Assembly (NCBI GenBank): GCA_015068085.1
Contig: SVLF01000002.1
Span: 39,861-103,860, forward strand
DNA length: 64,000 bases
Direction of reading: 5' to 3'
From: Oscillospiraceae bacterium
GTDB lineage: Bacteria > Bacillota > Clostridia > Oscillospirales > JAAYXM01
Shown here: positions 1 to 64,000 of the stretch, piece by piece
Numbering within the stretch: position 1 is the stretch's first letter
Layout: the number at the start of each line of letters is the position of its first letter
Notes under the pieces: model-generated
Database searches by the model: none
The model's input: only the letters and a program-made list of their open reading frames with translations
What the model was told of the DNA's origin: nothing
Position numbers and translations under genes: made by a program

Positions 1-7
1 TGAATAA

Positions 8-1546
8 TTATTTTACTCTGTTATATGCGCTTTCGTATGCAGCAAGAAGCTTTTCAACGCCCATTTCGTTGATGGTTTCGACAAACTCATCAAACTTTGA
101 AAGCGGCTCCATGCCGAGCATAAATTTTGACATCATTTCTCTTGTGTAGGTTTCTATTTCTACCCGTTCCACTTCCATAACCTTAGTTTCCTCTTCATTG
201 AAAGAAAGCCACATTGTGGGCGCAACTTCATCCATAAGATATGTCGTTGTTATATGACGTCCGGCAGCAACAAACTCAGATTCAAAAGCGTCTACAGCAG
301 CAGAGTCAAAGCGGGCAATAGTTCCGGGAAGAGAGAATCCGTAAAGTGTATTCGGCTGTGCGCCGGTTTCGTCTGTGATATAGACGCGTTTGCCGTCTAC
401 CACGTTATACGTCTCTCCCTCTTTTCCCCACGTAAGAAGCTCACACGCTTCGTCACTGAACATCCAGTCGAGATATTTTGCGGCGTTTGAGATTCTTTTC
501 TCATCCTTTGTGTTGCAAAGCACAAAGCCGTAAGGGTCAATGTTAAATCTGCCAATCTTGTTCGTCCCCGTCTCTTCATTCATAACAGGCGGAATCATCG
601 CAGTAAGCGTGAATTCCGGATTCTGAGTGCGCGCAAGCGGAGTGAAGAAATCTATTCTCGTCTGGAAATCCGGGAAGATAAATCCGCGGTCTGTTGTTAT
701 AAGCTCCTGCCATGTCTGCGTGTTTATCGTCATAAAATCAGCGGGGAGAAGCTTTTCATCAACCATCTGCTTTAAGAAGGTAAGAATTTCAAGCATTGTC
801 GGTTCTGTTGCGCCGTAGCTCCATTTTTCGCTTTCAAAATCATAATATGCGAAGTTGCTGAAATACGGTTTCCACTGCGGACCTATCATACTGATGTAGT
901 TGAGACCGTTACGCATTGAGAACGGATAAGAGTCCGGATATATTTTCTTGAGTTCGCGGCATACTTCAACAAACTCGTCTTTATTTTCCGGAACTTTGAG
1001 GTTATGCTTTTCAAAGATGTCCTTGCGGTACATCCATGCACGCATACCCTGCATAGACTCGCGTCCGTAAGTCGGGCTGTAATATACCTTACCGTCCGCG
1101 GCCTTGCGGGTAGTTACAAGTCTTTCACGCTCTGCCTCAGAAAGCGATGCGATGAAAGCGTTGTAATTCGGCATATGCTCTGCGACATCATCAAGCGCGA
1201 CAAGCGCTCCTTGTGTTGCATATTTTTCCGATGAAGCCTTGTTGTCAAATGTCATCAGATCCGGAAGTGTCTCCGGTGCTGCAAACATAAGCGGAACCTT
1301 GGAATAATAATCCGAACTCGGAACAGCCTGGACCTCAAGGTTTGCTCCCGTACCTTCGCGGATATACTCCCACGCCTTGCAATCTTCATTGAGTGGCCAG
1401 CTGGGATCGGACAGAGTGACAAGTTTTACAGTTGCGCCGTCCGAAAGAGCTGTACCAGTTTCCGTTGGTGCCTTTGTGCAGGCTACAAATGCAAAGAGCA
1501 TAAGCATTGCAAGAAAGCCTGCTGTGATTTTGGATAATCTTTTCAT
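8..1546 (-). CDS. ABC transporter extracellular solute-binding lipoprotein (sugar-type)
   Basis: 512-aa ORF. The N-terminus MKRLSKITAGFLAMLMLFAFVAC is a lipoprotein signal with a lipobox Cys. Size and W/Y/D-rich composition are typical of family-1 carbohydrate SBPs. Confidence 0.75.
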   Translation of the reverse strand: MKRLSKITAGFLAMLMLFAFVACTKAPTETGTALSDGATVKLVTLSDPSWPLNEDCKAWEYIREGTGANLEVQAVPSSDYYSKVPLMFAAPETLPDLMTFDNKASSEKYATQGALVALDDVAEHMPNYNAFIASLSEAERERLVTTRKAADGKVYYSPTYGRESMQGMRAWMYRKDIFEKHNLKVPENKDEFVEVCRELKKIYPDSYPFSMRNGLNYISMIGPQWKPYFSNFAYYDFESEKWSYGATEPTMLEILTFLKQMVDEKLLPADFMTINTQTWQELITTDRGFIFPDFQTRIDFFTPLARTQNPEFTLTAMIPPVMNEETGTNKIGRFNIDPYGFVLCNTKDEKRISNAAKYLDWMFSDEACELLTWGKEGETYNVVDGKRVYITDETGAQPNTLYGFSLPGTIARFDSAAVDAFESEFVAAGRHITTTYLMDEVAPTMWLSFNEEETKVMEVERVEIETYTREMMSKFMLGMEPLSKFDEFVETINEMGVEKLLAAYESAYNRVK

Positions 1547-1595
1547 TTCTGATTTTCCTTTCTGTTTGTTTTTTATATTAACACTGCTGTGTTAA

Positions 1596-2588
1596 TTACG
1601 CCATAGTGGAGAGCCTTGATAAATCAAGTTCACATTTCATTTTTTCACCGGAAAGAAGCCGCTGTGCTTCTTCGCAAACGTGTCTACCGATGCGCTTTGA
1701 ACCGTTGTTTGTCACTCCGGCAGTGTGCTGAAGAAGATGAATGTTCGGAAGCTTTCTAAGCTCACTGTCCTGCGCAGGCGGCTCGGGCGCAGTAACATCA
1801 AGCACCGCCGTGATGTTTCTTTTTTTGCACTCGGCTATCAAATCTTCTTCGTTGATAAGGCTTCCCCTTGAGGTGTTTATAAGCACGGCGCCTTCCTTTA
1901 AAAGCTTGAGATTGTTACGGTTTATCATATTATCGGTTTCAGGAATGCTCGGTGCGTGGACGCTTATAACGTCGCACTGCGACATCAAAGCATCAAGCTC
2001 AAGCTTCTCTGCACCGAGGAATATAATCTGCTCTGCCGGTACATATGGGTCATACACCAAAATTTCTACGCAAAAGCTCTTAAGCAGCTTTATAAAGTGC
2101 CTGCCGGCATATCCAGCGCCGATTACTCCGATTTTTAATCCGTAGAAATCGGTCACTTTGCAGAAATTCTCGCGCCACAGACCATCACGGGACTCCTGCG
2201 GAAGCCAGAAGAATCCCTTGCACGCGGCAATCGCGATACCGAGCGTTGTTTCCGCAACACCGCGGCTTATCTCGTTTGCCGATGCGGTAACACGTAATTC
2301 GCGTTGTATAACATCATCACCGATTACATCCTTCACTGAGCCCGCACCGTGAATAACCCCAAGTAACTCGGGACACAGATCGAGAATTTCATTATCAAGC
2401 ATCGGTGTTTGCCACGATGTTATGATAACATTTGAATCCTTTACGAAATCAAGCACATGCTTGCGATCTGCGAAATCATCGCGGTCGTAAAGACTCAACA
2501 CTCCGAGCTCCCCAAGTTTTTTTAGCTGTTCCTCTGTGAAAATTTTGTTTTGAATTGGTCTGGTTACAAGAACCGTTATTCTTTGCAT
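1596..2588 (-). CDS. D-isomer-specific 2-hydroxyacid dehydrogenase family, NAD-binding
   Basis: 330 aa. Has the Rossmann motif GVIGAGYAGRHF and the C-terminal ...LINTSRGSLINEEDL...DVTAPEP pattern typical of the family. Confidence 0.75.
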   Translation of the reverse strand: MQRITVLVTRPIQNKIFTEEQLKKLGELGVLSLYDRDDFADRKHVLDFVKDSNVIITSWQTPMLDNEILDLCPELLGVIHGAGSVKDVIGDDVIQRELRVTASANEISRGVAETTLGIAIAACKGFFWLPQESRDGLWRENFCKVTDFYGLKIGVIGAGYAGRHFIKLLKSFCVEILVYDPYVPAEQIIFLGAEKLELDALMSQCDVISVHAPSIPETDNMINRNNLKLLKEGAVLINTSRGSLINEEDLIAECKKRNITAVLDVTAPEPPAQDSELRKLPNIHLLQHTAGVTNNGSKRIGRHVCEEAQRLLSGEKMKCELDLSRLSTMA

Positions 2589-2605
2589 TTAAATATCTCC
2601 TGTTG

Positions 2606-5600
2606 TCATTCGGATATGTAGTCAAGAATACGTTTAATGAGCACTGCGACCTCCGCGCGAGTGGTGTAATCAGTCGGCGCAATGCGTCCGGATTTGCCGT
2701 TGACAAGTCCTTCGCCGATGAGGGCTGATACTGCGTCGCGGGCATAAGGTGCGACGGTGTCGAAGTCGGGGTATTTAGGTTCGGCATTCTCCCCCAGTTC
2801 TACTCCAAGCTTCTCTATCGCGCGATATACCATCACCATCATATCTTGGCGAGTGATGGTGCCCAGCGGAGCGTATTTGTTATCACCTATACCGTTGACT
2901 ATTCCTGTGTTGCGTGCTATTGCAAGCTCAGATGCAAAGTAGTCAGATGCGGATACGTCTGCAAAATTCTCGGTATTCGCGCTTTCAAGCTCAAATGCGC
3001 GGACAAGAAGCAGCGCAAAGTCTGCACGGGTAATGTTGTTTGCCGGACTAAACGTGCTTGCAGTCGTACCCTTTATTATTTCATCTGCCGCAAGCGCGTT
3101 TATCGCGCCCTTTGCCCAAGCGTAGTTAGAGAGGTCTGTGAAACGGAGAGTCTCCGTTTCACCCGACGCGTCGGGTGTGTCATTGATGTCGGTTTCTTCA
3201 TTTCCGGTGTTTGTTGTGTCATCCGTTTTGTCTGTCGGTGCGGCACCGCCGCCTCCTCCGCCACCGCCACCACCGGAGGTGGTTCCTTCTCCGGCATTGC
3301 CGGAATTCTCGACGGATGAATTATTATCCGTTGACGGCTTGCTTCCTGTTGTCGAACCATAAACCGTTACTGCAAAGTGAATAGTAGATTCTCTTCCAAA
3401 TGCATCGGTTGCCGTTATTGCAAAATGATTCTCCCCTACCTGCGAGGAATCCGGTTTCCATGTAACCAGACCGGTTTGTGCATTCAGGCTTGCCCCACGC
3501 GGAATTACTTCATTGCTATAAGTTATAGGTTCGCAGCCATCTGCCGCAGTTGCAGAAATGGGTATTCGCATTGTGCTTCCGGCACTCGTTGTGAGCCCGT
3601 TTGGAACAGAAGCAAACTCCGGAGCCGGATTTTCAATATACGAGAGAGGAATCCTTGCCGACTGTCCGACCTCTATGTTGCAATTATATCCCATAGCCGG
3701 ATTCTTTGCATCTTTGTAAGAATTCAGAAGCGTTGTATTTCCGATATTGAGTGTGAGCGTTCTTCCACTGAATGTTGCACTCTCAATCTTATATGCTCCG
3801 TTTATCGCCTTCGCATCATTTTCAACAATTATTATTTTCCCCGAAAGCGAAGAAGCCTCTGCTTCCGTAATGTTACGATTTGCTACAAGAGATATCTCGT
3901 TGCTGAACGCAGATGAATCCTGCGTAAATCCTGAAACTACACCTTCAATACTTGCTGTTGTAGCGGTTGGTATGCCGAGCACCGTGCCGTCATGGAGATA
4001 TTTTCCTGTGTTTACGCCATTCTGAACGGTATACACTCCGACAAATCCGCAAAACGCAAGCTTTGTTTCGTCATCGAGCGTTATTTCATATGTAACCGCA
4101 TTGTTTGTTGCATATAAAATGTAGTCTACCCTGCCGGAAACATGCTCAACTCTTATCGCCCGACGCACATCACTTTCAGCTTCTTTCCCGTTCACCGGAC
4201 GCATTTCAAGTTCATCAATTTTCCTTATGTATCGTTCAGATCGATATGGTTCAAGCACGGTTGCAAACATCGTGTCAAGCTCTGAGTTTTCATCCTTTGC
4301 ACTGTGCTGTACAAACACATAACGGAAGAATGGAATATTCTTGTTTTCTACTTTGTTCGGAACATATCCGTTTACAGTCGAAACCGAAACTTCTCGCTTT
4401 CCGTCACGATTGCCGCTATCAAGCATCGTCATCCGGAGACGAAGACCAGAAGCGTTCTTTATTGCCTTATTGAAATCCTTTATCTTGAAATCAATCTCAA
4501 ACTTCTCGCCCGGTGCATTGTCACGGTCTACTTTATCTACCCATGTGTATCCACGCGGGAAAAGGGTGTCGTAATCCCATGCCTGCGGGGAATATGGGTC
4601 CGGTCCCTTTACTACAGGAAGCTCAACCTCGTTATCCGCGAGAGTCTCTCCCGAAACGGGAAGCCTTACCGTTTTATTCCCTTCTTTATCGGTCTTTTCG
4701 ATATATGTTGCATCCTTGCCTGCATACGTACCCTTGTACTCGCCGTTTTCATCAACCTGCGGGTCAAGGTTAAGTCCGGTAGTTTCAGCAATTTCGTCAC
4801 TTGATGCATGGAAGGAATAAAGGTGGTCGTTGCCGCCGAGGATGCGGAAGAAATCAACGGTGTAAGAATTTTCATCATCCACCTTGACCGTGATTACGCT
4901 TCTGCGGTAGATGTCGGCAATGTTCTCATATACCTCCGGTGCGTCAACATCCATCAATTTGACCATTCCGCCATCATCAAAATGCTTTGGTCGGCTGATA
5001 GTATTGTTGTTTCCGCCGGATTTTTCATTTACTACAACGGTATTGTGAGAAATAGCCTGACTTACCCACTGGAGACGGTTTGGCTGCATGCTTGCCTCTT
5101 CGGGATATCCAAGATCCGGCATAAAGTTCAATCCAAATGCCGTCATACCGAGGTTTAATGTATCTCTGTGTCCATGCCCGAGAGAAGAACCGAAATACAT
5201 CCATGTGTCGCGGTATGTATTCTGCGCCGTTTGCCCGTTACCTCTGTATTCTGCACCATCGCGGAGTATTCCGAAACCAAATCCTGTGGATATATCCGAC
5301 TCAATGTTTAACGGACCATAGGTATCTATAACCTCTTGCACCTCATCCGCAAGACGATCGGGGTTATTTGCATCTATACCGTAACGCAGTCCCTCTGATG
5401 AATTACCGTTTATTGCATATAGCACTTGTGCAAATATCGGATCCCCTATTTGCGCCCAACCACGCATCGCTATATCGTGAGTTATCCAATGTGCCTTGCC
5501 CAGAACAACCGATGTGTCTCCTATCTGCGGTGTATAGTAAGAAGACATAAGCGGTATAAAGGAGTACATCATCTTCACAAATTTAGGGTTGTTGTAGAAG

Positions 5601-8600
5601 TTTGCAACGGGATAACGGTCATAATCATCAAGAATATCTGAGATTTTTATAAGGGAGGTAAGCCATCCCACGTTGTACGCTGAATTCTCATTTCCCTGAC
5701 CATCACGGCTTATCTGATTTACGAGATATTCGTCTACTCCACCGCCTGTTGAATTTATAGTTCCGTTAAAACCGGGAGCCATAAGATAATCGAGCCATTT
5801 TGCCGTTTCCGGCATAGTGTCGAGGACTATTGCCATAGTAGCATTCGGAACCTGCGGGTATCCGAAATTCCCACCAAGCAATGAATATCCTTTCCTGTAT
5901 GCATTCTCACCGGTAAGTCCTTCAAGACCTCCACGCAATGCTCCGTCCTCAATATTTGTGCGAATCTGTGAGGAAGTATTCTTCGCATGGCGGAACTTTA
6001 TTGTCTTTCCTTTGTCCTTGATATAATTAAGAATATAGGGATCGCTTTCATAGAGATCGAATACAAGGTCATAGCTCTCGGCAAGCAGTGATGCTATACC
6101 GTTTTCCCAGATATGATGATTGAGTGCTTTACCCTGACAGGTGTCAGACGTTCTGAAAGCCTCATAGTCATGCTGCGTCATATCATATTCGCCGTAGAAA
6201 TCGCCTACGCGGTCAAGCAAAATCGCAAGTGCTCTTCCGTATTTGATATCGCCGGTGTAATAGTAGGTGTTTTTCAACAAGTTAAGTCCTCTTCTTATCA
6301 GCGCTCCGCTTGTGTCGCTGTTCTGACCGTGGTTCCAGAAGCCTTGCATAATATATTCAGAGATGTATGTATGCCGCTCGGGGGTTATAACATTTTTTGC
6401 ACCGACAAGCGTATATGCCGTTCCATCTGCCTTGCGCGGAATATATCCGAAGCCGTCGTCGACGCCCCATGTTTTGATATCCTCGCCCTCGCGGAAATGT
6501 GCAATATCCTTGGGGTCTGTATCCTTATAAAGGTCGTTATAAAGATATCCTTTATCGTTGCCATAACCGTAGAAATCATACCACTCCGGTGTTTTTTCCA
6601 AATCCGATGCAGGAGTTTCCGGTGCATCACAGCTGCACCCGGCATCTGCTGCACCGTGATAGACTAATCGGTGATGCGCATCAAGAGCGCGCTGATAATC
6701 AAACTCTTTGTATTCGTTTAAACCAAGCTTGTAGAATCCCTCAAAGTCATTCGACGGGAAGAGACGTTTGCAATCCGGGCACTGAATCTTCCATGGACGA
6801 GATACTATATTGTGATTCCATGAGTATGCGCCGTGCTTTGCTCGCAAGTCCGTTCCGCAAAAGCGGCAATAGTATTTATACGGATCTGCCATAATACCTG
6901 CTGCAAGACTTCTCGGAAGCCCTTCGGACGGAATTGCATCATATAAAGCATCAACATTTTCTACATAGAAATCAGCATCGCCCATCGCTTTATCCGCAAT
7001 TGCTTTCGCCCAATCATACTTCTTCACATTTTCCCGGACTGCGTTTACTATATCCTCCGTAAAATATGACGCTTTGCTCTTGCCGACAACTATCGTCAGC
7101 GGAGCTTCAACTGTGCGAATGCGTCCATCCAGCTTTACAGTTACGCGGAAAACCGCTTCATTTCCGTTATCCGGGTCTGCCGAAATAGGAATTATGTTGA
7201 GTGCGGAGTCAAGCTTCGCATATTCAGGTGTAAGCGCTTCTGCTGCAATCTCAGCATCACTCATATCAAGCTCACGACCTACATTACTGATCGCCTGAAC
7301 GTAAAGAGGAACGGTATCTGCCTCGTCATCTGTATAACGGATATATTTGCTTCCTCCGGCTGAAATTTTTATATCAGTCATTCCTTCGGGTAGTATTTCA
7401 ACGTAAACCATTCCGGTTTTAGATTTACCGAGGAAGGTCGTTGTAACCTCGATTTCAGCCGTTCCTACGCTCTTTGATGTCAAAAGTCCGGTGGTTTCAT
7501 CAACCACGGCAACATCCGGTGTTTTAGATTCGAATACCGTTGTAGCTGATGATGTGGTGCTAAGAATTCTCCCGCTCTCAAGCGTAGTTACCGGAATAAG
7601 ATATGTACTGTCACCAAGGAAAACTTCTTCTGCCTCCGTTTTTGCGCTCGCAGACTTGATATCATCTTTCTTTACATCAATATTTACGGTTTTTGTAACT
7701 GTTTCACCTTTAACATTTGCAGTGATGGTAAAGGTTGCCGGTCCCGCCTCTGTTGCAGAAATCGTAAAGTTATTCTTTCCCGTTTTTCCGAGTATGTGTC
7801 CTTCAAAATCAAGTTCGATTCCGCCCGTTGACGATGCCGAAACCGTATTTTTCGTTTCGGGATTTCCCTCATTGGTATATTCGGCAAAATGATATGCGCT
7901 ATCATCGTTCATTCGGACGATTGATGTTCCGCTGATGCTTTCGCCCACTGCTAAAATTATATTTTCCTGCATATCACCCAGATCAATATGCGAAAGTTTC
8001 ACGCTTCCGTCAATCGGAGTAAGGGTGAGTGTATTCAGAATCGCACGTCCCTGATAGTAATTGTCGTTTACGAGGCGCAGATAAAATATATTCGGACCTG
8101 CCTTGAGATGTACGGTATTGAGATTTACAACCGGGCCGACAGTGCAAATTGATTCGGGAATATAGAAGTTGTAATCGCCGAGATATTTTTCTCCTGAATA
8201 TATAGCGGTGTATGCACCGTTACTGAATCTTCCTCCGGATAGTGCTACCTGATAATCGCTTTCAAACGGAACATCAACTTCAAATGCGAAGGTTACCCCG
8301 TTTCCTTTATATGAAGGCCAGTAGGAATCTCCTCCCGGGCCTCCCATCGGCACGAACAAGAAATCCTCGCCAACCTCATCGAAGGTATACTTTGCGAAAA
8401 GCTCAATGCTTGTACTTATATCTTTAAGTATTTTATATCCCGGGGTAATATCCGGAACAGTGTAGTCAGCCTTTGTTATTGTCTGTTTGAAATCAACAAT
8501 CGTTGGTGGCGGATTTTCATCGACCGTGATAACTATTGTTTCTGCTAATTCCGTTCCATTTTCGTTTACGGTTTTTACGATAATTGGAGCCTGCCCCTCG

Positions 8601-10030
8601 GAGACTGCTGTGATTATTCCTTCATCACTTACATCTGCAATATCGGGTTTTACCGCTTCATATGTATATGTGTAATCGGTCATAACCGCGTCAATGCCGT
8701 CACTCATTTTTCCGGTGATTACGATTTCCGTTTCTGCTCCAAAAGGAAGAACCATTCCCTTGGCAACAACGGAAATCGATGCAAGAATCGGTTTTTCAGT
8801 TACGGTAATTGTACCGGTTCCGGGAACGATCGTTCCGTCTTTTGCGGTTACAGTTGCCGTGATTGTCGCAGTTCCGGGGTTATGTGCCGTTACAACGCCG
8901 TTCTGATCTATGGTTGCAACAGTATCGCTTGAGGTTGAATATGCAACCGTGTAATCTTCTTTATACGGAACCCCGTTGTCGCGAATGAGCGTAAGCGAGG
9001 TTTTTGTACTTCTTGTCGCAGGAATTGTATCTTTTTCAAACTTAACTTCAACTGTCTGAAGCTTCGGAGCAGGTGTTACGCTTACAGTCTTTGTTATAGG
9101 TGTAAGTGTTTTCCCTCCGACTACGGCTGAAACAGTAATCACTGATTCTCCTGCCGTTTCTCCTGTAAATTCAACCTTATATTGACCGCTTGTTGCGGTC
9201 ATTGCAGCACTCTTTGCACCATCCCACAAAACGTTGGCTAACAGTGCTTCACTGTTTTGTGAGGTTACGATGATGTTATTCCGAGTGTCTTTCTTTCGTT
9301 CTGTTGACCAGTCGTAAAACGGCTTTATTTCTCCGTTGTCATATACTACCTTCGGGGTAAGAGTAAAGCTCTTGCCGACTTCGACAGAATCCGGAATTTG
9401 GCAGACAATACCTTTTATTTGCGGTGCCGCTTCAACTCTTTCAAAAGTGATTCCCGCAAGGTGCATTTTATATCCGTTCGTTCCCGATGCGTTGAAGAAC
9501 ATTATTTCTACTTGTTTATCCGTGTCAAGTTCGATATACCCAAGCGTAGTTTCCGGTCCTTTTTCATAAGCTGCACCGGCTTTATATCCATCATAAAAGC
9601 CTACAAACTGACCGTCTACAAAAACGCCTGTCATACACAAATCTTTACCTGTACCGCCGGTAAACTTCACACGATATGTTCCTGCGCGGAGCGTATCCTT
9701 TGACTTTACAGTAAAGGTACCGTAATAATTGGCAGTGTTTGGAAGAATTTCTACCCAGTTTGCCTTTGCATTTCCTGAGCTTTGAAACGCCTTAACCTGT
9801 ATAAAGTCCCAACTGCTATTTGTAACAAGCGCACCTGATTTCATCTTGTCTCCAATTACGGTAAAATTTGCATTCTCGCTCGCCTCCGCTCCTGCAAAGG
9901 CCGAAGCATCGAATGTAATTGAAAGAGAATCAAGCACACTCTCATTAGCTGCAAAACTCGGCAACTGCGCACATAACAGCGTAAATATTGAAATTAATGC
10001 AACTATTTTTCTCAAGAAATTATTCTTCAT
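2606..10030 (-). CDS. Giant cell-surface polysaccharide lyase-like protein (heparinase II/III-like core, Ig-like repeats, three C-terminal SLH domains)
   Basis: 2474-aa uninterrupted ORF. Signal peptide MKNNFLRKIVALISIFTLLCAQLPSFAANES. Repeated Big_2-like segments (..TATITATVTAKDG.., ..TFTITANVKGETV..). Core carries the heparinase II/III-like motif SSLGHGHRDTLNLGMTAFG. Also a cadherin/He_PIG-like domain, a Gly10 linker, and three SLH repeats at the C-terminus (FTDLSNYAWAKGAINALAADEIIKG.., FADVSASDYFASELAIARNTGIVNG.., PDFDTVAPYARDAVSALIGEGLVNG). Confidence 0.8.
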   Translation of the reverse strand: MKNNFLRKIVALISIFTLLCAQLPSFAANESVLDSLSITFDASAFAGAEASENANFTVIGDKMKSGALVTNSSWDFIQVKAFQSSGNAKANWVEILPNTANYYGTFTVKSKDTLRAGTYRVKFTGGTGKDLCMTGVFVDGQFVGFYDGYKAGAAYEKGPETTLGYIELDTDKQVEIMFFNASGTNGYKMHLAGITFERVEAAPQIKGIVCQIPDSVEVGKSFTLTPKVVYDNGEIKPFYDWSTERKKDTRNNIIVTSQNSEALLANVLWDGAKSAAMTATSGQYKVEFTGETAGESVITVSAVVGGKTLTPITKTVSVTPAPKLQTVEVKFEKDTIPATRSTKTSLTLIRDNGVPYKEDYTVAYSTSSDTVATIDQNGVVTAHNPGTATITATVTAKDGTIVPGTGTITVTEKPILASISVVAKGMVLPFGAETEIVITGKMSDGIDAVMTDYTYTYEAVKPDIADVSDEGIITAVSEGQAPIIVKTVNENGTELAETIVITVDENPPPTIVDFKQTITKADYTVPDITPGYKILKDISTSIELFAKYTFDEVGEDFLFVPMGGPGGDSYWPSYKGNGVTFAFEVDVPFESDYQVALSGGRFSNGAYTAIYSGEKYLGDYNFYIPESICTVGPVVNLNTVHLKAGPNIFYLRLVNDNYYQGRAILNTLTLTPIDGSVKLSHIDLGDMQENIILAVGESISGTSIVRMNDDSAYHFAEYTNEGNPETKNTVSASSTGGIELDFEGHILGKTGKNNFTISATEAGPATFTITANVKGETVTKTVNIDVKKDDIKSASAKTEAEEVFLGDSTYLIPVTTLESGRILSTTSSATTVFESKTPDVAVVDETTGLLTSKSVGTAEIEVTTTFLGKSKTGMVYVEILPEGMTDIKISAGGSKYIRYTDDEADTVPLYVQAISNVGRELDMSDAEIAAEALTPEYAKLDSALNIIPISADPDNGNEAVFRVTVKLDGRIRTVEAPLTIVVGKSKASYFTEDIVNAVRENVKKYDWAKAIADKAMGDADFYVENVDALYDAIPSEGLPRSLAAGIMADPYKYYCRFCGTDLRAKHGAYSWNHNIVSRPWKIQCPDCKRLFPSNDFEGFYKLGLNEYKEFDYQRALDAHHRLVYHGAADAGCSCDAPETPASDLEKTPEWYDFYGYGNDKGYLYNDLYKDTDPKDIAHFREGEDIKTWGVDDGFGYIPRKADGTAYTLVGAKNVITPERHTYISEYIMQGFWNHGQNSDTSGALIRRGLNLLKNTYYYTGDIKYGRALAILLDRVGDFYGEYDMTQHDYEAFRTSDTCQGKALNHHIWENGIASLLAESYDLVFDLYESDPYILNYIKDKGKTIKFRHAKNTSSQIRTNIEDGALRGGLEGLTGENAYRKGYSLLGGNFGYPQVPNATMAIVLDTMPETAKWLDYLMAPGFNGTINSTGGGVDEYLVNQISRDGQGNENSAYNVGWLTSLIKISDILDDYDRYPVANFYNNPKFVKMMYSFIPLMSSYYTPQIGDTSVVLGKAHWITHDIAMRGWAQIGDPIFAQVLYAINGNSSEGLRYGIDANNPDRLADEVQEVIDTYGPLNIESDISTGFGFGILRDGAEYRGNGQTAQNTYRDTWMYFGSSLGHGHRDTLNLGMTAFGLNFMPDLGYPEEASMQPNRLQWVSQAISHNTVVVNEKSGGNNNTISRPKHFDDGGMVKLMDVDAPEVYENIADIYRRSVITVKVDDENSYTVDFFRILGGNDHLYSFHASSDEIAETTGLNLDPQVDENGEYKGTYAGKDATYIEKTDKEGNKTVRLPVSGETLADNEVELPVVKGPDPYSPQAWDYDTLFPRGYTWVDKVDRDNAPGEKFEIDFKIKDFNKAIKNASGLRLRMTMLDSGNRDGKREVSVSTVNGYVPNKVENKNIPFFRYVFVQHSAKDENSELDTMFATVLEPYRSERYIRKIDELEMRPVNGKEAESDVRRAIRVEHVSGRVDYILYATNNAVTYEITLDDETKLAFCGFVGVYTVQNGVNTGKYLHDGTVLGIPTATTASIEGVVSGFTQDSSAFSNEISLVANRNITEAEASSLSGKIIIVENDAKAINGAYKIESATFSGRTLTLNIGNTTLLNSYKDAKNPAMGYNCNIEVGQSARIPLSYIENPAPEFASVPNGLTTSAGSTMRIPISATAADGCEPITYSNEVIPRGASLNAQTGLVTWKPDSSQVGENHFAITATDAFGRESTIHFAVTVYGSTTGSKPSTDNNSSVENSGNAGEGTTSGGGGGGGGGGAAPTDKTDDTTNTGNEETDINDTPDASGETETLRFTDLSNYAWAKGAINALAADEIIKGTTASTFSPANNITRADFALLLVRAFELESANTENFADVSASDYFASELAIARNTGIVNGIGDNKYAPLGTITRQDMMVMVYRAIEKLGVELGENAEPKYPDFDTVAPYARDAVSALIGEGLVNGKSGRIAPTDYTTRAEVAVLIKRILDYISE

Positions 10031-10123
10031 CTTACATCTCTCCTCGCATCTATTTTAATAAAATTTTAATATACAAAATGGCTGATTGTAACAACATCCT
10101 ACATTTTTTGAAAAGTTTTCAGG

Positions 10124-10152
10124 TTGACACAAGTATATTTAAATGTTATTAT
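10124..10152 (+). promoter_or_regulatory. Sigma-A-type promoter candidate for the AraC regulator gene
   Basis: TTGACA (10124-10129), 17-nt spacer, TATTAT (10147-10152), about 40 nt upstream of the ATG at 10193. Confidence 0.4.
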
Positions 10153-10192
10153 CTTTACATAAACATTGTAAAAGAAACGGAGTTGGTTAAAA

Positions 10193-11191
10193 ATGGATAC
10201 AAAAAAGCTATCACTTGCTTCTTTCTGTGGAATGTGGCAACATTTCAGTGACTCTCTTTATCCTTTTTTTGTCCATTGTTCTACTTTCGAAAATCCCCGC
10301 AAAGAAAACGACTTCCATTTTCATGACCATCCGCAGCTTTTTTATTGTCTTAAAGGTAATTATATATTCAGATTTAAAGACTCCTCATACAATTGCGCGG
10401 AAGGCTCTCTGGTCATAATTCCTCCGGGCTGCAGTCATGACTACATAATTGAAAAAAATTGCTCCTGCACAATTGCCTTCATTAACGTTATGCTGAATTT
10501 TTTTGACAATTTTTCAGAGGAAAAACAACTACGAGCAATCACGCATTTATTTCTGCCGGCATTTTCAGATAGCATCGGGTTCCACCCTGAACTATATATC
10601 TCATTGCAAGGCGAAGCAAAAAAACAAGCTGATGCACTCATCACAAAGCTCGCCTCATTAAATTACCGGCGCAGGCTTGCAATAATTCACGAGATACAAC
10701 AAAGTTTCTGCAATATCTTTATGCATAAAGAGTTCAAGTTGCATAAAAAAGCAGTTACTGCGGCAAAAAACTTTCTTATACACAAATATATTCCTGTCAC
10801 AAAGAGTATTTATTATATAAATATCAATTACAACAAACACATCCACAGCAATGATCTTCTTGCTATAAGCAATATGTGCCAAACAGACTATTTCCGACTT
10901 ATAAAAAAGATATTGAACTGCACTTTTTCAACTTACCAGCAGCTACTTCGCGTAAGCCACGCGATTATTCTTTGCTCTTTCTCAAATTATACTTTTTCAT
11001 ACATTTCAGACATATGCGGCTTCTGTAACCTTTCTTATATGGAAAATAGAATGAAAAAATTCAATATTTCCCCTCCGCGCGGCATGCAAAAAAGACGCTC
11101 ACAATATATAGAAAAATACCCTGAAATGATAAAATCACGTAGTGAATATGAAAATACGCTTCCTCTTTTTTATGCCTTCGGATTAAAATAA
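10193..11191 (+). CDS. AraC family transcriptional regulator (cupin sensor plus C-terminal HTH)
   Basis: 332 aa. N-terminal cupin-like segment (..GSLVIIPPGCSHDY..). The C-terminal two-HTH AraC signature is degenerate but recognisable (..LLAISNMCQTDYFRLIKK...SYISDICGFCNLSYMENRMKK). Confidence 0.65.
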   Translation: MDTKKLSLASFCGMWQHFSDSLYPFFVHCSTFENPRKENDFHFHDHPQLFYCLKGNYIFRFKDSSYNCAEGSLVIIPPGCSHDYIIEKNCSCTIAFINVMLNFFDNFSEEKQLRAITHLFLPAFSDSIGFHPELYISLQGEAKKQADALITKLASLNYRRRLAIIHEIQQSFCNIFMHKEFKLHKKAVTAAKNFLIHKYIPVTKSIYYININYNKHIHSNDLLAISNMCQTDYFRLIKKILNCTFSTYQQLLRVSHAIILCSFSNYTFSYISDICGFCNLSYMENRMKKFNISPPRGMQKRRSQYIEKYPEMIKSRSEYENTLPLFYAFGLK

Positions 11192-11232
11192 AAGCATCGC
11201 CTTTCTGTAATCTCTGAGAGTCGATGCTTTTT
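11191..11232. terminator. Hairpin terminator between convergent genes
   Basis: AAAGCATCG ... CGATGCTTT stem followed by TT, placed between the AraC gene stop and the stop of the 103-aa ORF. The loop is rather large. Confidence 0.45.
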
Positions 11233-11246
11233 ACTTTCACTTAGCT

Positions 11247-11558
11247 TTATTTTCGATTGGTATTATCTGTAAAACTTACATTATTTTCTTTCACAAAACG
11301 TACAAGATTTTCCTTGTATTCATTAAAATACTTCTTGTTTTGTGTTTTTTTGTAAACAATAGGTACACCAAGCTTACCGGAGACAATGGTGATAGTTTCA
11401 CTTTTCTGGGGAATTAGCCCAAGAAATTTAGACTCTCTCTCGTCAAACTGAATCCGAACTATCTCCTTGGCCGAAAGCGGGCATCGTGCAACACTGCTTC
11501 CGCCCGGAACCATAAAAACAACCTCTGTCTTGTCAAAAAATATCCTTTTGGGTGCCAT
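11247..11558 (-). CDS. Hypothetical protein (103 aa)
   Basis: Intact ORF directly downstream of the 322-aa gene on the same strand. I recognise no motif. Confidence 0.4.
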   Translation of the reverse strand: MAPKRIFFDKTEVVFMVPGGSSVARCPLSAKEIVRIQFDERESKFLGLIPQKSETITIVSGKLGVPIVYKKTQNKKYFNEYKENLVRFVKENNVSFTDNTNRK

Positions 11559-11587
11559 TGTAATATACCTCTTTTCATATTCACGTT

Positions 11588-12556
11588 TTAATTTGCGTAT
11601 TTATCTCTCGCTTCTCTGAACAGGGTGAGATTTCTTATAACATTGTCCATATCCTTCAGTGTTATGCGGCGCCACGGGGCAATCATAAACCCTTTAAGCT
11701 TATCCTTCGGCGCATTTTGGGTGAAGTATTCAACAATGTCATCGGGGTTATATTCACAGCCAAAGCATATTGATGCACACGGAACAATCTCATATCCGTC
11801 CATTGCCGTGGGCACTGCCTCATTCATAAAGCGAACACACAGAGGATCTTCCTCAACGTATTGCATATTCAGATGCTTATACGGTTCTTTTGAGTATCTC
11901 TCCACGTATTTCGGATTTGACGAAACGGGAGTGTAGTGTTCTTTCTTAAGTCCGCGATAATTCCACGGTGAAAGCAATATGTTTTCAGTTGATATATGCG
12001 CTCTGAATTCCTCGGGATTGTCTATACGCAAATCAGCCCAAATCCACGGCGTTACACCTTTATCAGCAACGCAATCGCAGAAAAACTGCAAATCATGCCA
12101 TATAAGCTCTTTGCGCCGATATGATACCATCTCAAAATTGTTATAAAAAAGCGGTTCTGCTTCTTCATCCATTCCGAGATGGACATACTGCGGATTATCA
12201 AAAAGCTCACAAACATCGTATATGATTTCACGGCAAACCCTGTAATACTCCGGAAGTCCCATCATTTTGCGGTAGTCTCCAAGCCAATTCTGGTGACATG
12301 CACTGAAATTAAGACCCGGAATGAGTGATACACCAAGCTCCCTTAATCGTTTTACCTCTCTGCGAATTTTTGCCCGCGGTAGAGCCTTTTTGCTTGAAAG
12401 CTCCGGATGAGAGGTGTATTTCACCTCATTGGCCAGCCCGAGAACGATAGTATCAATTCCCGTTTTTACACATTCATCTACAAGAATCTCCCATGCTTCA
12501 TCTTCAAAAACCGGATCAGACGTGTAATTTGCCAGATCCATATATAATGCCCACAT
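11588..12556 (-). CDS. Putative TIM-barrel glycoside-hydrolase-like protein (GH20-like H-x-G-x-D-E motif)
   Basis: 322 aa with no signal peptide. The segment YVHLGMDEE resembles the GH20 catalytic HxGxDE motif. It sits directly downstream of the GH95 gene. Confidence 0.4.
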   Translation of the reverse strand: MWALYMDLANYTSDPVFEDEAWEILVDECVKTGIDTIVLGLANEVKYTSHPELSSKKALPRAKIRREVKRLRELGVSLIPGLNFSACHQNWLGDYRKMMGLPEYYRVCREIIYDVCELFDNPQYVHLGMDEEAEPLFYNNFEMVSYRRKELIWHDLQFFCDCVADKGVTPWIWADLRIDNPEEFRAHISTENILLSPWNYRGLKKEHYTPVSSNPKYVERYSKEPYKHLNMQYVEEDPLCVRFMNEAVPTAMDGYEIVPCASICFGCEYNPDDIVEYFTQNAPKDKLKGFMIAPWRRITLKDMDNVIRNLTLFREARDKYAN

Positions 12557-12609
12557 AAATTTGATCTTCCTTTCTTACCATTTCATTTCAACCTCTTTAT
12601 CGACAAGTT

Positions 12610-14913
12610 TTACTTTAAAGCAAGATGAATCTTCTCATCAATATACAGCTTTATTTTGCCGTCCACTGCCGTGTATGTATTTCCGCTATCATCAACAAAT
12701 GTCATATTTTTCTGCGTTTCCGGAAGCTCTGCGGTTATTTCCGTTCTCGGAAAGTCTGCCGCAATGCATATGTCGCAGATTTGCATATCTTCCCATTTTA
12801 CATCTACGGTATACCCGCCTCGTGCTCGAAGGCCGCGGTATGAGCCGTAAGACCAGTCGTCCGGAAGCGCCGGAAGTAATGAAATCACTTTTTCATGGCT
12901 TTGAATGAGCATTTCTGTAATACCTGCACAAACGCCGAAGTTACCGTCTATCTGGAACACTTTTCCCGCTCCGCTCATACACAATCCAAACAAATTATGA
13001 CGTATTGAATGGAGAATAAAGTCATAAATCTTATTCTTTGCTGCATTTCCACGACGAAGTCTTGCAAAAATACAAACGAGCCAGCCATAGCTCAGCCCTA
13101 TGTTGTCAATCCCCATGCTTCCGCCCGATGACGCGGCAGAAAGCCTTCTGTCAACAGTAGTAGATACAGCTTTGTAAAGCTCCGGTGTTGCGCGTGTAAT
13201 AGCATTATCAGGATAGAACGCAAAGGTGTGCGACATATGCCTGTGAGCAATTTCCGTTTCTTCGTAATCCTCTATCCATTCCATAAGCTGACCGAATTTT
13301 CCCACTCGAAACGGAGGAAGCTTTGCTTTCGCAGCTTTTATTTTCTCTACACAATCATCAGAAATACCGAGAATCTCCGCCGAGTCAATAAGTATACGAA
13401 AGAGACCGCCAATAATTCCGACATCCATGGTTGAACTCATAGCGAGATAACATCTGTACTTCTCGCCGTTTTCATCCTCGACAAAATAGCGGTTTTCCGG
13501 GCTTGAGCTTGGCGCATAAACAAGCTGTCCCTTCTTATCTTCCATCATATTTTCAAGGAAGAATATTGCCGACTGCTTTATAAATTCATACGCCGTATTA
13601 CGTAAAAAGTTTTTATCCTTTGTGAACAGGTAATGCTCCCACATATGGAAGCAAAGCCAGCTTGTTCCGTGCGGCCACAAGCCCCAAAGTCCGTCCGCAA
13701 CAGAAGTAAAGCCGTAGATATCACTTAAGTGATGTGCTACGCATCCGTTTGTTCCGTAAGCTGTTTTTGCCGTTTCCTTTCCCGATTCGAGAAGGTAGTT
13801 ATTCATATAGTCAAACAGCGGGAGGTGACATTCGGATAAGTTCGCGGTTTCAGCCGGCCAGTAATTCATCTGCAGATTGATATTGAAATGGTAATCCGAG
13901 CTCCACGGAACGATCAGCTCTCCCGACCACAGGCCCTGAAGATTTGCCGGAAGCGTTCCCGGGCGACTCGATGAAACCATCATATATCTCCCGAACTGCC
14001 ACAGAAGTGTGGCAAGCCCGTGATCCGGGTATCTGTTAATTCCAAATGCCGAGCGGCGGAAACGTATCGATGAATTTTCAACCTCGGAAAGCTCCGGCAG
14101 ATTTATCTCTGCGCGCGACATAAGCGACAGAAAATCATCTTCATGGCGTTTGCGCAAAATTGCATAATCATTCTCTTCCGGAAGCTTTGCGGCATTTATA
14201 AAATCTTCGCCGTGTTTAAACTGCGTTGCGATATTGATATATACGCAAAAGCTCTTTGCTCCGGAAACGAAGATATCCCCGTCCTCACAGCTCACCTGTC
14301 CGTCGGATATCACGCGTGCTCTCACACAGAATTTATGCTTTCCTCTTACGGTATGTGCAACAGCAATAAGCTCGCCGTTCTGAGAACTTCTTTCCTCTGT
14401 ATATTCACGGTCAAAGGATATCCATGCACTGAGAGGTTCCTTTGATGACGTTACGCGGTAAGCAATAACGTTATCGGGATATGATGAGAAGCACTCGCGG
14501 GTATAATGAGAGCCGAAGCGGTCATAGGAAACCGTGGCTACACCGCGCATAAGCTCAAGCTCATTACGATAATTTTTGCAGTGGTCATTTTCGTGCAGTG
14601 ATATATTGAGAAGACCTGCCGATTCGTAGGAACAAATACGGGTAAAGCAATCCCCCATAATTTTATTTGCGAGCTTATCTGCTTCTGCAGGCTTTCCGTC
14701 AAGAAAAAGCTTGCGGATTTCGGCAATCTTCTCTTTCATTGCAGGATTCGGTCCCGGCTGCTCTTTGGATGACCATACGGTTTCTTCGTTTAAGTACAGC
14801 GTTTCACGGGATATTCCGCACCCGAGCACTGCTCCCAGACTTCCGTTTCCTACCGGAAGCCCTTCTTCCCAATTTGCCGGGACAGCATCGTTATAAAGAA
14901 CATATTCGCGCAT
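12610..14913 (-). CDS. Glycoside hydrolase family 95 (alpha-L-fucosidase-like), copy 1
   Basis: The N-terminus MREYVLYNDAVPANWEEGLPVGNGSLGAVL...LNEETVWS is characteristic of GH95. I place the start at ATG 14913, preceded by GAGGTGA. The ORF track begins three codons earlier, inside the SD sequence. Confidence 0.85.
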   Translation of the reverse strand: MREYVLYNDAVPANWEEGLPVGNGSLGAVLGCGISRETLYLNEETVWSSKEQPGPNPAMKEKIAEIRKLFLDGKPAEADKLANKIMGDCFTRICSYESAGLLNISLHENDHCKNYRNELELMRGVATVSYDRFGSHYTRECFSSYPDNVIAYRVTSSKEPLSAWISFDREYTEERSSQNGELIAVAHTVRGKHKFCVRARVISDGQVSCEDGDIFVSGAKSFCVYINIATQFKHGEDFINAAKLPEENDYAILRKRHEDDFLSLMSRAEINLPELSEVENSSIRFRRSAFGINRYPDHGLATLLWQFGRYMMVSSSRPGTLPANLQGLWSGELIVPWSSDYHFNINLQMNYWPAETANLSECHLPLFDYMNNYLLESGKETAKTAYGTNGCVAHHLSDIYGFTSVADGLWGLWPHGTSWLCFHMWEHYLFTKDKNFLRNTAYEFIKQSAIFFLENMMEDKKGQLVYAPSSSPENRYFVEDENGEKYRCYLAMSSTMDVGIIGGLFRILIDSAEILGISDDCVEKIKAAKAKLPPFRVGKFGQLMEWIEDYEETEIAHRHMSHTFAFYPDNAITRATPELYKAVSTTVDRRLSAASSGGSMGIDNIGLSYGWLVCIFARLRRGNAAKNKIYDFILHSIRHNLFGLCMSGAGKVFQIDGNFGVCAGITEMLIQSHEKVISLLPALPDDWSYGSYRGLRARGGYTVDVKWEDMQICDICIAADFPRTEITAELPETQKNMTFVDDSGNTYTAVDGKIKLYIDEKIHLALK

Positions 14914-14947
14914 TTTTATCACCTCAAAATTTTTGTATGACAGGTCA

Positions 14948-15850
14948 TCACACCGCCTGTGGATTTATTACTATTGCCGCTATCGCCAATATTACGGCGA
15001 GAACATTTCCAAGGCTTTGTTTTTCCTTGAATACCAAAAGCGAAACCAGAAATCCCCCGATAAGGATTATTGATGAATTAAGGACGGCATATGCCGATGC
15101 CGGAACAACGGCAAGCACAACCACCTGCAAAACAGATGTTATGTTCATCATAGCTGTTCGAATACCGATATTTGCCGCTTGCGGAAGCGTGTAAATACCA
15201 AGAAGCTCCCGCCTGCCGTTTTTTGAAAAAAATGACTTTTTCAATATTGCAAAGCGCAACACCGTTGCGCAGACGGTTACAATCATTATGTTCGTAAGCA
15301 GGAAGTATGAAAGTGAACTGCACACCCTTGTATCCTTGGCATAGAGCTGCATCTGAACAACCGGTGCTCCGTTCATCAGAAATACCATTGCACAGATAAA
15401 GGCTGTTTTCCACGACAGCTTTTTATCCTCTGCTTTCCCGCGGATGAACGGAAGCACCGATGCCGCTACAATCAGAACCGACGAGATAACAAGCCTTACC
15501 GTAACCGCTTCTCCGAAATATCCGATTCCGAAAAGGGACGGAATAAGAATGCTTCCCGACATTGCGAGAACTGCAACAACCGATACCGAAACACACTCAA
15601 GTGCAAAAATCTGAAATGACAGCATTGCTATATCCGTAATCGCATACACGACAGCATAGATAAATGTCAGCATATTTACATCGACGGTAAAGCCCGATGC
15701 TATGAAAAAATACACACACCCAAAGCTCGCGTTTATGAGGTTGTACATCATAAGATGCCGGATTCCCGACTCAGTCTTTTGCTGAAAGCTTTTTGTCAGC
15801 GCAGTATACCCCACAGACAGGAGTGAGGAAATGACAAGCATAATATACAT
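14948..15850 (-). CDS. Polytopic membrane protein, DMT/EamA-like permease candidate
   Basis: About 300 aa, almost entirely hydrophobic helices (roughly 10 TM segments). The likely start is MYIMLVISS (15850) rather than the upstream ATG at 15898. The family assignment is tentative. Confidence 0.45.
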   Translation of the reverse strand: MYIMLVISSLLSVGYTALTKSFQQKTESGIRHLMMYNLINASFGCVYFFIASGFTVDVNMLTFIYAVVYAITDIAMLSFQIFALECVSVSVVAVLAMSGSILIPSLFGIGYFGEAVTVRLVISSVLIVAASVLPFIRGKAEDKKLSWKTAFICAMVFLMNGAPVVQMQLYAKDTRVCSSLSYFLLTNIMIVTVCATVLRFAILKKSFFSKNGRRELLGIYTLPQAANIGIRTAMMNITSVLQVVVLAVVPASAYAVLNSSIILIGGFLVSLLVFKEKQSLGNVLAVILAIAAIVINPQAV

Positions 15851-15935
15851 ATTTTTTCTCCCTGAAAACCGTTTTTGTATGTAAATCAACACAGGCACAA
15901 TTATACCCTATACAAAAACGGCAAATAACAACATC

Positions 15936-16282
15936 CTACATTTTATTCTTCTGATAGTATGCAGAAACCTTTCTTATTGCGGCAACGGTTTCTTCAAGGT
16001 CCTGCGGTGTATAAACCTCTTTGCACTCGAACCGTACACAGCTCTGAAGAATTTCTTCTGCAGTGGGACACAGTCCTTTTTTATATTCAATTTCTCTGCC
16101 GTAAAACGGGCACGAAAACGGACATTTCATATCCCCGAATGCAGTCTGTTTTGTAAACATATCCATCGCATAAACACACTGTGCAATGTAACCTGCTCCC
16201 GCACCTATTCCTTCTGCGCGAAGTGCTTCCGCAAATTCCTCACGGCTGCATCCAAGCTCCTCTTCGTTAACACGTATAACTT
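15936..16282 (-). pseudogene. 3' remnant of a DegT/DnrJ/EryC1-type aminotransferase gene
   Basis: The frame is open from a stop at about 16283. It encodes VIRVNEEELGCSREEFAEALRAEGIGAGAGYIAQCVYAMDMFTKQ...CPTAEEILQSCVRFECKEVYTPQDLEETVAAIRKV, which looks like only the last ~115 aa of that family. There is no N-terminal PLP domain, start codon or RBS. Confidence 0.6.
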
Positions 16283-16347
16283 AGTTTAAAAACGTTTTCT
16301 CCGATCCGACAAAAATATTTATTCTTGGTACATTTCTTCTTTTTTAG

Positions 16348-17325
16348 TTAATCAAGCGCAAGAACAACCTTTCCTACATTCTGACCCTTGTAGAGAATAT
16401 CGTGTGCAGTCTCAGCCTCCGTTATCGGAAGAACAGCATGTATGGTAGGCTTGATGAGTCCTGCCTCGACCTTTGGCCATATATCCTTTACGAGGCTTGC
16501 AAGAATCTGAGCCTTCATCTCCGGCGTACGCGAGCGAAGCGTGCTACCGACAATACGTATGTTCTTTTTATAAATATTTTTAAGCTCAATGGTTGTAGTG
16601 GCTCCGGCAAGAGCTGCAATTACTATCCAACGGCATCCATATTTTACATAGGGCAAGCAATCCCCAAGATTCTGACCGCCGAGACAGTCAATTGCAATAT
16701 CAATTGCGCGACCTGCAAGCTCTTCGTTTTTGAGGACCTCCGGAAGACTTTGCTCCTTTGTGTTTACAACAAGATCCGCACCAAGGTGCTTTATGTTTTC
16801 AGGATCGGTAATAACACTTGTTATAACTCTGAGTCCGAAAGCCTTTGCCATCGGAATAACAACACTGGCAAGCCCACTTGCTCCCGCCTGCATAAGCAAC
16901 GTATCTCCGGCTTTGGCATGACCTTCAACAAACAGCTTTAGATATGCAGTTGCAAACGCTTCAGGAATTGCCGCTGCTTCTGCCATAGTGCAGTTTTTCG
17001 GCACCGGCATACACATATCATATTTGACAGAAACATATTCTGCATAACCGCCACCACCAAGCAGTGCGCAGACTTTGTCACCCGGCTTTAGATTACTCTT
17101 TTCTATCGCCTTGGCACCCATTTCCACTATCTCACCGGAAACCTCAAGTCCCATCCAGTCAGGACATCCCGGAGGTGGAGGATAATCACCTTCGCGTTGC
17201 ATCAGGTCAGCACGGTTAAGTGCTGCAAACTCTACCTTAACAAGAACATCCTCTTCACCGATTATCGGATCGGGAACGTTATCCCACCGAAGACTTTTGT
17301 CTTCATTTACAAGTATCGCTTTCAT
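16348..17325 (-). CDS. NAD(P)H:quinone oxidoreductase / zinc-independent MDR family
   Basis: Typical quinone-oxidoreductase MDR pattern (MKAILV...VLVKVEFAALNRADLMQREGDYPPPPG...; AGASGLASV). I prefer ATG 17325, preceded by AAAGGATG. Confidence 0.75.
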   Translation of the reverse strand: MKAILVNEDKSLRWDNVPDPIIGEEDVLVKVEFAALNRADLMQREGDYPPPPGCPDWMGLEVSGEIVEMGAKAIEKSNLKPGDKVCALLGGGGYAEYVSVKYDMCMPVPKNCTMAEAAAIPEAFATAYLKLFVEGHAKAGDTLLMQAGASGLASVVIPMAKAFGLRVITSVITDPENIKHLGADLVVNTKEQSLPEVLKNEELAGRAIDIAIDCLGGQNLGDCLPYVKYGCRWIVIAALAGATTTIELKNIYKKNIRIVGSTLRSRTPEMKAQILASLVKDIWPKVEAGLIKPTIHAVLPITEAETAHDILYKGQNVGKVVLALD

Positions 17326-17339
17326 AAAAAAACATCCTT

Positions 17340-18365
17340 TCATATTTTTATATCACAGCATTTAAGCACTGTTTTATAAAGTTCAAGCTCATAGTCCGGT
17401 GTAAACTGGTTTTCCATTTCTCCGCGAACCATTGCAGCAAATGCAGACATCATCGGGATGTATCTGTCAAAAGGACCAAACTTTTCTTTCTTTACATCAC
17501 TATTCTTCCACGAATATGTTCCGTCCTCATTTGCAAATGTGTATCTAACATCAGTTTTGAGATTTGAAATCTCATTTTCGTTATAGTAATCTTCAAGCGG
17601 TTTGATTTCATATGTTCCACGCGTTCCGCAAATAACTATTTGCCGCCTTGCAAAACCACCGGGTTCTATAGCAGCTGTTTTTGCAAAAGAAACGCCGTTT
17701 TCATACTCAAAAAGGCAGAATGTGTTGTCCTCTCCCGAAGCGTGAAGAAAACCGGACCGAAAATTATACGGAACTACTCGTTTGGGCATTCCCTGAAAAC
17801 GGAGTATAATATCAATCAGGTGACAACCGAGATAAAACATCATCCCGCCGGGAAGATTTGAAAGCCAATCCCGCTTTTCGCGAGGGTGAGTACAGCTCAT
17901 CTGTGCTTCTATTGAATATATCTCGCCGAGTTTGCCGTTTCTTATGAGCGCTTGTGCTTTTTGCAGTGCAGGGTTATAACGATACATATATCCGGTGTGG
18001 AAGATAATATTCTTTTGCTTTACCATAGCTATGAGTTGTTCAAATTCCCCAAGGTCAATTCCTCCCGGTTTATCCATATGTACAGATATACCGTGCTCGG
18101 CACACATAAGCGCATACTTCGAGAGGTCGCGTTCACATGTTTCAATTATAACTGCATCGGGATGCAAATCCCATATTTTTTCCAAGTCAATATGCTTATA
18201 TTGTGAATAGACAGCATTTTCTTTTGTCTTTTTTCTCGCAATCTCATCAGGCTCGAAATATCCAACAATTTCATATTCATCCATAAGCTTATGTACAGCT
18301 TCAAATGCGAAAATTGCATGGTCATGCAACGTTCCTATTTGTGCAACCTTCAGTCTGCGCTTCAT
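17340..18365 (-). CDS. Gfo/Idh/MocA family oxidoreductase
   Basis: 341 aa. N-terminal Rossmann segment KVAQIGTLHDHA and the general family layout. Overlaps neighbouring genes by 4 nt (operon). Confidence 0.7.
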   Translation of the reverse strand: MKRRLKVAQIGTLHDHAIFAFEAVHKLMDEYEIVGYFEPDEIARKKTKENAVYSQYKHIDLEKIWDLHPDAVIIETCERDLSKYALMCAEHGISVHMDKPGGIDLGEFEQLIAMVKQKNIIFHTGYMYRYNPALQKAQALIRNGKLGEIYSIEAQMSCTHPREKRDWLSNLPGGMMFYLGCHLIDIILRFQGMPKRVVPYNFRSGFLHASGEDNTFCLFEYENGVSFAKTAAIEPGGFARRQIVICGTRGTYEIKPLEDYYNENEISNLKTDVRYTFANEDGTYSWKNSDVKKEKFGPFDRYIPMMSAFAAMVRGEMENQFTPDYELELYKTVLKCCDIKI

Positions 18366-19141
18366 TTCTTCTGCTTCTCCAGATCATCAAGAAATCTCTG
18401 ACGGTAAGATTTTATACAGGAATGAACACCAATTCCCCACCCACCGTCAACTATAAGGTTTTGACCTGTTATAAAATCTGCTTTATCGGATGCGAGGAAT
18501 GATATTGCATTAGCGATATCGTACGGAGAACAGTTTTTACCAAGAAAATTGGTTGCACCGACATCACGCTTATCCCTCTGCACAAGTCCGGGAGAGACAC
18601 AGTTTACGGTAACGCCCATTTCACCCATTTCCTGAGCGAGTGCGCGCGCCATTGATACAAGAGCGCCTTTTGATGCGGAATACTCAACAGTGCCCGGCTG
18701 ACCGTTTGTTGCAAGAACAGAGGTGACGAAAACCATCTTTCCGAAGTTCTGCTTTGCCATTATCTTCGATATCTCATGAGCAAAATAAAGCGCACCGAAA
18801 AAATTCATCTGAATGTTATCGTCGATAACTTCTGCTGTCTGGTCACAGAAATATGCCATTTTTTCTCTTGTACTTCCTCCTGCAACAGATACGAACAAAT
18901 CAATTCTTCCGTATTTTTCATAAACATCGGAAACAACCCTCTTTACCTCATCACGTATTCTTATATCTGCCCGATGCACAGACACCTCACCATACTTCGA
19001 AAGCTCATTTTCCACTCGCATCAAAGCTTCGTAATTTATATCACAGATAGCTGTGATATATCCGTCACGCAAAAGTGTTTCGGCAGTATGACTTCCGATG
19101 AATCCTGCTCCGCCTGTAATTATTGCTATTTTCTTTTCCAT
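18362..19141 (-). CDS. SDR family oxidoreductase (KduD/FabG-like)
   Basis: 259 aa. TGGAGFIGS cofactor motif and the YSASKGAL catalytic Y-x3-K. Confidence 0.8.
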   Translation of the reverse strand: MEKKIAIITGGAGFIGSHTAETLLRDGYITAICDINYEALMRVENELSKYGEVSVHRADIRIRDEVKRVVSDVYEKYGRIDLFVSVAGGSTREKMAYFCDQTAEVIDDNIQMNFFGALYFAHEISKIMAKQNFGKMVFVTSVLATNGQPGTVEYSASKGALVSMARALAQEMGEMGVTVNCVSPGLVQRDKRDVGATNFLGKNCSPYDIANAISFLASDKADFITGQNLIVDGGWGIGVHSCIKSYRQRFLDDLEKQKK

Positions 19142-19244
19142 TCAAACATCTCCTTTTGAATAAATTATATTTGATTGACATTATAAAAACAATATGCTAT
19201 ACTACTAAAAAAAGACTATATTCTACTACACTGGGGTTGTATAT

Positions 19245-20015
19245 ATGGATAAATCAAGATTTTGTTATTCTCAATTCTCCTGCAGTTATGCTGTATTACG
19301 TACTACAACAGCTACCGGATATGACTTTGTTACAGAAAGCGGCTTTATCGCCCCGCACATTGGATATATCAATCGAGGAAATGCCGTTTTTTCCTTTGAT
19401 AATTTTACACTAACCGCTAAAGAAGGCGATTTTATTTTTATTCCCAAAAATCTCCCATACCGCTCGGTCTGGTGCGGAGAAAGCGGAATTGATCTGTTTG
19501 TTGTTGAAATTGACGCAGATTTTCTTGAAAATAAAGATATCCCGGCTCAGATCATACATACACCGGAACTGGAAGAATGCTTTCATAATTTATATATCAA
19601 AACAAGAGAAGGCAGCACCCTGCATGCATTTTGTTATTTCTTTAATATTTTAAAAGTAGGGCTAGAAAGACTTACGGTAAATCAGAAACCCAGAAACAGA
19701 CAAACAGCTCCTGCAGTCCGTTTTATAGAAAAAAATCACACCGCAGACTTCCGAATATCGGAGCTTGCATACATTTGTAATCTCAGTGAATCACGCTTCT
19801 TTACTGTGTTTAGAAAAGAAACGGGCTATTCTCCGATTGATTATAAAAATCTTGTAAGAATAAAACACGCTCTGATATATATAAAGCGTGATGAGCTGAG
19901 TATTGACGAAATATGTGAAAGACTAAATTTTTCCTCTCCGGCACACTTTAGAAAAGTGCTGCGCAAATTCACCGGAAAAACACCTTCTCAAATAAAAAAA
20001 GAAGCAGAAATGTAA
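19245..20015 (+). CDS. AraC family transcriptional regulator
   Basis: 256 aa. Cupin-like N-terminus plus a clear AraC HTH pair (ISELAYICNLSESRFFTVFRKETGYSPIDYKNLVRIKHA...ICERLNFSSPAHFRKVLRKFTGKTPSQ). Divergent from the oxidoreductase operon. Confidence 0.85.
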   Translation: MDKSRFCYSQFSCSYAVLRTTTATGYDFVTESGFIAPHIGYINRGNAVFSFDNFTLTAKEGDFIFIPKNLPYRSVWCGESGIDLFVVEIDADFLENKDIPAQIIHTPELEECFHNLYIKTREGSTLHAFCYFFNILKVGLERLTVNQKPRNRQTAPAVRFIEKNHTADFRISELAYICNLSESRFFTVFRKETGYSPIDYKNLVRIKHALIYIKRDELSIDEICERLNFSSPAHFRKVLRKFTGKTPSQIKKEAEM

Positions 20016-20024
20016 GTAGCAGAA

Positions 20025-20060
20025 CAACGGCTTCCGGATGGAAGCCGTTGCGGTTTTTTT
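20025..20060 (+). terminator. Rho-independent terminator
   Basis: AACGGCTTCC-GGAT-GGAAGCCGTT stem-loop followed by a T7 run, directly after the AraC stop. Confidence 0.8.
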
Positions 20061-20063
20061 GTG

Positions 20064-20915
20064 TTAAATTGTGCCGGTTACAGTTAAGGTTACCGAACCG
20101 GGAGTGGTTACCCACACGCCGGTTGTCGGGTCCTGAGTAAAGGTTGCTGCAGGAACTGTTATCTGCCCGGGAACCGTTGTAAAAAGCCCTGTTGTCTCAT
20201 CGTAGGTGTAGTTTTCAGGGGTTGTCCATGTTGTGCCGTTGTACGTTACCGTAATTCCGCTAAGTGCAGGATTGAAGGTATCGGTTATAACGACGTTATC
20301 GGTTGCATCGGCAGGAGCATTGCCCGTATTTCTTATCACAAAAGTATAAGTGATCTGACCGTTTTCAGTGACAGTTGACGGAGATAATGACTTTGTGATA
20401 TCAAGACGCGGCTCGTCCTCTGCCGTAACAGTTTCGCTTGCTGTAAGGTCTGTAATTCCCGCACCGCTTACTGTTGCTGTATTCTCGACTGTTCCTCCCA
20501 CTGCAGGCGGAGCAAATCCGTTTGCCTGTGCGGTATACGCAATCGTTGCAACGCTTCCCGCCGGAACAGTTATTCCGGAAACCGCAAGCGGAGGACCTGC
20601 AGTGACCGAAGGTGCCGCCTGAAGATCTCCGTTTATAAAATACTTTACGGATCCATCAACATATTCAAGAGGTGTGAGTTCAGTTCCGTTAAATTCATAT
20701 GCGCCGAGATCATCCGTAACAGTAAGCCCTGTAAACGCGGTGTTCCCCGAATTTAGAATGTTGATAACATAGGTTATCTCCGAACCCTGCGAGTATTCGT
20801 CAACAACTGCTGTCTTTGTCACGGAAAGCACTTCAAGAATTTCACCTGTTGTAATATTGGAATTAACCGTGCCGCCGCTGTAAGACAGGGTTGCCTGATT
20901 AAAAAATGTTGCCAT
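20064..20915 (-). CDS. DUF11 / conserved-repeat-domain protein (two repeats), no signal peptide
   Basis: 283 aa, T/V/G-rich. Two segments match the DUF11 pattern (..LSVTKTAVVDEYSQGSEITYVINILNSGNTAFTGLTVTDDLG.. and ..LDITKSLSPSTVTENGQITYTFVIRNTGNAPADATDNVVITDTF..). The N-terminus MATFFNQATLSYSGG has no hydrophobic leader. Confidence 0.65.
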   Translation of the reverse strand: MATFFNQATLSYSGGTVNSNITTGEILEVLSVTKTAVVDEYSQGSEITYVINILNSGNTAFTGLTVTDDLGAYEFNGTELTPLEYVDGSVKYFINGDLQAAPSVTAGPPLAVSGITVPAGSVATIAYTAQANGFAPPAVGGTVENTATVSGAGITDLTASETVTAEDEPRLDITKSLSPSTVTENGQITYTFVIRNTGNAPADATDNVVITDTFNPALSGITVTYNGTTWTTPENYTYDETTGLFTTVPGQITVPAATFTQDPTTGVWVTTPGSVTLTVTGTI

Positions 20916-20990
20916 AACGCTTCTCCTTATAATTACTGGCAGACAAAAAGTGCCGCCAAAGCATTATATGCAAGAAGCCGGCACAATGTT

Positions 20991-21551
20991 TTACAGGAAT
21001 ACTATTCCGCACACGGCGCCAAAAATGATATACCATATAGGATGCTTTTTAAATATTTTATAGAGCGCGAAAATAACAGCAAAAATTGCCAGCTGACGCA
21101 AATCAAACAGCGTAAACACAGACGGATTTTCCGCAAACTTGTCAAAGGTAAACACAGTTACCGAAAGCACACTGAACGCTGCGGTGGCAATAAGCCCGGA
21201 GACTGCGGCGCGTATGCCGTAAAGCCCGCTTTTAACAAGACGGTTATCCTGAAAACGCGCATACGAACGGGCAATGATAAGTATTATAACAAATGACGGA
21301 AGGACGAGCGAAAGCGTCGTGAAAACACCTCCGAAAACGCCGTAATTTTCAAAACCTGCATACGTTGCCATATTGACACCGATAGGTCCCGGAGTTGATT
21401 CACTGACGGCTATCATATTGTAAAAAAGCTCCGGCGATATCCAACCGCGGTCTACGATAAACTGCTGCATAATCGGTATTGCGGCAAGACCGCCTCCGAT
21501 TGCGAAAAGACCTGTAAGTAAAAATGAAAGACATAATGTAAAAATATTCAT
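20991..21551 (-). CDS. chrA: Chromate transporter family protein (ChrA half-size, second of a pair)
   Basis: 186 aa, hydrophobic. The pattern GGGLAAIPIMQQFIVDRGWIS...STPGPIGVNMATYAG is typical of CHR family half-proteins. Confidence 0.75.
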   Translation of the reverse strand: MNIFTLCLSFLLTGLFAIGGGLAAIPIMQQFIVDRGWISPELFYNMIAVSESTPGPIGVNMATYAGFENYGVFGGVFTTLSLVLPSFVIILIIARSYARFQDNRLVKSGLYGIRAAVSGLIATAAFSVLSVTVFTFDKFAENPSVFTLFDLRQLAIFAVIFALYKIFKKHPIWYIIFGAVCGIVFL

Positions 21552-22090
21552 TTCTTAAATATGCCTCCTTTTACCGAAATTCCCACAATGAGTGCAAATA
21601 AAATAAGCCAGATGCTGTTTACATCAAATACAACAACCGCAATGAATGCTATAACAGCAAGCGCAAGCCCTATCATATCCGTAACGGATTTTTTGCCAAG
21701 ATCCCATACTGCCGAAACAAGAATCACCGCAACGGAAATATTTATTCCGGCAAGCGCTTTTTGAACATAAACAAATTCGCTGAAGTTTAAAATAAATGCC
21801 GCAATAACCGTTATTATGATAAGCGACGGAGTTATAACACCGAGCGTTGCAAGAAGAGCTCCCCAGAAGCCACGCCGGCGATATCCGATAAATGTAGCCA
21901 TATTAACCGCTATTACTCCCGGAGTGGATTGCCCTATTGCGACATAATTCAGCATATCCTCGCCCGTAATCCAACCGCGGTCGGTTACAAATTCACGCTC
22001 AAGTATCGGAATCATAGCATATCCGCCGCCGAACGTAAACGCACCAACTCTGAAAAAAATCAGAAACAGCTGTAAAATATCATGTAACAT
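21548..22090 (-). CDS. chrA: Chromate transporter family protein (ChrA half-size, first of a pair)
   Basis: FTFGGGYAMIPILEREFVTDRGWIT...QSTPGVIAVNMATFIGY. I moved the start to ATG 22090 because the longer ORF begins inside the hpf terminator hairpin. Overlaps the partner gene by 4 nt. Confidence 0.7.
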   Translation of the reverse strand: MLHDILQLFLIFFRVGAFTFGGGYAMIPILEREFVTDRGWITGEDMLNYVAIGQSTPGVIAVNMATFIGYRRRGFWGALLATLGVITPSLIIITVIAAFILNFSEFVYVQKALAGINISVAVILVSAVWDLGKKSVTDMIGLALAVIAFIAVVVFDVNSIWLILFALIVGISVKGGIFKK

Positions 22091-22110
22091 ACTATTTTTA
22101 CATCTCCTGT

Positions 22111-22143
22111 AGTAAAATAAAGGCATCTGCAAAAGCAGATGCC
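22111..22143 (-). terminator. Rho-independent terminator of hpf
   Basis: On the minus strand: GGCATCTGC-TTTT-GCAGATGCC followed by TTTATTTTACT. Confidence 0.75.
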
Positions 22144-22157
22144 CGGCTTATTAAATT

Positions 22158-22688
22158 CTATTCGTCTTCGATAAGTCCGTAACCGCCGTCGCGGCGCTTA
22201 TAAACAACCGAAAAACGTTCATCGTCATTTGCGTTCTTGAAAACAAAGAACTCATGGTTTAGCAAATTCATCTGCAAAATCGCCTCCTCTGCCGTCATCG
22301 GCTTTACAGAGAAGCGCTTTGTGCGAATAATCGGAAACTCACGCTCTTCTTCAATCGGTTCATCGTCAACCGGAAGAAGATTTTCGAAAGCACCGTCACG
22401 CAAGCGGCGCTCAAGGCGGGTTTTATTTTTTCTTATCTGTCTTTCAATCGTGGTCTCCGCAATGTCAATAGCACGGAAAACATCCGTGTCGCGACACGCG
22501 GCACGAAGGAGCATACCGTCACTTCTGACGGTCACCTCAAGGCACGTATGCCCGCGCTCGGTTCTTGCTGTAATTGAAGCTTCCGCATCAGAGCGGAGAA
22601 ACTTATCAAGCTTTGCAAGCTTCTTCTCAGCGTATGCGCGAACATCCGGGGTGAACTCGTAATTTCTTTCAGCGTAGATATACTTCAT
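22158..22688 (-). CDS. hpf: Ribosome hibernation promoting factor, long form
   Basis: 176 aa. N-terminal sigma-54-modulation/RaiA fold sequence plus the C-terminal dimerisation domain (..KRFSVKPMTAEEAILQMNLLNHEFFVFKNANDDERFSVVYKRRDGGYGLI). Confidence 0.85.
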   Translation of the reverse strand: MKYIYAERNYEFTPDVRAYAEKKLAKLDKFLRSDAEASITARTERGHTCLEVTVRSDGMLLRAACRDTDVFRAIDIAETTIERQIRKNKTRLERRLRDGAFENLLPVDDEPIEEEREFPIIRTKRFSVKPMTAEEAILQMNLLNHEFFVFKNANDDERFSVVYKRRDGGYGLIEDE

Positions 22689-22825
22689 ATGTGTCGCTCC
22701 TTTCGTTTCGGTACTTATGTACCCTCTTTACTTAGAGTATAACACATATCGCTGTAAATTACAATAGCATTTTAGAAAAAATACACAAAAAATTCAAAAT
22801 TCAAGGTTCAATTTTGGTTAAACTT

Positions 22826-23668
22826 CTAAACAACAGCAGATGCGTGGCGCGTGATATGGCACCCCATATTCACAACGCACGGAAGGCCTGCGATGTGAGT
22901 TGCGTGCTGCTCAATAAATACGGCAAGTGCCGTCACCGTACCGCCAAGACCCTGAGGTCCTATGCCAAGCTTGTTCACCTTACAAAGAGCCTGCTTTTCA
23001 AGAGAAGCGTAAAGCTCATCGGGATGCTCACTTCCCACTTCACGCAGAAGAGCACGCTTTGCACACTCTGCCGCCATATCGACAGTACCTCCGAGTCCTA
23101 CACCGACAATAACGGGCGGACACGGATTTGAACCTGCCTTTGATACGGTTTCTACGATAAAATCAACAATATCATCGGTGGTTGCGGAGGGCTTGAACAT
23201 TTTCATCGCACTCATATTCTCGCTTCCGAAGCCTTTTGGAGCAACAGTTATCGAAACCTTATCTCCCGGTACGATGCGGGTATGTAAAATTGCCGGGGTG
23301 TTGTCATTCGTATTGACACGGCGGATCGGATCACCGACAACGGAAAGGCGAAGCTTTCCGTCAACATATCCGCGGCGGACACCTTCATTTACCGCCTCAT
23401 AAAAATCTCCGTCGATAAGATGAACCTCTTGTCCTACATCTATGAAAACAACTGCCATGCCGGTATCCTGACATGCAGGAATTCCGGACTCAGAAGCATA
23501 ACATGCATTCTCGCACATAACTTTGAAAATATCACGGCCGACAGGGGATTTTTCCTCTGCCATTCCCTTCTCAAAAGACGCAACAACATCACGCGGAAGA
23601 TGGCAGCATGCCTCTTCACAAAGACGCGCAATCTCACGCGTTATATCTTTTACCGAAACCTCTCTCAT
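22826..23668 (-). CDS. Fe-S hydro-lyase alpha subunit (class I fumarate hydratase / L-tartrate dehydratase alpha type)
   Basis: About 280 aa from MREVSVKDITREIARLCEEACCHLPRDV... with ..PACQDTGMAVVF.. and ..CPPVIVGVGLGGT.. motifs. I use the second ATG (23668), which avoids overlap with trxB. Confidence 0.75.
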   Translation of the reverse strand: MREVSVKDITREIARLCEEACCHLPRDVVASFEKGMAEEKSPVGRDIFKVMCENACYASESGIPACQDTGMAVVFIDVGQEVHLIDGDFYEAVNEGVRRGYVDGKLRLSVVGDPIRRVNTNDNTPAILHTRIVPGDKVSITVAPKGFGSENMSAMKMFKPSATTDDIVDFIVETVSKAGSNPCPPVIVGVGLGGTVDMAAECAKRALLREVGSEHPDELYASLEKQALCKVNKLGIGPQGLGGTVTALAVFIEQHATHIAGLPCVVNMGCHITRHASAVV

Positions 23669-23672
23669 TTTT

Positions 23673-24590
23673 TTACTTCCTTTCTGCTTCTGCAATATAC
23701 ACACCTGCCATATGCGCGGCAACCGCGCCGTCTGCACAAGCGGTTACAATCTGATAAGAAACCTTTTCCCTGATATCGCCCGCTGCGAAAACACCTGGAA
23801 GATTTGTTACCGTATCTTCTTTTGCATCAATATATCCCGAGGATGTGAGCTTTACAGTTTCCTTTACCAAATCGGTATTCGGCACACTGCCTATCGCGAT
23901 AAAACATCCGGAGACCGGAATCTCTTTTTTCTCGTCCGTTTTCACATTTTTTACCGTTACCGAGCTTACGCGTTCATCCCCGTTTATGCTCTCAACAACA
24001 GAATCAAGGACGAGTTCTACATTCTCAGTTTCCGAAACCTGTTTTGCAAGAGTTTCAAAGCCGCGGAAAGCATCCCTTCGATGAATGAGATAAACCTTGG
24101 TGCAGATTTTTGCAAGATAAAGCGCATCCTCAAGTGCTGTATTTCCGCCACCCACAACGCACACCTCGCGTCCGCGGAAAAAGTTCCCGTCACACGTTGC
24201 GCAGTAAGACACACCGAGACCGCGGTACTTTTCCTCTCCCGGAGCGCCGAGCGCGCGATGCGAAGCACCCAGCGCAAGAATAACCGTTTTTGCAACAATA
24301 TCTTCACCGCTTGTTTTTACGGTATTGGAAAGCTCACGAAAGTCTATTCCGTTGACAGTGCAGGTTTTAATCTCCGCACCCAATTTTTTCGCCTGAGAAG
24401 CCATCTTGGCAGAAAGCTCAAAGCCGGAAACACTTTCAAAACCCGGAAAGTTATCGATTTCCGGAGTTTCTCCCATCTGCCCCCCCGGCATCATACGCTC
24501 AACAACAACAGTTGAAAGCCCCGCACGGCAGGCATATATAGCCGCGGTCATACCTGCAGGTCCCGAGCCGAGAATCGCAACATCATACAT
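23673..24590 (-). CDS. trxB: Thioredoxin-disulfide reductase
   Basis: 305 aa. [15 protein letters not shown] motif, the redox-active CATCDG, and [13 protein letters not shown]. Confidence 0.9.
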
Positions 24591-24617
24591 TGCACATCAT
24601 CCTTTGTAAAAATTCAC

Positions 24618-26027
24618 TTAAAACTTTTCAAAAAAGGCACATATTGCCTTATATGTCATAAATACATCACTTTTCGCAACCGTTTCAAACGGAGAATGCA
24701 TTGAAAGCACCGGAACGCCTGCATCAATGGTGTCAATATTTCGTTCGGCTGTATACATAGCAACCGTACCACCACCGCCCTGATCGACCTTTCCGAGCGC
24801 CGCCATCTGCCATAATACGCCGTTTTCATCAAACAGCGCACGAAGCTTTGCAATCAGCTCACTTGAAGCATCGCTTGCGCCTGATTTTCCGCGTGCACCG
24901 GTATATTTGCACAAAGCCACACCGCCGTTTAAAAATGCAGAGTTTTTCTTTTCCGAAACCTCCGGATACGTCGGGTCAAACGCAACTGTAACATCTGTTG
25001 AAAGACACGTTGAACGTTCATAACACTCACGAAGAGCAACGCCCTGATTCTCGCATATATCCTCCATAAAGGTATCAAAGAAGTAAGACTTCATTCCGCT
25101 TACGCCCTCAGAGCCGATTTCTTCTTTATCGGCAAGGACGCAGACAGCAGTCTTTGATATATTCTTCGCATCTAACATCGCACGAAGTGACGGATATGCA
25201 CAGACGCGGTCGTCATGACCGTAAGCACCGATAAGCGAGCGGTCAAAACCGATATCACGTGCAGAAAATGCCGGAACAACGCACAGCTCGGCAGAAAGAA
25301 AATCCTCTTCAGTTATACCGTATTTTTCATTTAATATGCGAAGAACATTCAGCTTGACGGCATCATTATCCTTATCCGTTGCCCCGTCTGTCGGGCGGCT
25401 GCCGCAAAGAACATTAAGGCTCTCACCCGTAAATATCTCTCCGGCTTTTTTTGCCATCTGATCTTTTCCGAGATGCGGAAGAAGGTCTGTAATGACAAAC
25501 AGCGGATCGTTTGCATCATTACCGACAGAAACGTCAATTGTTTCCCCGGACTTAAGCGAGACAACGCCATAGAGTTCAAGAGGAATTGCCGGCCACTGAT
25601 ATTTTTTTATTCCGCCGTAATAGTGGGTTTTGAACAATGCAAGCCCATCACTTTCATACAACGGTGACTGCTTTAAATCGATTCTCGGCGAATCAATGTG
25701 TGCAGCTGCTATATTGGCACCGGCTCTCAAGCTGACATTGCCTATAACAGCGAGAATAAGCGCCTTACCTCTGTTGTTTCTGTATATTTTATCTCCCGGA
25801 GAAAGCTTCATATCGCGTGTGTACGGCACAAAGCCCGCCATCTCGGCAAGCCGGATTGCTTCACGCACGCAAAGGCGTTCTGTTTTTCCTGCATCAAGAA
25901 ATGCCTTGTACTCTTCACAAAACGCATCCATACCGCAGAGATTAACATCTCCCGTAAATGCATTTTTATTCTTATACAAAAGCTTCTCACGAAGAGCATC
26001 AAGCTCTGTCTTTTTTACATCACTCAT
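24618..26027 (-). CDS. M18 family aminopeptidase
   Basis: 469 aa. ..AAHIDSPRIDLKQSPLYE..FKTHYYGGIKKYQW.. and the C-terminal ..LSMHSPFE.. are typical M18 signatures. Confidence 0.8.
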   Translation of the reverse strand: MSDVKKTELDALREKLLYKNKNAFTGDVNLCGMDAFCEEYKAFLDAGKTERLCVREAIRLAEMAGFVPYTRDMKLSPGDKIYRNNRGKALILAVIGNVSLRAGANIAAAHIDSPRIDLKQSPLYESDGLALFKTHYYGGIKKYQWPAIPLELYGVVSLKSGETIDVSVGNDANDPLFVITDLLPHLGKDQMAKKAGEIFTGESLNVLCGSRPTDGATDKDNDAVKLNVLRILNEKYGITEEDFLSAELCVVPAFSARDIGFDRSLIGAYGHDDRVCAYPSLRAMLDAKNISKTAVCVLADKEEIGSEGVSGMKSYFFDTFMEDICENQGVALRECYERSTCLSTDVTVAFDPTYPEVSEKKNSAFLNGGVALCKYTGARGKSGASDASSELIAKLRALFDENGVLWQMAALGKVDQGGGGTVAMYTAERNIDTIDAGVPVLSMHSPFETVAKSDVFMTYKAICAFFEKF

Positions 26028-26628
26028 TATCCTTTTCCGGTCCTTTCGTGATTATATTAAAAATTCTGTTTACTTCATTTTCAACAGCTTCCATATCACC
26101 GCTGTTCTCAATCATATAATCACAGCGTTCTGTATAAAAGCTGTCCTCCGGTTGAGCATTTATCCTTGCAGATGCCGCCATAGAGTCTATACCGTCACGC
26201 GATATTATGCGCTCACAACGTAGTTTTCGCGGAGCAGTGACGCCGATTGTTACATCGCATATTTCCGAAAGCCCGCTCTCGAAAAGAGCAATGGCATCTA
26301 TGCAAAGATACGCGGCATTCTGCTCATAAAGCCGTGCCATCTCCCTCTCGGTTTCCTCTATAACGAACTTATGTGCAATTCTGTTAAGATCCGTAAGTGC
26401 CTCGACATCCGAAAACACAATGGAAGCAAGAGTGCGTCTGTTCAGTTTTCCCTTCTCGCATGCCTCAGGAAATCGTGCACGAAGCTCACGCATCATATCG
26501 GGAGACTCATTTAAAAGCTTATGATAAACAGAGTCAGCATCAATTGCGTGCGCACCGTGCTTACAAAAAAGCTCTGATACCGTGCTCTTTCCGCAGCCGC
26601 TGCCACCTGTGATTCCTATTGTAAGCAT
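26020..26628 (-). CDS. coaE: Dephospho-CoA kinase
   Basis: MLTIGITGGSGCGKSTV Walker A at the N-terminus when started at ATG 26628, and about 200 aa, typical of CoaE. The longer ORF would overlap tsaC. Confidence 0.85.
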   Translation of the reverse strand: MLTIGITGGSGCGKSTVSELFCKHGAHAIDADSVYHKLLNESPDMMRELRARFPEACEKGKLNRRTLASIVFSDVEALTDLNRIAHKFVIEETEREMARLYEQNAAYLCIDAIALFESGLSEICDVTIGVTAPRKLRCERIISRDGIDSMAASARINAQPEDSFYTERCDYMIENSGDMEAVENEVNRIFNIITKGPEKDNE

Positions 26629-26638
26629 TAAATTCACC

Positions 26639-27685
26639 TCATACAGATATACGGTTGAATGCAGCAGCACGACCAAGTCGGTTGACAACTGCCAGCTCCA
26701 TTCCGTCACTTAATTCAGGTTCCCTCGCATAAATTATATCAGGAGACATCTCATCAAGAGTCCTCAAAGCCGAAAAAAGCCCATGAGCAAGGGTTTCCGG
26801 ATTGCTTTTGCTTCCATACGAAACCGCACTTATTCCGGTATCGGAAAACAGTTCCTTTTCTTCATCAAAACAAAGAACCGCTGCTTTTTTTCCTTCTGAA
26901 TTTGCCATAACATATCGGACAAAAGCATCTGCTTCACCGTCTATTATAACAACCGGTGCCTCAGGAGAGTAGTGCTTATATTTCATTCCCGGAGATGCAA
27001 CCATCTCACCGTCATCTACCTCTTCGGAAATTTTTGGATTGACTAAAATATCGCCGAGTACGCGGCAAAGCTCGGAAAGAGTTACTGCTCCGGGGCGAAG
27101 AAGCATCGGCTTTTCTCCCGTAAGGTCAATGACAGTAGATTCAAGACCAACCTCACACTCACCGCCGTCTATTATCATCGGTATTTTCCCTGCAAGATCG
27201 CGCATAACATGCTGTGCACTTGTGGGACTCGGCTTTCCGGAAAGGTTTGCCGAAGGTGCCGCAAGCGGAACCCCCGCCGCTTCAATAACCGCGCGGGCAT
27301 ACTTGTGCGACGGAAAACGTACGGCAACCGTAGAAAGCCCCGCCGTAACCTCAAGCGGGATTTTCTCGTTTTTCTTCAAAATCATCGTAAGCGGTCCCGG
27401 CCAGAAATTCTCTGCCAACTTGACAGCCGATTCCGGAACCTCCTCAGTGATTTTTGCAAGGTCATCAAAATCCGAAATATGGACGATAAGCGGGTTATCC
27501 TGAGGGCGCCCCTTCGCTTTGAATATTTTCCCGACAGCATCGGGTGAGAACGCGCTTGCCGCAAGACCGTAAACCGTTTCTGTCGGAATCGCAACAACCT
27601 CGCCGTTTTTAAGCAAGTTTCCCGCACGGACAAAATCATCGAAGTTTTCCATAATTCCGCGCACTTTTATAAGCTGTGTAGTCAT
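26639..27685 (-). CDS. tsaC: L-threonylcarbamoyladenylate synthase (Sua5/YwlC type, two-domain)
   Basis: 348 aa. ..VVAIPTETVYGLAASA..KGRPQDNPLIVHI.. YrdC-domain motifs plus a Sua5 C-terminal domain. Confidence 0.85.
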   Translation of the reverse strand: MTTQLIKVRGIMENFDDFVRAGNLLKNGEVVAIPTETVYGLAASAFSPDAVGKIFKAKGRPQDNPLIVHISDFDDLAKITEEVPESAVKLAENFWPGPLTMILKKNEKIPLEVTAGLSTVAVRFPSHKYARAVIEAAGVPLAAPSANLSGKPSPTSAQHVMRDLAGKIPMIIDGGECEVGLESTVIDLTGEKPMLLRPGAVTLSELCRVLGDILVNPKISEEVDDGEMVASPGMKYKHYSPEAPVVIIDGEADAFVRYVMANSEGKKAAVLCFDEEKELFSDTGISAVSYGSKSNPETLAHGLFSALRTLDEMSPDIIYAREPELSDGMELAVVNRLGRAAAFNRISV

Positions 27686-27700
27686 ACCGCAAAACTTCCC

Positions 27701-28786
27701 TTAATCATTCTCGGATGCTTTGAGCTTCTCTGCCTGGTCGGCAGTGATAATTGCATCAATCATTTCGTCAAGATCACCGTTAAGGAATTGCTCAAGCTTA
27801 TAGAGAGTGAGGGATATGCGGTGGTCGGTAACTCTTCCCTGCGGATAGTTATAGGTACGTATACGCTCACTCCGGTCACCCGTACCAACCTGACTTTTTC
27901 TCTCAGCGGCAATCTGGGACGCCTGCTCCTGCATCTGGATATCATAAAGCTTTGAACGAAGAATTTTTATCGCGCGGTCTTTGTTCTTATGCTGACTGCG
28001 CTCATCCTGACACTCAACAACAATTCCGGTAGGTCTGTGCGTAAGGCGGATAGCAGACTCGGTTTTGTTGACGTGCTGGCCTCCGGCACCGGATGCGCGG
28101 AAGGTATCAACATCGACATCAGACATATTAAGCTCAACCTCAACCTCTTCCGCTTCCGGAAGAACAGCGACGGTAACAGTTGATGTATGGATACGCCCCG
28201 AGGACTCTGTGTCCGGAACGCGCTGAACACGGTGAACACCGCTTTCAAACTTAAGTCTTGAATACGCGCCTGCACCTTCAATAACAAAGCTGATTTCCTT
28301 GATTCCGCCAAGCTCCGTTTCGTTTATTGAGACAACATCAATGCTCCAGCGACGTGCCTCTGCGTACATCGAATACATACGGTAAAGAGAATGAGCGAAG
28401 AGAGCAGCCTCTTCACCGCCCGCTCCTCCGCGGATTTCAACGATAACATTTTTATCATCGTTCGGATCAGTCGGGAGAAGAAGAATTTTCAGCTCATGTT
28501 CAAGCTCGACAAGCTTTTCCTTTGCCGCCGTAAACTCTTCCTGTGCCATTTCACGGAAATCCGGTTCAAGCTTTCCGTCGAGCATTTCACGAAGATCGCG
28601 CATTTCCTGCTCAGTTGCACGGTAAGTGCGGTAACACTCGATAATGGGCGTGAGCTCTTTTTGTTCCTTTGATATTTTTGCCGCAGCAGCGGGGTCATTA
28701 TACAGATTGGGATCTGCAAGCTTTTCTTCTATTTCCTTGAATTTTTCTTCAAGGAATGCAAGTTTCTCTAACATATCGTACCTCAC
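27701..28786 (-). CDS. prfA: Peptide chain release factor 1
   Basis: 361 aa. The GGQHVNKTESAIR (GGQ) motif, and PTGIVVECQDERSQHKNK typical of RF1. Confidence 0.95.
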   Translation of the reverse strand: MRYDMLEKLAFLEEKFKEIEEKLADPNLYNDPAAAAKISKEQKELTPIIECYRTYRATEQEMRDLREMLDGKLEPDFREMAQEEFTAAKEKLVELEHELKILLLPTDPNDDKNVIVEIRGGAGGEEAALFAHSLYRMYSMYAEARRWSIDVVSINETELGGIKEISFVIEGAGAYSRLKFESGVHRVQRVPDTESSGRIHTSTVTVAVLPEAEEVEVELNMSDVDVDTFRASGAGGQHVNKTESAIRLTHRPTGIVVECQDERSQHKNKDRAIKILRSKLYDIQMQEQASQIAAERKSQVGTGDRSERIRTYNYPQGRVTDHRISLTLYKLEQFLNGDLDEMIDAIITADQAEKLKASEND

Positions 28787-28829
28787 ATTTTTATCTTTAA
28801 ATTATAGTATAACACACATAAAGGAAAAT

Positions 28830-30713
28830 TTAAACACTTTCTTCATACAAAGCTTCCCACAGTGCCATTTTTTCTTCAAGCTCTGCATTCAACGCTTCCA
28901 TCTCTCCGTAAAGACGGTTGAGTGCTTCAAAATCACTTGAGGATTTTTCTATCTCCCGCTCTTTTTCGGCGATGCTCTCCTCCAGCTTCGAAATTTCGCG
29001 CTCTGTTTCGCGGATTTTTTTATCGTTGAGTTTCTTGTTTACTTTAGGTGTGCTCTCCCGCTTTTCCTTTTTCACTGCAGGAGCCTTTTGTTTTTGTGAA
29101 GCTTCCTCGTGTAATTGTTTTTCACGCCTGTGCTCGTCAAAGGTTCCTTTGAAGTCATAAATCACGCCATCGCGAAGCTCCCATATTCTGTTGGCAAACT
29201 TACTTATAAAAAATCTGTCGTGAGAAACAAACAACAGTGCGCCGTCAAAATCGGCAACAGCCTCTTCTATCCACTCACGCGATGTGATGTCAAGATGGTT
29301 TGTTGGCTCGTCAAGCAGAAGCAGATTTATATCCGCCGCCATAAGCTCACAAAGCTTCAAGCGGCTTCGCTCTCCACCGGATAATGTTCGCACACAGTCA
29401 AACACCTCATCGCCGAAAAACTGAAACGCCGCAAGGCGATTTCTTGCAGTCTGTGTGGAAACACCGATATCATAAAGCATAGTGTCAAGAATTGTTCTGT
29501 TTTCATCGGCAAAGCGGATAACCTGCGGCAAGATTGCCGCCTTCACAGACGGATTATAGGTAACTGTTCCGCGGTCAGGCGCATTATTTTTCGCAATGAT
29601 ATCAAGAAGCGTTGTTTTTCCCGTTCCGTTATCACCGACAAGCGCGATTCTGTCTCCGTTTTCCATAGTTAGATTTATATCGCTGAAAAGCATTTTATCA
29701 TCATAAGCTTTTTCAACATCGGAAAGCTTTAATACATTGTCGCCCCAAAATCCGACAGAGCTAAAGCCTGCATTTATATTGCGGTGGATTTCCTTCGGCT
29801 TTTCCGTCTTTCTCATTCGCTCGATGCGCTTTTCAATAGCAAACGCCCTTACCTGAAGCTTTTTATTTCCCATTCCCCAGCCGTGCATTCTCTCTGCCGT
29901 AAACTCAAGCCGCTCTATCTGCGCCTGTTCCGCCTTGTATCTTTTCAGCTGTTCCTCATAGCGAGCCTCTCGTTCACGCACGTAAAAGCTGTAATTTCCC
30001 GGGTAAAACTCCGCAACGCCGTCAGACAGCTCGATCACGCGGGTGATACACTTATCAATAAAATATCTGTCGTGCGAGATTATAAATACAGTTCCGCGAA
30101 AGGACGGAAGATATCCTTCAAGCCATTCCACGGCATCTATATCAAGATGGTTTGTAGGCTCGTCAAGAAGCAGAATATCAGGATCCTGCAAAAGAGCACA
30201 CGCAATGACGATCCTCGTCTTCTCGCCGCCGGAAAGCGTATCAAACACACGCTCACGCATATCCGGAGGGATGCCGAGGCCGTTACAGGTTTTTGCAATT
30301 TCCGTTTCGGTATCGTAACCTCCCATATGTTCAAAACGCGCACTCAGCTTATCATAGCGCGCAAGAACATCGGCATCGGAGTAAATCTCCATCATCTTTT
30401 CAAGACTTCGCATTTCCTTTGAAATTTCATCAAGGCGCGAAAACGCACTGAGAAGCACTTCATTTACCGTGCTTCCCGCAGGATAATCCGGTATCTGGGA
30501 TACTACGGCAACACGTCGGTCTTTTGGGATAAGTATTTCTCCGGAATCATAATCAAGCTCACCGGACAGGATTTTAAAAAGCGTTGTTTTTCCGCTGCCG
30601 TTATCGCCAAGAAGCCCGACACGTTCCCCCTGCTCAATATTGAATGACAAATCACGCAATACGTGGTGCTCACCGTAAAACTTATTCAGTTTTGAAACCG
30701 AAATATCAATCAT
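28830..30713 (-). CDS. ABC-F family ATPase (two ABC domains, no TMD, charged coiled-coil C-terminal tail)
   Basis: 627 aa. Two Walker A motifs (GDNGSGKTT, GDNGTGKTT) and two signature motifs (LSGGEKTR, LSGGERSR). The K/E-rich C-terminal extension is typical of ABC-F proteins. Confidence 0.85.
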   Translation of the reverse strand: MIDISVSKLNKFYGEHHVLRDLSFNIEQGERVGLLGDNGSGKTTLFKILSGELDYDSGEILIPKDRRVAVVSQIPDYPAGSTVNEVLLSAFSRLDEISKEMRSLEKMMEIYSDADVLARYDKLSARFEHMGGYDTETEIAKTCNGLGIPPDMRERVFDTLSGGEKTRIVIACALLQDPDILLLDEPTNHLDIDAVEWLEGYLPSFRGTVFIISHDRYFIDKCITRVIELSDGVAEFYPGNYSFYVREREARYEEQLKRYKAEQAQIERLEFTAERMHGWGMGNKKLQVRAFAIEKRIERMRKTEKPKEIHRNINAGFSSVGFWGDNVLKLSDVEKAYDDKMLFSDINLTMENGDRIALVGDNGTGKTTLLDIIAKNNAPDRGTVTYNPSVKAAILPQVIRFADENRTILDTMLYDIGVSTQTARNRLAAFQFFGDEVFDCVRTLSGGERSRLKLCELMAADINLLLLDEPTNHLDITSREWIEEAVADFDGALLFVSHDRFFISKFANRIWELRDGVIYDFKGTFDEHRREKQLHEEASQKQKAPAVKKEKRESTPKVNKKLNDKKIRETEREISKLEESIAEKEREIEKSSSDFEALNRLYGEMEALNAELEEKMALWEALYEESV

Positions 30714-31500
30714 TTGTTTTTTCTCTCTTTATAAGCTTTGCCGAAATAATTCCGCTTACTACTGCAACCATACCACCCTCACACAGCTTCGGCAGATTTT
30801 TCGTTTCATAATTGTTCTGGCTTACCGCAACGTCAAGGTCTCCCATATCTGTTTTCAGCACAAGGTGCAGAAATTCGCCCACCGGAGTTTTATCCGCTAT
30901 CATAAAGCGGACATCTCCGCCTTTTATCTCTGCGGCAATACGGGTCATAAGAATATCCGTTGTGCACTCTTCACCCTCGACCTGCATCATCCGCATATAT
31001 ACCCCCACCGGAGTAAGTGCGCCGATTACCGTGTTCTCATCAGAGAGCGCACCGCGCATATTTTCTTCGCTTTCGAAAAAGGCAATTGAATGAGGAATCA
31101 TAGACACCTGAAAATCATATTCATTTCCCGCCGTGAGGTTCTGTGCCGCAAGATGCCCCATAACGCGCGCGCAAATTCCCTTTCCGTTATCGGGATTTTT
31201 GAGAAACGCCTTACAGTCAAGCATATCATCGCGCTCGGCTGAAAATTCCTGTGAAAACTCAAGATTCCAGACCGTTGTTCCGTTGAAATGCGGATCGATG
31301 TTAAGAAGGCTTACGCTCTTGGTGTTGTGGTCAAGTGCTACCCTTTCCCACACCTCTGCTCCGCTTTTGTCACTCCATACGGCATATGCACCGTTCTCAA
31401 CCGGAAGAATACTCCCTGAATTGAGCACAAAATCTGCAAGGCGGTATGCACCGTCTTCATTTTCGATATTGAATCCTATATTTTCAAAAACCGTCGCCAT
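30706..31500 (-). CDS. Hypothetical cytoplasmic protein (264 aa)
   Basis: Intact ORF with an SD (GGAGGAAAC) upstream. Its stop overlaps the ABC-F start by 8 nt. I recognise no motif. Confidence 0.5.
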   Translation of the reverse strand: MATVFENIGFNIENEDGAYRLADFVLNSGSILPVENGAYAVWSDKSGAEVWERVALDHNTKSVSLLNIDPHFNGTTVWNLEFSQEFSAERDDMLDCKAFLKNPDNGKGICARVMGHLAAQNLTAGNEYDFQVSMIPHSIAFFESEENMRGALSDENTVIGALTPVGVYMRMMQVEGEECTTDILMTRIAAEIKGGDVRFMIADKTPVGEFLHLVLKTDMGDLDVAVSQNNYETKNLPKLCEGGMVAVVSGIISAKLIKREKTND

Positions 31501-31592
31501 AGCTGTTTCCTCCGTACAGTTTTACATTCATAAAGAATATTTTACCATATGTAAACTCAAATTTCCAGTGTTTTATATCAAGATATCAAAAT

Positions 31593-32165
31593 TTATGCGC
31601 TTTGAAATCCGAAATAGGAAAGAAGCCCGCGATATATGGCATCCGCAAACTCATATCTGTCCTCATCAAGCTTTTCGGCATCGTCTTCATTTGTTATATA
31701 CGCAAGTTCTAAAAGCACAGCCGGCATCTGCGTTCTTCGCAGGACGTACAGCGACGGACGCACAAACACTCCGTTGCGCTTTGTATCAAGACGCTCCGTT
31801 ATTGAATCGAGGAGATTTTCCGCAAGCGCCTGCGCCTGACCGCCCGAACGGAAAATATACATTTCAGTTCCGTTCACATTAGGGTTCGTATTTGCATTCA
31901 CATGAATGCTGAGAAAATAATCCGCGCCCCAGCTGTTTGCATCATTCACACGCGCGGCGAGACTTTCTGCATTTGTCGAGCCAAGCGTTGTGTCCTCGGT
32001 CGGGCGGGAAACGCGCGCTTCAAAACGGGGGTCCTGCGACAGAATATCACGCAGGTATATTCCCACATCGTATGTTATGTCCTGCTCGCGGAGCCCGAAG
32101 CCTTCCGCCCCCGCATTCACCCCCTGTGGGTTATGCCCCTGGTCGATATAGATTTTTATAGCCAT
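31593..32165 (-). CDS. N-acetylmuramoyl-L-alanine amidase (Amidase_3 family)
   Basis: 190 aa. IYIDQGHNP...ADYFLSIHVNA...LLELAYITNEDD are the metal-binding and structural motifs of the family. Confidence 0.8.
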   Translation of the reverse strand: MAIKIYIDQGHNPQGVNAGAEGFGLREQDITYDVGIYLRDILSQDPRFEARVSRPTEDTTLGSTNAESLAARVNDANSWGADYFLSIHVNANTNPNVNGTEMYIFRSGGQAQALAENLLDSITERLDTKRNGVFVRPSLYVLRRTQMPAVLLELAYITNEDDAEKLDEDRYEFADAIYRGLLSYFGFQSA

Positions 32166-32280
32166 AATAAACGCCTCCTTTATATTGCACTATACGGAGT
32201 TTTTTCAAAAAAGTTTCCTGATTTTAAAAAAAAGGACACGCAAAAGTGAAAATAGGTCAAAAAATACCCGTGATTGTGCA

Positions 32281-32308
32281 TTGACTTTAAAAGCTTTTAT
32301 GATACAAT
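32281..32308 (+). promoter_or_regulatory. Promoter candidate for GH95 copy 2
   Basis: TTGACT (32281-32286), 16-nt spacer, TGaTACAAT extended -10 (TACAAT 32303-32308). Confidence 0.5.
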
Positions 32309-32337
32309 TAGTAAAAACACTTTAAGAGGTGAAAGCT

Positions 32338-34641
32338 ATGCGCGAATACAGATTATTTGATACCTCCCCTGCAACAAAATGGCTCGAAAGTGTACCTGTA
32401 GGAAATGGCAGAATGGGCGGTACGCTTATGTGCGGTGTTTCAGAGGAGGTTATGATTTTAAACGAAGAAACCGTCTGGTCATCACAGCCCGGAGGTGAGG
32501 CGAACCCTGAAATGCCCGCAAAGCTTGAGACTATAAAACAGCTTTTCCGCGAAGGAAAGCCCGCAGAAGCAGACAAGCTTGCAAACACCCTCCTCTCCGA
32601 CTGTTTCACAAGAATCCGCTCTTATGAAACGGCCGGTCAGCTCAAAATTTCTCTCCACGAAAACGACCATTGCCGTGATTACCGTCATGAGCTCGACCTT
32701 ATGCGCGGTATAGCAAAGGTTGAATATACGCATCGCGGAACACATTATGTCCGTGAATGCTTCTCATCATACCCCGACAACGTTATCGTGTATCGCGTAA
32801 CAAGTGACGGGGATGCCCTTGATGCGGAAATCGGCTATGACCGTGAGCACACGCTTTCCAAAAAGGCTGACGGAAATGAGCTTTGCATTATTGCTCGCAC
32901 AATCTGCGGCAACCACAAGTTCTGCGTTAAAATCCGCGTTATAACAGACGGCACGGTAACCGCAAATAGCGGAAGTCTTTTCGTTTCTGACACGAATGAA
33001 TTTACCGTTCTTGTAAACATCGCTACGGAATTCCGACACGGTGAAAGCTTTGAAGATGCGGTTATCTTCCCTTCAAACACGGATTACAACGCATTGCGTC
33101 TCCACCACGAAAAGGATTTTCTGTCTGTGATGTCGCGCGCGGATATAAAGGTTCCGGAAGCTCTCGAGATGGAAGATGTTTCGATGCCGCTGCGCATACA
33201 TGCGCTTACCTGCAACCGCCCCAACGACGGCGGACTTGTTATGATGGTATGGCAGTTCGGAAGATATCTTCTCACGTCTTCAAGCCGCCCCGGAACACTT
33301 CCTGCAAACCTTCAGGGAATGTGGGTTGACAAGGATGTGTCACCGTGGAGCTCGGATTACCACACAAATATCAATCTGCAGATGAATTATTGGCCGGCAG
33401 AGGTTGCAAACCTTTCCGACTGCCATATGCAGCTGTTTGATTATATGAAGAACTTCTTGCTTGAGTCCGGCAAGAAAACGGCAAAAACAGGCTACAATGC
33501 ACGAGGAAGCGTCGTGCATCATTTAAGTGATATTTACGGCTTCACGTCCCCCGCCGACGGGCTCTGGGGTATATGGCCGCACGGCCTTTCATGGCTTTGC
33601 TTCCATCTTTGGGAGCACTGGCTCTTTACCCGTGACGAAGAATTCCTGCGCGATACTGCGTATGAAATGATACGTGAAAGCTCACTCTTCTTCCTCGACA
33701 CGATGTTTGAGGACAAAAAAGGACGGCTTGTTTATGCTCCGTCTTCAAGCCCGGAGAACCGCTACTGGGCAGAAGATGAAAACGGAGAAAAATACGCCTG
33801 CTTCCTTGCAATGAGCTCTACCATGGACACAAGCATCATCGGCGGACTTTTGCGGATGTACATAAACGCATCGGAAATTCTCGGCATCTCAGATAATGAT
33901 ACAAAGCACGCCGCCGAAGCTCTGGGAAAGCTCCCGAAGCTTTTTGTCGGAAAACACGGTCAGCTTGCAGAGTGGATTGAGGACTATGAGGAAACCTCGA
34001 TTGGTCACCGCCATTTTTCAAACACGTTTGCTTTCTTCCCGGACAACGCAATAACGCGTGAAACACCTGAGCTTTACAAAGCTATTGAGGTTTCGCTCGC
34101 GCGCCGTCTTTCAGGCGGACTTGACTCGAACGGACAAGGCGCAACAAGCGTTGGCTGGAGCCTTACATGGCTTACATGCCAATTTGCACGTCTGCGCAAG
34201 GGCAACGACGCTTACCAAATGGTTGAAAATTATATCACCCGCGCTACAGCACCGAATCTTATGGATCATTACACAAAATCCAATCAGGTGTTCCAGCTTG
34301 ATGCTAATATGGGATATGTTGCAGGTGTCTGCGAGATGCTTATTCAGAGCCACGAAGGCTTCATTTCCCTACTTCCCGCTCTTCCCAAAAAATGGGATAA
34401 CGGTTCATTCCGCGGACTGCGCGCACGCGGCGGATATGAGCTTGACGTAAAGTGGGAAAATTATGAGGTACGCGACATCTACATCACCGCAGATTTTGAC
34501 GGAGATGTGACACTTGAGCTTCCCGAGACTCAGAAAGCACTTAAATTCCGTGATGATAAAGGGAATGTATATGCTGTAAAGGAAAACAAACTTACACTTG
34601 ATATGTGTAAGAATAAACGGCTTCATATTGTTACAGAATAA
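32338..34641 (+). CDS. Glycoside hydrolase family 95 (alpha-L-fucosidase-like), copy 2
   Basis: MREYRLFDTSPATKWLESVPVGNGRMGGTL...LNEETVWSS. Collinear with copy 1 and the same length. Start is ATG 32338, preceded by AAGAGGTGA. Confidence 0.85.
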   Translation: MREYRLFDTSPATKWLESVPVGNGRMGGTLMCGVSEEVMILNEETVWSSQPGGEANPEMPAKLETIKQLFREGKPAEADKLANTLLSDCFTRIRSYETAGQLKISLHENDHCRDYRHELDLMRGIAKVEYTHRGTHYVRECFSSYPDNVIVYRVTSDGDALDAEIGYDREHTLSKKADGNELCIIARTICGNHKFCVKIRVITDGTVTANSGSLFVSDTNEFTVLVNIATEFRHGESFEDAVIFPSNTDYNALRLHHEKDFLSVMSRADIKVPEALEMEDVSMPLRIHALTCNRPNDGGLVMMVWQFGRYLLTSSSRPGTLPANLQGMWVDKDVSPWSSDYHTNINLQMNYWPAEVANLSDCHMQLFDYMKNFLLESGKKTAKTGYNARGSVVHHLSDIYGFTSPADGLWGIWPHGLSWLCFHLWEHWLFTRDEEFLRDTAYEMIRESSLFFLDTMFEDKKGRLVYAPSSSPENRYWAEDENGEKYACFLAMSSTMDTSIIGGLLRMYINASEILGISDNDTKHAAEALGKLPKLFVGKHGQLAEWIEDYEETSIGHRHFSNTFAFFPDNAITRETPELYKAIEVSLARRLSGGLDSNGQGATSVGWSLTWLTCQFARLRKGNDAYQMVENYITRATAPNLMDHYTKSNQVFQLDANMGYVAGVCEMLIQSHEGFISLLPALPKKWDNGSFRGLRARGGYELDVKWENYEVRDIYITADFDGDVTLELPETQKALKFRDDKGNVYAVKENKLTLDMCKNKRLHIVTE

Positions 34642-34657
34642 GGCGCAGGTATTATCG

Positions 34658-34705
34658 AGAACTCCCGCGGGGTGGAAAATTCCACTCCGCGGGAGTTCTT
34701 TATAT
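34658..34705. terminator. Bidirectional hairpin terminator
   Basis: AGAACTCCCGCGG...CCGCGGGAGTTCT long stem with a nested GTGGAA/TTCCAC helix. It sits between the convergent GH95 and uppP genes, followed by TTTAT. Confidence 0.75.
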
Positions 34706-34714
34706 TATACAATT

Positions 34715-35524
34715 TTATTTCGCAAGAAGAAAGTATCCAATGACGAGAATACCGAGAATTATGCGGTAAACACCGAAGGCTTTGAAATCGTGCTTGCGGA
34801 CATAGCCGGTAAGGAACTTTACAGAAACAAGAGAGACAACATACGCCGTAATCATAGAAACCGCGAGGATTATCCATTCACCGGACGACATAATATAATC
34901 GTTTGTGATAATTTTAAGAAAGCTTACACCGAACATAACAGGAATTGCAAGGAAGAAAGAAAACTCTGCTGCAACGCTTCTTGATGTTCCGAGAAGGATT
35001 GCGCCGAGGATTGTAGCACCTGAGCGCGACGTTCCGGGGATGATTGAAAGAACCTGGAAAAGCCCTATGTAAAGCGCGGTTTTGTAGGTCATATCTTCCA
35101 TATTTGCAACCTTTACAGGCTTGTTTTTACGCTCAATTATGATAAATGCAATACCGTATACAACAAGCATTATGCTGACAACAAAGGGAGTTGAAACTGC
35201 ATCCATTGCATCATTGAACAAAAGCCCGAGCACTGCGGCAGGGATGCAGGCAACAATAACCTTAAACCACATCTGCCACGTCTGCTTTTTCTCGACAGCT
35301 GACTTTGAGGGCGAGAACGGATTGAGCTTTTTAAAATACAGCGTAGCGATTGCCAGAATCGCACCGAGCTGAATTACGTACAGAAAAATCTGTGATGAGA
35401 AAAAGCTCTTTTCGTCTATACCCATAAGCTCATTGACCAAAATCATATGCCCTGTACTGCTTATGGGAAGCCATTCCGTTATACCTTCGACTATACCTAT
35501 AATTATTGCTTTTAAAATATCCAT
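34715..35524 (-). CDS. uppP: Undecaprenyl-diphosphate phosphatase
   Basis: [26 protein letters not shown]... and ..[10 protein letters not shown].. are BacA/UppP signatures. I prefer ATG 35524 (SD GGTGA). Confidence 0.9.
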
Positions 35525-35556
35525 AATAATCACCACTGTAAATGTATTCAGGTTTC

Positions 35557-36099
35557 TTACTTCCTATGCTCCATATTCTGCATTATTCGCTCAAAAGCTT
35601 TCAGAACAAGCCACAGCAGAACTATTTCGACAGGCAGAAGCGCAATATTTTTAACAACGCGCTCAAGAAGCAGGACAATATATGCCTTGCCGTAAAGATT
35701 TGACAGCCAGTATGTATTGAGCGCAATATTCACGCCGATATTGACCACGGTTTTAGAGGCGATTACACGCCAGACACGAAGGGGCTTTTCATAAAGAAAA
35801 ATTGCAAAAACAAGCACCGTGAGCATCGTGGAAAGCGTAAAGCCGAGGTGAAGCGGACCTGCCGGACGTATCACATATGCGATAAGGTCACACGCAAGCG
35901 CAGCAAGAGTTCCGGTAAAATGCCCGAAGCGATACCCTAAAAGCCCAAGAACCAGAAACGAAAAAGTGAGCTGCATGGTCGGGGTAACATAGACCGATGC
36001 TGTGTCAATTGCAACATAGAGCGCAACAAGCACGGCACACATTGCGAGGGAATGAATGTTTTTGATTTCGCCAAGCGAGGATTTGATACGGTTTTGCAT
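35557..36099 (-). CDS. folT: ECF transporter S component, folate family
   Basis: 180-aa, 5-6 TM protein of ECF-S size. It lies directly downstream of a THF riboswitch, which is the classic genomic association. Confidence 0.75.
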
Positions 36100-36106
36100 A
36101 ATTTTA

Positions 36107-36155
36107 GTCCTCCTTTGTTAAATTTTGGTACAACAAAACCTGACACAAAGAGGAC
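36107..36155 (-). promoter_or_regulatory. Riboswitch expression platform (SD-sequestering helix)
   Basis: GUCCUCUUUGU (36155-36145) is complementary, with a single bulge, to ACAAAGGAGGAC (36118-36107), which contains the folT SD. Confidence 0.6.
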
Positions 36156-36168
36156 AGTAAGCCGTATT

Positions 36169-36270
36169 TGCAGCGGGATGCGGAAACATCACGGCAACGC
36201 ATAACGCGCCTTCGTCCGCACGACAACTCCCCGTTCGCACGGCACTTAACCCGATATTCCCTACTCTGCC
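36169..36270 (-). promoter_or_regulatory. THF (tetrahydrofolate) riboswitch aptamer
   Basis: Minus-strand RNA: GGCAGAGUAGGGAAUAUCGGGUUAAGUGCCGUGCGAACGGGGAGUUGUCGUGCGGACGAAGGCGCGUUAUGCGUUGCCGUGAUGUUUCCGCAUCCCGCUGC. It is collinear with the THF-I aptamer I recall from Eubacterium siraeum (AGAGUAG...GUUAAGUG...GGGA.GU.GUC...ACGAAG...GCAUCCGCU). P1 is GCAG/CUGC. Confidence 0.85.
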
Positions 36271-36286
36271 TTTTTGTGATAAAAAC

Positions 36287-36315
36287 AGTATACCATAAAA
36301 AGTATACTGTTACAA
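36287..36315 (-). promoter_or_regulatory. Promoter of the THF riboswitch-folT unit
   Basis: On the minus strand: TTGTAA (36315-36310), 17-nt spacer, TGgTATACT extended -10 (36295-36287). Confidence 0.55.
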
Positions 36316-36331
36316 GTGTTATTTTAAAATA

Positions 36332-37117
36332 TTACCGTTTATAATTTTCGTTGCAATACGGTTTATCAATGAACGGAACCTGAGCAAATTCTTCCATATT
36401 ATTACGGATTATATAGTCAATATACGACATAACCATTTTTGCGGTGAGCATATATCCCGCAGGATTGAGGTGCCCGCCGAGAAAGAACTGCTTTTGGAAG
36501 GCTTCGTCATAGACCGGAGCATATTTATAAAAATCAAGAATATAAATGCGATCATATCGGTCCGCAAAGCTGTACAAAAGCTCTGCATGTGCAGCTTTAA
36601 TGCTATCACGCTCGCTATCCCCGTCACGCGGCATAGTCATAAGAAAAATTCGTGCATACGGCTGGCGAGCCTTTATTTTTCTGATTATTTTGCCGTAGTA
36701 TGATGCAAAGCTTGTCCCGTCACGGTCATCCGTGTCTTCAACTTTCCCAAGCTCCTGGCCTCTTCCGAAAAGGTCATTAACACCAAGTGCAATAATATAC
36801 GCCTGTGCATTTTTATCTTCATTCCAAAAGCCCTTATAACTGCTGAATGACTCCATATATTCTTTTGCCGTCATTCCTCCGCGGGAAAAGTTATACACCT
36901 TACACCCTGCCGTTCTTGCGATATACTGCCCCCATGAATATTCAAAATAGTCATGATAGCCTTTGCCGCAAGCTTCACTGTAAGACTCAAACTCGCCGGA
37001 TGACAGACTGTCTCCTATACAGGCAATTGTTCTGAAAATTCCCGTAAATCCGCCGTCGCCGACAAGCCTGTCAAGCGGTTTTTCATCCTTTGTTGGCATA
37101 AATTCGCTGATATTCAT
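36332..37117 (-). CDS. SGNH/GDSL hydrolase family protein
   Basis: 261 aa. Block I IACIGDSLSSGE, and a later GGHLNPAG-type block V-like segment. Confidence 0.7.
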   Translation of the reverse strand: MNISEFMPTKDEKPLDRLVGDGGFTGIFRTIACIGDSLSSGEFESYSEACGKGYHDYFEYSWGQYIARTAGCKVYNFSRGGMTAKEYMESFSSYKGFWNEDKNAQAYIIALGVNDLFGRGQELGKVEDTDDRDGTSFASYYGKIIRKIKARQPYARIFLMTMPRDGDSERDSIKAAHAELLYSFADRYDRIYILDFYKYAPVYDEAFQKQFFLGGHLNPAGYMLTAKMVMSYIDYIIRNNMEEFAQVPFIDKPYCNENYKR

Positions 37118-37213
37118 TCCGCATCATCCTTTGTTTTAATATAACTTTAGTATATCATCAAACAAAGGCGGTGTCAAACATTTCAACAGCGATACGAAAA
37201 AAAACGTACGATC

Positions 37214-37990
37214 TTACAACTGTTTTTTTATTCTGTCAATCGCGCTCTTTTCAAGGCGCGACACCTGAGCCTGGCTTATGCCGATTTCATTTGCAACCTC
37301 AGTCTGCGTTCGTCCGTCAAAAAAGCGCAAAGATAAAATGTGGCGTTCCCTCTCGTTGAGGTTTGAAATAGCTTCTTTCAAAGCTATTTTTTCCAGCCAG
37401 TTTTCATCGGTGTTCTTTGTATCGCCAACCTGATCCATAACGCAGATGGTATCTCCCGACGCGTCGGAATACACCGGCTCATAAAGCGAAACAGGCTCCA
37501 TAATTCCGTCAAGCGCGAAAACCACATCCTCGCGCTTCATATTCATCGCCTTGGCAATTTCCTCAACCGTAGGCTCCTTCTGCGTTTCGTTTATAAGCTT
37601 TTCTTTGGTTTGCAAAGCACGGTAAGCCGTGTCCCGCATAGAACGTGACACGCGTATCGTGCTGTTATCCCGAAGGTATCTGCGTATCTCCCCAATGACC
37701 ATCGGAACAGCATAGGTGCTCAGGCGAAGGCCCAAAGTTATATCGAAATTGTCGATTGCTTTAATAAGCCCAACGCATCCAACCTGAAACAGATCGTCCA
37801 CCTGCTCACCTCGATTCGCAAAGCGCTGGATCACACTGAGAACAAGCCGTAAATTCCCCGAAATAAGCTCGTCCCGTGCGGATATATCTCCTGCACGGTA
37901 TTTTTTGAGCAGCTCATATGTTTCATCGCCCGAAAGCACCTTTAATTTTGACGTATTTACACCGCATATTTCAACTTTACCGTATACCAA
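37214..37990 (-). CDS. sigG: RNA polymerase sporulation sigma factor SigG
   Basis: Nearly collinear with B. subtilis SigG as I recall it: KVEICGVNTSKLKVL..., GNLRLVLSVIQRFANRGEQVDDLFQVGCVGLIKAIDNFD, YAVPMVIGEIRRYLRDNSTIRVSRS, EIGISQAQVSRLEKSAI. The likely start is TTG 37990, after GGGAGG; the track ATG 38011 lies inside or upstream of the SD. Confidence 0.9.
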   Translation of the reverse strand: MVYGKVEICGVNTSKLKVLSGDETYELLKKYRAGDISARDELISGNLRLVLSVIQRFANRGEQVDDLFQVGCVGLIKAIDNFDITLGLRLSTYAVPMVIGEIRRYLRDNSTIRVSRSMRDTAYRALQTKEKLINETQKEPTVEEIAKAMNMKREDVVFALDGIMEPVSLYEPVYSDASGDTICVMDQVGDTKNTDENWLEKIALKEAISNLNERERHILSLRFFDGRTQTEVANEIGISQAQVSRLEKSAIDRIKKQL

Positions 37991-38094
37991 AACAAAAACC
38001 TCCCAAACCAAAAGACTATTATAATTATTTCCTCGGGAGATTTTTTTAAACTGTATAAAATTGACAAAACTGTTTTTATATAACTACATCAAAA

Positions 38095-38405
38095 GACTTC
38101 TGACCGCGGACTAAAAAGCGTGCCACCGGCACCCTTTTTGCCTCTGCGGAGTGCCGTCCTGTTCGAGTCCTCTTCATTTCGCGCAGTACCAAAGTAAAAA
38201 CGCACCAACCTCCGGCTGGTACGTTTTCCCTTTGGTAGAGATGAAGGGACTTCTACCCGCGGACTAAAAAGCGTGCCACCGGCACCCTTTTTGCTCTCTG
38301 CGGAGCGCCGTCCTGTTCGAGTCCTCTTCATTTCGCGCAGTACCAAAGTAAAAACGCACCAACCTCCGGCTGGTACGTTTCTTCTTTGGTAGAGATGAAG
38401 GGACT
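38095..38405. repeat. Two tandem ~153-154-bp repeat units abutting tRNA-Val; unit B ends in an exact copy of the tRNA 3' terminal 19 nt and unit A in a degenerate one
   Basis: 38095-38247 and 38248-38401 differ only at a handful of positions. TGGTAGAGATGAAGGGACT occurs at 38233-38251 and again as the real tRNA 3' end at 38387-38405. Each unit contains AAAAAGCGTGCCACCGGCACCCTTTTT, a bidirectional terminator-like hairpin. Confidence 0.85.
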
Positions 38406-38463
38406 CGAACCCCCGACTTCTTGCATGTGAAGCAAGCGCTCTAACCGACTGAGCTACATCTCC
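38387..38463 (-). tRNA. tRNA-Val (anticodon CAC), CCA encoded
   Basis: GGAGAUGUAGCUCAGUCGGUUAGAGCGCUUGCUUCACAUGCAAGAAGUCGGGGGUUCGAGUCCCUUCAUCUCUACCA folds as a cloverleaf. The anticodon loop UUCACAU gives CAC. Confidence 0.9.
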
Positions 38464-38503
38464 GTATATCAGCCGAAGCTTTCTTCGGCTGAATATTATT
38501 GTA

Positions 38504-39649
38504 TCACATTTTATTTTGGATTTCAACTGTTTTTATCATTCTTGCCAGAGTCTCAAATGTCAATGCAAGATCGCTCTTTGCACGGTGCTTTGTTTCTGAA
38601 AAGCTCTTTGCAACACGATTAGTACTGAGAACAAAAGAAACGCCCATATCATATATCGTCTCGATGTTATCACCGATATCGCCGGCAATTACCGCAACCG
38701 GAGCTCCAAGCGCCTTTGCACGAAGAGCAATACCGGAAATAGCTTTTCCTCCGGTTGTCTGCCCGTCAACACGGCCTTCGCCCGTAATTACAAGATCGGC
38801 TTCTTTTGCAAGCTTATCAAATCTGCAAAGGTCAAGAACAGTATCGATTCCTTTTTGAAGCGTAGCGTCGAGAAAGACAATAGCTCCGGCTCCTGCGCCG
38901 CCTGCAGCTCCCGCACCGGGAATGGAAGCGACAGAAATTCCGACAACACGTTCTACAGTCTTCGAAAATGAGACAAGATTTTTATCAAGAAGCTTAACGC
39001 ATTCGTCATCTGCGCCTTTCTGCGGTGCAAAAACATACGCCGCGCCTTTTTCACCGTAAAGTGGGTTATCAATGTCGCACATAGCAACAACGTCGACACC
39101 GGAGAGCTTTTCTTTAGCGGCGGATAAGTCGATAGAAGAAATCTTATCGAGTGTTGCACCTACCGGTATAAACTCTTTCCCGTTGCGGTCTGAAAATTTA
39201 ACTCCCAGTGCTGATGCAAGTCCGCATGCCGCATCGTTAGTGCAGCTTCCACCGAGCGCAAGAATAATCTTTTGCACGCCGCGTCCGACGGCATCACAGA
39301 TAAGCTCACCCACACCATAGGTTGTGCTTTCGGCGGGATTATTGCTTTCTCCTGCCATAGGGAGTCCTGCAGCTGATGCAATCTCAACGACGGCAGTGTC
39401 ACCGCCTGCAATAGCGTAGCTTGCCGTTACCGGAGAAAAGTGCGGTCCGGTTACCTGCAGTGTTACTTTCTCACCTCCAAGGCAAGAAAGAAAACAATCT
39501 GCCGTCCCTTCACCGCCGTCTGCAATGGGGAGAAGAGAAAATTCTGCGTCCGGTATAATTTTTGAAATCGCGTTTTTTCCGATTTCACATATCTCAGATG
39601 CGCTCGCTGTTCCTTTGAATGAGTCCGGAGCGATAAGAAACTTTTTCAT
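38504..39649 (-). CDS. glxK: Glycerate kinase
   Basis: 381 aa. MKKFLIAPDSFKGTASA... N-terminus, and the ..LVITGEGRVDGQT..GK.. motif typical of the glycerate kinase family. Confidence 0.85.
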   Translation of the reverse strand: MKKFLIAPDSFKGTASASEICEIGKNAISKIIPDAEFSLLPIADGGEGTADCFLSCLGGEKVTLQVTGPHFSPVTASYAIAGGDTAVVEIASAAGLPMAGESNNPAESTTYGVGELICDAVGRGVQKIILALGGSCTNDAACGLASALGVKFSDRNGKEFIPVGATLDKISSIDLSAAKEKLSGVDVVAMCDIDNPLYGEKGAAYVFAPQKGADDECVKLLDKNLVSFSKTVERVVGISVASIPGAGAAGGAGAGAIVFLDATLQKGIDTVLDLCRFDKLAKEADLVITGEGRVDGQTTGGKAISGIALRAKALGAPVAVIAGDIGDNIETIYDMGVSFVLSTNRVAKSFSETKHRAKSDLALTFETLARMIKTVEIQNKM

Positions 39650-39666
39650 AGTAAAAGTGCATATAC

Positions 39667-40392
39667 TCAGAGCATTGAAGCTGCATCCTCATCGAGGAAT
39701 ACAGTTACATCCTTATGCATATGTAAAACAGAAGCAGGGCAATCCGTGCCGATAAGTCCGTCAAACATTCTCTTGACGATCGGAGCTTTGCTCTTGCCAC
39801 TTATTACCATAACAATCTTCTTTGCCTGCATAATCGGAGTAAGACCCATTGTGAGAGCCTCGCGCGGCATATCCTCAGGCTTTTCGAAATAGCCGGAATT
39901 TGCGTGGAATGTGCTTTCCGTAAGGCCTGTGCGATGTGTTGCGCCGATGAGCTTATCATCCGGTTCATTGAAACCGATATGACCATTGTGCCCTATTCCA
40001 AGAACCTGAAGGTCAATTCCGCCGTAAGACTCAATCTTCTCGTCATATGCGCGGCACTCAGCATCGGGATCGGAAACCTCACCATTGGGAACGTTTACAT
40101 TCTCCTTCTTGATGTTGACATGAGAGAAAAGGTTGTCGAACATAAAGTAATAGTAGCTCTGGTCATTTGATCTCTTGATGGGATAATACTCATCAAGGTT
40201 AAAGGTAGTAATGTCGGAAAAATCAATCTCTCCCGCTTTATTCATACGGACAAGCTCTTTGTACATCCCCACCGGAGAGCTGCCGGTTGCAAAGCCGAGA
40301 ATGCTTGACGGCTTTTCCTTAATCTGGGCAGCAACAAGCTTAGCTGCCTCGCGGGACATCTCTTCGTAATTTTTGCAAATGACTTTTTTCAT
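39667..40392 (-). CDS. nagB: Glucosamine-6-phosphate deaminase
   Basis: 241 aa. ..LGFATGSSPVGMYKEL.., ..FNLDEYY.., ..LGIGHNGHIGFNEP.. signatures. Confidence 0.9.
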   Translation of the reverse strand: MKKVICKNYEEMSREAAKLVAAQIKEKPSSILGFATGSSPVGMYKELVRMNKAGEIDFSDITTFNLDEYYPIKRSNDQSYYYFMFDNLFSHVNIKKENVNVPNGEVSDPDAECRAYDEKIESYGGIDLQVLGIGHNGHIGFNEPDDKLIGATHRTGLTESTFHANSGYFEKPEDMPREALTMGLTPIMQAKKIVMVISGKSKAPIVKRMFDGLIGTDCPASVLHMHKDVTVFLDEDAASML

Positions 40393-40533
40393 ATTATAAG
40401 AACTTCCTTTCTGATAACTTATTTATATTGTAACACACTTTCCGAAAAAATGGAATAGGGCAGACTAAATTTTACACAATTTAAATGACCAAAAAATTTT
40501 GAAAAAATAACGTTAAAAAAGTGAAAATTTTTC

Positions 40534-40562
40534 TTGACATTCACGCAAAAAAAAGGTATAAT
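40534..40562 (+). promoter_or_regulatory. Consensus sigma-A promoter for the tRNA-Asp/tRNA-Thr pair
   Basis: TTGACA (40534-40539), 17-nt spacer, TATAAT (40557-40562), about 20 nt upstream of tRNA-Asp. Confidence 0.75.
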
Positions 40563-40581
40563 ATTCAGGTATCACGCATAT

Positions 40582-40658
40582 GGCCCGGTAGTTCAGTTGG
40601 TTAGAACGCTAGCCTGTCACGCTAGAGGTCGTGGGTTCGAGCCCCATTCGGGTCGCCA
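40582..40658 (+). tRNA. tRNA-Asp (anticodon GTC), CCA encoded
   Basis: GGCCCGGTAGTTCAGTTGGTTAGAACGCTAGCCTGTCACGCTAGAGGTCGTGGGTTCGAGCCCCATTCGGGTCGCCA. The anticodon loop CTGTCAC gives GTC. Confidence 0.9.
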
Positions 40659-40664
40659 TAGTGT

Positions 40665-40740
<76 letters not shown>

Positions 40741-40831
40741 ATCTCTAACGCCCTGAAAGTGTTGTATTTCAATGCTTTCGGGGTTTTCTCTTTTTATAAC
40801 ACACTCAGGCATTATAACAAACAGCATATAT

Positions 40832-40861
40832 TTCTAACGGAATTCTAACCAACCTTCTAAC
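40832..40861 (+). promoter_or_regulatory. Three direct TTCTAAC repeats: candidate integrase arm-type binding sites
   Basis: TTCTAAC at 40832-40838, 40843-40849 and 40855-40861 (11-12-bp phasing), between attL and the int stop. Another TTCTAAC at 58988-58994 lies near attR, and CTCTAAC at 40743-40749. Confidence 0.5.
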
Positions 40862-40865
40862 GTAG

Positions 40866-42044
40866 CTATATTAAAAATGTATTGTCAATACTCTTTGCCA
40901 TAGCAACTTTTTGGTCTTCTTTTATGTGTGCATAGATATTTAAGGTCGTTTTCACATCCGCATGCCGAAGCCATAATTGGATGCTTTTTATATCCCATCC
41001 CTTTTCAAGAAGAATGCTTGCCGTAGAATGTCTGAGCTTATGAAAAGTGATGCGTGGTAAATCACTTTTCTTTATTATTTTCTCAAACTTCTTACTGACA
41101 TAATCAGGCGAATATGGAGTTCCGTCTTCCCATACAAAGATGTAATCAGTATCTTTGTATCCTGTTCCAAAAATATCCTTATTTTCTTGCTTCTTATGTA
41201 TGAGTTCCAAGAACATCTCTTTTATTTTAGGAAGTAGTGGAAAAGTTGTGTTACTTGTGTCACTTTTGGTAGAATCTTTATATACAATGCTTTTGTTACA
41301 AACTACTGTATGATTTATTGTAAACTCATTTTTATCAAAGTCTATTGCGGACACTCGTAGCCCTAACACCTCAGATCTTCGCAAACCATAATACAGCACC
41401 ACCGAAATAAGGGTTTTATAGGTATAGTCAGTTATCAATCCCAAAAGTTTGTTCGCTTGAGTGTTGTTGTAAAACTGGATTGGTGCAGATTTCTGTGACT
41501 TTGGTAGTTTGGCAAATGTTACCGGGTTATAATCCGTTATACGATTAAATATTGCATCTTCAAATACCTGATTAAGCACAATACGATGTTTTCTCAACGA
41601 TGATACAGCAAGTCCTATCGGAGCATCGGTGTTCTTTGCTTTATCGTATCTTCGGATTTTACCGTTTAAGAACTTTTCGTTATAATATTCTTGTATGTGC
41701 TTAGCGGTAACATCTCTAATGTCAAGCTTCATATCCTTGAAGTATGGCAATATATGAGCATTACAAGTTGTTTCGTAGCCCTCGTATGTAACTATATCAA
41801 TTTGAGGCTTTTTTAGCTCAAGCCATTGATGGATATAATCAGTAAACATAATTTTTTGCAAACTCTCAGCACTCGTGTGTTCGTACTTAGCCAAAAGGTC
41901 TCGCAACATACTTTCCGCACGTTTTTTATTTCCTTTTGCTTCTAATCCAGTAGCAAACCATTTTGGCTTACGCCGTCCTTTGTTGTCTTTAAAATTAAGA
42001 ACACAGTATAATTTATTTCCTTTAACTTGAACGCTACCCGTCAT
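40866..42044 (-). CDS. int: Tyrosine recombinase (phage integrase family)
   Basis: 392 aa. N-terminal arm-binding-like domain (VQVKGNKLYCVLNFKDNKGRRKPKW). The C-terminal catalytic region has ..LRRSEVLGL.., HKLRHSTASILLEKG and ..LRHADVKTTLNIYAH (R-H-R-Y). Confidence 0.9.
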   Translation of the reverse strand: MTGSVQVKGNKLYCVLNFKDNKGRRKPKWFATGLEAKGNKKRAESMLRDLLAKYEHTSAESLQKIMFTDYIHQWLELKKPQIDIVTYEGYETTCNAHILPYFKDMKLDIRDVTAKHIQEYYNEKFLNGKIRRYDKAKNTDAPIGLAVSSLRKHRIVLNQVFEDAIFNRITDYNPVTFAKLPKSQKSAPIQFYNNTQANKLLGLITDYTYKTLISVVLYYGLRRSEVLGLRVSAIDFDKNEFTINHTVVCNKSIVYKDSTKSDTSNTTFPLLPKIKEMFLELIHKKQENKDIFGTGYKDTDYIFVWEDGTPYSPDYVSKKFEKIIKKSDLPRITFHKLRHSTASILLEKGWDIKSIQLWLRHADVKTTLNIYAHIKEDQKVAMAKSIDNTFLI

Positions 42045-42105
42045 TTTTAACTCCTTTCTCGTGAGTAGCCCACCACAAATATTATATACGATGGGCTGTA
42101 TAATT

Positions 42106-42294
42106 TCAAGCTGCGGTTTTGTTTATAAATTCAATTAAACAAGCTTTTGGAATACGATATTTTCCCGCTATCATAAACGACTTGATAACCCCGTCTTTCA
42201 GGAGTTTGTATGCTGTGTTTTTTCCTATATCTAAAGCTGTGCAAACATCCTGCACAGTCATAACATCACTATAATTTTTAAATATAATAATCAT
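42106..42294 (-). CDS. xis: Excisionase-family HTH DNA-binding protein
   Basis: 62 aa. MTVQDVCTALDIGKNTAYKLLKDGVIKSFMIAGKYRIPKACLIEF matches the excisionase/MerR-like HTH pattern. Located directly upstream of int. Confidence 0.75.
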   Translation of the reverse strand: MIIIFKNYSDVMTVQDVCTALDIGKNTAYKLLKDGVIKSFMIAGKYRIPKACLIEFINKTAA

Positions 42295-42355
42295 TTCTCC
42301 TTGTATATGTTTTTATAGGTGAGCGGACGGCACGATTAAACCGCCCGCTCGTGTT

Positions 42356-45300
42356 TTAGTTATTGAGGGATTTTGCCTGTACTGTGTGGAGCAGTCTTCT
42401 AAGTGTGTCTTCAATATCATTTGATTCTGTGATATTCACATTGCCGTTCATATTGTAATTGTTGGTTACAGCTCTATCGGAAATATTCTTAGACAATCCT
42501 ACATTTGGCTTCGGGATATTGAACATATCTGCCAATGGTCTAAGAGTATTCGCGTTGAATATAGTCTCAAGGTTATTCGCAAACCTATCAAACAGAAGGT
42601 TGTTCTCGGGCGTGAGTATCTTTTCGGTAAGGCTCGGAGAAAGAACAGCCTCATCCTTTTCGGTTGCCTTGATGCCTCCGAGACCTTTAAGAACACCGCC
42701 ACTGTCATAAAGAGGCTTACCATTTTGATAATACTTGCCATTGGACGGATTGTAGTCTGCGCCGATTGAAGCCGCAAGTTTTTGGTTCGTTGCGTGAAGT
42801 TCTGCCTTTGTGGTGCTGTCCGAGACGTGCCACTTAGTAGAATTGTTCATCATCTGCTGGACAACAGAACCTACATTAGCATTTGGATTTACACTGCCCC
42901 ATCTACCGGAACTTGATGAAGAACCAGACGAAGAGCCCGAACCACTTGATGAACCACCACTTGTATAGCTTTCAATATTAATGTTGCCTAATTCAGCAGT
43001 CAGCTCATTTACGATATCGGCGAAATTATCAAGCGGGTCTTTAAGAAGTTCAACCTTCGTAGAAAAGTCTTCAATCTTATCATGAAGATCTTCCATCGCT
43101 AAGTCAATAGCTTCTTGTTCAAGTTGCCAGCGACCAATACGAGCTTCTAAAGAGTTGGTGTATTCTAACTGCGTCTTCTCGCGCTCAAGCTGTTCCACCT
43201 GAGCCTTTGCGTCTGCTAAATCCTCAGTTGCCTGACGGAGCTGGTCTGTGTCATGCGTCCACACCCATTTTCCATCAACTATCTGCCGGATGTTCTTTTC
43301 TGCAAGAATATTATTGAATGCGTCTTGCTTTTTCTGAAGGTCAACTTCTGCCTGTACAATCTCAAGTTCTTTTTCTTTGATAGCAAGTCTGCGTTCATAC
43401 TGCGCGGTAATCTCTTCGGCTTTATATATCTCGTTAGTACCTAATCTATTGATGTCGGAGATATAATCATCCGTCAACCCTTCGACGTAATCAGATATCT
43501 CTTTTATCTTGTCCATTTCTAACGCGTAATCATCGTCGTTATAGACAAGCTTGCGGGTTTCTTCGTCAAGATATTCAGAACCTATCTTAGATGTTGCAAG
43601 AGCCTTTTCCGCTTCTCGCTGTGCAGATATGAGTTTATTTTCAAGACTGAACTGTGCCTTCTTGATGTCGAGAAGAGCCTGAGTTTTCTCTATGAGATAA
43701 TCATAGTATTCTTTTTCTTGCTCAGACTGTTTCTCCTGAAGTTCTGCATGACGTTCAAGTTGGTCAATGAGATTTGAAAGATGGTCATAGTGTGCCTCTT
43801 GTAAATCTTTACGTAGGTCAAAGACTTCTTTTTCGAGACCCATAATATCATCATAATATTCAAACCAAGACTTCTTGAACTCCTGTATCATCTTCATATC
43901 ATCTTCAAAGGCTTCTTGTTTTGCCTTAGAAGTGAATGAATTGTAATACCTGTTGTAAGCCTCTGTGAACTCACCGTTAGCGTGGAAGAATGAATCTACG
44001 TTTATACCTTTATACTTGTCTCGTATCTTCTGCGCCTCTTTGCTGAGTTCTTTTTGAGCTACCTTACTTGCTTCTATGGTCTTGAGCCGGTTATCAAGAG
44101 CCTTATTTGTGAGTTCAACATATTTGTCATACTCTTTTTCAGCATCGACCATATCAAGCTGATTATCAATGATTTCGCCTTGTCTTTCAAGTGCTTCGAC
44201 ATTGGATGCAATGCGATTGATTATCGCATCTGTTGGATCTGCCTTGTCGGGCTTATCTTTGTCGGTAGAGGATTTGGAAGAAACATCACCGGATGAACTA
44301 CCGCCACTATTGTCTATGTAATCTTCTGCCTTTAGCGGAGTAAAGCCCCAATTAAACGTACCATCTTCAATTGTACGCTTGATATAATTACCACGACGTT
44401 TTGCATCTTTACTTGCTCCCGGCAATAGGTTTTGTCTCATTATCTCAAGACGATTTAATGCGTCCGCACTTGCACCTGCTGCGTTGGCTAATGCTATCAA
44501 AGCCCGTATATCGGATTCCGTGTTGAGCTTTTTTGCAATTACACCATTTTTCGCCTCTGCATATTTAGTAAGCTCTTTTCTCGCATCTTGTGCTGATTGA
44601 CCAACTCCATTGAAGGCGTTGGCTACCTGTAGCAAATCATCGTCTGTTTTCCCGGAAATGAATCCGATATCAACGAGTTTTTGAATAAAGCCACTATATG
44701 CAGGGTCTTTGAGCATTTCTGCCGTAACCTTACCTTGCTTGCCTAAATCCTGCAACCCCTGAACAACGTCATCAAACTGCCAATTGTCGACTATTCGGTT
44801 AAAGGCGTTTGTTTTTGCATCTGTACCACCCATAGCAATAGCCATTTTATCTTGGAAATCATTTATAAAGTCAAGCCATTCATTGACTTTTCTTTCATCT
44901 TCGGTTTGTGGACTTGCTATATATTCAATACCATCAGAATCGGTCTGCCATTCGGTGTTCTTTTTGTTGTAATACTCTTGAAGGTCATTAATTTGCTTTT
45001 GAATTCTCTCTTTTTCTTTTTCGGTTGAGGCAGTTGATAATTCATTTCTAAGTCGCTCAATTTCCTTAAAAGACTGTTCTATGAACTCTTTTTCTGTCGC
45101 TACAGAATATGATGTGTCACTCCCGCTCGCAGATGTGCTATTTCCAAAAGATATGTTACCATCTGCATCTTTCCTATATTCGGTAAAAACATCAACGTCT
45201 TTGCTCATAGTCTCAACAAAGGCTTTGTTAGTCTCGCGCAATTTGATTTTCTCTTGCATTTCAAGCAGGTCTTTTTGTCTTTCAAGCTCGTTATTCTGCT

Positions 45301-47284
45301 TGCGGAGTTTTTCAAGTTCCTCTCCCTCAGTAAATGTAAGCTTGTCCTTGCTTTCAAGTTCTGCAAGTCTCTGTCGGGTGGTTTGAAGTTCGTCATTCAA
45401 TCCCTGTAATTCGGATTTTATATTTGAATACTCTGACTTTAAATTAGAAAGTGCTTCGCGGGATTCTTCAAGTGATACGGTGAAGTAATCGACTGCTTTC
45501 ACTATACCATAAATTCCTAATGCCACCACCGTTGCCATTCCAAGCGGAGAGGAAATCCAAGCCATTGCTTGTCTACCCAACTGCTCTGTGACAAGTCCTA
45601 TTGCAGTGCCGAGACTTCCTTCAGCGACACCGACAGCGAGAGTATCAGCTATGATTGAACGAGCGCGAATTCCACGCCACAGTCTTCCTGTCAGCGCAAG
45701 AGCCGTATTTACGAGAACTATTTGGCTAATTAGCCGACCTGTCGGCGAATCCATCGCGTCTATAGCGGATACTAACAGGTCTAACGAGTTCTTGACGGTC
45801 TCTACGTTAGACATATTTGCTATGTACTCAGCCCACTCTGCTGATACCTGCTTGCTTTTTGCGCTCCACGAATCAAGATATATCTCATTCTCTCTTAATG
45901 CGCTCCCGCTCGAATTTGCAGTTATCTCTATCGCTTTTTTAACATCATTCCAATTTTCAATTACGGATATAAATGCATTCGACTGTCGTTTATTGCTGAT
46001 ACTCTCAGCCAATGCACTCTGCTGTATGGATGATAAACTCTCCCATTTATCCGCTATATCTTCAAGAACTCTCATTGGATTTCTGAGTTCGTTTTGTCCA
46101 TTTACAACTTCTCGAATTTGGATTCCGATTGAGTTAAGTGTTTTCTCTGCCTTCGCAAGCTTGTCCGCATCAATGACTTCACCGGTCTCTAAATCGGTAC
46201 CACGAATTTGTGACAGGCTCATAATTATTGTGCGCCAAGCACGGCTCATTTCCTCACCGCTTCGCTGAGTCTTTGCAGTGGCTGTTCCGATGATAGCTGC
46301 ATAGTCTTGAGCTGAAAGTCCGGCTTGTGCAAACATGCTACCTGATACAGTTACACCTGAAGCGAGTTTTTCAACATCTGTTGCTGTGCGATTTGACAAT
46401 TCGTTAAACATATCAAGAATTTTTGTAAGTTCTTGAATATTTCCGTTCAATTGCCATGCCGCATCTGACGAGACGATGAACTCATTTGCAAGTTCATTTT
46501 CGATATCTCCTGTGTTTTCGGAAAGAAGGGCAAGTTCGCTCAATGCTGATGAGTTATTTCCATATCCGGCTTTTGCGAATCGCTCTGTGCTTTCTGCATA
46601 TTCCGATGCCAAACGCCCATATTTAGAAGCGCTCTTAAAGGCATCATCAGTAATGGTTTTTATTTCTTCTTTACTTGCCCCAGTAACCTTACGATAACCA
46701 ACCATAGCATCGTCAACAGCCTTAAGTTCCCGGTATGCCTCAGTGATTTTATTTATAGTTTCGTTAAGAAGTCGGTACTGAATAATATATTGTAGTCCGC
46801 GCCCTAACCCCGCAACGAAATCGTTAGTCGCGTTACCCGCGTTCCTAAGGTGCTCGTGAGTGTGCCTTACATTTTCATTTACCTCTTGTGTAATGTTGCG
46901 ATTGACAGTTAATGTTCTGTTTTCTGTTGCCAATGCTTGCACCGCACGGTTTTCTGTTTGGAGAGTCCGCTCCCGCTCTACCGCGATCTGTTGAGCTATT
47001 CGCTGTTGTTCACTTAACGCCCTGATGCGCTCTGTTTCGAGACGGTAAGATTGTTGGCTTTGAGTTAAATTCGCGTTAATATTAATATTGGAATTCTGAA
47101 TTCTTCTCGCGGTCTGCTCAAGCCTTTCTAACTGCGCTATACAATTGTTTACCGAGTTCGTATTGAATGTCAGTGTAATGCGTTGATTATTTAGCCGATT
47201 AATAATATTCCTGACTTGATTTTCTACATTAGTAGCTGACTGAGGATTCAGCACTAATTGAAGCCTTATAATGTCGTCTCCCAT
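42356..47284 (-). CDS. Phage tail tape-measure-like protein (TP901-type core)
   Basis: 1642 aa, long coiled-coil-rich. The core ..NRTATDVEKLASGVTVSGSMFAQAGLSAQDYAAIIGTATAKTQRSGEEMSRAWRTIIMSL.. matches the TMP core as I recall it. It is followed by hydrophobic helices (..LISQIVLVNTALALTG.., ..MATVVALGIYGIVKAV..) and a Ser/Gly tract near the C-terminus. Confidence 0.8.
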   Translation of the reverse strand: MGDDIIRLQLVLNPQSATNVENQVRNIINRLNNQRITLTFNTNSVNNCIAQLERLEQTARRIQNSNININANLTQSQQSYRLETERIRALSEQQRIAQQIAVERERTLQTENRAVQALATENRTLTVNRNITQEVNENVRHTHEHLRNAGNATNDFVAGLGRGLQYIIQYRLLNETINKITEAYRELKAVDDAMVGYRKVTGASKEEIKTITDDAFKSASKYGRLASEYAESTERFAKAGYGNNSSALSELALLSENTGDIENELANEFIVSSDAAWQLNGNIQELTKILDMFNELSNRTATDVEKLASGVTVSGSMFAQAGLSAQDYAAIIGTATAKTQRSGEEMSRAWRTIIMSLSQIRGTDLETGEVIDADKLAKAEKTLNSIGIQIREVVNGQNELRNPMRVLEDIADKWESLSSIQQSALAESISNKRQSNAFISVIENWNDVKKAIEITANSSGSALRENEIYLDSWSAKSKQVSAEWAEYIANMSNVETVKNSLDLLVSAIDAMDSPTGRLISQIVLVNTALALTGRLWRGIRARSIIADTLAVGVAEGSLGTAIGLVTEQLGRQAMAWISSPLGMATVVALGIYGIVKAVDYFTVSLEESREALSNLKSEYSNIKSELQGLNDELQTTRQRLAELESKDKLTFTEGEELEKLRKQNNELERQKDLLEMQEKIKLRETNKAFVETMSKDVDVFTEYRKDADGNISFGNSTSASGSDTSYSVATEKEFIEQSFKEIERLRNELSTASTEKEKERIQKQINDLQEYYNKKNTEWQTDSDGIEYIASPQTEDERKVNEWLDFINDFQDKMAIAMGGTDAKTNAFNRIVDNWQFDDVVQGLQDLGKQGKVTAEMLKDPAYSGFIQKLVDIGFISGKTDDDLLQVANAFNGVGQSAQDARKELTKYAEAKNGVIAKKLNTESDIRALIALANAAGASADALNRLEIMRQNLLPGASKDAKRRGNYIKRTIEDGTFNWGFTPLKAEDYIDNSGGSSSGDVSSKSSTDKDKPDKADPTDAIINRIASNVEALERQGEIIDNQLDMVDAEKEYDKYVELTNKALDNRLKTIEASKVAQKELSKEAQKIRDKYKGINVDSFFHANGEFTEAYNRYYNSFTSKAKQEAFEDDMKMIQEFKKSWFEYYDDIMGLEKEVFDLRKDLQEAHYDHLSNLIDQLERHAELQEKQSEQEKEYYDYLIEKTQALLDIKKAQFSLENKLISAQREAEKALATSKIGSEYLDEETRKLVYNDDDYALEMDKIKEISDYVEGLTDDYISDINRLGTNEIYKAEEITAQYERRLAIKEKELEIVQAEVDLQKKQDAFNNILAEKNIRQIVDGKWVWTHDTDQLRQATEDLADAKAQVEQLEREKTQLEYTNSLEARIGRWQLEQEAIDLAMEDLHDKIEDFSTKVELLKDPLDNFADIVNELTAELGNINIESYTSGGSSSGSGSSSGSSSSSGRWGSVNPNANVGSVVQQMMNNSTKWHVSDSTTKAELHATNQKLAASIGADYNPSNGKYYQNGKPLYDSGGVLKGLGGIKATEKDEAVLSPSLTEKILTPENNLLFDRFANNLETIFNANTLRPLADMFNIPKPNVGLSKNISDRAVTNNYNMNGNVNITESNDIEDTLRRLLHTVQAKSLNN

Positions 47285-47298
47285 GGCTCACTCCTTTC

Positions 47299-47751
47299 TT
47301 ATGCTTCGGTCTTCATTTCATCAAGCTTTTCTATCAGCTCGTCTTTGCTCTTATTCAATTTTTCAATGTTCTCGGGTGTAACTTCTGACTTGATAGCCTC
47401 GTTAATGCGAGCCATAATATCATTCTCACGAGTAATGACATTCTTAATTTCATCTTCAAGCATAGCCTTGAACACCCTTACATCCTCAATGAAGCGATTC
47501 TTCCCGGTGCCTACATTGCTTTCTGAAATATTGCAATTATCAAAATCAGAAATAGACATCATCTCATCTTCCTTAATGTCAACAGCCTTAAGAAGTCGAC
47601 CTACTGCAACTGTCTTTATGTAAAGCTGCTTCTTCAGTGAGTTTATAACCGTAATGCCGTCTTCGTTTTTCTCTGTGCAATTCTCAGCCCCTATAAGTGC
47701 GAGCTTATAAAGCTCTGTAAGGCTTGTTCTTTTATAATTAATCTTATCCAT
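47299..47751 (-). CDS. Hypothetical protein (150 aa), directly upstream of the tape-measure gene
   Basis: Intact ORF, 14 nt from the TMP start, with an SD. The position would fit a tail assembly chaperone, but I see no sequence support. Confidence 0.45.
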   Translation of the reverse strand: MDKINYKRTSLTELYKLALIGAENCTEKNEDGITVINSLKKQLYIKTVAVGRLLKAVDIKEDEMMSISDFDNCNISESNVGTGKNRFIEDVRVFKAMLEDEIKNVITRENDIMARINEAIKSEVTPENIEKLNKSKDELIEKLDEMKTEA

Positions 47752-47767
47752 ATTTTCCTCCTAAAAA

Positions 47768-48217
47768 TCATTTTATATAACTTTTTAATAGCTTATTGGC
47801 TATTTTCTCTGCGTCTTTCTTCGTTTTCGATATTATTTTAAACTCTTCGCCGTACCGCGGGTTATATTTGCTTTTAAAACCATCCTCTAGCGCATCAACT
47901 ATTCCATTTACAAACGGTTTGCCATCGAATCCCATATGGGCACTAAATCCCGCTCGACTTCTCGGATGAATTTTTGTCTCATCGAAGAAAACTTCAATGG
48001 TATAGTCGCAGAGGGCATTTTTGGTTATGCGACCATCAACAGCAGATATAAGGTCGTATGTGCGCTCATAATCTGAAGGCAAATAAGTCCCATAAAAGTC
48101 ATCATTTAGTCTTCTTAATAGTTCTTCTCTTGTTTCAATCATGATTTTTTTAGCCATTGCGCTTAATTGCAAGTCGTGCTTTCGCACGATTTTATCTATT
48201 TGTTGCTGAATACCCAT
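47768..48217 (-). CDS. Hypothetical protein (149 aa)
   Basis: Intact ORF tightly packed in the same operon. No motif recognised. Confidence 0.45.
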   Translation of the reverse strand: MGIQQQIDKIVRKHDLQLSAMAKKIMIETREELLRRLNDDFYGTYLPSDYERTYDLISAVDGRITKNALCDYTIEVFFDETKIHPRSRAGFSAHMGFDGKPFVNGIVDALEDGFKSKYNPRYGEEFKIISKTKKDAEKIANKLLKSYIK

Positions 48218-48435
48218 TTTAGTTTCTCTCCGAAAGACATTCGCTTTGTCTCAGTGCTTTCACTTGATACTTTATCCTTTTGAGAAGTGTTTGGTTTGTA
48301 AATCTTGAGATTGTTGTCGTAATAAAGATTTATCCAATTTGTTTTGTCGCTTCCTTCATTGAATAGGAAATCAGGAATGACAAGCCAGCCGAGAGGCTTT
48401 AGTTCAGTGTTTTTTCCATTTTCATTTTTATTCAT
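48196..48435 (-). CDS. Hypothetical protein (79 aa)
   Basis: Intact ORF. Overlaps the next gene by 22 nt and starts 3 nt after the HNH gene stop. Confidence 0.4.
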   Translation of the reverse strand: MNKNENGKNTELKPLGWLVIPDFLFNEGSDKTNWINLYYDNNLKIYKPNTSQKDKVSSESTETKRMSFGEKLKWVFSNK

Positions 48436-48437
48436 AA

Positions 48438-49085
48438 TTAAATAATTCCTTTCTGTTTTAGATATTCTGTTGCAGATTGTGTAGTAGTTTCAACTCCGTT
48501 ATTAATCGGTATTAATCCAATCATATCTCCGTTTAAGCTTAGAAAAATATCGCACTTGCGTCCGTTGATTGCAAGCTCTAATTTTTTCGCACACTCTTCA
48601 CGCTCAGTGAGAGTTTCGAGCTTTGCAAAACGATGCAAGAGAGCATGAACGTTTTGATTAATCCTCAGAAGATTGCCCACTGCGTTATTGTCTTCTGAAT
48701 CCGGATTATAGCTTTTAATATGATGAATCACCGTTGGTTTGTTGTTGTCTGTCACGAATGCAGTTATCTTATCGCTGAAATACTCTCCTACAAGCCTGTG
48801 TACCGCATAAACTCTATTCTTGCCACTAATATTAATGCAGATGCAGTGCTTTTTCTCATTCAAGCCTTCACTATCATTGCTGTATGTCTGAGCGCGGAGC
48901 GACTGCTTCATAATTTTGATTCCTTTGGTTCCCACAGACAGTACTCTACCGCGATCAGTAATGAATAAGTGGCTCCTGTGGTTAATCATCTGCCTCGCTG
49001 ATTCATTTTCGAGTAAGACATCATTTTTATACTTATCAAAAAGCTCTTTATATTCTTGGTCTGTTAATTTTTTATCTCTTCCCAA
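48438..49085 (-). CDS. HNH endonuclease (phage homing-endonuclease type)
   Basis: 215 aa, TTG start after GAAGGAG. ..YAVHRLVGEYF...TVIHHIKSYNPDSEDNNAVGNLLRINQNVHALLH.. is an HNH (H-N-H) core. Confidence 0.7.
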   Translation of the reverse strand: MGRDKKLTDQEYKELFDKYKNDVLLENESARQMINHRSHLFITDRGRVLSVGTKGIKIMKQSLRAQTYSNDSEGLNEKKHCICINISGKNRVYAVHRLVGEYFSDKITAFVTDNNKPTVIHHIKSYNPDSEDNNAVGNLLRINQNVHALLHRFAKLETLTEREECAKKLELAINGRKCDIFLSLNGDMIGLIPINNGVETTTQSATEYLKQKGII

Positions 49086-49362
49086 TTTATTACTCCTTCA
49101 TATTTAAATTTATTTTTACTCAATCCCGGTACTTGAGCTGTTGACTTATGCAACTCAAGCCCATAAATGAGATTAAAGATTTATTTTCCTAACGAATTTT
49201 ACGCCAGTAAAATGAGTTAGAAGCATGAGGTTACGCAGTAACCGATTGCTATATAGCCGATAGGCTAAAGTGAATATTTATATCTAATTTTTATCATATT
49301 TTTAATACCTCTTCTCTTTAATAAAAATTTCTTGAAAACCGCATGATTACTATGTTTTTTGA

Positions 49363-49385
49363 AAAGTTTAGGAAGGTCGATTTCC
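49363..49385 (-). terminator. Hairpin immediately after the helicase-like gene
   Basis: Minus strand: TTAGGAA-ATCGACC-TTCCTAA followed by ACTTTTC. Confidence 0.5.
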
Positions 49386-50578
49386 TAAGCTACCTTCAGC
49401 GCTTGGTTATTTAACGACATATTTAACCAGTTTATCAGTAAATTTCTCATTCTTATTGATGGTATGTATATGTTTATCTCTTCGCCTTTGCGAATTGCGG
49501 ATCGCCATATAAACTGAAGCATCTCTGAGAGTGCATATAAGTCTTCATCAACATTGATGTTTTTTCGATAAAAGAATTGAGTTACTGCCGGATGAAGATA
49601 TATATTTACGCAATACGCAATATTATATGTTTCATCGTATTCATTAGTTGCTCTACAATTACAGGCTAAGAACTTGCTTGAATATCCTTTGCCTTTTAAT
49701 TTCGACTTAGCTGCTTTAAATGTAGTCCATAGTATAGAACTTGCAGGAGCTTTTACTATATTTTGAAAATAGTTATATATGTTATTTTTGATTTTCATTT
49801 GAGTTTTTGTATTGGTCTTTGCGTTGAACCATGTTTTTGAAAGTGATGTTAATTTCTGATTGAAGTTATCATTCAAGCTTCCTTCATATATGTTGATTTT
49901 CTCTATAAACTGTGTTGTATCAGGCACGAAATAATCAACTATTGCATAACTGTCATCCTTTTTAATTACACTCTTTTTCTCATACTGGAATTCATATAAA
50001 TCAAAGTAGTGTTTCAGTATACTTGCTTCAAATAAATATGTAAGAACATATATCTTATCAAACAAAGTGAATATATCAGGTGGATATTTCCATAAGAGCA
50101 ACTTTTGATTAATGTAAATCAAGCTTCTATTCTGCGCTAAGTCTCTTATTTCATTATATTTTGTATCATAATCTTTCTTGTCCTCATTCCAAATAATGTA
50201 CCCCTCATCATCAACAGTAACGCATCCACTGTTTTTCAGCAAATCCATATCGTTCTGTTTAACATCGTCATACGGCTCAATGACATTAAGCACTTCATCA
50301 AGTATCAATGTATAATGACCTTCTTTAATGCGTTGTTTGCTTTCTTCGTTCAGGTGTTTGAAAAGCTCGTGTGTGCAAGTTATGTCTTCTTGCCCCTCTA
50401 ACAGGTCATTGATGCTTTGAAGCTTGCCTTCTCCTTTGTTTAAGGGCTGCTTGAAACTTCTATTGGTGGATGTGATGATGCGGTCTACCTCTTTCAAGAA
50501 TGGCGTTATGTATAAGATATTATCGTATTGATTTTCGTTGATGTACTGTATGCTCCACTGAGTCTTCCCCGAACCCAT
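49385..50578 (-). CDS. SF2 helicase/ATPase-like protein (P-loop NTPase); N-terminus uncertain
   Basis: Walker A GSGKT at residues 2-6 of the annotated ORF, Walker B LILDEV, and a motif-VI-like QFIWRSAIRKG. The reading frame stays open about 44 codons further upstream (to 50710) and encodes the expected beta strand ITVIDAL before the P-loop, but contains no ATG/GTG/TTG. Confidence 0.65.
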   Translation of the reverse strand: MGSGKTQWSIQYINENQYDNILYITPFLKEVDRIITSTNRSFKQPLNKGEGKLQSINDLLEGQEDITCTHELFKHLNEESKQRIKEGHYTLILDEVLNVIEPYDDVKQNDMDLLKNSGCVTVDDEGYIIWNEDKKDYDTKYNEIRDLAQNRSLIYINQKLLLWKYPPDIFTLFDKIYVLTYLFEASILKHYFDLYEFQYEKKSVIKKDDSYAIVDYFVPDTTQFIEKINIYEGSLNDNFNQKLTSLSKTWFNAKTNTKTQMKIKNNIYNYFQNIVKAPASSILWTTFKAAKSKLKGKGYSSKFLACNCRATNEYDETYNIAYCVNIYLHPAVTQFFYRKNINVDEDLYALSEMLQFIWRSAIRKGEEINIYIPSIRMRNLLINWLNMSLNNQALKVA

Positions 50579-50710
50579 TAGGGCATCTATAACCGTTATG
50601 GTTTTTGCATTTGCGTTTGTTATATAAAATCCTCTCCTTTGTTTAATTCGTGTTGTATGGTTGCTTTTATGTTCTCTCCATTGGGAACACCTCCTTATAT
50701 TGTTCTCTCT

Positions 50711-50890
50711 TTAAATAAGCTTTAGCATATCGAGATAACATTTAATTCTATCTTCCGTTTCGACTGACAATCTTAAATCATCACTCAAGTAACGATACAT
50801 AGCTGTTGGACTAATCCCAGCTTTGCTGCAAAACTTCGTCATTGGTGCGCCGGTAAGTTCAAGAAATGTTTTTATTCTTTCTTTTAACAT
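50711..50890 (-). CDS. Small HTH protein (59 aa, XRE/Cro-like)
   Basis: Below the ORF-track cutoff. ATG 50890 follows GAAAGGAGAA. Translation: MLKERIKTFLELTGAPMTKFCSKAGISPTAMYRYLSDDLRLSVETEDRIKCYLDMLKLI, with a clear helix-turn-helix (MTKFCSKAGISPTAMYRY). Confidence 0.6.
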   Translation of the reverse strand: MLKERIKTFLELTGAPMTKFCSKAGISPTAMYRYLSDDLRLSVETEDRIKCYLDMLKLI

Positions 50891-51163
50891 GATGTTCTCC
50901 TTTCTACATATTTATATCTTTCTACCTATTAACTAAACAGGTGAAAAAATAGCAAGAGGAGAGAAGCGGGAAGACATATCACAATCGAATTCGATATTAC
51001 AAGTGGAGCTGTAACCTCTCTCCTCTATATCTCAATAGAGATGTGAAAGGATGCATCTCATCTTACGACGGTGCAAACTACTTTCAGCAGTGTCGTATAC
51101 TAACACTCATCCCTACACTTGCTATAGGTCACAACTTTGATGTTTTTGTCAAATTTCCCGTAA

Positions 51164-51970
51164 TTATTTTGATTTTCTTTTCGCGTCGCATTTTTTACAA
51201 ATATTTTTGCGCCCGTCTTTGTTTCTCTTTTCCTTTGCGAATTCAGTTAATGGCTTGACTTCACCGCAACACTTACATGTTTTTTCAGTGTCGCATGGTA
51301 TTTCGATTATTTTTGTCCCGGTTATCATTTTTGCAAGATTTTTCAGTATAGTTCTTTGCTGGCTCTCGGTTAGTCCTATTTCTGTCTTGATTTCTTTAGA
51401 TGTTTTACCGCTTGTCTTAAGGCGTAGAAAATCTACTTCTGCTTTTGCGCGAATACCATACCCGTTTAGGAATGATACAACTTCTTTGCTATTTACGTCG
51501 CTAAAATAAACATCATCCGTAAGAAGGGCGTTTTCGATAATGGTATATGTATTTCCTTCTTCATCATCCCGCTCGTAGTAACTCATAGGTCTCACTTCTA
51601 TAGTTTTTTTGTTGTGTTGATGTTTTTCCGTTCTATTGAGGCTTTCGTCAAATGCTTCCCGAGTTTGAGTAAGTCCGGATTCATCCATTGCCAGTATGTA
51701 ATCAGCCGCAAGATCAAGCGGATGGTAATTATATTCTATCTTTGTACCGCCTTGCTCTTTTTTGTAAGCGTAAGAAATCCTATCTAATATCGCTCTTTTG
51801 TCAACATCCTTCTCGCACACATTAAAGAAGTCATATACCTCCCGCTCGTTTAATAATGTACGCACACACTCGACTCTTGTATCAATATTTTTTATGCTTC
51901 TGTCAAATGTTCCTACATTTATAAATTGTTTTGCCTGTCTCTGTAAATCAGAGTTGTAATTTTTTGTCAT
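51164..51970 (-). CDS. Sigma-70 region-4-like HTH protein with C-terminal CxxC...CxxC zinc ribbon (putative element transcription factor)
   Basis: 268 aa. ..DFLRLKTSGKTSKEIKTEIGLTESQQRTILKNLAKM.. resembles sigma region 4/LuxR-type HTH. The C-terminus is KTCKCCGEVKPLTEFAKEKRNKDGRKNICKKCDAKRK. Confidence 0.5.
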   Translation of the reverse strand: MTKNYNSDLQRQAKQFINVGTFDRSIKNIDTRVECVRTLLNEREVYDFFNVCEKDVDKRAILDRISYAYKKEQGGTKIEYNYHPLDLAADYILAMDESGLTQTREAFDESLNRTEKHQHNKKTIEVRPMSYYERDDEEGNTYTIIENALLTDDVYFSDVNSKEVVSFLNGYGIRAKAEVDFLRLKTSGKTSKEIKTEIGLTESQQRTILKNLAKMITGTKIIEIPCDTEKTCKCCGEVKPLTEFAKEKRNKDGRKNICKKCDAKRKSK

Positions 51971-52171
51971 TCGCTCAAAGCTCCATTCGAATTATTTCAG
52001 CAAAATTTATTGCCTACTCTTATATTCTCTGTTTGAAAAAAATTTTTGAGCGAATTTTCATCAATTTAGATTTGCGCGGGGGATTTGGTGTTGAAATTAT
52101 GATTTCATTGTGTTTTTTGAAAAATGAATAAAAAATTTAAGCCATGAAATTAATCATGACTTTAATCAGTA

Positions 52172-52915
52172 TCAACCTTTGTATTCACTTAATATTTTAT
52201 GCACAAGCCCTTTTGAGCACTGCATTTCGTCTTTTATCCTGTCTAAAGTATACCCTGCATCCTTCAACTCAATAATTTTCTTTTTTTGAGATTCATTAAA
52301 CTTTTCCGGTCTGCCTATTGATGAATATTTTTTCTTTATAGTTGAAAGTTCAGTCTTTAAACAATAATTTTCCCTTTCTAGTTCTCTAACCTGCTTTGAC
52401 ATTAATAACAATGTATTTTCAAGTGTCTCAATCTCGTCTGGTTTTAAGGAAAAACCCATATCATTCAGTTTTGAAATCACTTCCTCAAATGAGTTTTGAC
52501 CTAAATTGCGAACCTTTATCAAATCGCTTTTTGTTCTGTTTAATAAATCCTCCACTGTATTTATTCCTGCTCGTCTAAGGCAGTTATGAGTGCGAACAGA
52601 GAAGTCCATTTCCTCAATTTGTTTAAATCGTTCATTTTCTTTTTTGACTATTTCAGGTTGCTGAATCACTGTTTTGTGTTCATTTTCTTTTTTGACCAAG
52701 TCACTTCGCTGAGCTAATCCTCTAATGAAAGTTGTTAAACAATATATGTTGTCAATCATATCCTTTAGCCTGTCTTTGTCTTCTGTAATAAGGGTGTGCT
52801 TTCCTTGATAACCGTAACTTCTTAATTCATCCTCCAGCGACTGAAATGCACCATGTAGATTTAATATAGCTCCGCTGAGATTTGACTTTGCCACTACAAA
52901 CACCTCTTCGTTCAT
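52172..52915 (-). CDS. Chimeric regulator: RNA polymerase alpha C-terminal-domain-like (HhH) module plus resolvase-type HTH
   Basis: Residues ~99-157, [58 protein letters not shown], align with the RpoA alpha-CTD (E. coli ..[55 protein letters not shown]). The C-terminus [42 protein letters not shown] resembles the HTH of the element's own serine recombinase. The start may be GTG 52894, after GAAGAGGTG. Confidence 0.7.
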
Positions 52916-52929
52916 TAAACATTATGAAC

Positions 52930-52958
52930 ATTATATCAAAAATTTGTCGCACCGTCAA
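52930..52958 (-). promoter_or_regulatory. Near-consensus promoter for the leftward operon
   Basis: Minus strand: TTGACG (52958-52953), 17-nt spacer, TGaTATAAT (-10 at 52935-52930). Flanked by GTTCAT/ATGAAC inverted repeats (52910-52929). Confidence 0.65.
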
Positions 52959-52983
52959 TAAAATTGTTCAAATTCTTTTATGA

Positions 52984-53010
52984 ACAAAAAGCACCCGAAC
53001 CAATGGGTGC
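52984..53010 (-). terminator. Minus-strand intrinsic terminator upstream of the leftward promoter
   Basis: Minus strand: GCACCC-ATTGGTTC-GGGTGC followed by TTTTTGT. Confidence 0.6.
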
Positions 53011-53135
53011 TAAATTTAAGATTATATTATCCGGTTGAAATACTCTTCAAAGATTCTTTGTCTATTTATTTAACAGTTGCATATAATAGCAATGTAAACA
53101 AAATCCTTTATTAAGATAGTATCTGCACAAAACTA

Positions 53136-53164
53136 TTGACAAAAAAGGATTTTTAGTTTACAAT
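53136..53164 (+). promoter_or_regulatory. Consensus sigma-A promoter driving the structured RNA
   Basis: TTGACA (53136-53141), exactly 17 nt, TACAAT (53159-53164). Confidence 0.75.
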
Positions 53165-53170
53165 ATCAAT

Positions 53171-53336
53171 AGAAGATGATAGCTTTGACTATTCATCGTC
53201 ACGTTGAAGCAGTTAGCCGGTTCAGCATCGGTTAATTGTGGAGTGTCGGTTTGGGTTCGGTGCTACCGCAGGCTGAATAGGTTTTAAACCGAAAGAAAGC
53301 ATCAAGATAAGCCTCACTTTTGTGGGGCTTTTTCTT
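53171..53336 (+). ncRNA. Unclassified structured RNA / leader ending in an intrinsic terminator
   Basis: Hairpin GATGA..TCATC (53175-53197). Long-range helix CCGGTTCAGC (53217-53226) / GCTGAATAGG (53272-53281). CGGT-GCT-ACCG hairpin (53258-53268). Alternative TCGGTTT/AAACCGA pairings. Terminator AAGCCTCAC-TTTT-GTGGGGCTT plus TTTCTT (53309-53336). It matches no riboswitch class I can recognise by eye. Confidence 0.55.
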
Positions 53337-53350
53337 ATGAGGAGTTTGAA

Positions 53351-53959
53351 ATGGGATTATTTTTAGAAGCTGCAAAATGCTGGAACAGTTTGCAAAATAC
53401 GTCTTACTGTATAACATTTGGCAAAAATAAAAAATTAAAAAACATAAATCTCATATTTCGTGATGTCGATTTTGACCATCTCTCCGGTATTCATTATGCA
53501 GATGATGTTGATTTCAAATTACATAGAAATGAATATAGAGGGGATAAATTAATTCCGGCATTGCTCTCTCAAAAATTAGATGACGGATTGATAGAAAAAA
53601 GTAGTAACTGGGGTAAAATATCGGACAGGCTCTCAGCTGTAACTAACATATGTGATGTTTTAGAATCGAATTTCACGCTTTACTATTTTTCGCCAAACAG
53701 ACTTACCTTTCACTCGACCATCACAGCAGTGTATTTTTTGTACAGCGAACAGTTTTCAAACGGCATATTCTTATTTCTTGATAAAGAAGAGAACTGTTTT
53801 TATTGCAAGTCAGTGTTTAGCAAAGATGTAAGAGATTACTGCATAAATCAGACCAGACTGAAGGTACTTAAGAAAACAAAAATGGTCTGTGGCGAAGAAA
53901 AAACATTATTTGTGCATCCTAATTTTAAGGAAACGGAAAATGTCATATTAACTGTATAG
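53351..53959 (+). CDS. Hypothetical 202-aa protein, possible small nuclease/toxin-like protein
   Basis: SD GAGGAG 6 nt upstream. No signal peptide or TM segment. The segment NLIFRDVDFDHLSGIHYADD resembles, from memory only, the N-terminal motif of phage-associated barnase/EndoU/RelE-like (PBECR-type) nuclease domains. Unverified. Confidence 0.5.
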   Translation: MGLFLEAAKCWNSLQNTSYCITFGKNKKLKNINLIFRDVDFDHLSGIHYADDVDFKLHRNEYRGDKLIPALLSQKLDDGLIEKSSNWGKISDRLSAVTNICDVLESNFTLYYFSPNRLTFHSTITAVYFLYSEQFSNGIFLFLDKEENCFYCKSVFSKDVRDYCINQTRLKVLKKTKMVCGEEKTLFVHPNFKETENVILTV

Positions 53960-53966
53960 GATTGTA

Positions 53967-53996
53967 ACACTCTCATTTAGATGAGGGTGTTTTTTG
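53967..53996 (+). terminator. Rho-independent terminator of the 202-aa gene
   Basis: ACACTCTCAT-TTAG-ATGAGGGTGT followed by TTTTTTG. Confidence 0.8.
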
Positions 53997-54214
53997 TTTC
54001 TTCGATGTTCTAATTTTTGACTCGACGTGTGGATGGAACTGCTATACCGTTATCCGGAGAGAACGACGGTTTTATAAATGTAAACACAGCCCTGTACTGG
54101 CTTTTCCTCGGCATAACACACGCTAACACATAAACTTACATATTAAATATAATATACTCTAAAAACGCAATTCTGCGCCTGATACGGGTATTAGAACGCC
54201 CGCTCTGTTAGGTT

Positions 54215-54448
54215 TTAGGATTGCGTTTTTTCTTTGTCGTCTGGGATGTATTCAAGAATGTCTCCGACGTCGCAAGCTAGCAATCTGCATATAGTATCAA
54301 GCGTTTTCCATGACGGTAAATCTTTAGCTCTTATTTTTTGTATCATTGCTTCCCCTATTAATTTTTCTTTTCGCAATACATATGCTGAAAAATTTTTTTC
54401 TTTTAATTTCTCCAAAACATCAACTTTATATTTTATCAAGTTATACAC
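54215..54448 (-). CDS. XRE-family HTH repressor-like protein (77 aa)
   Basis: ..LRKEKLIGEAMIQKIRAKDLPSWKTLDTICRLLACDVGDILEY.. is the typical short XRE/HTH_26 pattern. Divergent from the rightward operon across an operator-rich region. Confidence 0.7.
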   Translation of the reverse strand: MYNLIKYKVDVLEKLKEKNFSAYVLRKEKLIGEAMIQKIRAKDLPSWKTLDTICRLLACDVGDILEYIPDDKEKTQS

Positions 54449-54501
54449 CTCTTTTAAGTGATTATATCAAACAATTCTTTTTATGTCAATAAGCACCATT
54501 T

Positions 54502-54598
54502 TTGCATACACTTATGTTAAGTGTACAATATACACAAGAAATAAGTGTGTACTTTGTGCAATCCGTCAATTGAAATACACTCAAAATAGGTGTATACT
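54502..54598 (+). promoter_or_regulatory. Switch region: two rightward promoter candidates overlapped by TACACTTA-type operators
   Basis: O1 is the perfect palindrome TACACTTA-TGT-TAAGTGTA (54507-54525), overlapping TTGCAT-N16-TACAAT. O2 is TAAGTGTGTACTT (54542-54554). O3 is TACACTCAAAATAGGTGTA (54576-54594), lying within TTGAAA-N17-TATACT. Confidence 0.6.
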
Positions 54599-54658
54599 TA
54601 TATCAAGCTCAAAGGGCAACACCCGAGAGCAAATAATATTTAAAGGAGTTGTTCACAA

Positions 54659-54934
54659 ATGACAACACAGAACATCAACGAGAAAATCAGAGAATTAAAA
54701 GAACTCACGAGAATGGCTGAAGAGATTGAAGCCGAGCAAGAAGCCATAAAAGATGAGCTTAAGCGAGAAATGGAGCTTCGGCAGGTTGATGAGATTTCAA
54801 CAAATGAGTATAAAGTCCGATATAAGCAGGTGACATCAACGAGATTTGACAGTACAGCATTTAAAAGCAAATACGCAGATTTATATGAACAGTTCACAAA
54901 GACAACTACATTCAAAAGATTTTCAATAGCTTAA
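54659..54934 (+). CDS. Hypothetical coiled-coil protein (91 aa), first gene of the rightward operon
   Basis: SD AAAGGAG upstream. N-terminal coiled coil, then ..RFDSTAFKSKYADLYEQFTK... I have seen this kind of small protein in Firmicutes mobile elements, but I cannot name a family. Confidence 0.5.
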   Translation: MTTQNINEKIRELKELTRMAEEIEAEQEAIKDELKREMELRQVDEISTNEYKVRYKQVTSTRFDSTAFKSKYADLYEQFTKTTTFKRFSIA

Positions 54935-55064
54935 TAAAAAATGCCCTTATAAGAGCGGTAACTCTTATATAAGGGCAACGTAACACAAACCAAGTAAAGG
55001 AGCGGTTACATATTTATTATATCACTGACCGCTCCAAACGTCAAACAAAAAGGAGTAATTAAAA

Positions 55065-55562
55065 ATGTTGGTATCATGGTTTAGTAGTCCGCAGACAGTC
55101 GAAGAGCTGAAAAAGCAATACAAGCGGCTTGCTTTCAGGCATCACCCCGACAGAGGCGGCAACGCAGAGCATATGAAAGAAATAAATGCCGAATATGATA
55201 AATTCTTTGAACGGCTCAAGAACATTCACAGCACATCAGACGGCAAGACATACACAGCAAAGACAGCGACAGACGAAACGCCGGAAGAGTTCAGAGAGGT
55301 TATAAACCGCTTAATTTCTCTTGAAGGTGTGCAAGTGGAAATATGTGGTAGTTGGCTGTGGGTGTCGGGAAATACATATCCACACCGCGAAACACTGAAG
55401 CACTTAAAATTCCGCTTTAGTAAGAGCAAAACAGCATGGTATTTCCATGATGAGGCTTACCGCAAGCGTAATAATAAGACTTTCACGCTGGATGAGATAC
55501 GAGATTTATTCGGCTCTCAGATGGTCACAAGTCAGCCACAGTTAAAGCTTGAAATTATCTAA
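55065..55562 (+). CDS. J-domain (DnaJ-like) protein
   Basis: 165 aa. ..LKKQYKRLAFRHHPDRGGNAEHMKEINAEYD.. contains the HPD tripeptide of J domains. The C-terminal domain (..ICGSWLWVSGNTYPHRETLKHLKFRFSKSKTAWYFH..) is of unknown function. Confidence 0.75.
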   Translation: MLVSWFSSPQTVEELKKQYKRLAFRHHPDRGGNAEHMKEINAEYDKFFERLKNIHSTSDGKTYTAKTATDETPEEFREVINRLISLEGVQVEICGSWLWVSGNTYPHRETLKHLKFRFSKSKTAWYFHDEAYRKRNNKTFTLDEIRDLFGSQMVTSQPQLKLEII

Positions 55563-55620
55563 TTGAAAGGGCGGGAACACCACCCGCCCACACACAAAGA
55601 TAAAGATTGGAGATTTAAAT

Positions 55621-55893
55621 ATGTTTGAACTTGGAAAATTAACAGCTACCTGCGGGGTATCAAAGGCAATGGAACAAGATGAGCGTTTTTCATATGACGT
55701 AGTCGATGCCATAAGGCGTTTTATTACCGGTGATTGGGGCGACGTCGTAAAAGAAGATGCACAGAAAAATGCCTTTGCGCTTGAAAACGGTTTGCGAATA
55801 GTCGGAGCATATCCGACAGTCCGCGGAAAAATATGGATTATAACAGAAGCAGATAGATCGGCAACAACTGTTTTGTTTCCATCGGAGTATTAA
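55621..55893 (+). CDS. Hypothetical protein (90 aa), plasmid/ICE-type small conserved protein
   Basis: Intact ORF with an SD. The C-terminal ..KIWIITEADRSATTVLFPSEY is a motif I associate with small mobile-element proteins. No function assigned. Confidence 0.5.
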   Translation: MFELGKLTATCGVSKAMEQDERFSYDVVDAIRRFITGDWGDVVKEDAQKNAFALENGLRIVGAYPTVRGKIWIITEADRSATTVLFPSEY

Positions 55894-55954
55894 ATATAGG
55901 CAGTTTTGCGGTTCTGCAGAAAAACCGCACTATACAAAAGAAAGGACATTCAAA

Positions 55955-56137
55955 ATGAGGTTTATATATTATCTGTTTATCGGTGCAGGAGTTCTGCTGT
56001 TATTCGGGACAGCCGGAGCATCAGACTGCGGAAGCATCACTATGAGAGAAATAATCAGGCAATTCGCTGTCGCGTGGTTACTTATCTCTTACGGAATCAA
56101 AAGTCTTAAATTACTAGAAAGGAGGGCTTGCAGATGA
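55955..56137 (+). CDS. Small membrane protein (60 aa)
   Basis: SD AAAGGA upstream. Two hydrophobic helices (FIYYLFIGAGVLLLFGTAG; FAVAWLLISYGI). Confidence 0.4.
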   Translation: MRFIYYLFIGAGVLLLFGTAGASDCGSITMREIIRQFAVAWLLISYGIKSLKLLERRACR

Positions 56138-56328
56138 GTTCAATGGATGCCATGCTTACTATGACACAGCACCAGGCAAATTCAAGACCTACAACGTCAG
56201 ACATTAAGGCTACGAGGCGAATACTGAAGGATTTTGGAATCCGTAATATCAAGATACCCGACTGTAAAACAGTTGCCGAGCTGATGCGTTTCCAGACAGC
56301 GACAATACATAATAAATTATATGCATAA
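56134..56328 (+). CDS. Hypothetical protein (64 aa)
   Basis: ATG 56134 is preceded by GAAAGGAGGG. No motif recognised. Confidence 0.4.
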   Translation: MSSMDAMLTMTQHQANSRPTTSDIKATRRILKDFGIRNIKIPDCKTVAELMRFQTATIHNKLYA

Positions 56329-56339
56329 AGGAGAAAAGG

Positions 56340-56960
56340 ATGTTTAAGATGCCCAATAAGCAAAAAGCGGAGTTGAGAAAGATATATCTTGAAAGGGCTG
56401 ACAGATTAGTTAAAGAACTGGCTCAGACAAATAAAGAAATTGATCGATTGGGAACAACAAAGAAAAAGAGTAAAACCGAGCGGCGCAACAAACGACTCAC
56501 CAAAAAGTATATATGGAAATTGAAATGCTTAGAGTTCGGAGAAGACTTAAAAACGTTGAAAAGCTTAGGAATCAATCTCTACTTCGACGAAACAAAAGAC
56601 ACAGGGACATGGGATTTGAAAAAGTTGGTTGTCCCGGCACCCAATAAGTGCACCGAACAACAAATTTTATCCGAAGCAGTAAAACATGTGCTTATGTTGA
56701 ATTACAGCCATGAGGTTTATTTAAACTGGCTAAGAGAAGTCAACGACGAAAAGCTACAAATAACTCCACGAGAGGAATCTGCACTCTCCTACATAGCAGC
56801 AAGAGTAACAGACGGTGCAAAGTTTTTTAATATGGAACAAGTTGCCGAGCTGATGCATCTTATGCTTTTCACTCAGCCGGAAATATTACAAACAGAGCAG
56901 TATAAGAGATGGGAAGAAATTATGTGTCAACAAAAAAAGGATGAAACAGATGGAAAATAA
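56340..56960 (+). CDS. Hypothetical protein (206 aa)
   Basis: SD AAAGGAGAAAAGG upstream. Basic N-terminal region. No motif recognised. Confidence 0.5.
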   Translation: MFKMPNKQKAELRKIYLERADRLVKELAQTNKEIDRLGTTKKKSKTERRNKRLTKKYIWKLKCLEFGEDLKTLKSLGINLYFDETKDTGTWDLKKLVVPAPNKCTEQQILSEAVKHVLMLNYSHEVYLNWLREVNDEKLQITPREESALSYIAARVTDGAKFFNMEQVAELMHLMLFTQPEILQTEQYKRWEEIMCQQKKDETDGK

Positions 56961-57207
56961 TAAATCGTTATTTCAATTAGCCGAAGAAACAGAAGATTGT
57001 GGCAATGTATTTGCAAAAGTCCGTTCAATTGCTGATATATTAGTAGAAGCACTTTCTGTGGAAGGAAGCGCATTTACAAATGATACGCTTTTAAACGTCG
57101 CATACATACTCAGAGAGTATAGCGATATAGCTGAAGCAAAAATCAACGCACTGGAAAAAGATTTGCGCGGAGCTTTTGATAGAAAAGTACAAGGTGCAAA
57201 CCACTAA
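56941..57207 (+). CDS. Hypothetical protein (88 aa)
   Basis: Overlaps the previous gene by 20 nt. Followed by the hairpin GGGCGGT-GTAACA-ACCGCCC (57217-57236). Confidence 0.45.
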   Translation: MKQMENNKSLFQLAEETEDCGNVFAKVRSIADILVEALSVEGSAFTNDTLLNVAYILREYSDIAEAKINALEKDLRGAFDRKVQGANH

Positions 57208-57237
57208 CGAAAAAAGGGCGGTGTAACAACCGCCCAA

Positions 57238-57340
57238 TACTTGAAAACTAACAGTGTCAAAACTTGAAAGAATTTACACTTTTATCAACCGTATGAATCC
57301 ATGCGTGTTTGAACGGTGTCAAAACTGGGTGTCAAAAGTA
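57238..57340 (+). promoter_or_regulatory. Repeat cluster upstream of the recombinase: candidate res / recombinase binding sites
   Basis: GTGTCAAAAC at 57254-57263 and 57317-57326, and GTGTCAAAAG at 57330-57339. CTTGAAAAC (57238-57246) and CTTGAAAG (57263-57270). The TCAAAAC core is reminiscent of Hin/Gin-type half sites as I recall them. Confidence 0.4.
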
Positions 57341-57363
57341 ACTTATGAAGAGAGGTCATTTTC

Positions 57364-57927
57364 GTGATATATGGGTATTGCAGAGTAAGCACCAAAGGAC
57401 AATTAGACGGCAACAGCATAGAAGAACAAACCCAAAGCATTAAAGGAAGATATTCAGAATCGGAAATTATCATAGAGAGCTATTCAGGAGCAAAGGAACG
57501 CCCTTTATTTAACGCGCTACTAGAAAAGATGTGTACCGGAGATATTCTTGTGGTAACAAAGCTTGACCGATTTTGCAGAACGACAAAAGAGGGATTGACC
57601 TATATAGACAACCTCATGAGTAAAGGTGTGCGGATTCATATCCTTAACATGGGGCTTATAGAAGACACCCCTATGGGAAGGCTGATAGTTACAAACCTGT
57701 TAGCGTTTGCAGAATTCGAAAGATCAATGATTATTGAGCGTACTCAGTCGGGCAAAGCAATAGCGAAGCAAAACCCCAACTTTAAAGAAGGTAGACCTAA
57801 AAAGTTTAATAGTGAACAAATTAGACTTGCTATGCAGTTATTAGAGAGTCATACCTATAAAGAAGTGGAAAATATGACCGGGATAAGCAAAAGTACATTG
57901 ATACGGGCAAAAAGATGCATGAAATAA
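57364..57927 (+). CDS. Serine recombinase (resolvase/invertase family)
   Basis: 187 aa, GTG start. The [12 protein letters not shown] catalytic-Ser motif, ..[12 protein letters not shown].., and C-terminal [18 protein letters not shown]...[14 protein letters not shown]. Confidence 0.9.
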
Positions 57928-57993
57928 TTGGCATAATTTGTATATTTTTTTAAAAAGTAGGACACAATAAATGTAAATATATAACCATCAGGA

Positions 57994-58668
57994 GTGTTCT
58001 ACTTGGAATTGACAATAGAGCAGTATCTTATTCCTAATTGTAGTCTTATCATTGACGAATTGAATATAGCTTATAAAAACTGTTCTGCAGATGAAATGAA
58101 AAAAGTTGCAGATAAAAGTTTCAGTGAAACTGATATGATGATGAGAGTTGGGTATCCGTTTAAAAACATGGCAAGGTATACAACTAAGACAGAAGATAGT
58201 GATGATTCGGGTAAAACTAATCATGATATTTTCATTGAGAATAAACGCTTTAAGATAGAACTAAAGTATTTGCGCAGCTGGAGAACCCAATCAGGAACGT
58301 ATTCGTGCAGCAAAGGGTGGAAGGAAATACAGTACGATTTTAATTGGTTGCTAAGTGAGATCAACAACGATAATAAAGGAAAGTCAGCGTTTATAATAGC
58401 GTGGTTTAATTGCGTTGACTCTTTTTCTAAGATAATTCAGTTAGGGGAAGGCAAGGGAGGTAAGCCACTTGTAAATGAAAGTAAGTTGTGCTTTTTCCCT
58501 TTTCTTATAAGACCACAGCTCCCTACAAGAACAGCAGACTTAGAGTACAACTATGAGATAGCTTATCAACGACTTCAAATTACTCCTATTGGATACAAAG
58601 GGAAAGAGTGTAACTGTACATTTGTTGGTAAGGAAAGTGATTGCTTCCACTTTGCAATTTACTATTAA
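57994..58668 (+). CDS. Hypothetical protein with PD-(D/E)xK-like nuclease motif
   Basis: 224 aa (the start may be TTG 58003, after AGGAG). ..NHDIFIENKRFKIELKYL.. fits a D...(E/I)-x-K restriction-endonuclease-fold core. No partner methyltransferase lies nearby. It is the last gene before attR. Confidence 0.45.
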   Translation: MFYLELTIEQYLIPNCSLIIDELNIAYKNCSADEMKKVADKSFSETDMMMRVGYPFKNMARYTTKTEDSDDSGKTNHDIFIENKRFKIELKYLRSWRTQSGTYSCSKGWKEIQYDFNWLLSEINNDNKGKSAFIIAWFNCVDSFSKIIQLGEGKGGKPLVNESKLCFFPFLIRPQLPTRTADLEYNYEIAYQRLQITPIGYKGKECNCTFVGKESDCFHFAIYY

Positions 58669-58697
58669 TTTCGACAAAATAGCATAAAATATAGAAA

Positions 58698-58734
58698 AAT
58701 TGCACTTTGAAGTTAAACAAGGTGCAATTCTTTT
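58698..58734 (+). terminator. Rho-independent terminator
   Basis: AATTGCAC ... GTGCAATT stem followed by CTTTT. Confidence 0.65.
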
Positions 58735-59158
58735 AATTTGAAAAAGTTATAAAATCGGCGATAAACCTTAGTTTTGTCGAACTCACCCGCGAATGGTTTT
58801 AGGCAAAATTGACTTTGAAAAACATAGTAATTAAGCCGTTTTTTGCTTGCTTAATAGTATGTGTTTTCTTGAAATCATTGTTCGTTTTAATATTAAAAAA
58901 TGCAGTATGATGATGTATAATCAATTCAATATTCAACATCGTTAAATACTCAATTAAAGATACATCAAATTTGGTGGACTACCCTTCTTCTAACACTTTT
59001 TCTATCCGATTTCCCGAAAAAGAAATGCTGTTCCGATGCGATTTTCAAGACTTACAACCTCTTTGAACCCGCTTAAATGCTAGGTTTCCCAACTCAACAT
59101 AATTCGATTTAAATTCAGTTAATCTAATGTAATAAATAGAATTTTCGATTGGTAAGGA

Positions 59159-59203
59159 TGAGGTCGGCGGTTCAAATCCGCCTAACAGCTCCAAAAGCCT
59201 TGA
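59159..59203 (+). repeat. attR core (orphan copy of the tRNA-Thr 3' 45 nt)
   Basis: Identical to 40696-40740, with no tRNA 5' half in front of it. Confidence 0.9.
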
Positions 59204-59206
59204 AAA

Positions 59207-59241
59207 CGTTATGTTTTCAAGGCTTTTTGTTTTCGCACCCG
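59207..59241 (+). terminator. Native tRNA operon terminator displaced by the insertion
   Basis: GCCTTGAAAAC-GTTAT-GTTTTCAAGGC followed by TTTTTGTTTT. Confidence 0.75.
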
Positions 59242-59343
59242 AATCCCCCGAACAGGAACGTATTGTTCCCATCCGGGGGTTACATATCTGCATATGCAGT
59301 TCTTAAATACTATCGGAAACGAAACTGATTGAGAATACCGGAC

Positions 59344-61251
59344 TCATTTGTCCTCGAACTCATACCAGTGATCCGGCGCAAACTCTGCCTGCTTTTTGCA
59401 ATCCAGCGGGAGCATAATTCCAAAACCGGGATCATTCCAGCGGCTGCTGTCGAAATTATGACTCATATAATGAAGCTCACCGTCCGGGTCTTCACATTCT
59501 TCATACGGCACATAGCGGAAGAAATCATCCCTGCCGAGAAGAGTGTATACACATTCCACATCGGAATAGCGGAAGCCCATACGCATCATACGGATATTGT
59601 TTCTTGCCGCAGATGTTGTTGCCGCATCAAATGCTTTGTCGAACAGGTTATACACCTTGTCTTTGTCTATGTTATCCATAAGATAAAGCCCGGCTTTATC
59701 TATCTTAACCTGACCGTCAAGGCACGCTTCTGCCATACGGATAATCTCGGCTATATATGATGCTCCTTCTCCGAACATTTTTGTGAACGAAGAAAGATTA
59801 TCTTCCATAGAAAGCGATGCATCGTAGCCTGTTCTTGCAAAGGTATAGAAATTGAAGATATGATTCCAGAAATTGAAGTATTCTATCTGTGTTCCGTATC
59901 CGGCAATCCCTACCTCCATACAGCGTTTCCAGTTGCTCTGCTGTTCATCTGCCGCAGGGATATAGCGCTGTCTGCAGGAGTGGGTTCCCATAAGATAGTC
60001 ATAGTACACTACCGTTGCACCGGCCTTTTTCCACTTTAAGAGGTTATCCTCATACGGAGTTTCCGTAATACAGCTTCCGTCAGGCTTTCCGATTGTACGC
60101 AGTCTCAATGTCGCGGATGTCAATGCTTCGTCAATAAACAAATTCGGCTCAAGCTCAAGATTATCCGGACAGTCAAACAGATTGGAATATGCCAGCATAT
60201 CAATTTTTATCTCCGGATGCTTTTCTCCGATAATCTTTGCAATTGCGTTCTGCGCGTAGACATAGTTTTCAATGTCTGAATGTTTACTGCACTCGGGGCA
60301 TATGCAAAGCGGTCTGTTTCCGTCAAGCGGCCACAGGGCGATTGTATCTACCGTAGGATTTTCCTCAATCCAGCTTACGATATTATCCGCAATCACGCGA
60401 ACGACATCGGGATTACGGCTACAGAGTATCCACGAGCCAAAGTGGTCTGTAACTTCAAAGCGAGTCCCCTCTTCCGTAAGTTTATAATACTCCGGATGGG
60501 TTTCGTAGTAATGCTCAGGGAAATATTCATTTCCTCTCTGCGGAAGGAACATCGGGATTGCATCGTGGTGACCTACTGTCAGGCGGATTCCGCGGCGCTC
60601 GATTTCTTCAATAAGACCTTCTTCCTTATATCTTTCATACACCTTCATCCACGTAAGAATACGGTTATATCTGTTCTTTGCAAGCCAATCTATAAATGAG
60701 CGGTTGAGTACATTTTCTATTTTTCTGCCGTGATATTCGGCGATAGCCGTTCTGTATGTATTATCTGCCATTGCCTTTATATACTCGATGCCATCCAAAT
60801 CAACTTCATCATGCTGCGGAATATACTCTCCGCCGGCGATATCGGGATTTACATACGCGGAGAAGCTGCAACCAAGATAGCGCTCAAGCAATTCATACAC
60901 TGCATAAACCGTTCCTCGCTCACATTCGTTGACGTGCTTACTGCTTCCTGCGCAAATGATTACGTCATCATCAAAGGCACGAATGTACATTCCCTCAGGA
61001 CCCGGAACGACAGCATCAAAATCTGCTTCTGAAATATATTCTGCTGTCTTTATGTTCCGCTCCGGACCTCCGATCATGATTCGGTCACCGGATACATCAT
61101 TGTTGTCAGTCACTATGCTTACACTTATACCCTTAAATATGATTTTCAGGTACTTTTCAAGCTCTTGTGCCGCAAAAAGCTCACGAGAGGTTGCCTTTTC
61201 CGGAATTACAACCGTCAGACTACTTTGAGAAGTTAATTTCATGATAAACAC
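59344..61251 (-). CDS. DUF4838-like putative glycoside-hydrolase-related protein
   Basis: 635 aa, cytoplasmic. The N-terminal LTVVIPEKATSRELFAAQELEKYLKIIFG... arrangement resembles DUF4838/GH20-N-like proteins as I recall them. Tentative. Confidence 0.4.
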   Translation of the reverse strand: MFIMKLTSQSSLTVVIPEKATSRELFAAQELEKYLKIIFKGISVSIVTDNNDVSGDRIMIGGPERNIKTAEYISEADFDAVVPGPEGMYIRAFDDDVIICAGSSKHVNECERGTVYAVYELLERYLGCSFSAYVNPDIAGGEYIPQHDEVDLDGIEYIKAMADNTYRTAIAEYHGRKIENVLNRSFIDWLAKNRYNRILTWMKVYERYKEEGLIEEIERRGIRLTVGHHDAIPMFLPQRGNEYFPEHYYETHPEYYKLTEEGTRFEVTDHFGSWILCSRNPDVVRVIADNIVSWIEENPTVDTIALWPLDGNRPLCICPECSKHSDIENYVYAQNAIAKIIGEKHPEIKIDMLAYSNLFDCPDNLELEPNLFIDEALTSATLRLRTIGKPDGSCITETPYEDNLLKWKKAGATVVYYDYLMGTHSCRQRYIPAADEQQSNWKRCMEVGIAGYGTQIEYFNFWNHIFNFYTFARTGYDASLSMEDNLSSFTKMFGEGASYIAEIIRMAEACLDGQVKIDKAGLYLMDNIDKDKVYNLFDKAFDAATTSAARNNIRMMRMGFRYSDVECVYTLLGRDDFFRYVPYEECEDPDGELHYMSHNFDSSRWNDPGFGIMLPLDCKKQAEFAPDHWYEFEDK

Positions 61252-61374
61252 CTTACCTTTTGAATCTTTGGATTATTTATTATCAGTATAACACAAACAA
61301 ACTATAAAAACAACAAATACGTACAGAATAAATGAGGGAGCTGTAGTAAAACAGCCCCTTCTTATATTTTCTTT

Positions 61375-62598
61375 CTAAAACTTTATTTCTTTGCCTTGCT
61401 TTTTCCATTCGAGATATTCTGCCGTAGCGCAGAACAGCACGTCGCTCGAGGAATTGAGCGCAGTTTCAAGAGAGTCCTGTACAACGCCGATGATAAAACC
61501 TACGCCGACCATCTGCATTGCAACATCCTGCCCTACACCAAGAAGCGAGCATGCCATCGGAATAAGCAGCAGTGACCCGCCCGCAACACCGGACGCGCCG
61601 CACGCACCGAGCGTTGCAACGAAGCTTAAGATAATCGCAATGAGAATATTTACCTCTATTCCCTGCGAGAATGCCGCCGCAAGGGACATTACGGTTATGG
61701 TTATAGCCGCACCGTCCATATTTATCGTTGCGCCAAGAGGGATGGATACGGAATAATACTCGCGGTCAAGACCGAGCTTTTCGCAAAGAGCCATATTAAC
61801 CGGAATGTTTGCCGCGGAGCTTCTTGTGAAAAACGCGGTTATGCCGGACTCACGCAGGCAACGCAGCACAAGCGGATACGGGTTGCGGCGAAGCGCAATT
61901 CCCACAATTGCAGGAGACACGATAAGTGCCATTGCAAGCATACATCCCACAAGCACTAAAAGGAGCTTTCCATACTGTGTGAAGATGTCAAGCCCATATT
62001 CGTTAACGGACGAAAAAACAAGTCCCATAATACCGAACGGTGCAAGCTGGATAACCCATGCAACCGTTTTTGAAACAGCATTTGAAATATCAGCAAAAAT
62101 TTCCTTTGTTTTTTCTCCAGCGCCCATACGCAGAGCAAGCCCTAAGATAACCGCCCATGTGAGAATACCGATATAGTTACCCTGAGAAAGCGCGGTGACC
62201 GGGTTCATAACCATATTCCCGAGAAGCGTGCGGAAAACTTCACCGAGTCCTGCCGGTGCGCTTTGCGTTGCGGCGTCCGTAAGCGGAACGGTAACCGGGA
62301 AAATATAGCTTGCAACAACCGCAAGCATTGCCGCAAGAAGCGTACTTATCATATAAAACATAATTACGGTTCCAAAGCGCTTGCCTATTCCCTTTCCCGC
62401 GCTTGCGAGGGATGAAATAACGAGAACAAATACGAGTATCGGCGCAATAGCCTTAAGCGCACCAACGAAGATTTCGCCGAAAATTCCGACAAACGATGCC
62501 CCCGGCACCCAAAGCCCGAGCACTGCACCGATAATGAGACCTATCGCTATCCTTAATATAAGCGGTGATTGCGTGTAAAGTTTAAACACATTTTTCAT
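61375..62598 (-). CDS. sstT: Serine/threonine:sodium symporter (DAACS family)
   Basis: 407 aa. The N-terminus ..SPLILRIAIGLIIGAVLGLWVP.. and overall DAACS topology match SstT. Confidence 0.8.
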   Translation of the reverse strand: MKNVFKLYTQSPLILRIAIGLIIGAVLGLWVPGASFVGIFGEIFVGALKAIAPILVFVLVISSLASAGKGIGKRFGTVIMFYMISTLLAAMLAVVASYIFPVTVPLTDAATQSAPAGLGEVFRTLLGNMVMNPVTALSQGNYIGILTWAVILGLALRMGAGEKTKEIFADISNAVSKTVAWVIQLAPFGIMGLVFSSVNEYGLDIFTQYGKLLLVLVGCMLAMALIVSPAIVGIALRRNPYPLVLRCLRESGITAFFTRSSAANIPVNMALCEKLGLDREYYSVSIPLGATINMDGAAITITVMSLAAAFSQGIEVNILIAIILSFVATLGACGASGVAGGSLLLIPMACSLLGVGQDVAMQMVGVGFIIGVVQDSLETALNSSSDVLFCATAEYLEWKKQGKEIKF

Positions 62599-62682
62599 AC
62601 ATTTTCCTCCGGTTTTACAGTTTTTTTATATTGCAATAAAGGCTATGGCAAAAAACACATTTTGTCATAGCCCCATTTACTT

Positions 62683-63036
<354 letters not shown>

Positions 63037-64000
63037 CTATGCCTTTGCAGATACGACTTCGCGTGCTGCCAAGAGTGCCGCATCGAGCTTTGAAACGTCA
63101 TTGCCGCCTGCCATAGCAAAATCAGGCTTACCGCCGCCGTTGCCGCCTGCAGTTTTTGCAGCTTCGCGAACTACGTCGCCCGCTTTTAAGCCGCGTGCAA
63201 CTACATCCTTACCGCAGGTTGCGGTGAATACAATCTTCTCGCCGTTTACGCTTGCAAGAACAGCCGCAACGGATGCATCAAGATCACGCATCTCATCGCA
63301 GATTGCACGGAGTCCGTTTCCGTCAGCATTCTTCACGACCTTTGCAACGAACTTGATTCCGTTTATATCCTCTGCATCTGCAATAAACTCTGCCGCATCA
63401 AGGCGAGCCATCTTAGACTTCATCGACGAAAGCTCGTTCTTGAGAGCCTTAATTTCCTCTGTTGCATTACCTGCCTTGATTACAACTTCCTTCGGTGCAG
63501 ACTTAAGTGCCTCTGCAACGGAGGTTATTGTTCCTTCAAGCTCTGCGACCTTTGCAAGCACACCCATACCGGTAATAGCCTCAATACGGCGTACACCTGC
63601 AGCGACGCTTGATTCGCTTGTTATCTTAAAGAGACCTGCCTTTGCAGTGTTGTCAAGGTGCGTACCACCGCAAAGCTCAAGAGAATAATCGCCCATCGTT
63701 ACAACACGGACGGTATCGCCATACTTTTCACCGAAGAGAGCCATTGCGCCGAGCTTCTTTGCCTCTTCAATCGGCATTTCACGGACAAGAACCTCAAGTC
63801 CTGCAAGGATATTTGCGTTTACTTCAACCTCAACCTTGGCAATCTCTTCTGCAGTCATCGGTGAGAAATGAGTAAAGTCAAAACGGACGCTGTCCGGTCC
63901 GACAAGAGAGCCTGCCTGCTCGACATGGGTGCCGAGAGCGTTGCGAAGTGCCTTCTGGAGAAGGTGGGTTGCAGAGTGAGCACGCTCGGTTGCCGCACGG
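63037..64000 (-). CDS. alaS: Alanine--tRNA ligase, C-terminal part (gene continues beyond the window)
   Basis: The frame is open to the window edge. ..CGGTHLDNTAKAGLFKI.. (editing-domain Zn motif) and the C-terminal DHHA1-like ..GGGKPDFAMAGG.. segment. Confidence 0.9.
   Translation of the reverse strand, partial: RAATERAHSATHLLQKALRNALGTHVEQAGSLVGPDSVRFDFTHFSPMTAEEIAKVEVEVNANILAGLEVLVREMPIEEAKKLGAMALFGEKYGDTVRVVTMGDYSLELCGGTHLDNTAKAGLFKITSESSVAAGVRRIEAITGMGVLAKVAELEGTITSVAEALKSAPKEVVIKAGNATEEIKALKNELSSMKSKMARLDAAEFIADAEDINGIKFVAKVVKNADGNGLRAICDEMRDLDASVAAVLASVNGEKIVFTATCGKDVVARGLKAGDVVREAAKTAGGNGGGKPDFAMAGGNDVSKLDAALLAAREVVSAKA

Follow-up and report, generated by a model that had tools for sequence, protein, structure and literature searches.

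The gene at 52172..52915 on the minus strand of the window, by which we mean the whole 64-kb stretch of DNA that was analysed, encodes a mobile-element protein in which the alpha-CTD of the RNA polymerase alpha subunit, RpoA, is joined to a DNA-binding tail. The open reading frame is real and codes for 247 aa (the coordinates include the stop codon), and its product is made up of an orphan helical N-domain, an RpoA-derived linker and alpha-CTD, a leucine zipper and a resolvase-like GRP arm with a helix-turn-helix (HTH). This bears out the structural reading in the original prediction, namely, an RpoA-type alpha-CTD that is connected through a coiled coil to an HTH, and the HTH is of the resolvase/paired class. 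The best explanation that we can offer, and to which we give about an even chance of being right, is that the gene is a self-contained, autoregulated cassette in which the captured alpha-CTD acts as a tethered minor-groove DNA contact. A protein identical to this product, P0001, was found on 19 metagenome contigs with the same neighbouring genes. The P0001 entry carries a name taken from a Ruminococcaceae MAG.

The identity of the alpha-CTD was established by profile, sequence and structure comparisons. In the Pfam scan, residues 91-151 matched RNA_pol_A_CTD (PF03118) with 80.4 bits and E=8.2e-23, far above the gathering cut-off of 23.8, whereas the generic helix-hairpin-helix model HHH_5 gave only 15.6 bits on the same protein. 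In a sequence search of the PDB, 55 out of the 55 best matches were RpoA and so was every match with E < 0.1, and in the best of these, 8i23 (E=5e-22) and 7l7b, residues 82-161 of the query were aligned to residues 235-314 of RpoA. The homology spans the interdomain linker and the whole CTD up to the final residues of RpoA, and at this C-terminal border the query reads SLKPDE where P0005, in an alignment with 18 RpoA sequences, reads SLKPDEE followed by the stop. Residues 82-161 (52433..52672, minus strand), a linker-like stretch followed by the alpha-CTD with its core at 52445-52621, make up the RpoA-derived segment. The AlphaFold model of the region (pLDDT 70-83) is a compact helical fold with two helix-hairpin-helix motifs, and Foldseek superposed it on the alpha-CTD of B. 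subtilis, 1z3e_B, with a TM of 0.84 and an rmsd of 2.4 A over 66 columns that are 55% identical. The closest RpoA CTDs are about 65% identical to the query domain. That the domain could be a generic helix-hairpin-helix repair motif, or have no profile match to the alpha-CTD family at all, was considered from the outset, and it is ruled out by the 80 versus 15.6 bits, by the PDB matches with E < 0.1 that are RpoA only, and by the shared linker and C-terminus. What the protein does not have is the rest of alpha: the N-terminal RpoA domains, RNA_pol_L and RNA_pol_A_bac, were absent in the Pfam scan of the 247-aa protein, whose N-terminus is unrelated, and all NCBIfam rpoA models scored far below their cut-offs on it. 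Thus, the query domain is like the alpha-CTD of RpoA in sequence, in fold, in the homology of its linker and end and in having the equivalents of R265, N268, C269, G296 and S299, but it is unlike it in being internal to a 247-aa DNA-binding protein without the alpha N-terminal domain and in having Asn for K298, Phe for L300 and an E261 equivalent that is not conserved. A PADLOC search matched the query only to the alpha-CTD-like stretch of PglW.

The N-terminal helical domain (about residues 1-73; 52697..52915, minus strand) is shared with P0004 only; it had no Pfam or PDB match and is modelled with low confidence as two long helices. The duplicated VKKENE(H/R) motif that had been noticed earlier is indeed there and is the result of a 48-bp tandem DNA duplication (52630..52712, minus strand) that encodes VKKENEH...VKKENER; its copies, 52630-52664 and 52678-52712, are 83% identical, and the homologue P0002 lacks the duplication and has the motif in a single copy. 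The coiled coil placed between the alpha-CTD and the HTH is a leucine zipper at residues 162-200 (52316..52432, minus strand). It has six heptads, where at least four with hydrophobic a and d positions were looked for, and 11 of its 12 a and d positions are hydrophobic with a lone Asn, Asn183, at an a position; in the AlphaFold model a single long helix, residues 159-199, runs through it.

The tail, residues 201-246 (52178..52315, minus strand), consists of the GRP arm and a three-helix HTH with helices at 208-219, 224-231 and 235-246 in the models. In all the tails that were compared, the G and R of G201-R202-P203 and the recognition helix, CSKGL.HKI, are invariant. All six tail homologues matched HTH_7 in Pfam from profile position 1, which falls on GRP, the best with E=5.5e-5, but the query tail itself gave 15.5 bits (E=0.019), which is below the cut-off of 23.8 bits. 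When a profile of the tails was compared with the PDB it matched the PAI subdomain of Sleeping Beauty with E=0.011, and also Pax6. When the tail was modelled by itself (pLDDT 83.5), the best Foldseek match of the model had E=0.067, none being significant; the list was headed by a gamma-delta resolvase/Hin chimaera and included Pax6, the gamma-delta, Sin and Tn3 resolvases, Tc3 and Hin, with the resolvases at E=0.07-0.3, but response-regulator, MarR, Fis and LuxR-type proteins were interspersed among these. The predicted likeness to the resolvase encoded in the same island holds around GRPxKFN, where 8 of 20 residues are identical (pairwise E=4e-4). By sequence and model, therefore, the description as a resolvase-type HTH is correct for the fold and the superfamily, although the query is not a formal Pfam member. 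The protein is not a serine recombinase because it had no match to the catalytic Resolvase domain (PF00239) in the Pfam scan, and in the same scan the true resolvase of the island, 57364-57927, matched PF00239 with 113.9 bits. The query shares with the small serine recombinases (gamma-delta, Tn3, Sin and Hin) a long helix, a GRP arm and a three-helix HTH, but it is without the catalytic serine domain, its long helix is a canonical heptad zipper unlike the E-helix of the recombinases, and its tail, with 15.5 bits against the 23.8 required by HTH_7, is in sequence at least as near to the paired and Sleeping Beauty PAI HTH as to the resolvases.

The gene has all the signals of a transcription unit of its own. 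The promoter that had been predicted in front of it is of the sigma-A type, TTGACG-17-TGnTATAAT (52958-52930 as read on the minus strand; 52930..52958), with a TG element and 11 of 12 hexamer matches to consensus, and its hexamers are invariant in seven loci. The inverted repeats that flank it are present too, but they are longer than had been stated and form two 22-bp palindromes of the type TGTTCA-N10-TGAACA. The first, O1 (52909..52930; about -7 to +15), reads (C)GTTCA-N10-TGAACA, adjoins the -10 hexamer and extends over the start site, and its half-sites are invariant across loci. The second, O2 (52965..52986; about -63 to -42), is a perfect TGTTCA-N10-TGAACA directly upstream of the -35 hexamer and centred near -52; it is present in the window and in L001, L006 and L002 and is degenerate in L004 and L005. 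The O1-O2 distance is 56 bp in the window and 55-56 bp in L001, L002 and L006. In the 64-kb window the pattern GTTCA-N6-14-TGAAC has two matches, both of them flanking this promoter and both with the 10-bp spacer, and beyond O1 and O2 there are only three weaker, intragenic matches to the operator pattern with one mismatch. One operator-like site with one mismatch, tentatively a third site, lies within the DNA that codes for VKKENEH (52677..52698) and has counterparts in L006 and L004, which may be due to common ancestry of the coding sequence. We regard both O1 and O2 as putative operators.

Within this region the start of the gene has probably been annotated too far upstream. The sequence points to GTG 52894-52892 as the real start rather than the annotated ATG 52915, because the GTG has a Shine-Dalgarno sequence, AGAGG at 52907-52903, 8 nt upstream of it (the whole feature being 52892..52907, minus strand) and the starts of relatives agree with it, the called start of P0004 being the homologous codon and that of P0002 being one codon off (upstream), while ATG 52915 is inside O1 and without a ribosome-binding site. 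At the other end, an intrinsic terminator (52139..52162, minus strand) follows the stop codon directly. It is conserved in six loci, across which its stem shows a compensatory change from CATGA/TCATG to CGTGA/TCACG. Upstream of O2 there is a terminator hairpin (52990..53011, minus strand), kept in L001, that would shield the cassette from read-through. The gene had been called the first behind this promoter, as if it headed an operon; it is the only gene of a cassette bounded by terminators and appears from its sequence to be a stand-alone promoter-gene-terminator unit.

The family to which the gene belongs shows which parts of this unit are constant. Three clusters of proteins bear the alpha-CTD, namely, P0001, P0002 and P0003, and these three lineages differ by up to 20% with the frame and the fold-critical residues intact. 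P0004 has the same N-domain, zipper and HTH without the alpha-CTD, and in four further clusters (P0012, P0014, P0015 and P0020) a DUF262/GmrSD_N domain precedes the same zipper-HTH tail. An alignment of the upstream regions took in seven loci whose proteins have only the zipper-HTH tail in common, and its invariant columns are mainly the -35 hexamer, the -10 hexamer and the half-sites of O1. The sites accompany the gene in 7 of 7 loci and in four different genomic contexts. Since the promoter and operators are conserved with the tail while the payload is swapped, the HTH tail is the likely operator binder, and autoregulation would follow from this; palindromes of the cognate type do overlap the core promoter of the gene itself. 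The earlier suggestion that the repeats are the protein's own operators is therefore strengthened, the promoter and palindromes being kept with the HTH tail even where the N-terminal half is unrelated, with the qualification that O2 is degenerate in L004 and L005. The conserved unit, as judged from these comparisons, seems to be promoter, operators, zipper, HTH and terminator, and the N-terminal payload seems to be exchangeable for the N-domain alone or for DUF262/GmrSD_N. Because the same chassis recurs with other payloads, the alpha-CTD is best seen as a module added to an apparently autoregulated DNA-binding chassis. The family of zipper-HTH tails is tiny; a profile search of 5.8 billion proteins and a scan of the GTDB species genomes found no further members. 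L010, the lone IMG/VR match to the tail family, proved to be an unrelated protein.

If the palindromes belonged to another protein, the alpha-CTD-HTH protein would bind elsewhere, and this we consider improbable. The candidates are a conserved 59-aa HTH protein (50711-50890), which could be the operator binder instead, and the small resolvase, for which the palindromes would be res-like sites. Homologues of the 59-aa protein are present in L002 and L004 and both loci also have small resolvase genes near the cassette, but the sites travel with the cassette gene in all seven loci and four contexts, and the 8.9 kb of L001 had no homologue of the 59-aa protein. Between the three element types the small resolvases share only 26-27% identity and differ in their type of HTH while the sites are invariant, so res-like sites for the resolvase are ruled out. 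The CI-like repressor of the island also fits the palindromes less well because it has other palindromes, TACACTTA-N3-TAAGTGTA. A 12-mer, AGATTTGCGCGG, that occurs at 52068 and at 57159 was considered as a common regulatory site and was dismissed, since by our own estimate chance alone would give some ten exact 12-mer repeats in 19 kb and since its two copies are oppositely oriented relative to the downstream genes. Tn3-family resolvases bind inverted-repeat sites at their own promoter, at res, and the query would resemble them in binding inverted repeats at its own promoter.

We return to the protein itself as the probable operator binder in a self-contained, probably autoregulated cassette. 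The zipper would form a parallel dimer whose two HTHs would bind TGTTCA-N10-TGAACA. Occupancy of O1, at about -7 to +15, would block RNA polymerase, occupancy of O2, at about -63 to -42, would fill the UP-element zone, and in this way the protein would hold its own level constant. The alpha-CTD seems not to be needed for this core function because P0004 has the same chassis without it. The most likely role of the tethered alpha-CTD would be to strengthen or extend binding at the promoter and to compete there with the polymerase's own alpha-CTDs. One of the proposals made earlier was instead that the alpha-CTD is a built-in surface for contacting RNA polymerase; if it served for activation, an HTH dimer on O2 would set the alpha-CTD beside region 4 of sigma and recruit polymerase as a surrogate alpha-CTD. 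The position of O2, centred near -52 and immediately upstream of the -35 hexamer, speaks for such an arrangement, and so does an acidic EE-D patch that the window protein carries. This is nevertheless very unlikely because a promoter so near consensus requires no activator, a DUF262 variant without an alpha-CTD has O2 as well, the overlap of O1 with the start site argues for repression, and the three alpha-CTD members have D, N or G in place of E. coli E261.

The residues of the domain were compared with those of RpoA by using E. coli numbering, which is the query numbering plus a constant offset of 157. We take the DNA-binding 265 determinant to be R265, N268, C269, G296, K298 and S299 of E. 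coli, E261 to be the residue that contacts sigma, and Y263 of B. subtilis to be a contact for Spx. Conservation of the 265 determinant and of the 261 and 287-like surfaces, which had been named as the point to check, turned out to be divided. Five of the six residues of the 265 determinant, R108, N111, C112, G139 and S142 in the query, are kept in all three members. At the sixth, the equivalent of K298, the three members have Asn, where 18 of 18 RpoA sequences have Lys. The 261 equivalent varies as given above, the Y263 equivalent is H, H or Y, and the equivalent of 285-288 is TKSD or TQSD versus TEED in Clostridial RpoA. Among 516 alpha-CTD domains that were scored, nearly all of them non-RpoA and taken from the best matches, R265, N268 and G296 were the best kept of the tabulated positions and position 261 drifted. 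It is because the 265-type residues are kept in this way while position 261 drifts that we favour, with modest confidence, a contact with A/T tracts in the minor groove of DNA over a contact with sigma or with an activator. For the earlier proposals of a decoy or of a polymerase-contact surface the residue patterns appear to give mixed support only. Counted against the DNA-contact role is that the seven-locus alignment showed no A/T-tract feature specific to the promoters of the alpha-CTD variants. The change of K298 to Asn was also considered as proof that DNA binding is lost, but this is too strong because the change recurs in many other non-RpoA alpha-CTDs, including the XRE fusion P0174. 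In our weighing, K298 to Asn, the dN/dS given below and P0004 were all counted against the favoured explanation.

Comparison of the window with L006 brings in the question whether the alpha-CTD is a passenger, that is, whether the 3' end of rpoA was picked up in frame not long ago and is tolerated without having a function. Between the two alpha-CTDs there are 8 non-synonymous and 3 synonymous differences, which gives a dN/dS of about 0.7 from 11 changes only, and with such small counts a value like this does not demonstrate constraint on the domain. Identity between the two loci is 60-77% over the first 240 nt of the gene and 85-100% over the remainder, and the dS values by domain are 1.12 (N-domain), 0.08 (alpha-CTD), 0 (coil) and 0.46 (HTH); the gene is a recombination mosaic. 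The dN/dS, the existence of P0004 without an alpha-CTD and the tiny size of the family are what a passenger would be expected to show. On the other hand, the frame and the fold-critical residues are intact in the three lineages, the identity of about 65% to the closest RpoA means that the capture was not very recent, and independent fusions of alpha-CTDs to HTH domains recur elsewhere, and hence we think it highly improbable that the domain is without function.

The recurrence of such fusions was seen in searches for alpha-CTDs outside RpoA. When 1.84 billion cluster representatives were searched exhaustively with HMMER, 10,805 matched at E<=0.001, most of them through the alpha-CTD alone. The best 148 of the 10,805 are mostly non-RpoA, and all but the query and P0004 were matched through the alpha-CTD. 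Many of the alpha-CTD relatives among these 148 are tandem arrays with up to 12 copies, an observation that we counted for the DNA-contact role. Among 71 short matches, Sigma70_r4 is present as well in 12 and an XRE HTH_3 in one, so that fusions of an alpha-CTD with an HTH do occur outside this family. In IMG/VR there are at least 14 viral contigs with small non-RpoA alpha-CTD proteins, most of them 127-320 aa long; two of these open reading frames are shorter or cut off, and one of the proteins is a fusion of Sigma70_r4 and alpha-CTD. The Bacillus phage Goe8 encodes a 210-aa alpha-CTD protein (gp5) 2 kb from the end of its genome, and the gene is at two places in the record, as would fit a terminal repeat. 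For the context of the phage alpha-CTD proteins in L017 and L019 the PHROGs annotation was uninformative, and literature searches on PF03118, on alpha-CTD fusions and on alpha-CTD mimics found no functional study. The other fusions of alpha-CTD and HTH and the small phage alpha-CTD proteins (L017 of IMG/VR, P0174, P0025 and Goe8 gp5) are like the query in their phage or mobile-element context and, in the Sigma70_r4 and XRE fusions, in having an HTH and an alpha-CTD in one small protein, and P0174 has the same K298-to-Asn change. They are unlike it in HTH class, domain order and N-terminal parts, and none has the zipper-HTH tail or the operators. The query belongs to a large, uncharacterised population of alpha-CTD proteins of phages and mobile elements.

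The cassette lies in an island of about 18.4 kb between two copies of a 46-bp perfect direct repeat, attL at the 3' end of tRNA-Thr (40696..40741, plus strand) and attR (59149..59194, plus strand), and the G+C of the island is lower than that of its flanks. The genes of the island include a tyrosine integrase, a 1642-aa tape-measure-like gene, a Cro/CI-type repressor, the small serine resolvase and a PBECR4 nuclease gene with a drum RNA ahead of it. The island is phage-related and integrated at tRNA-Thr. The cassette has toxin- or defence-like neighbours, namely, the PBECR4 gene with its drum RNA, a HicA-like gene and a RelE-like gene. In being a stand-alone unit of a prophage-like island, with a constant DNA-binding part and a variable module, it is like the autoregulated moron cassettes of prophages and like Stl of the SaPIs; it has no sequence relationship to these, and its repressor activity and any sensing role are inferred.

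It is in this setting that the other earlier proposal, a decoy for activators or UP elements, has to be weighed. The alpha-CTD would then be bait that copies the surface of polymerase targeted by putative phage or host factors, such as alpha-binding activators or enzymes that modify R265, and on meeting the bait either the factor would be titrated or the protein would be released from its operators. Several observations are in keeping with this: a constant chassis with a swappable N-terminal payload, a moron-like unit with its own promoter and terminator, operator sites that, save for the three weaker intragenic matches, are at its own promoter only, the toxin- and defence-like neighbours, an alternative payload, DUF262, that matches the candidate defence protein NsnA, and a retained R265 equivalent. 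In addition, SPO1-like phages keep their host-takeover genes near the genome end, which is where the alpha-CTD gene of Goe8 is. What speaks against bait is that the surfaces for known partners, the equivalents of Y263 of B. subtilis and of 285-288 of E. coli, are not conserved, and we consider the proposal unlikely. Its more specific bacterial form is quite improbable in our estimate; here the autoregulated, DNA-bound chassis would carry an exchangeable bait, the alpha-CTD in this case and DUF262 elsewhere, and the alpha-CTD would capture or report phage or host factors that target alpha, either protecting the host polymerase or switching the island on when a helper phage arrives.

With the tethered DNA contact still the preferred reading, the protein is predicted to be a variant of a well-known type, the autoregulated HTH proteins of mobile elements. 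UP elements and many activators dock at the alpha-CTD of bacterial RNA polymerase. In the present case this docking domain has been copied by a mobile element into a DNA-binding protein that is predicted to be site-specific, and with more than 10,000 cluster representatives matched, an alpha-CTD outside RpoA is not an isolated case. The cassette is a compact entry point to these proteins because it offers defined DNA sites, a natural control without the alpha-CTD in P0004 and a natural swap of payload in the DUF262 variants. If the alpha-CTD did act as a decoy or as a surrogate alpha, mobile elements would have a new means of interfering with host transcription or of borrowing from it.

The cassette gene (window 52172-52915), which encodes an N-terminal domain, an alpha-CTD, a zipper, and an HTH, is a recombination mosaic. 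When it was compared with the cassette gene of the related element L006 (485-1228), the first 240 nt were 60-77% identical between the two lineages, and the stretch that starts at the VKKENE region and runs to the terminator was 85-100% identical. Inside the coding DNA of the conserved (V/F)KKENEH motif a third operator-like site, T(G/A)(G/T)TCA-N10-TGAACA, was also observed at 52677-52698 in the window, at 702-723 in L006, and at 3306-3327 in the related locus L004. It is found in the alpha-CTD variants as well as in the DUF262 variants, the relatives that have the same zipper-HTH tail with DUF262/GmrSD_N as the N-terminal payload. This site could be an intragenic operator, or alternatively it could reflect mere shared coding ancestry. 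As a separate observation on alpha-CTDs outside RpoA, five proteins (P0040, P0049, P0061, P0077, and P0084) form a recurrent family in which two alpha-CTD copies follow a Cys-rich segment conserved at the N-terminus (MTGKEKCKLLRQIRKEIAE...CPKCD). To our knowledge, this family has not been described.

The cassette lies in an island of about 18.4 kb (window 40696-59194) that is integrated in tRNA-Thr and ends in 46-bp perfect repeats. In this island a gene for a tape-measure-like protein of 1642 aa directly adjoins the integrase and has two genes of about 150 aa in front of it; the tape-measure gene is retained, whole or as a remnant, in the related elements L004 and L001. Matches to capsid, portal, terminase, and other tail families numbered zero among the island ORFs scanned. 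The island may be a satellite or a prophage remnant. It also has, within 54215-54660, a Cro/CI-type HTH_26 gene on the minus strand (54215-54448) with a perfect consensus promoter (54489-54461) and, in the divergent control region, overlapping palindromes built on ACACTTA / TAAGTGT whose arms lie between 54507 and 54560. These include a perfect palindrome core, TACACTTA-N3-TAAGTGTA, at 54507-54525. This operator set differs from the TGTTCA sites that flank the cassette promoter.

Downstream of the cassette in the window are genes for a 268-aa protein (51164-51970) whose C-terminus bears a Cys-rich Stc1/endonuclease-VII-like motif and a 397-aa P-loop protein (GSGKT; 49385-50578) that matches phrog_2467 and has a precomputed YonV_C hit. 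In L001 the cassette is followed by a gene for a 206-aa protein whose C-terminal HTH appears by eye to be sigma-region-4-like; L006 and L008 encode homologues directly 3' of the cassette, and in L004 the homologue lies about 2.3 kb downstream.

Divergent from the cassette is a pair (window 53136-53959) made up of a drum RNA (53199-53307, plus strand; Rfam RF02958, 78 bits), with a promoter-like site and a terminator of its own, and directly 3' of it a gene for a PBECR4 nuclease (barnase/EndoU/RelE-like; 53351-53959). The study that described drum RNAs in 2017 (PMC5737381) reports that they are strongly associated with one protein family encoded nearby, and the drum RNA-PBECR4 pair may be that association. 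The gene 5' of the cassette varies by element, being PBECR4 in the window and, as judged by eye from sequence, encoding a HicA-like protein of 72 aa in L001 (17-235) and a RelE/HigB-like protein of 78 aa in L006 (1-234). Toxin- or defence-like cargo appears to have a hot spot at this position, upstream of the cassette.
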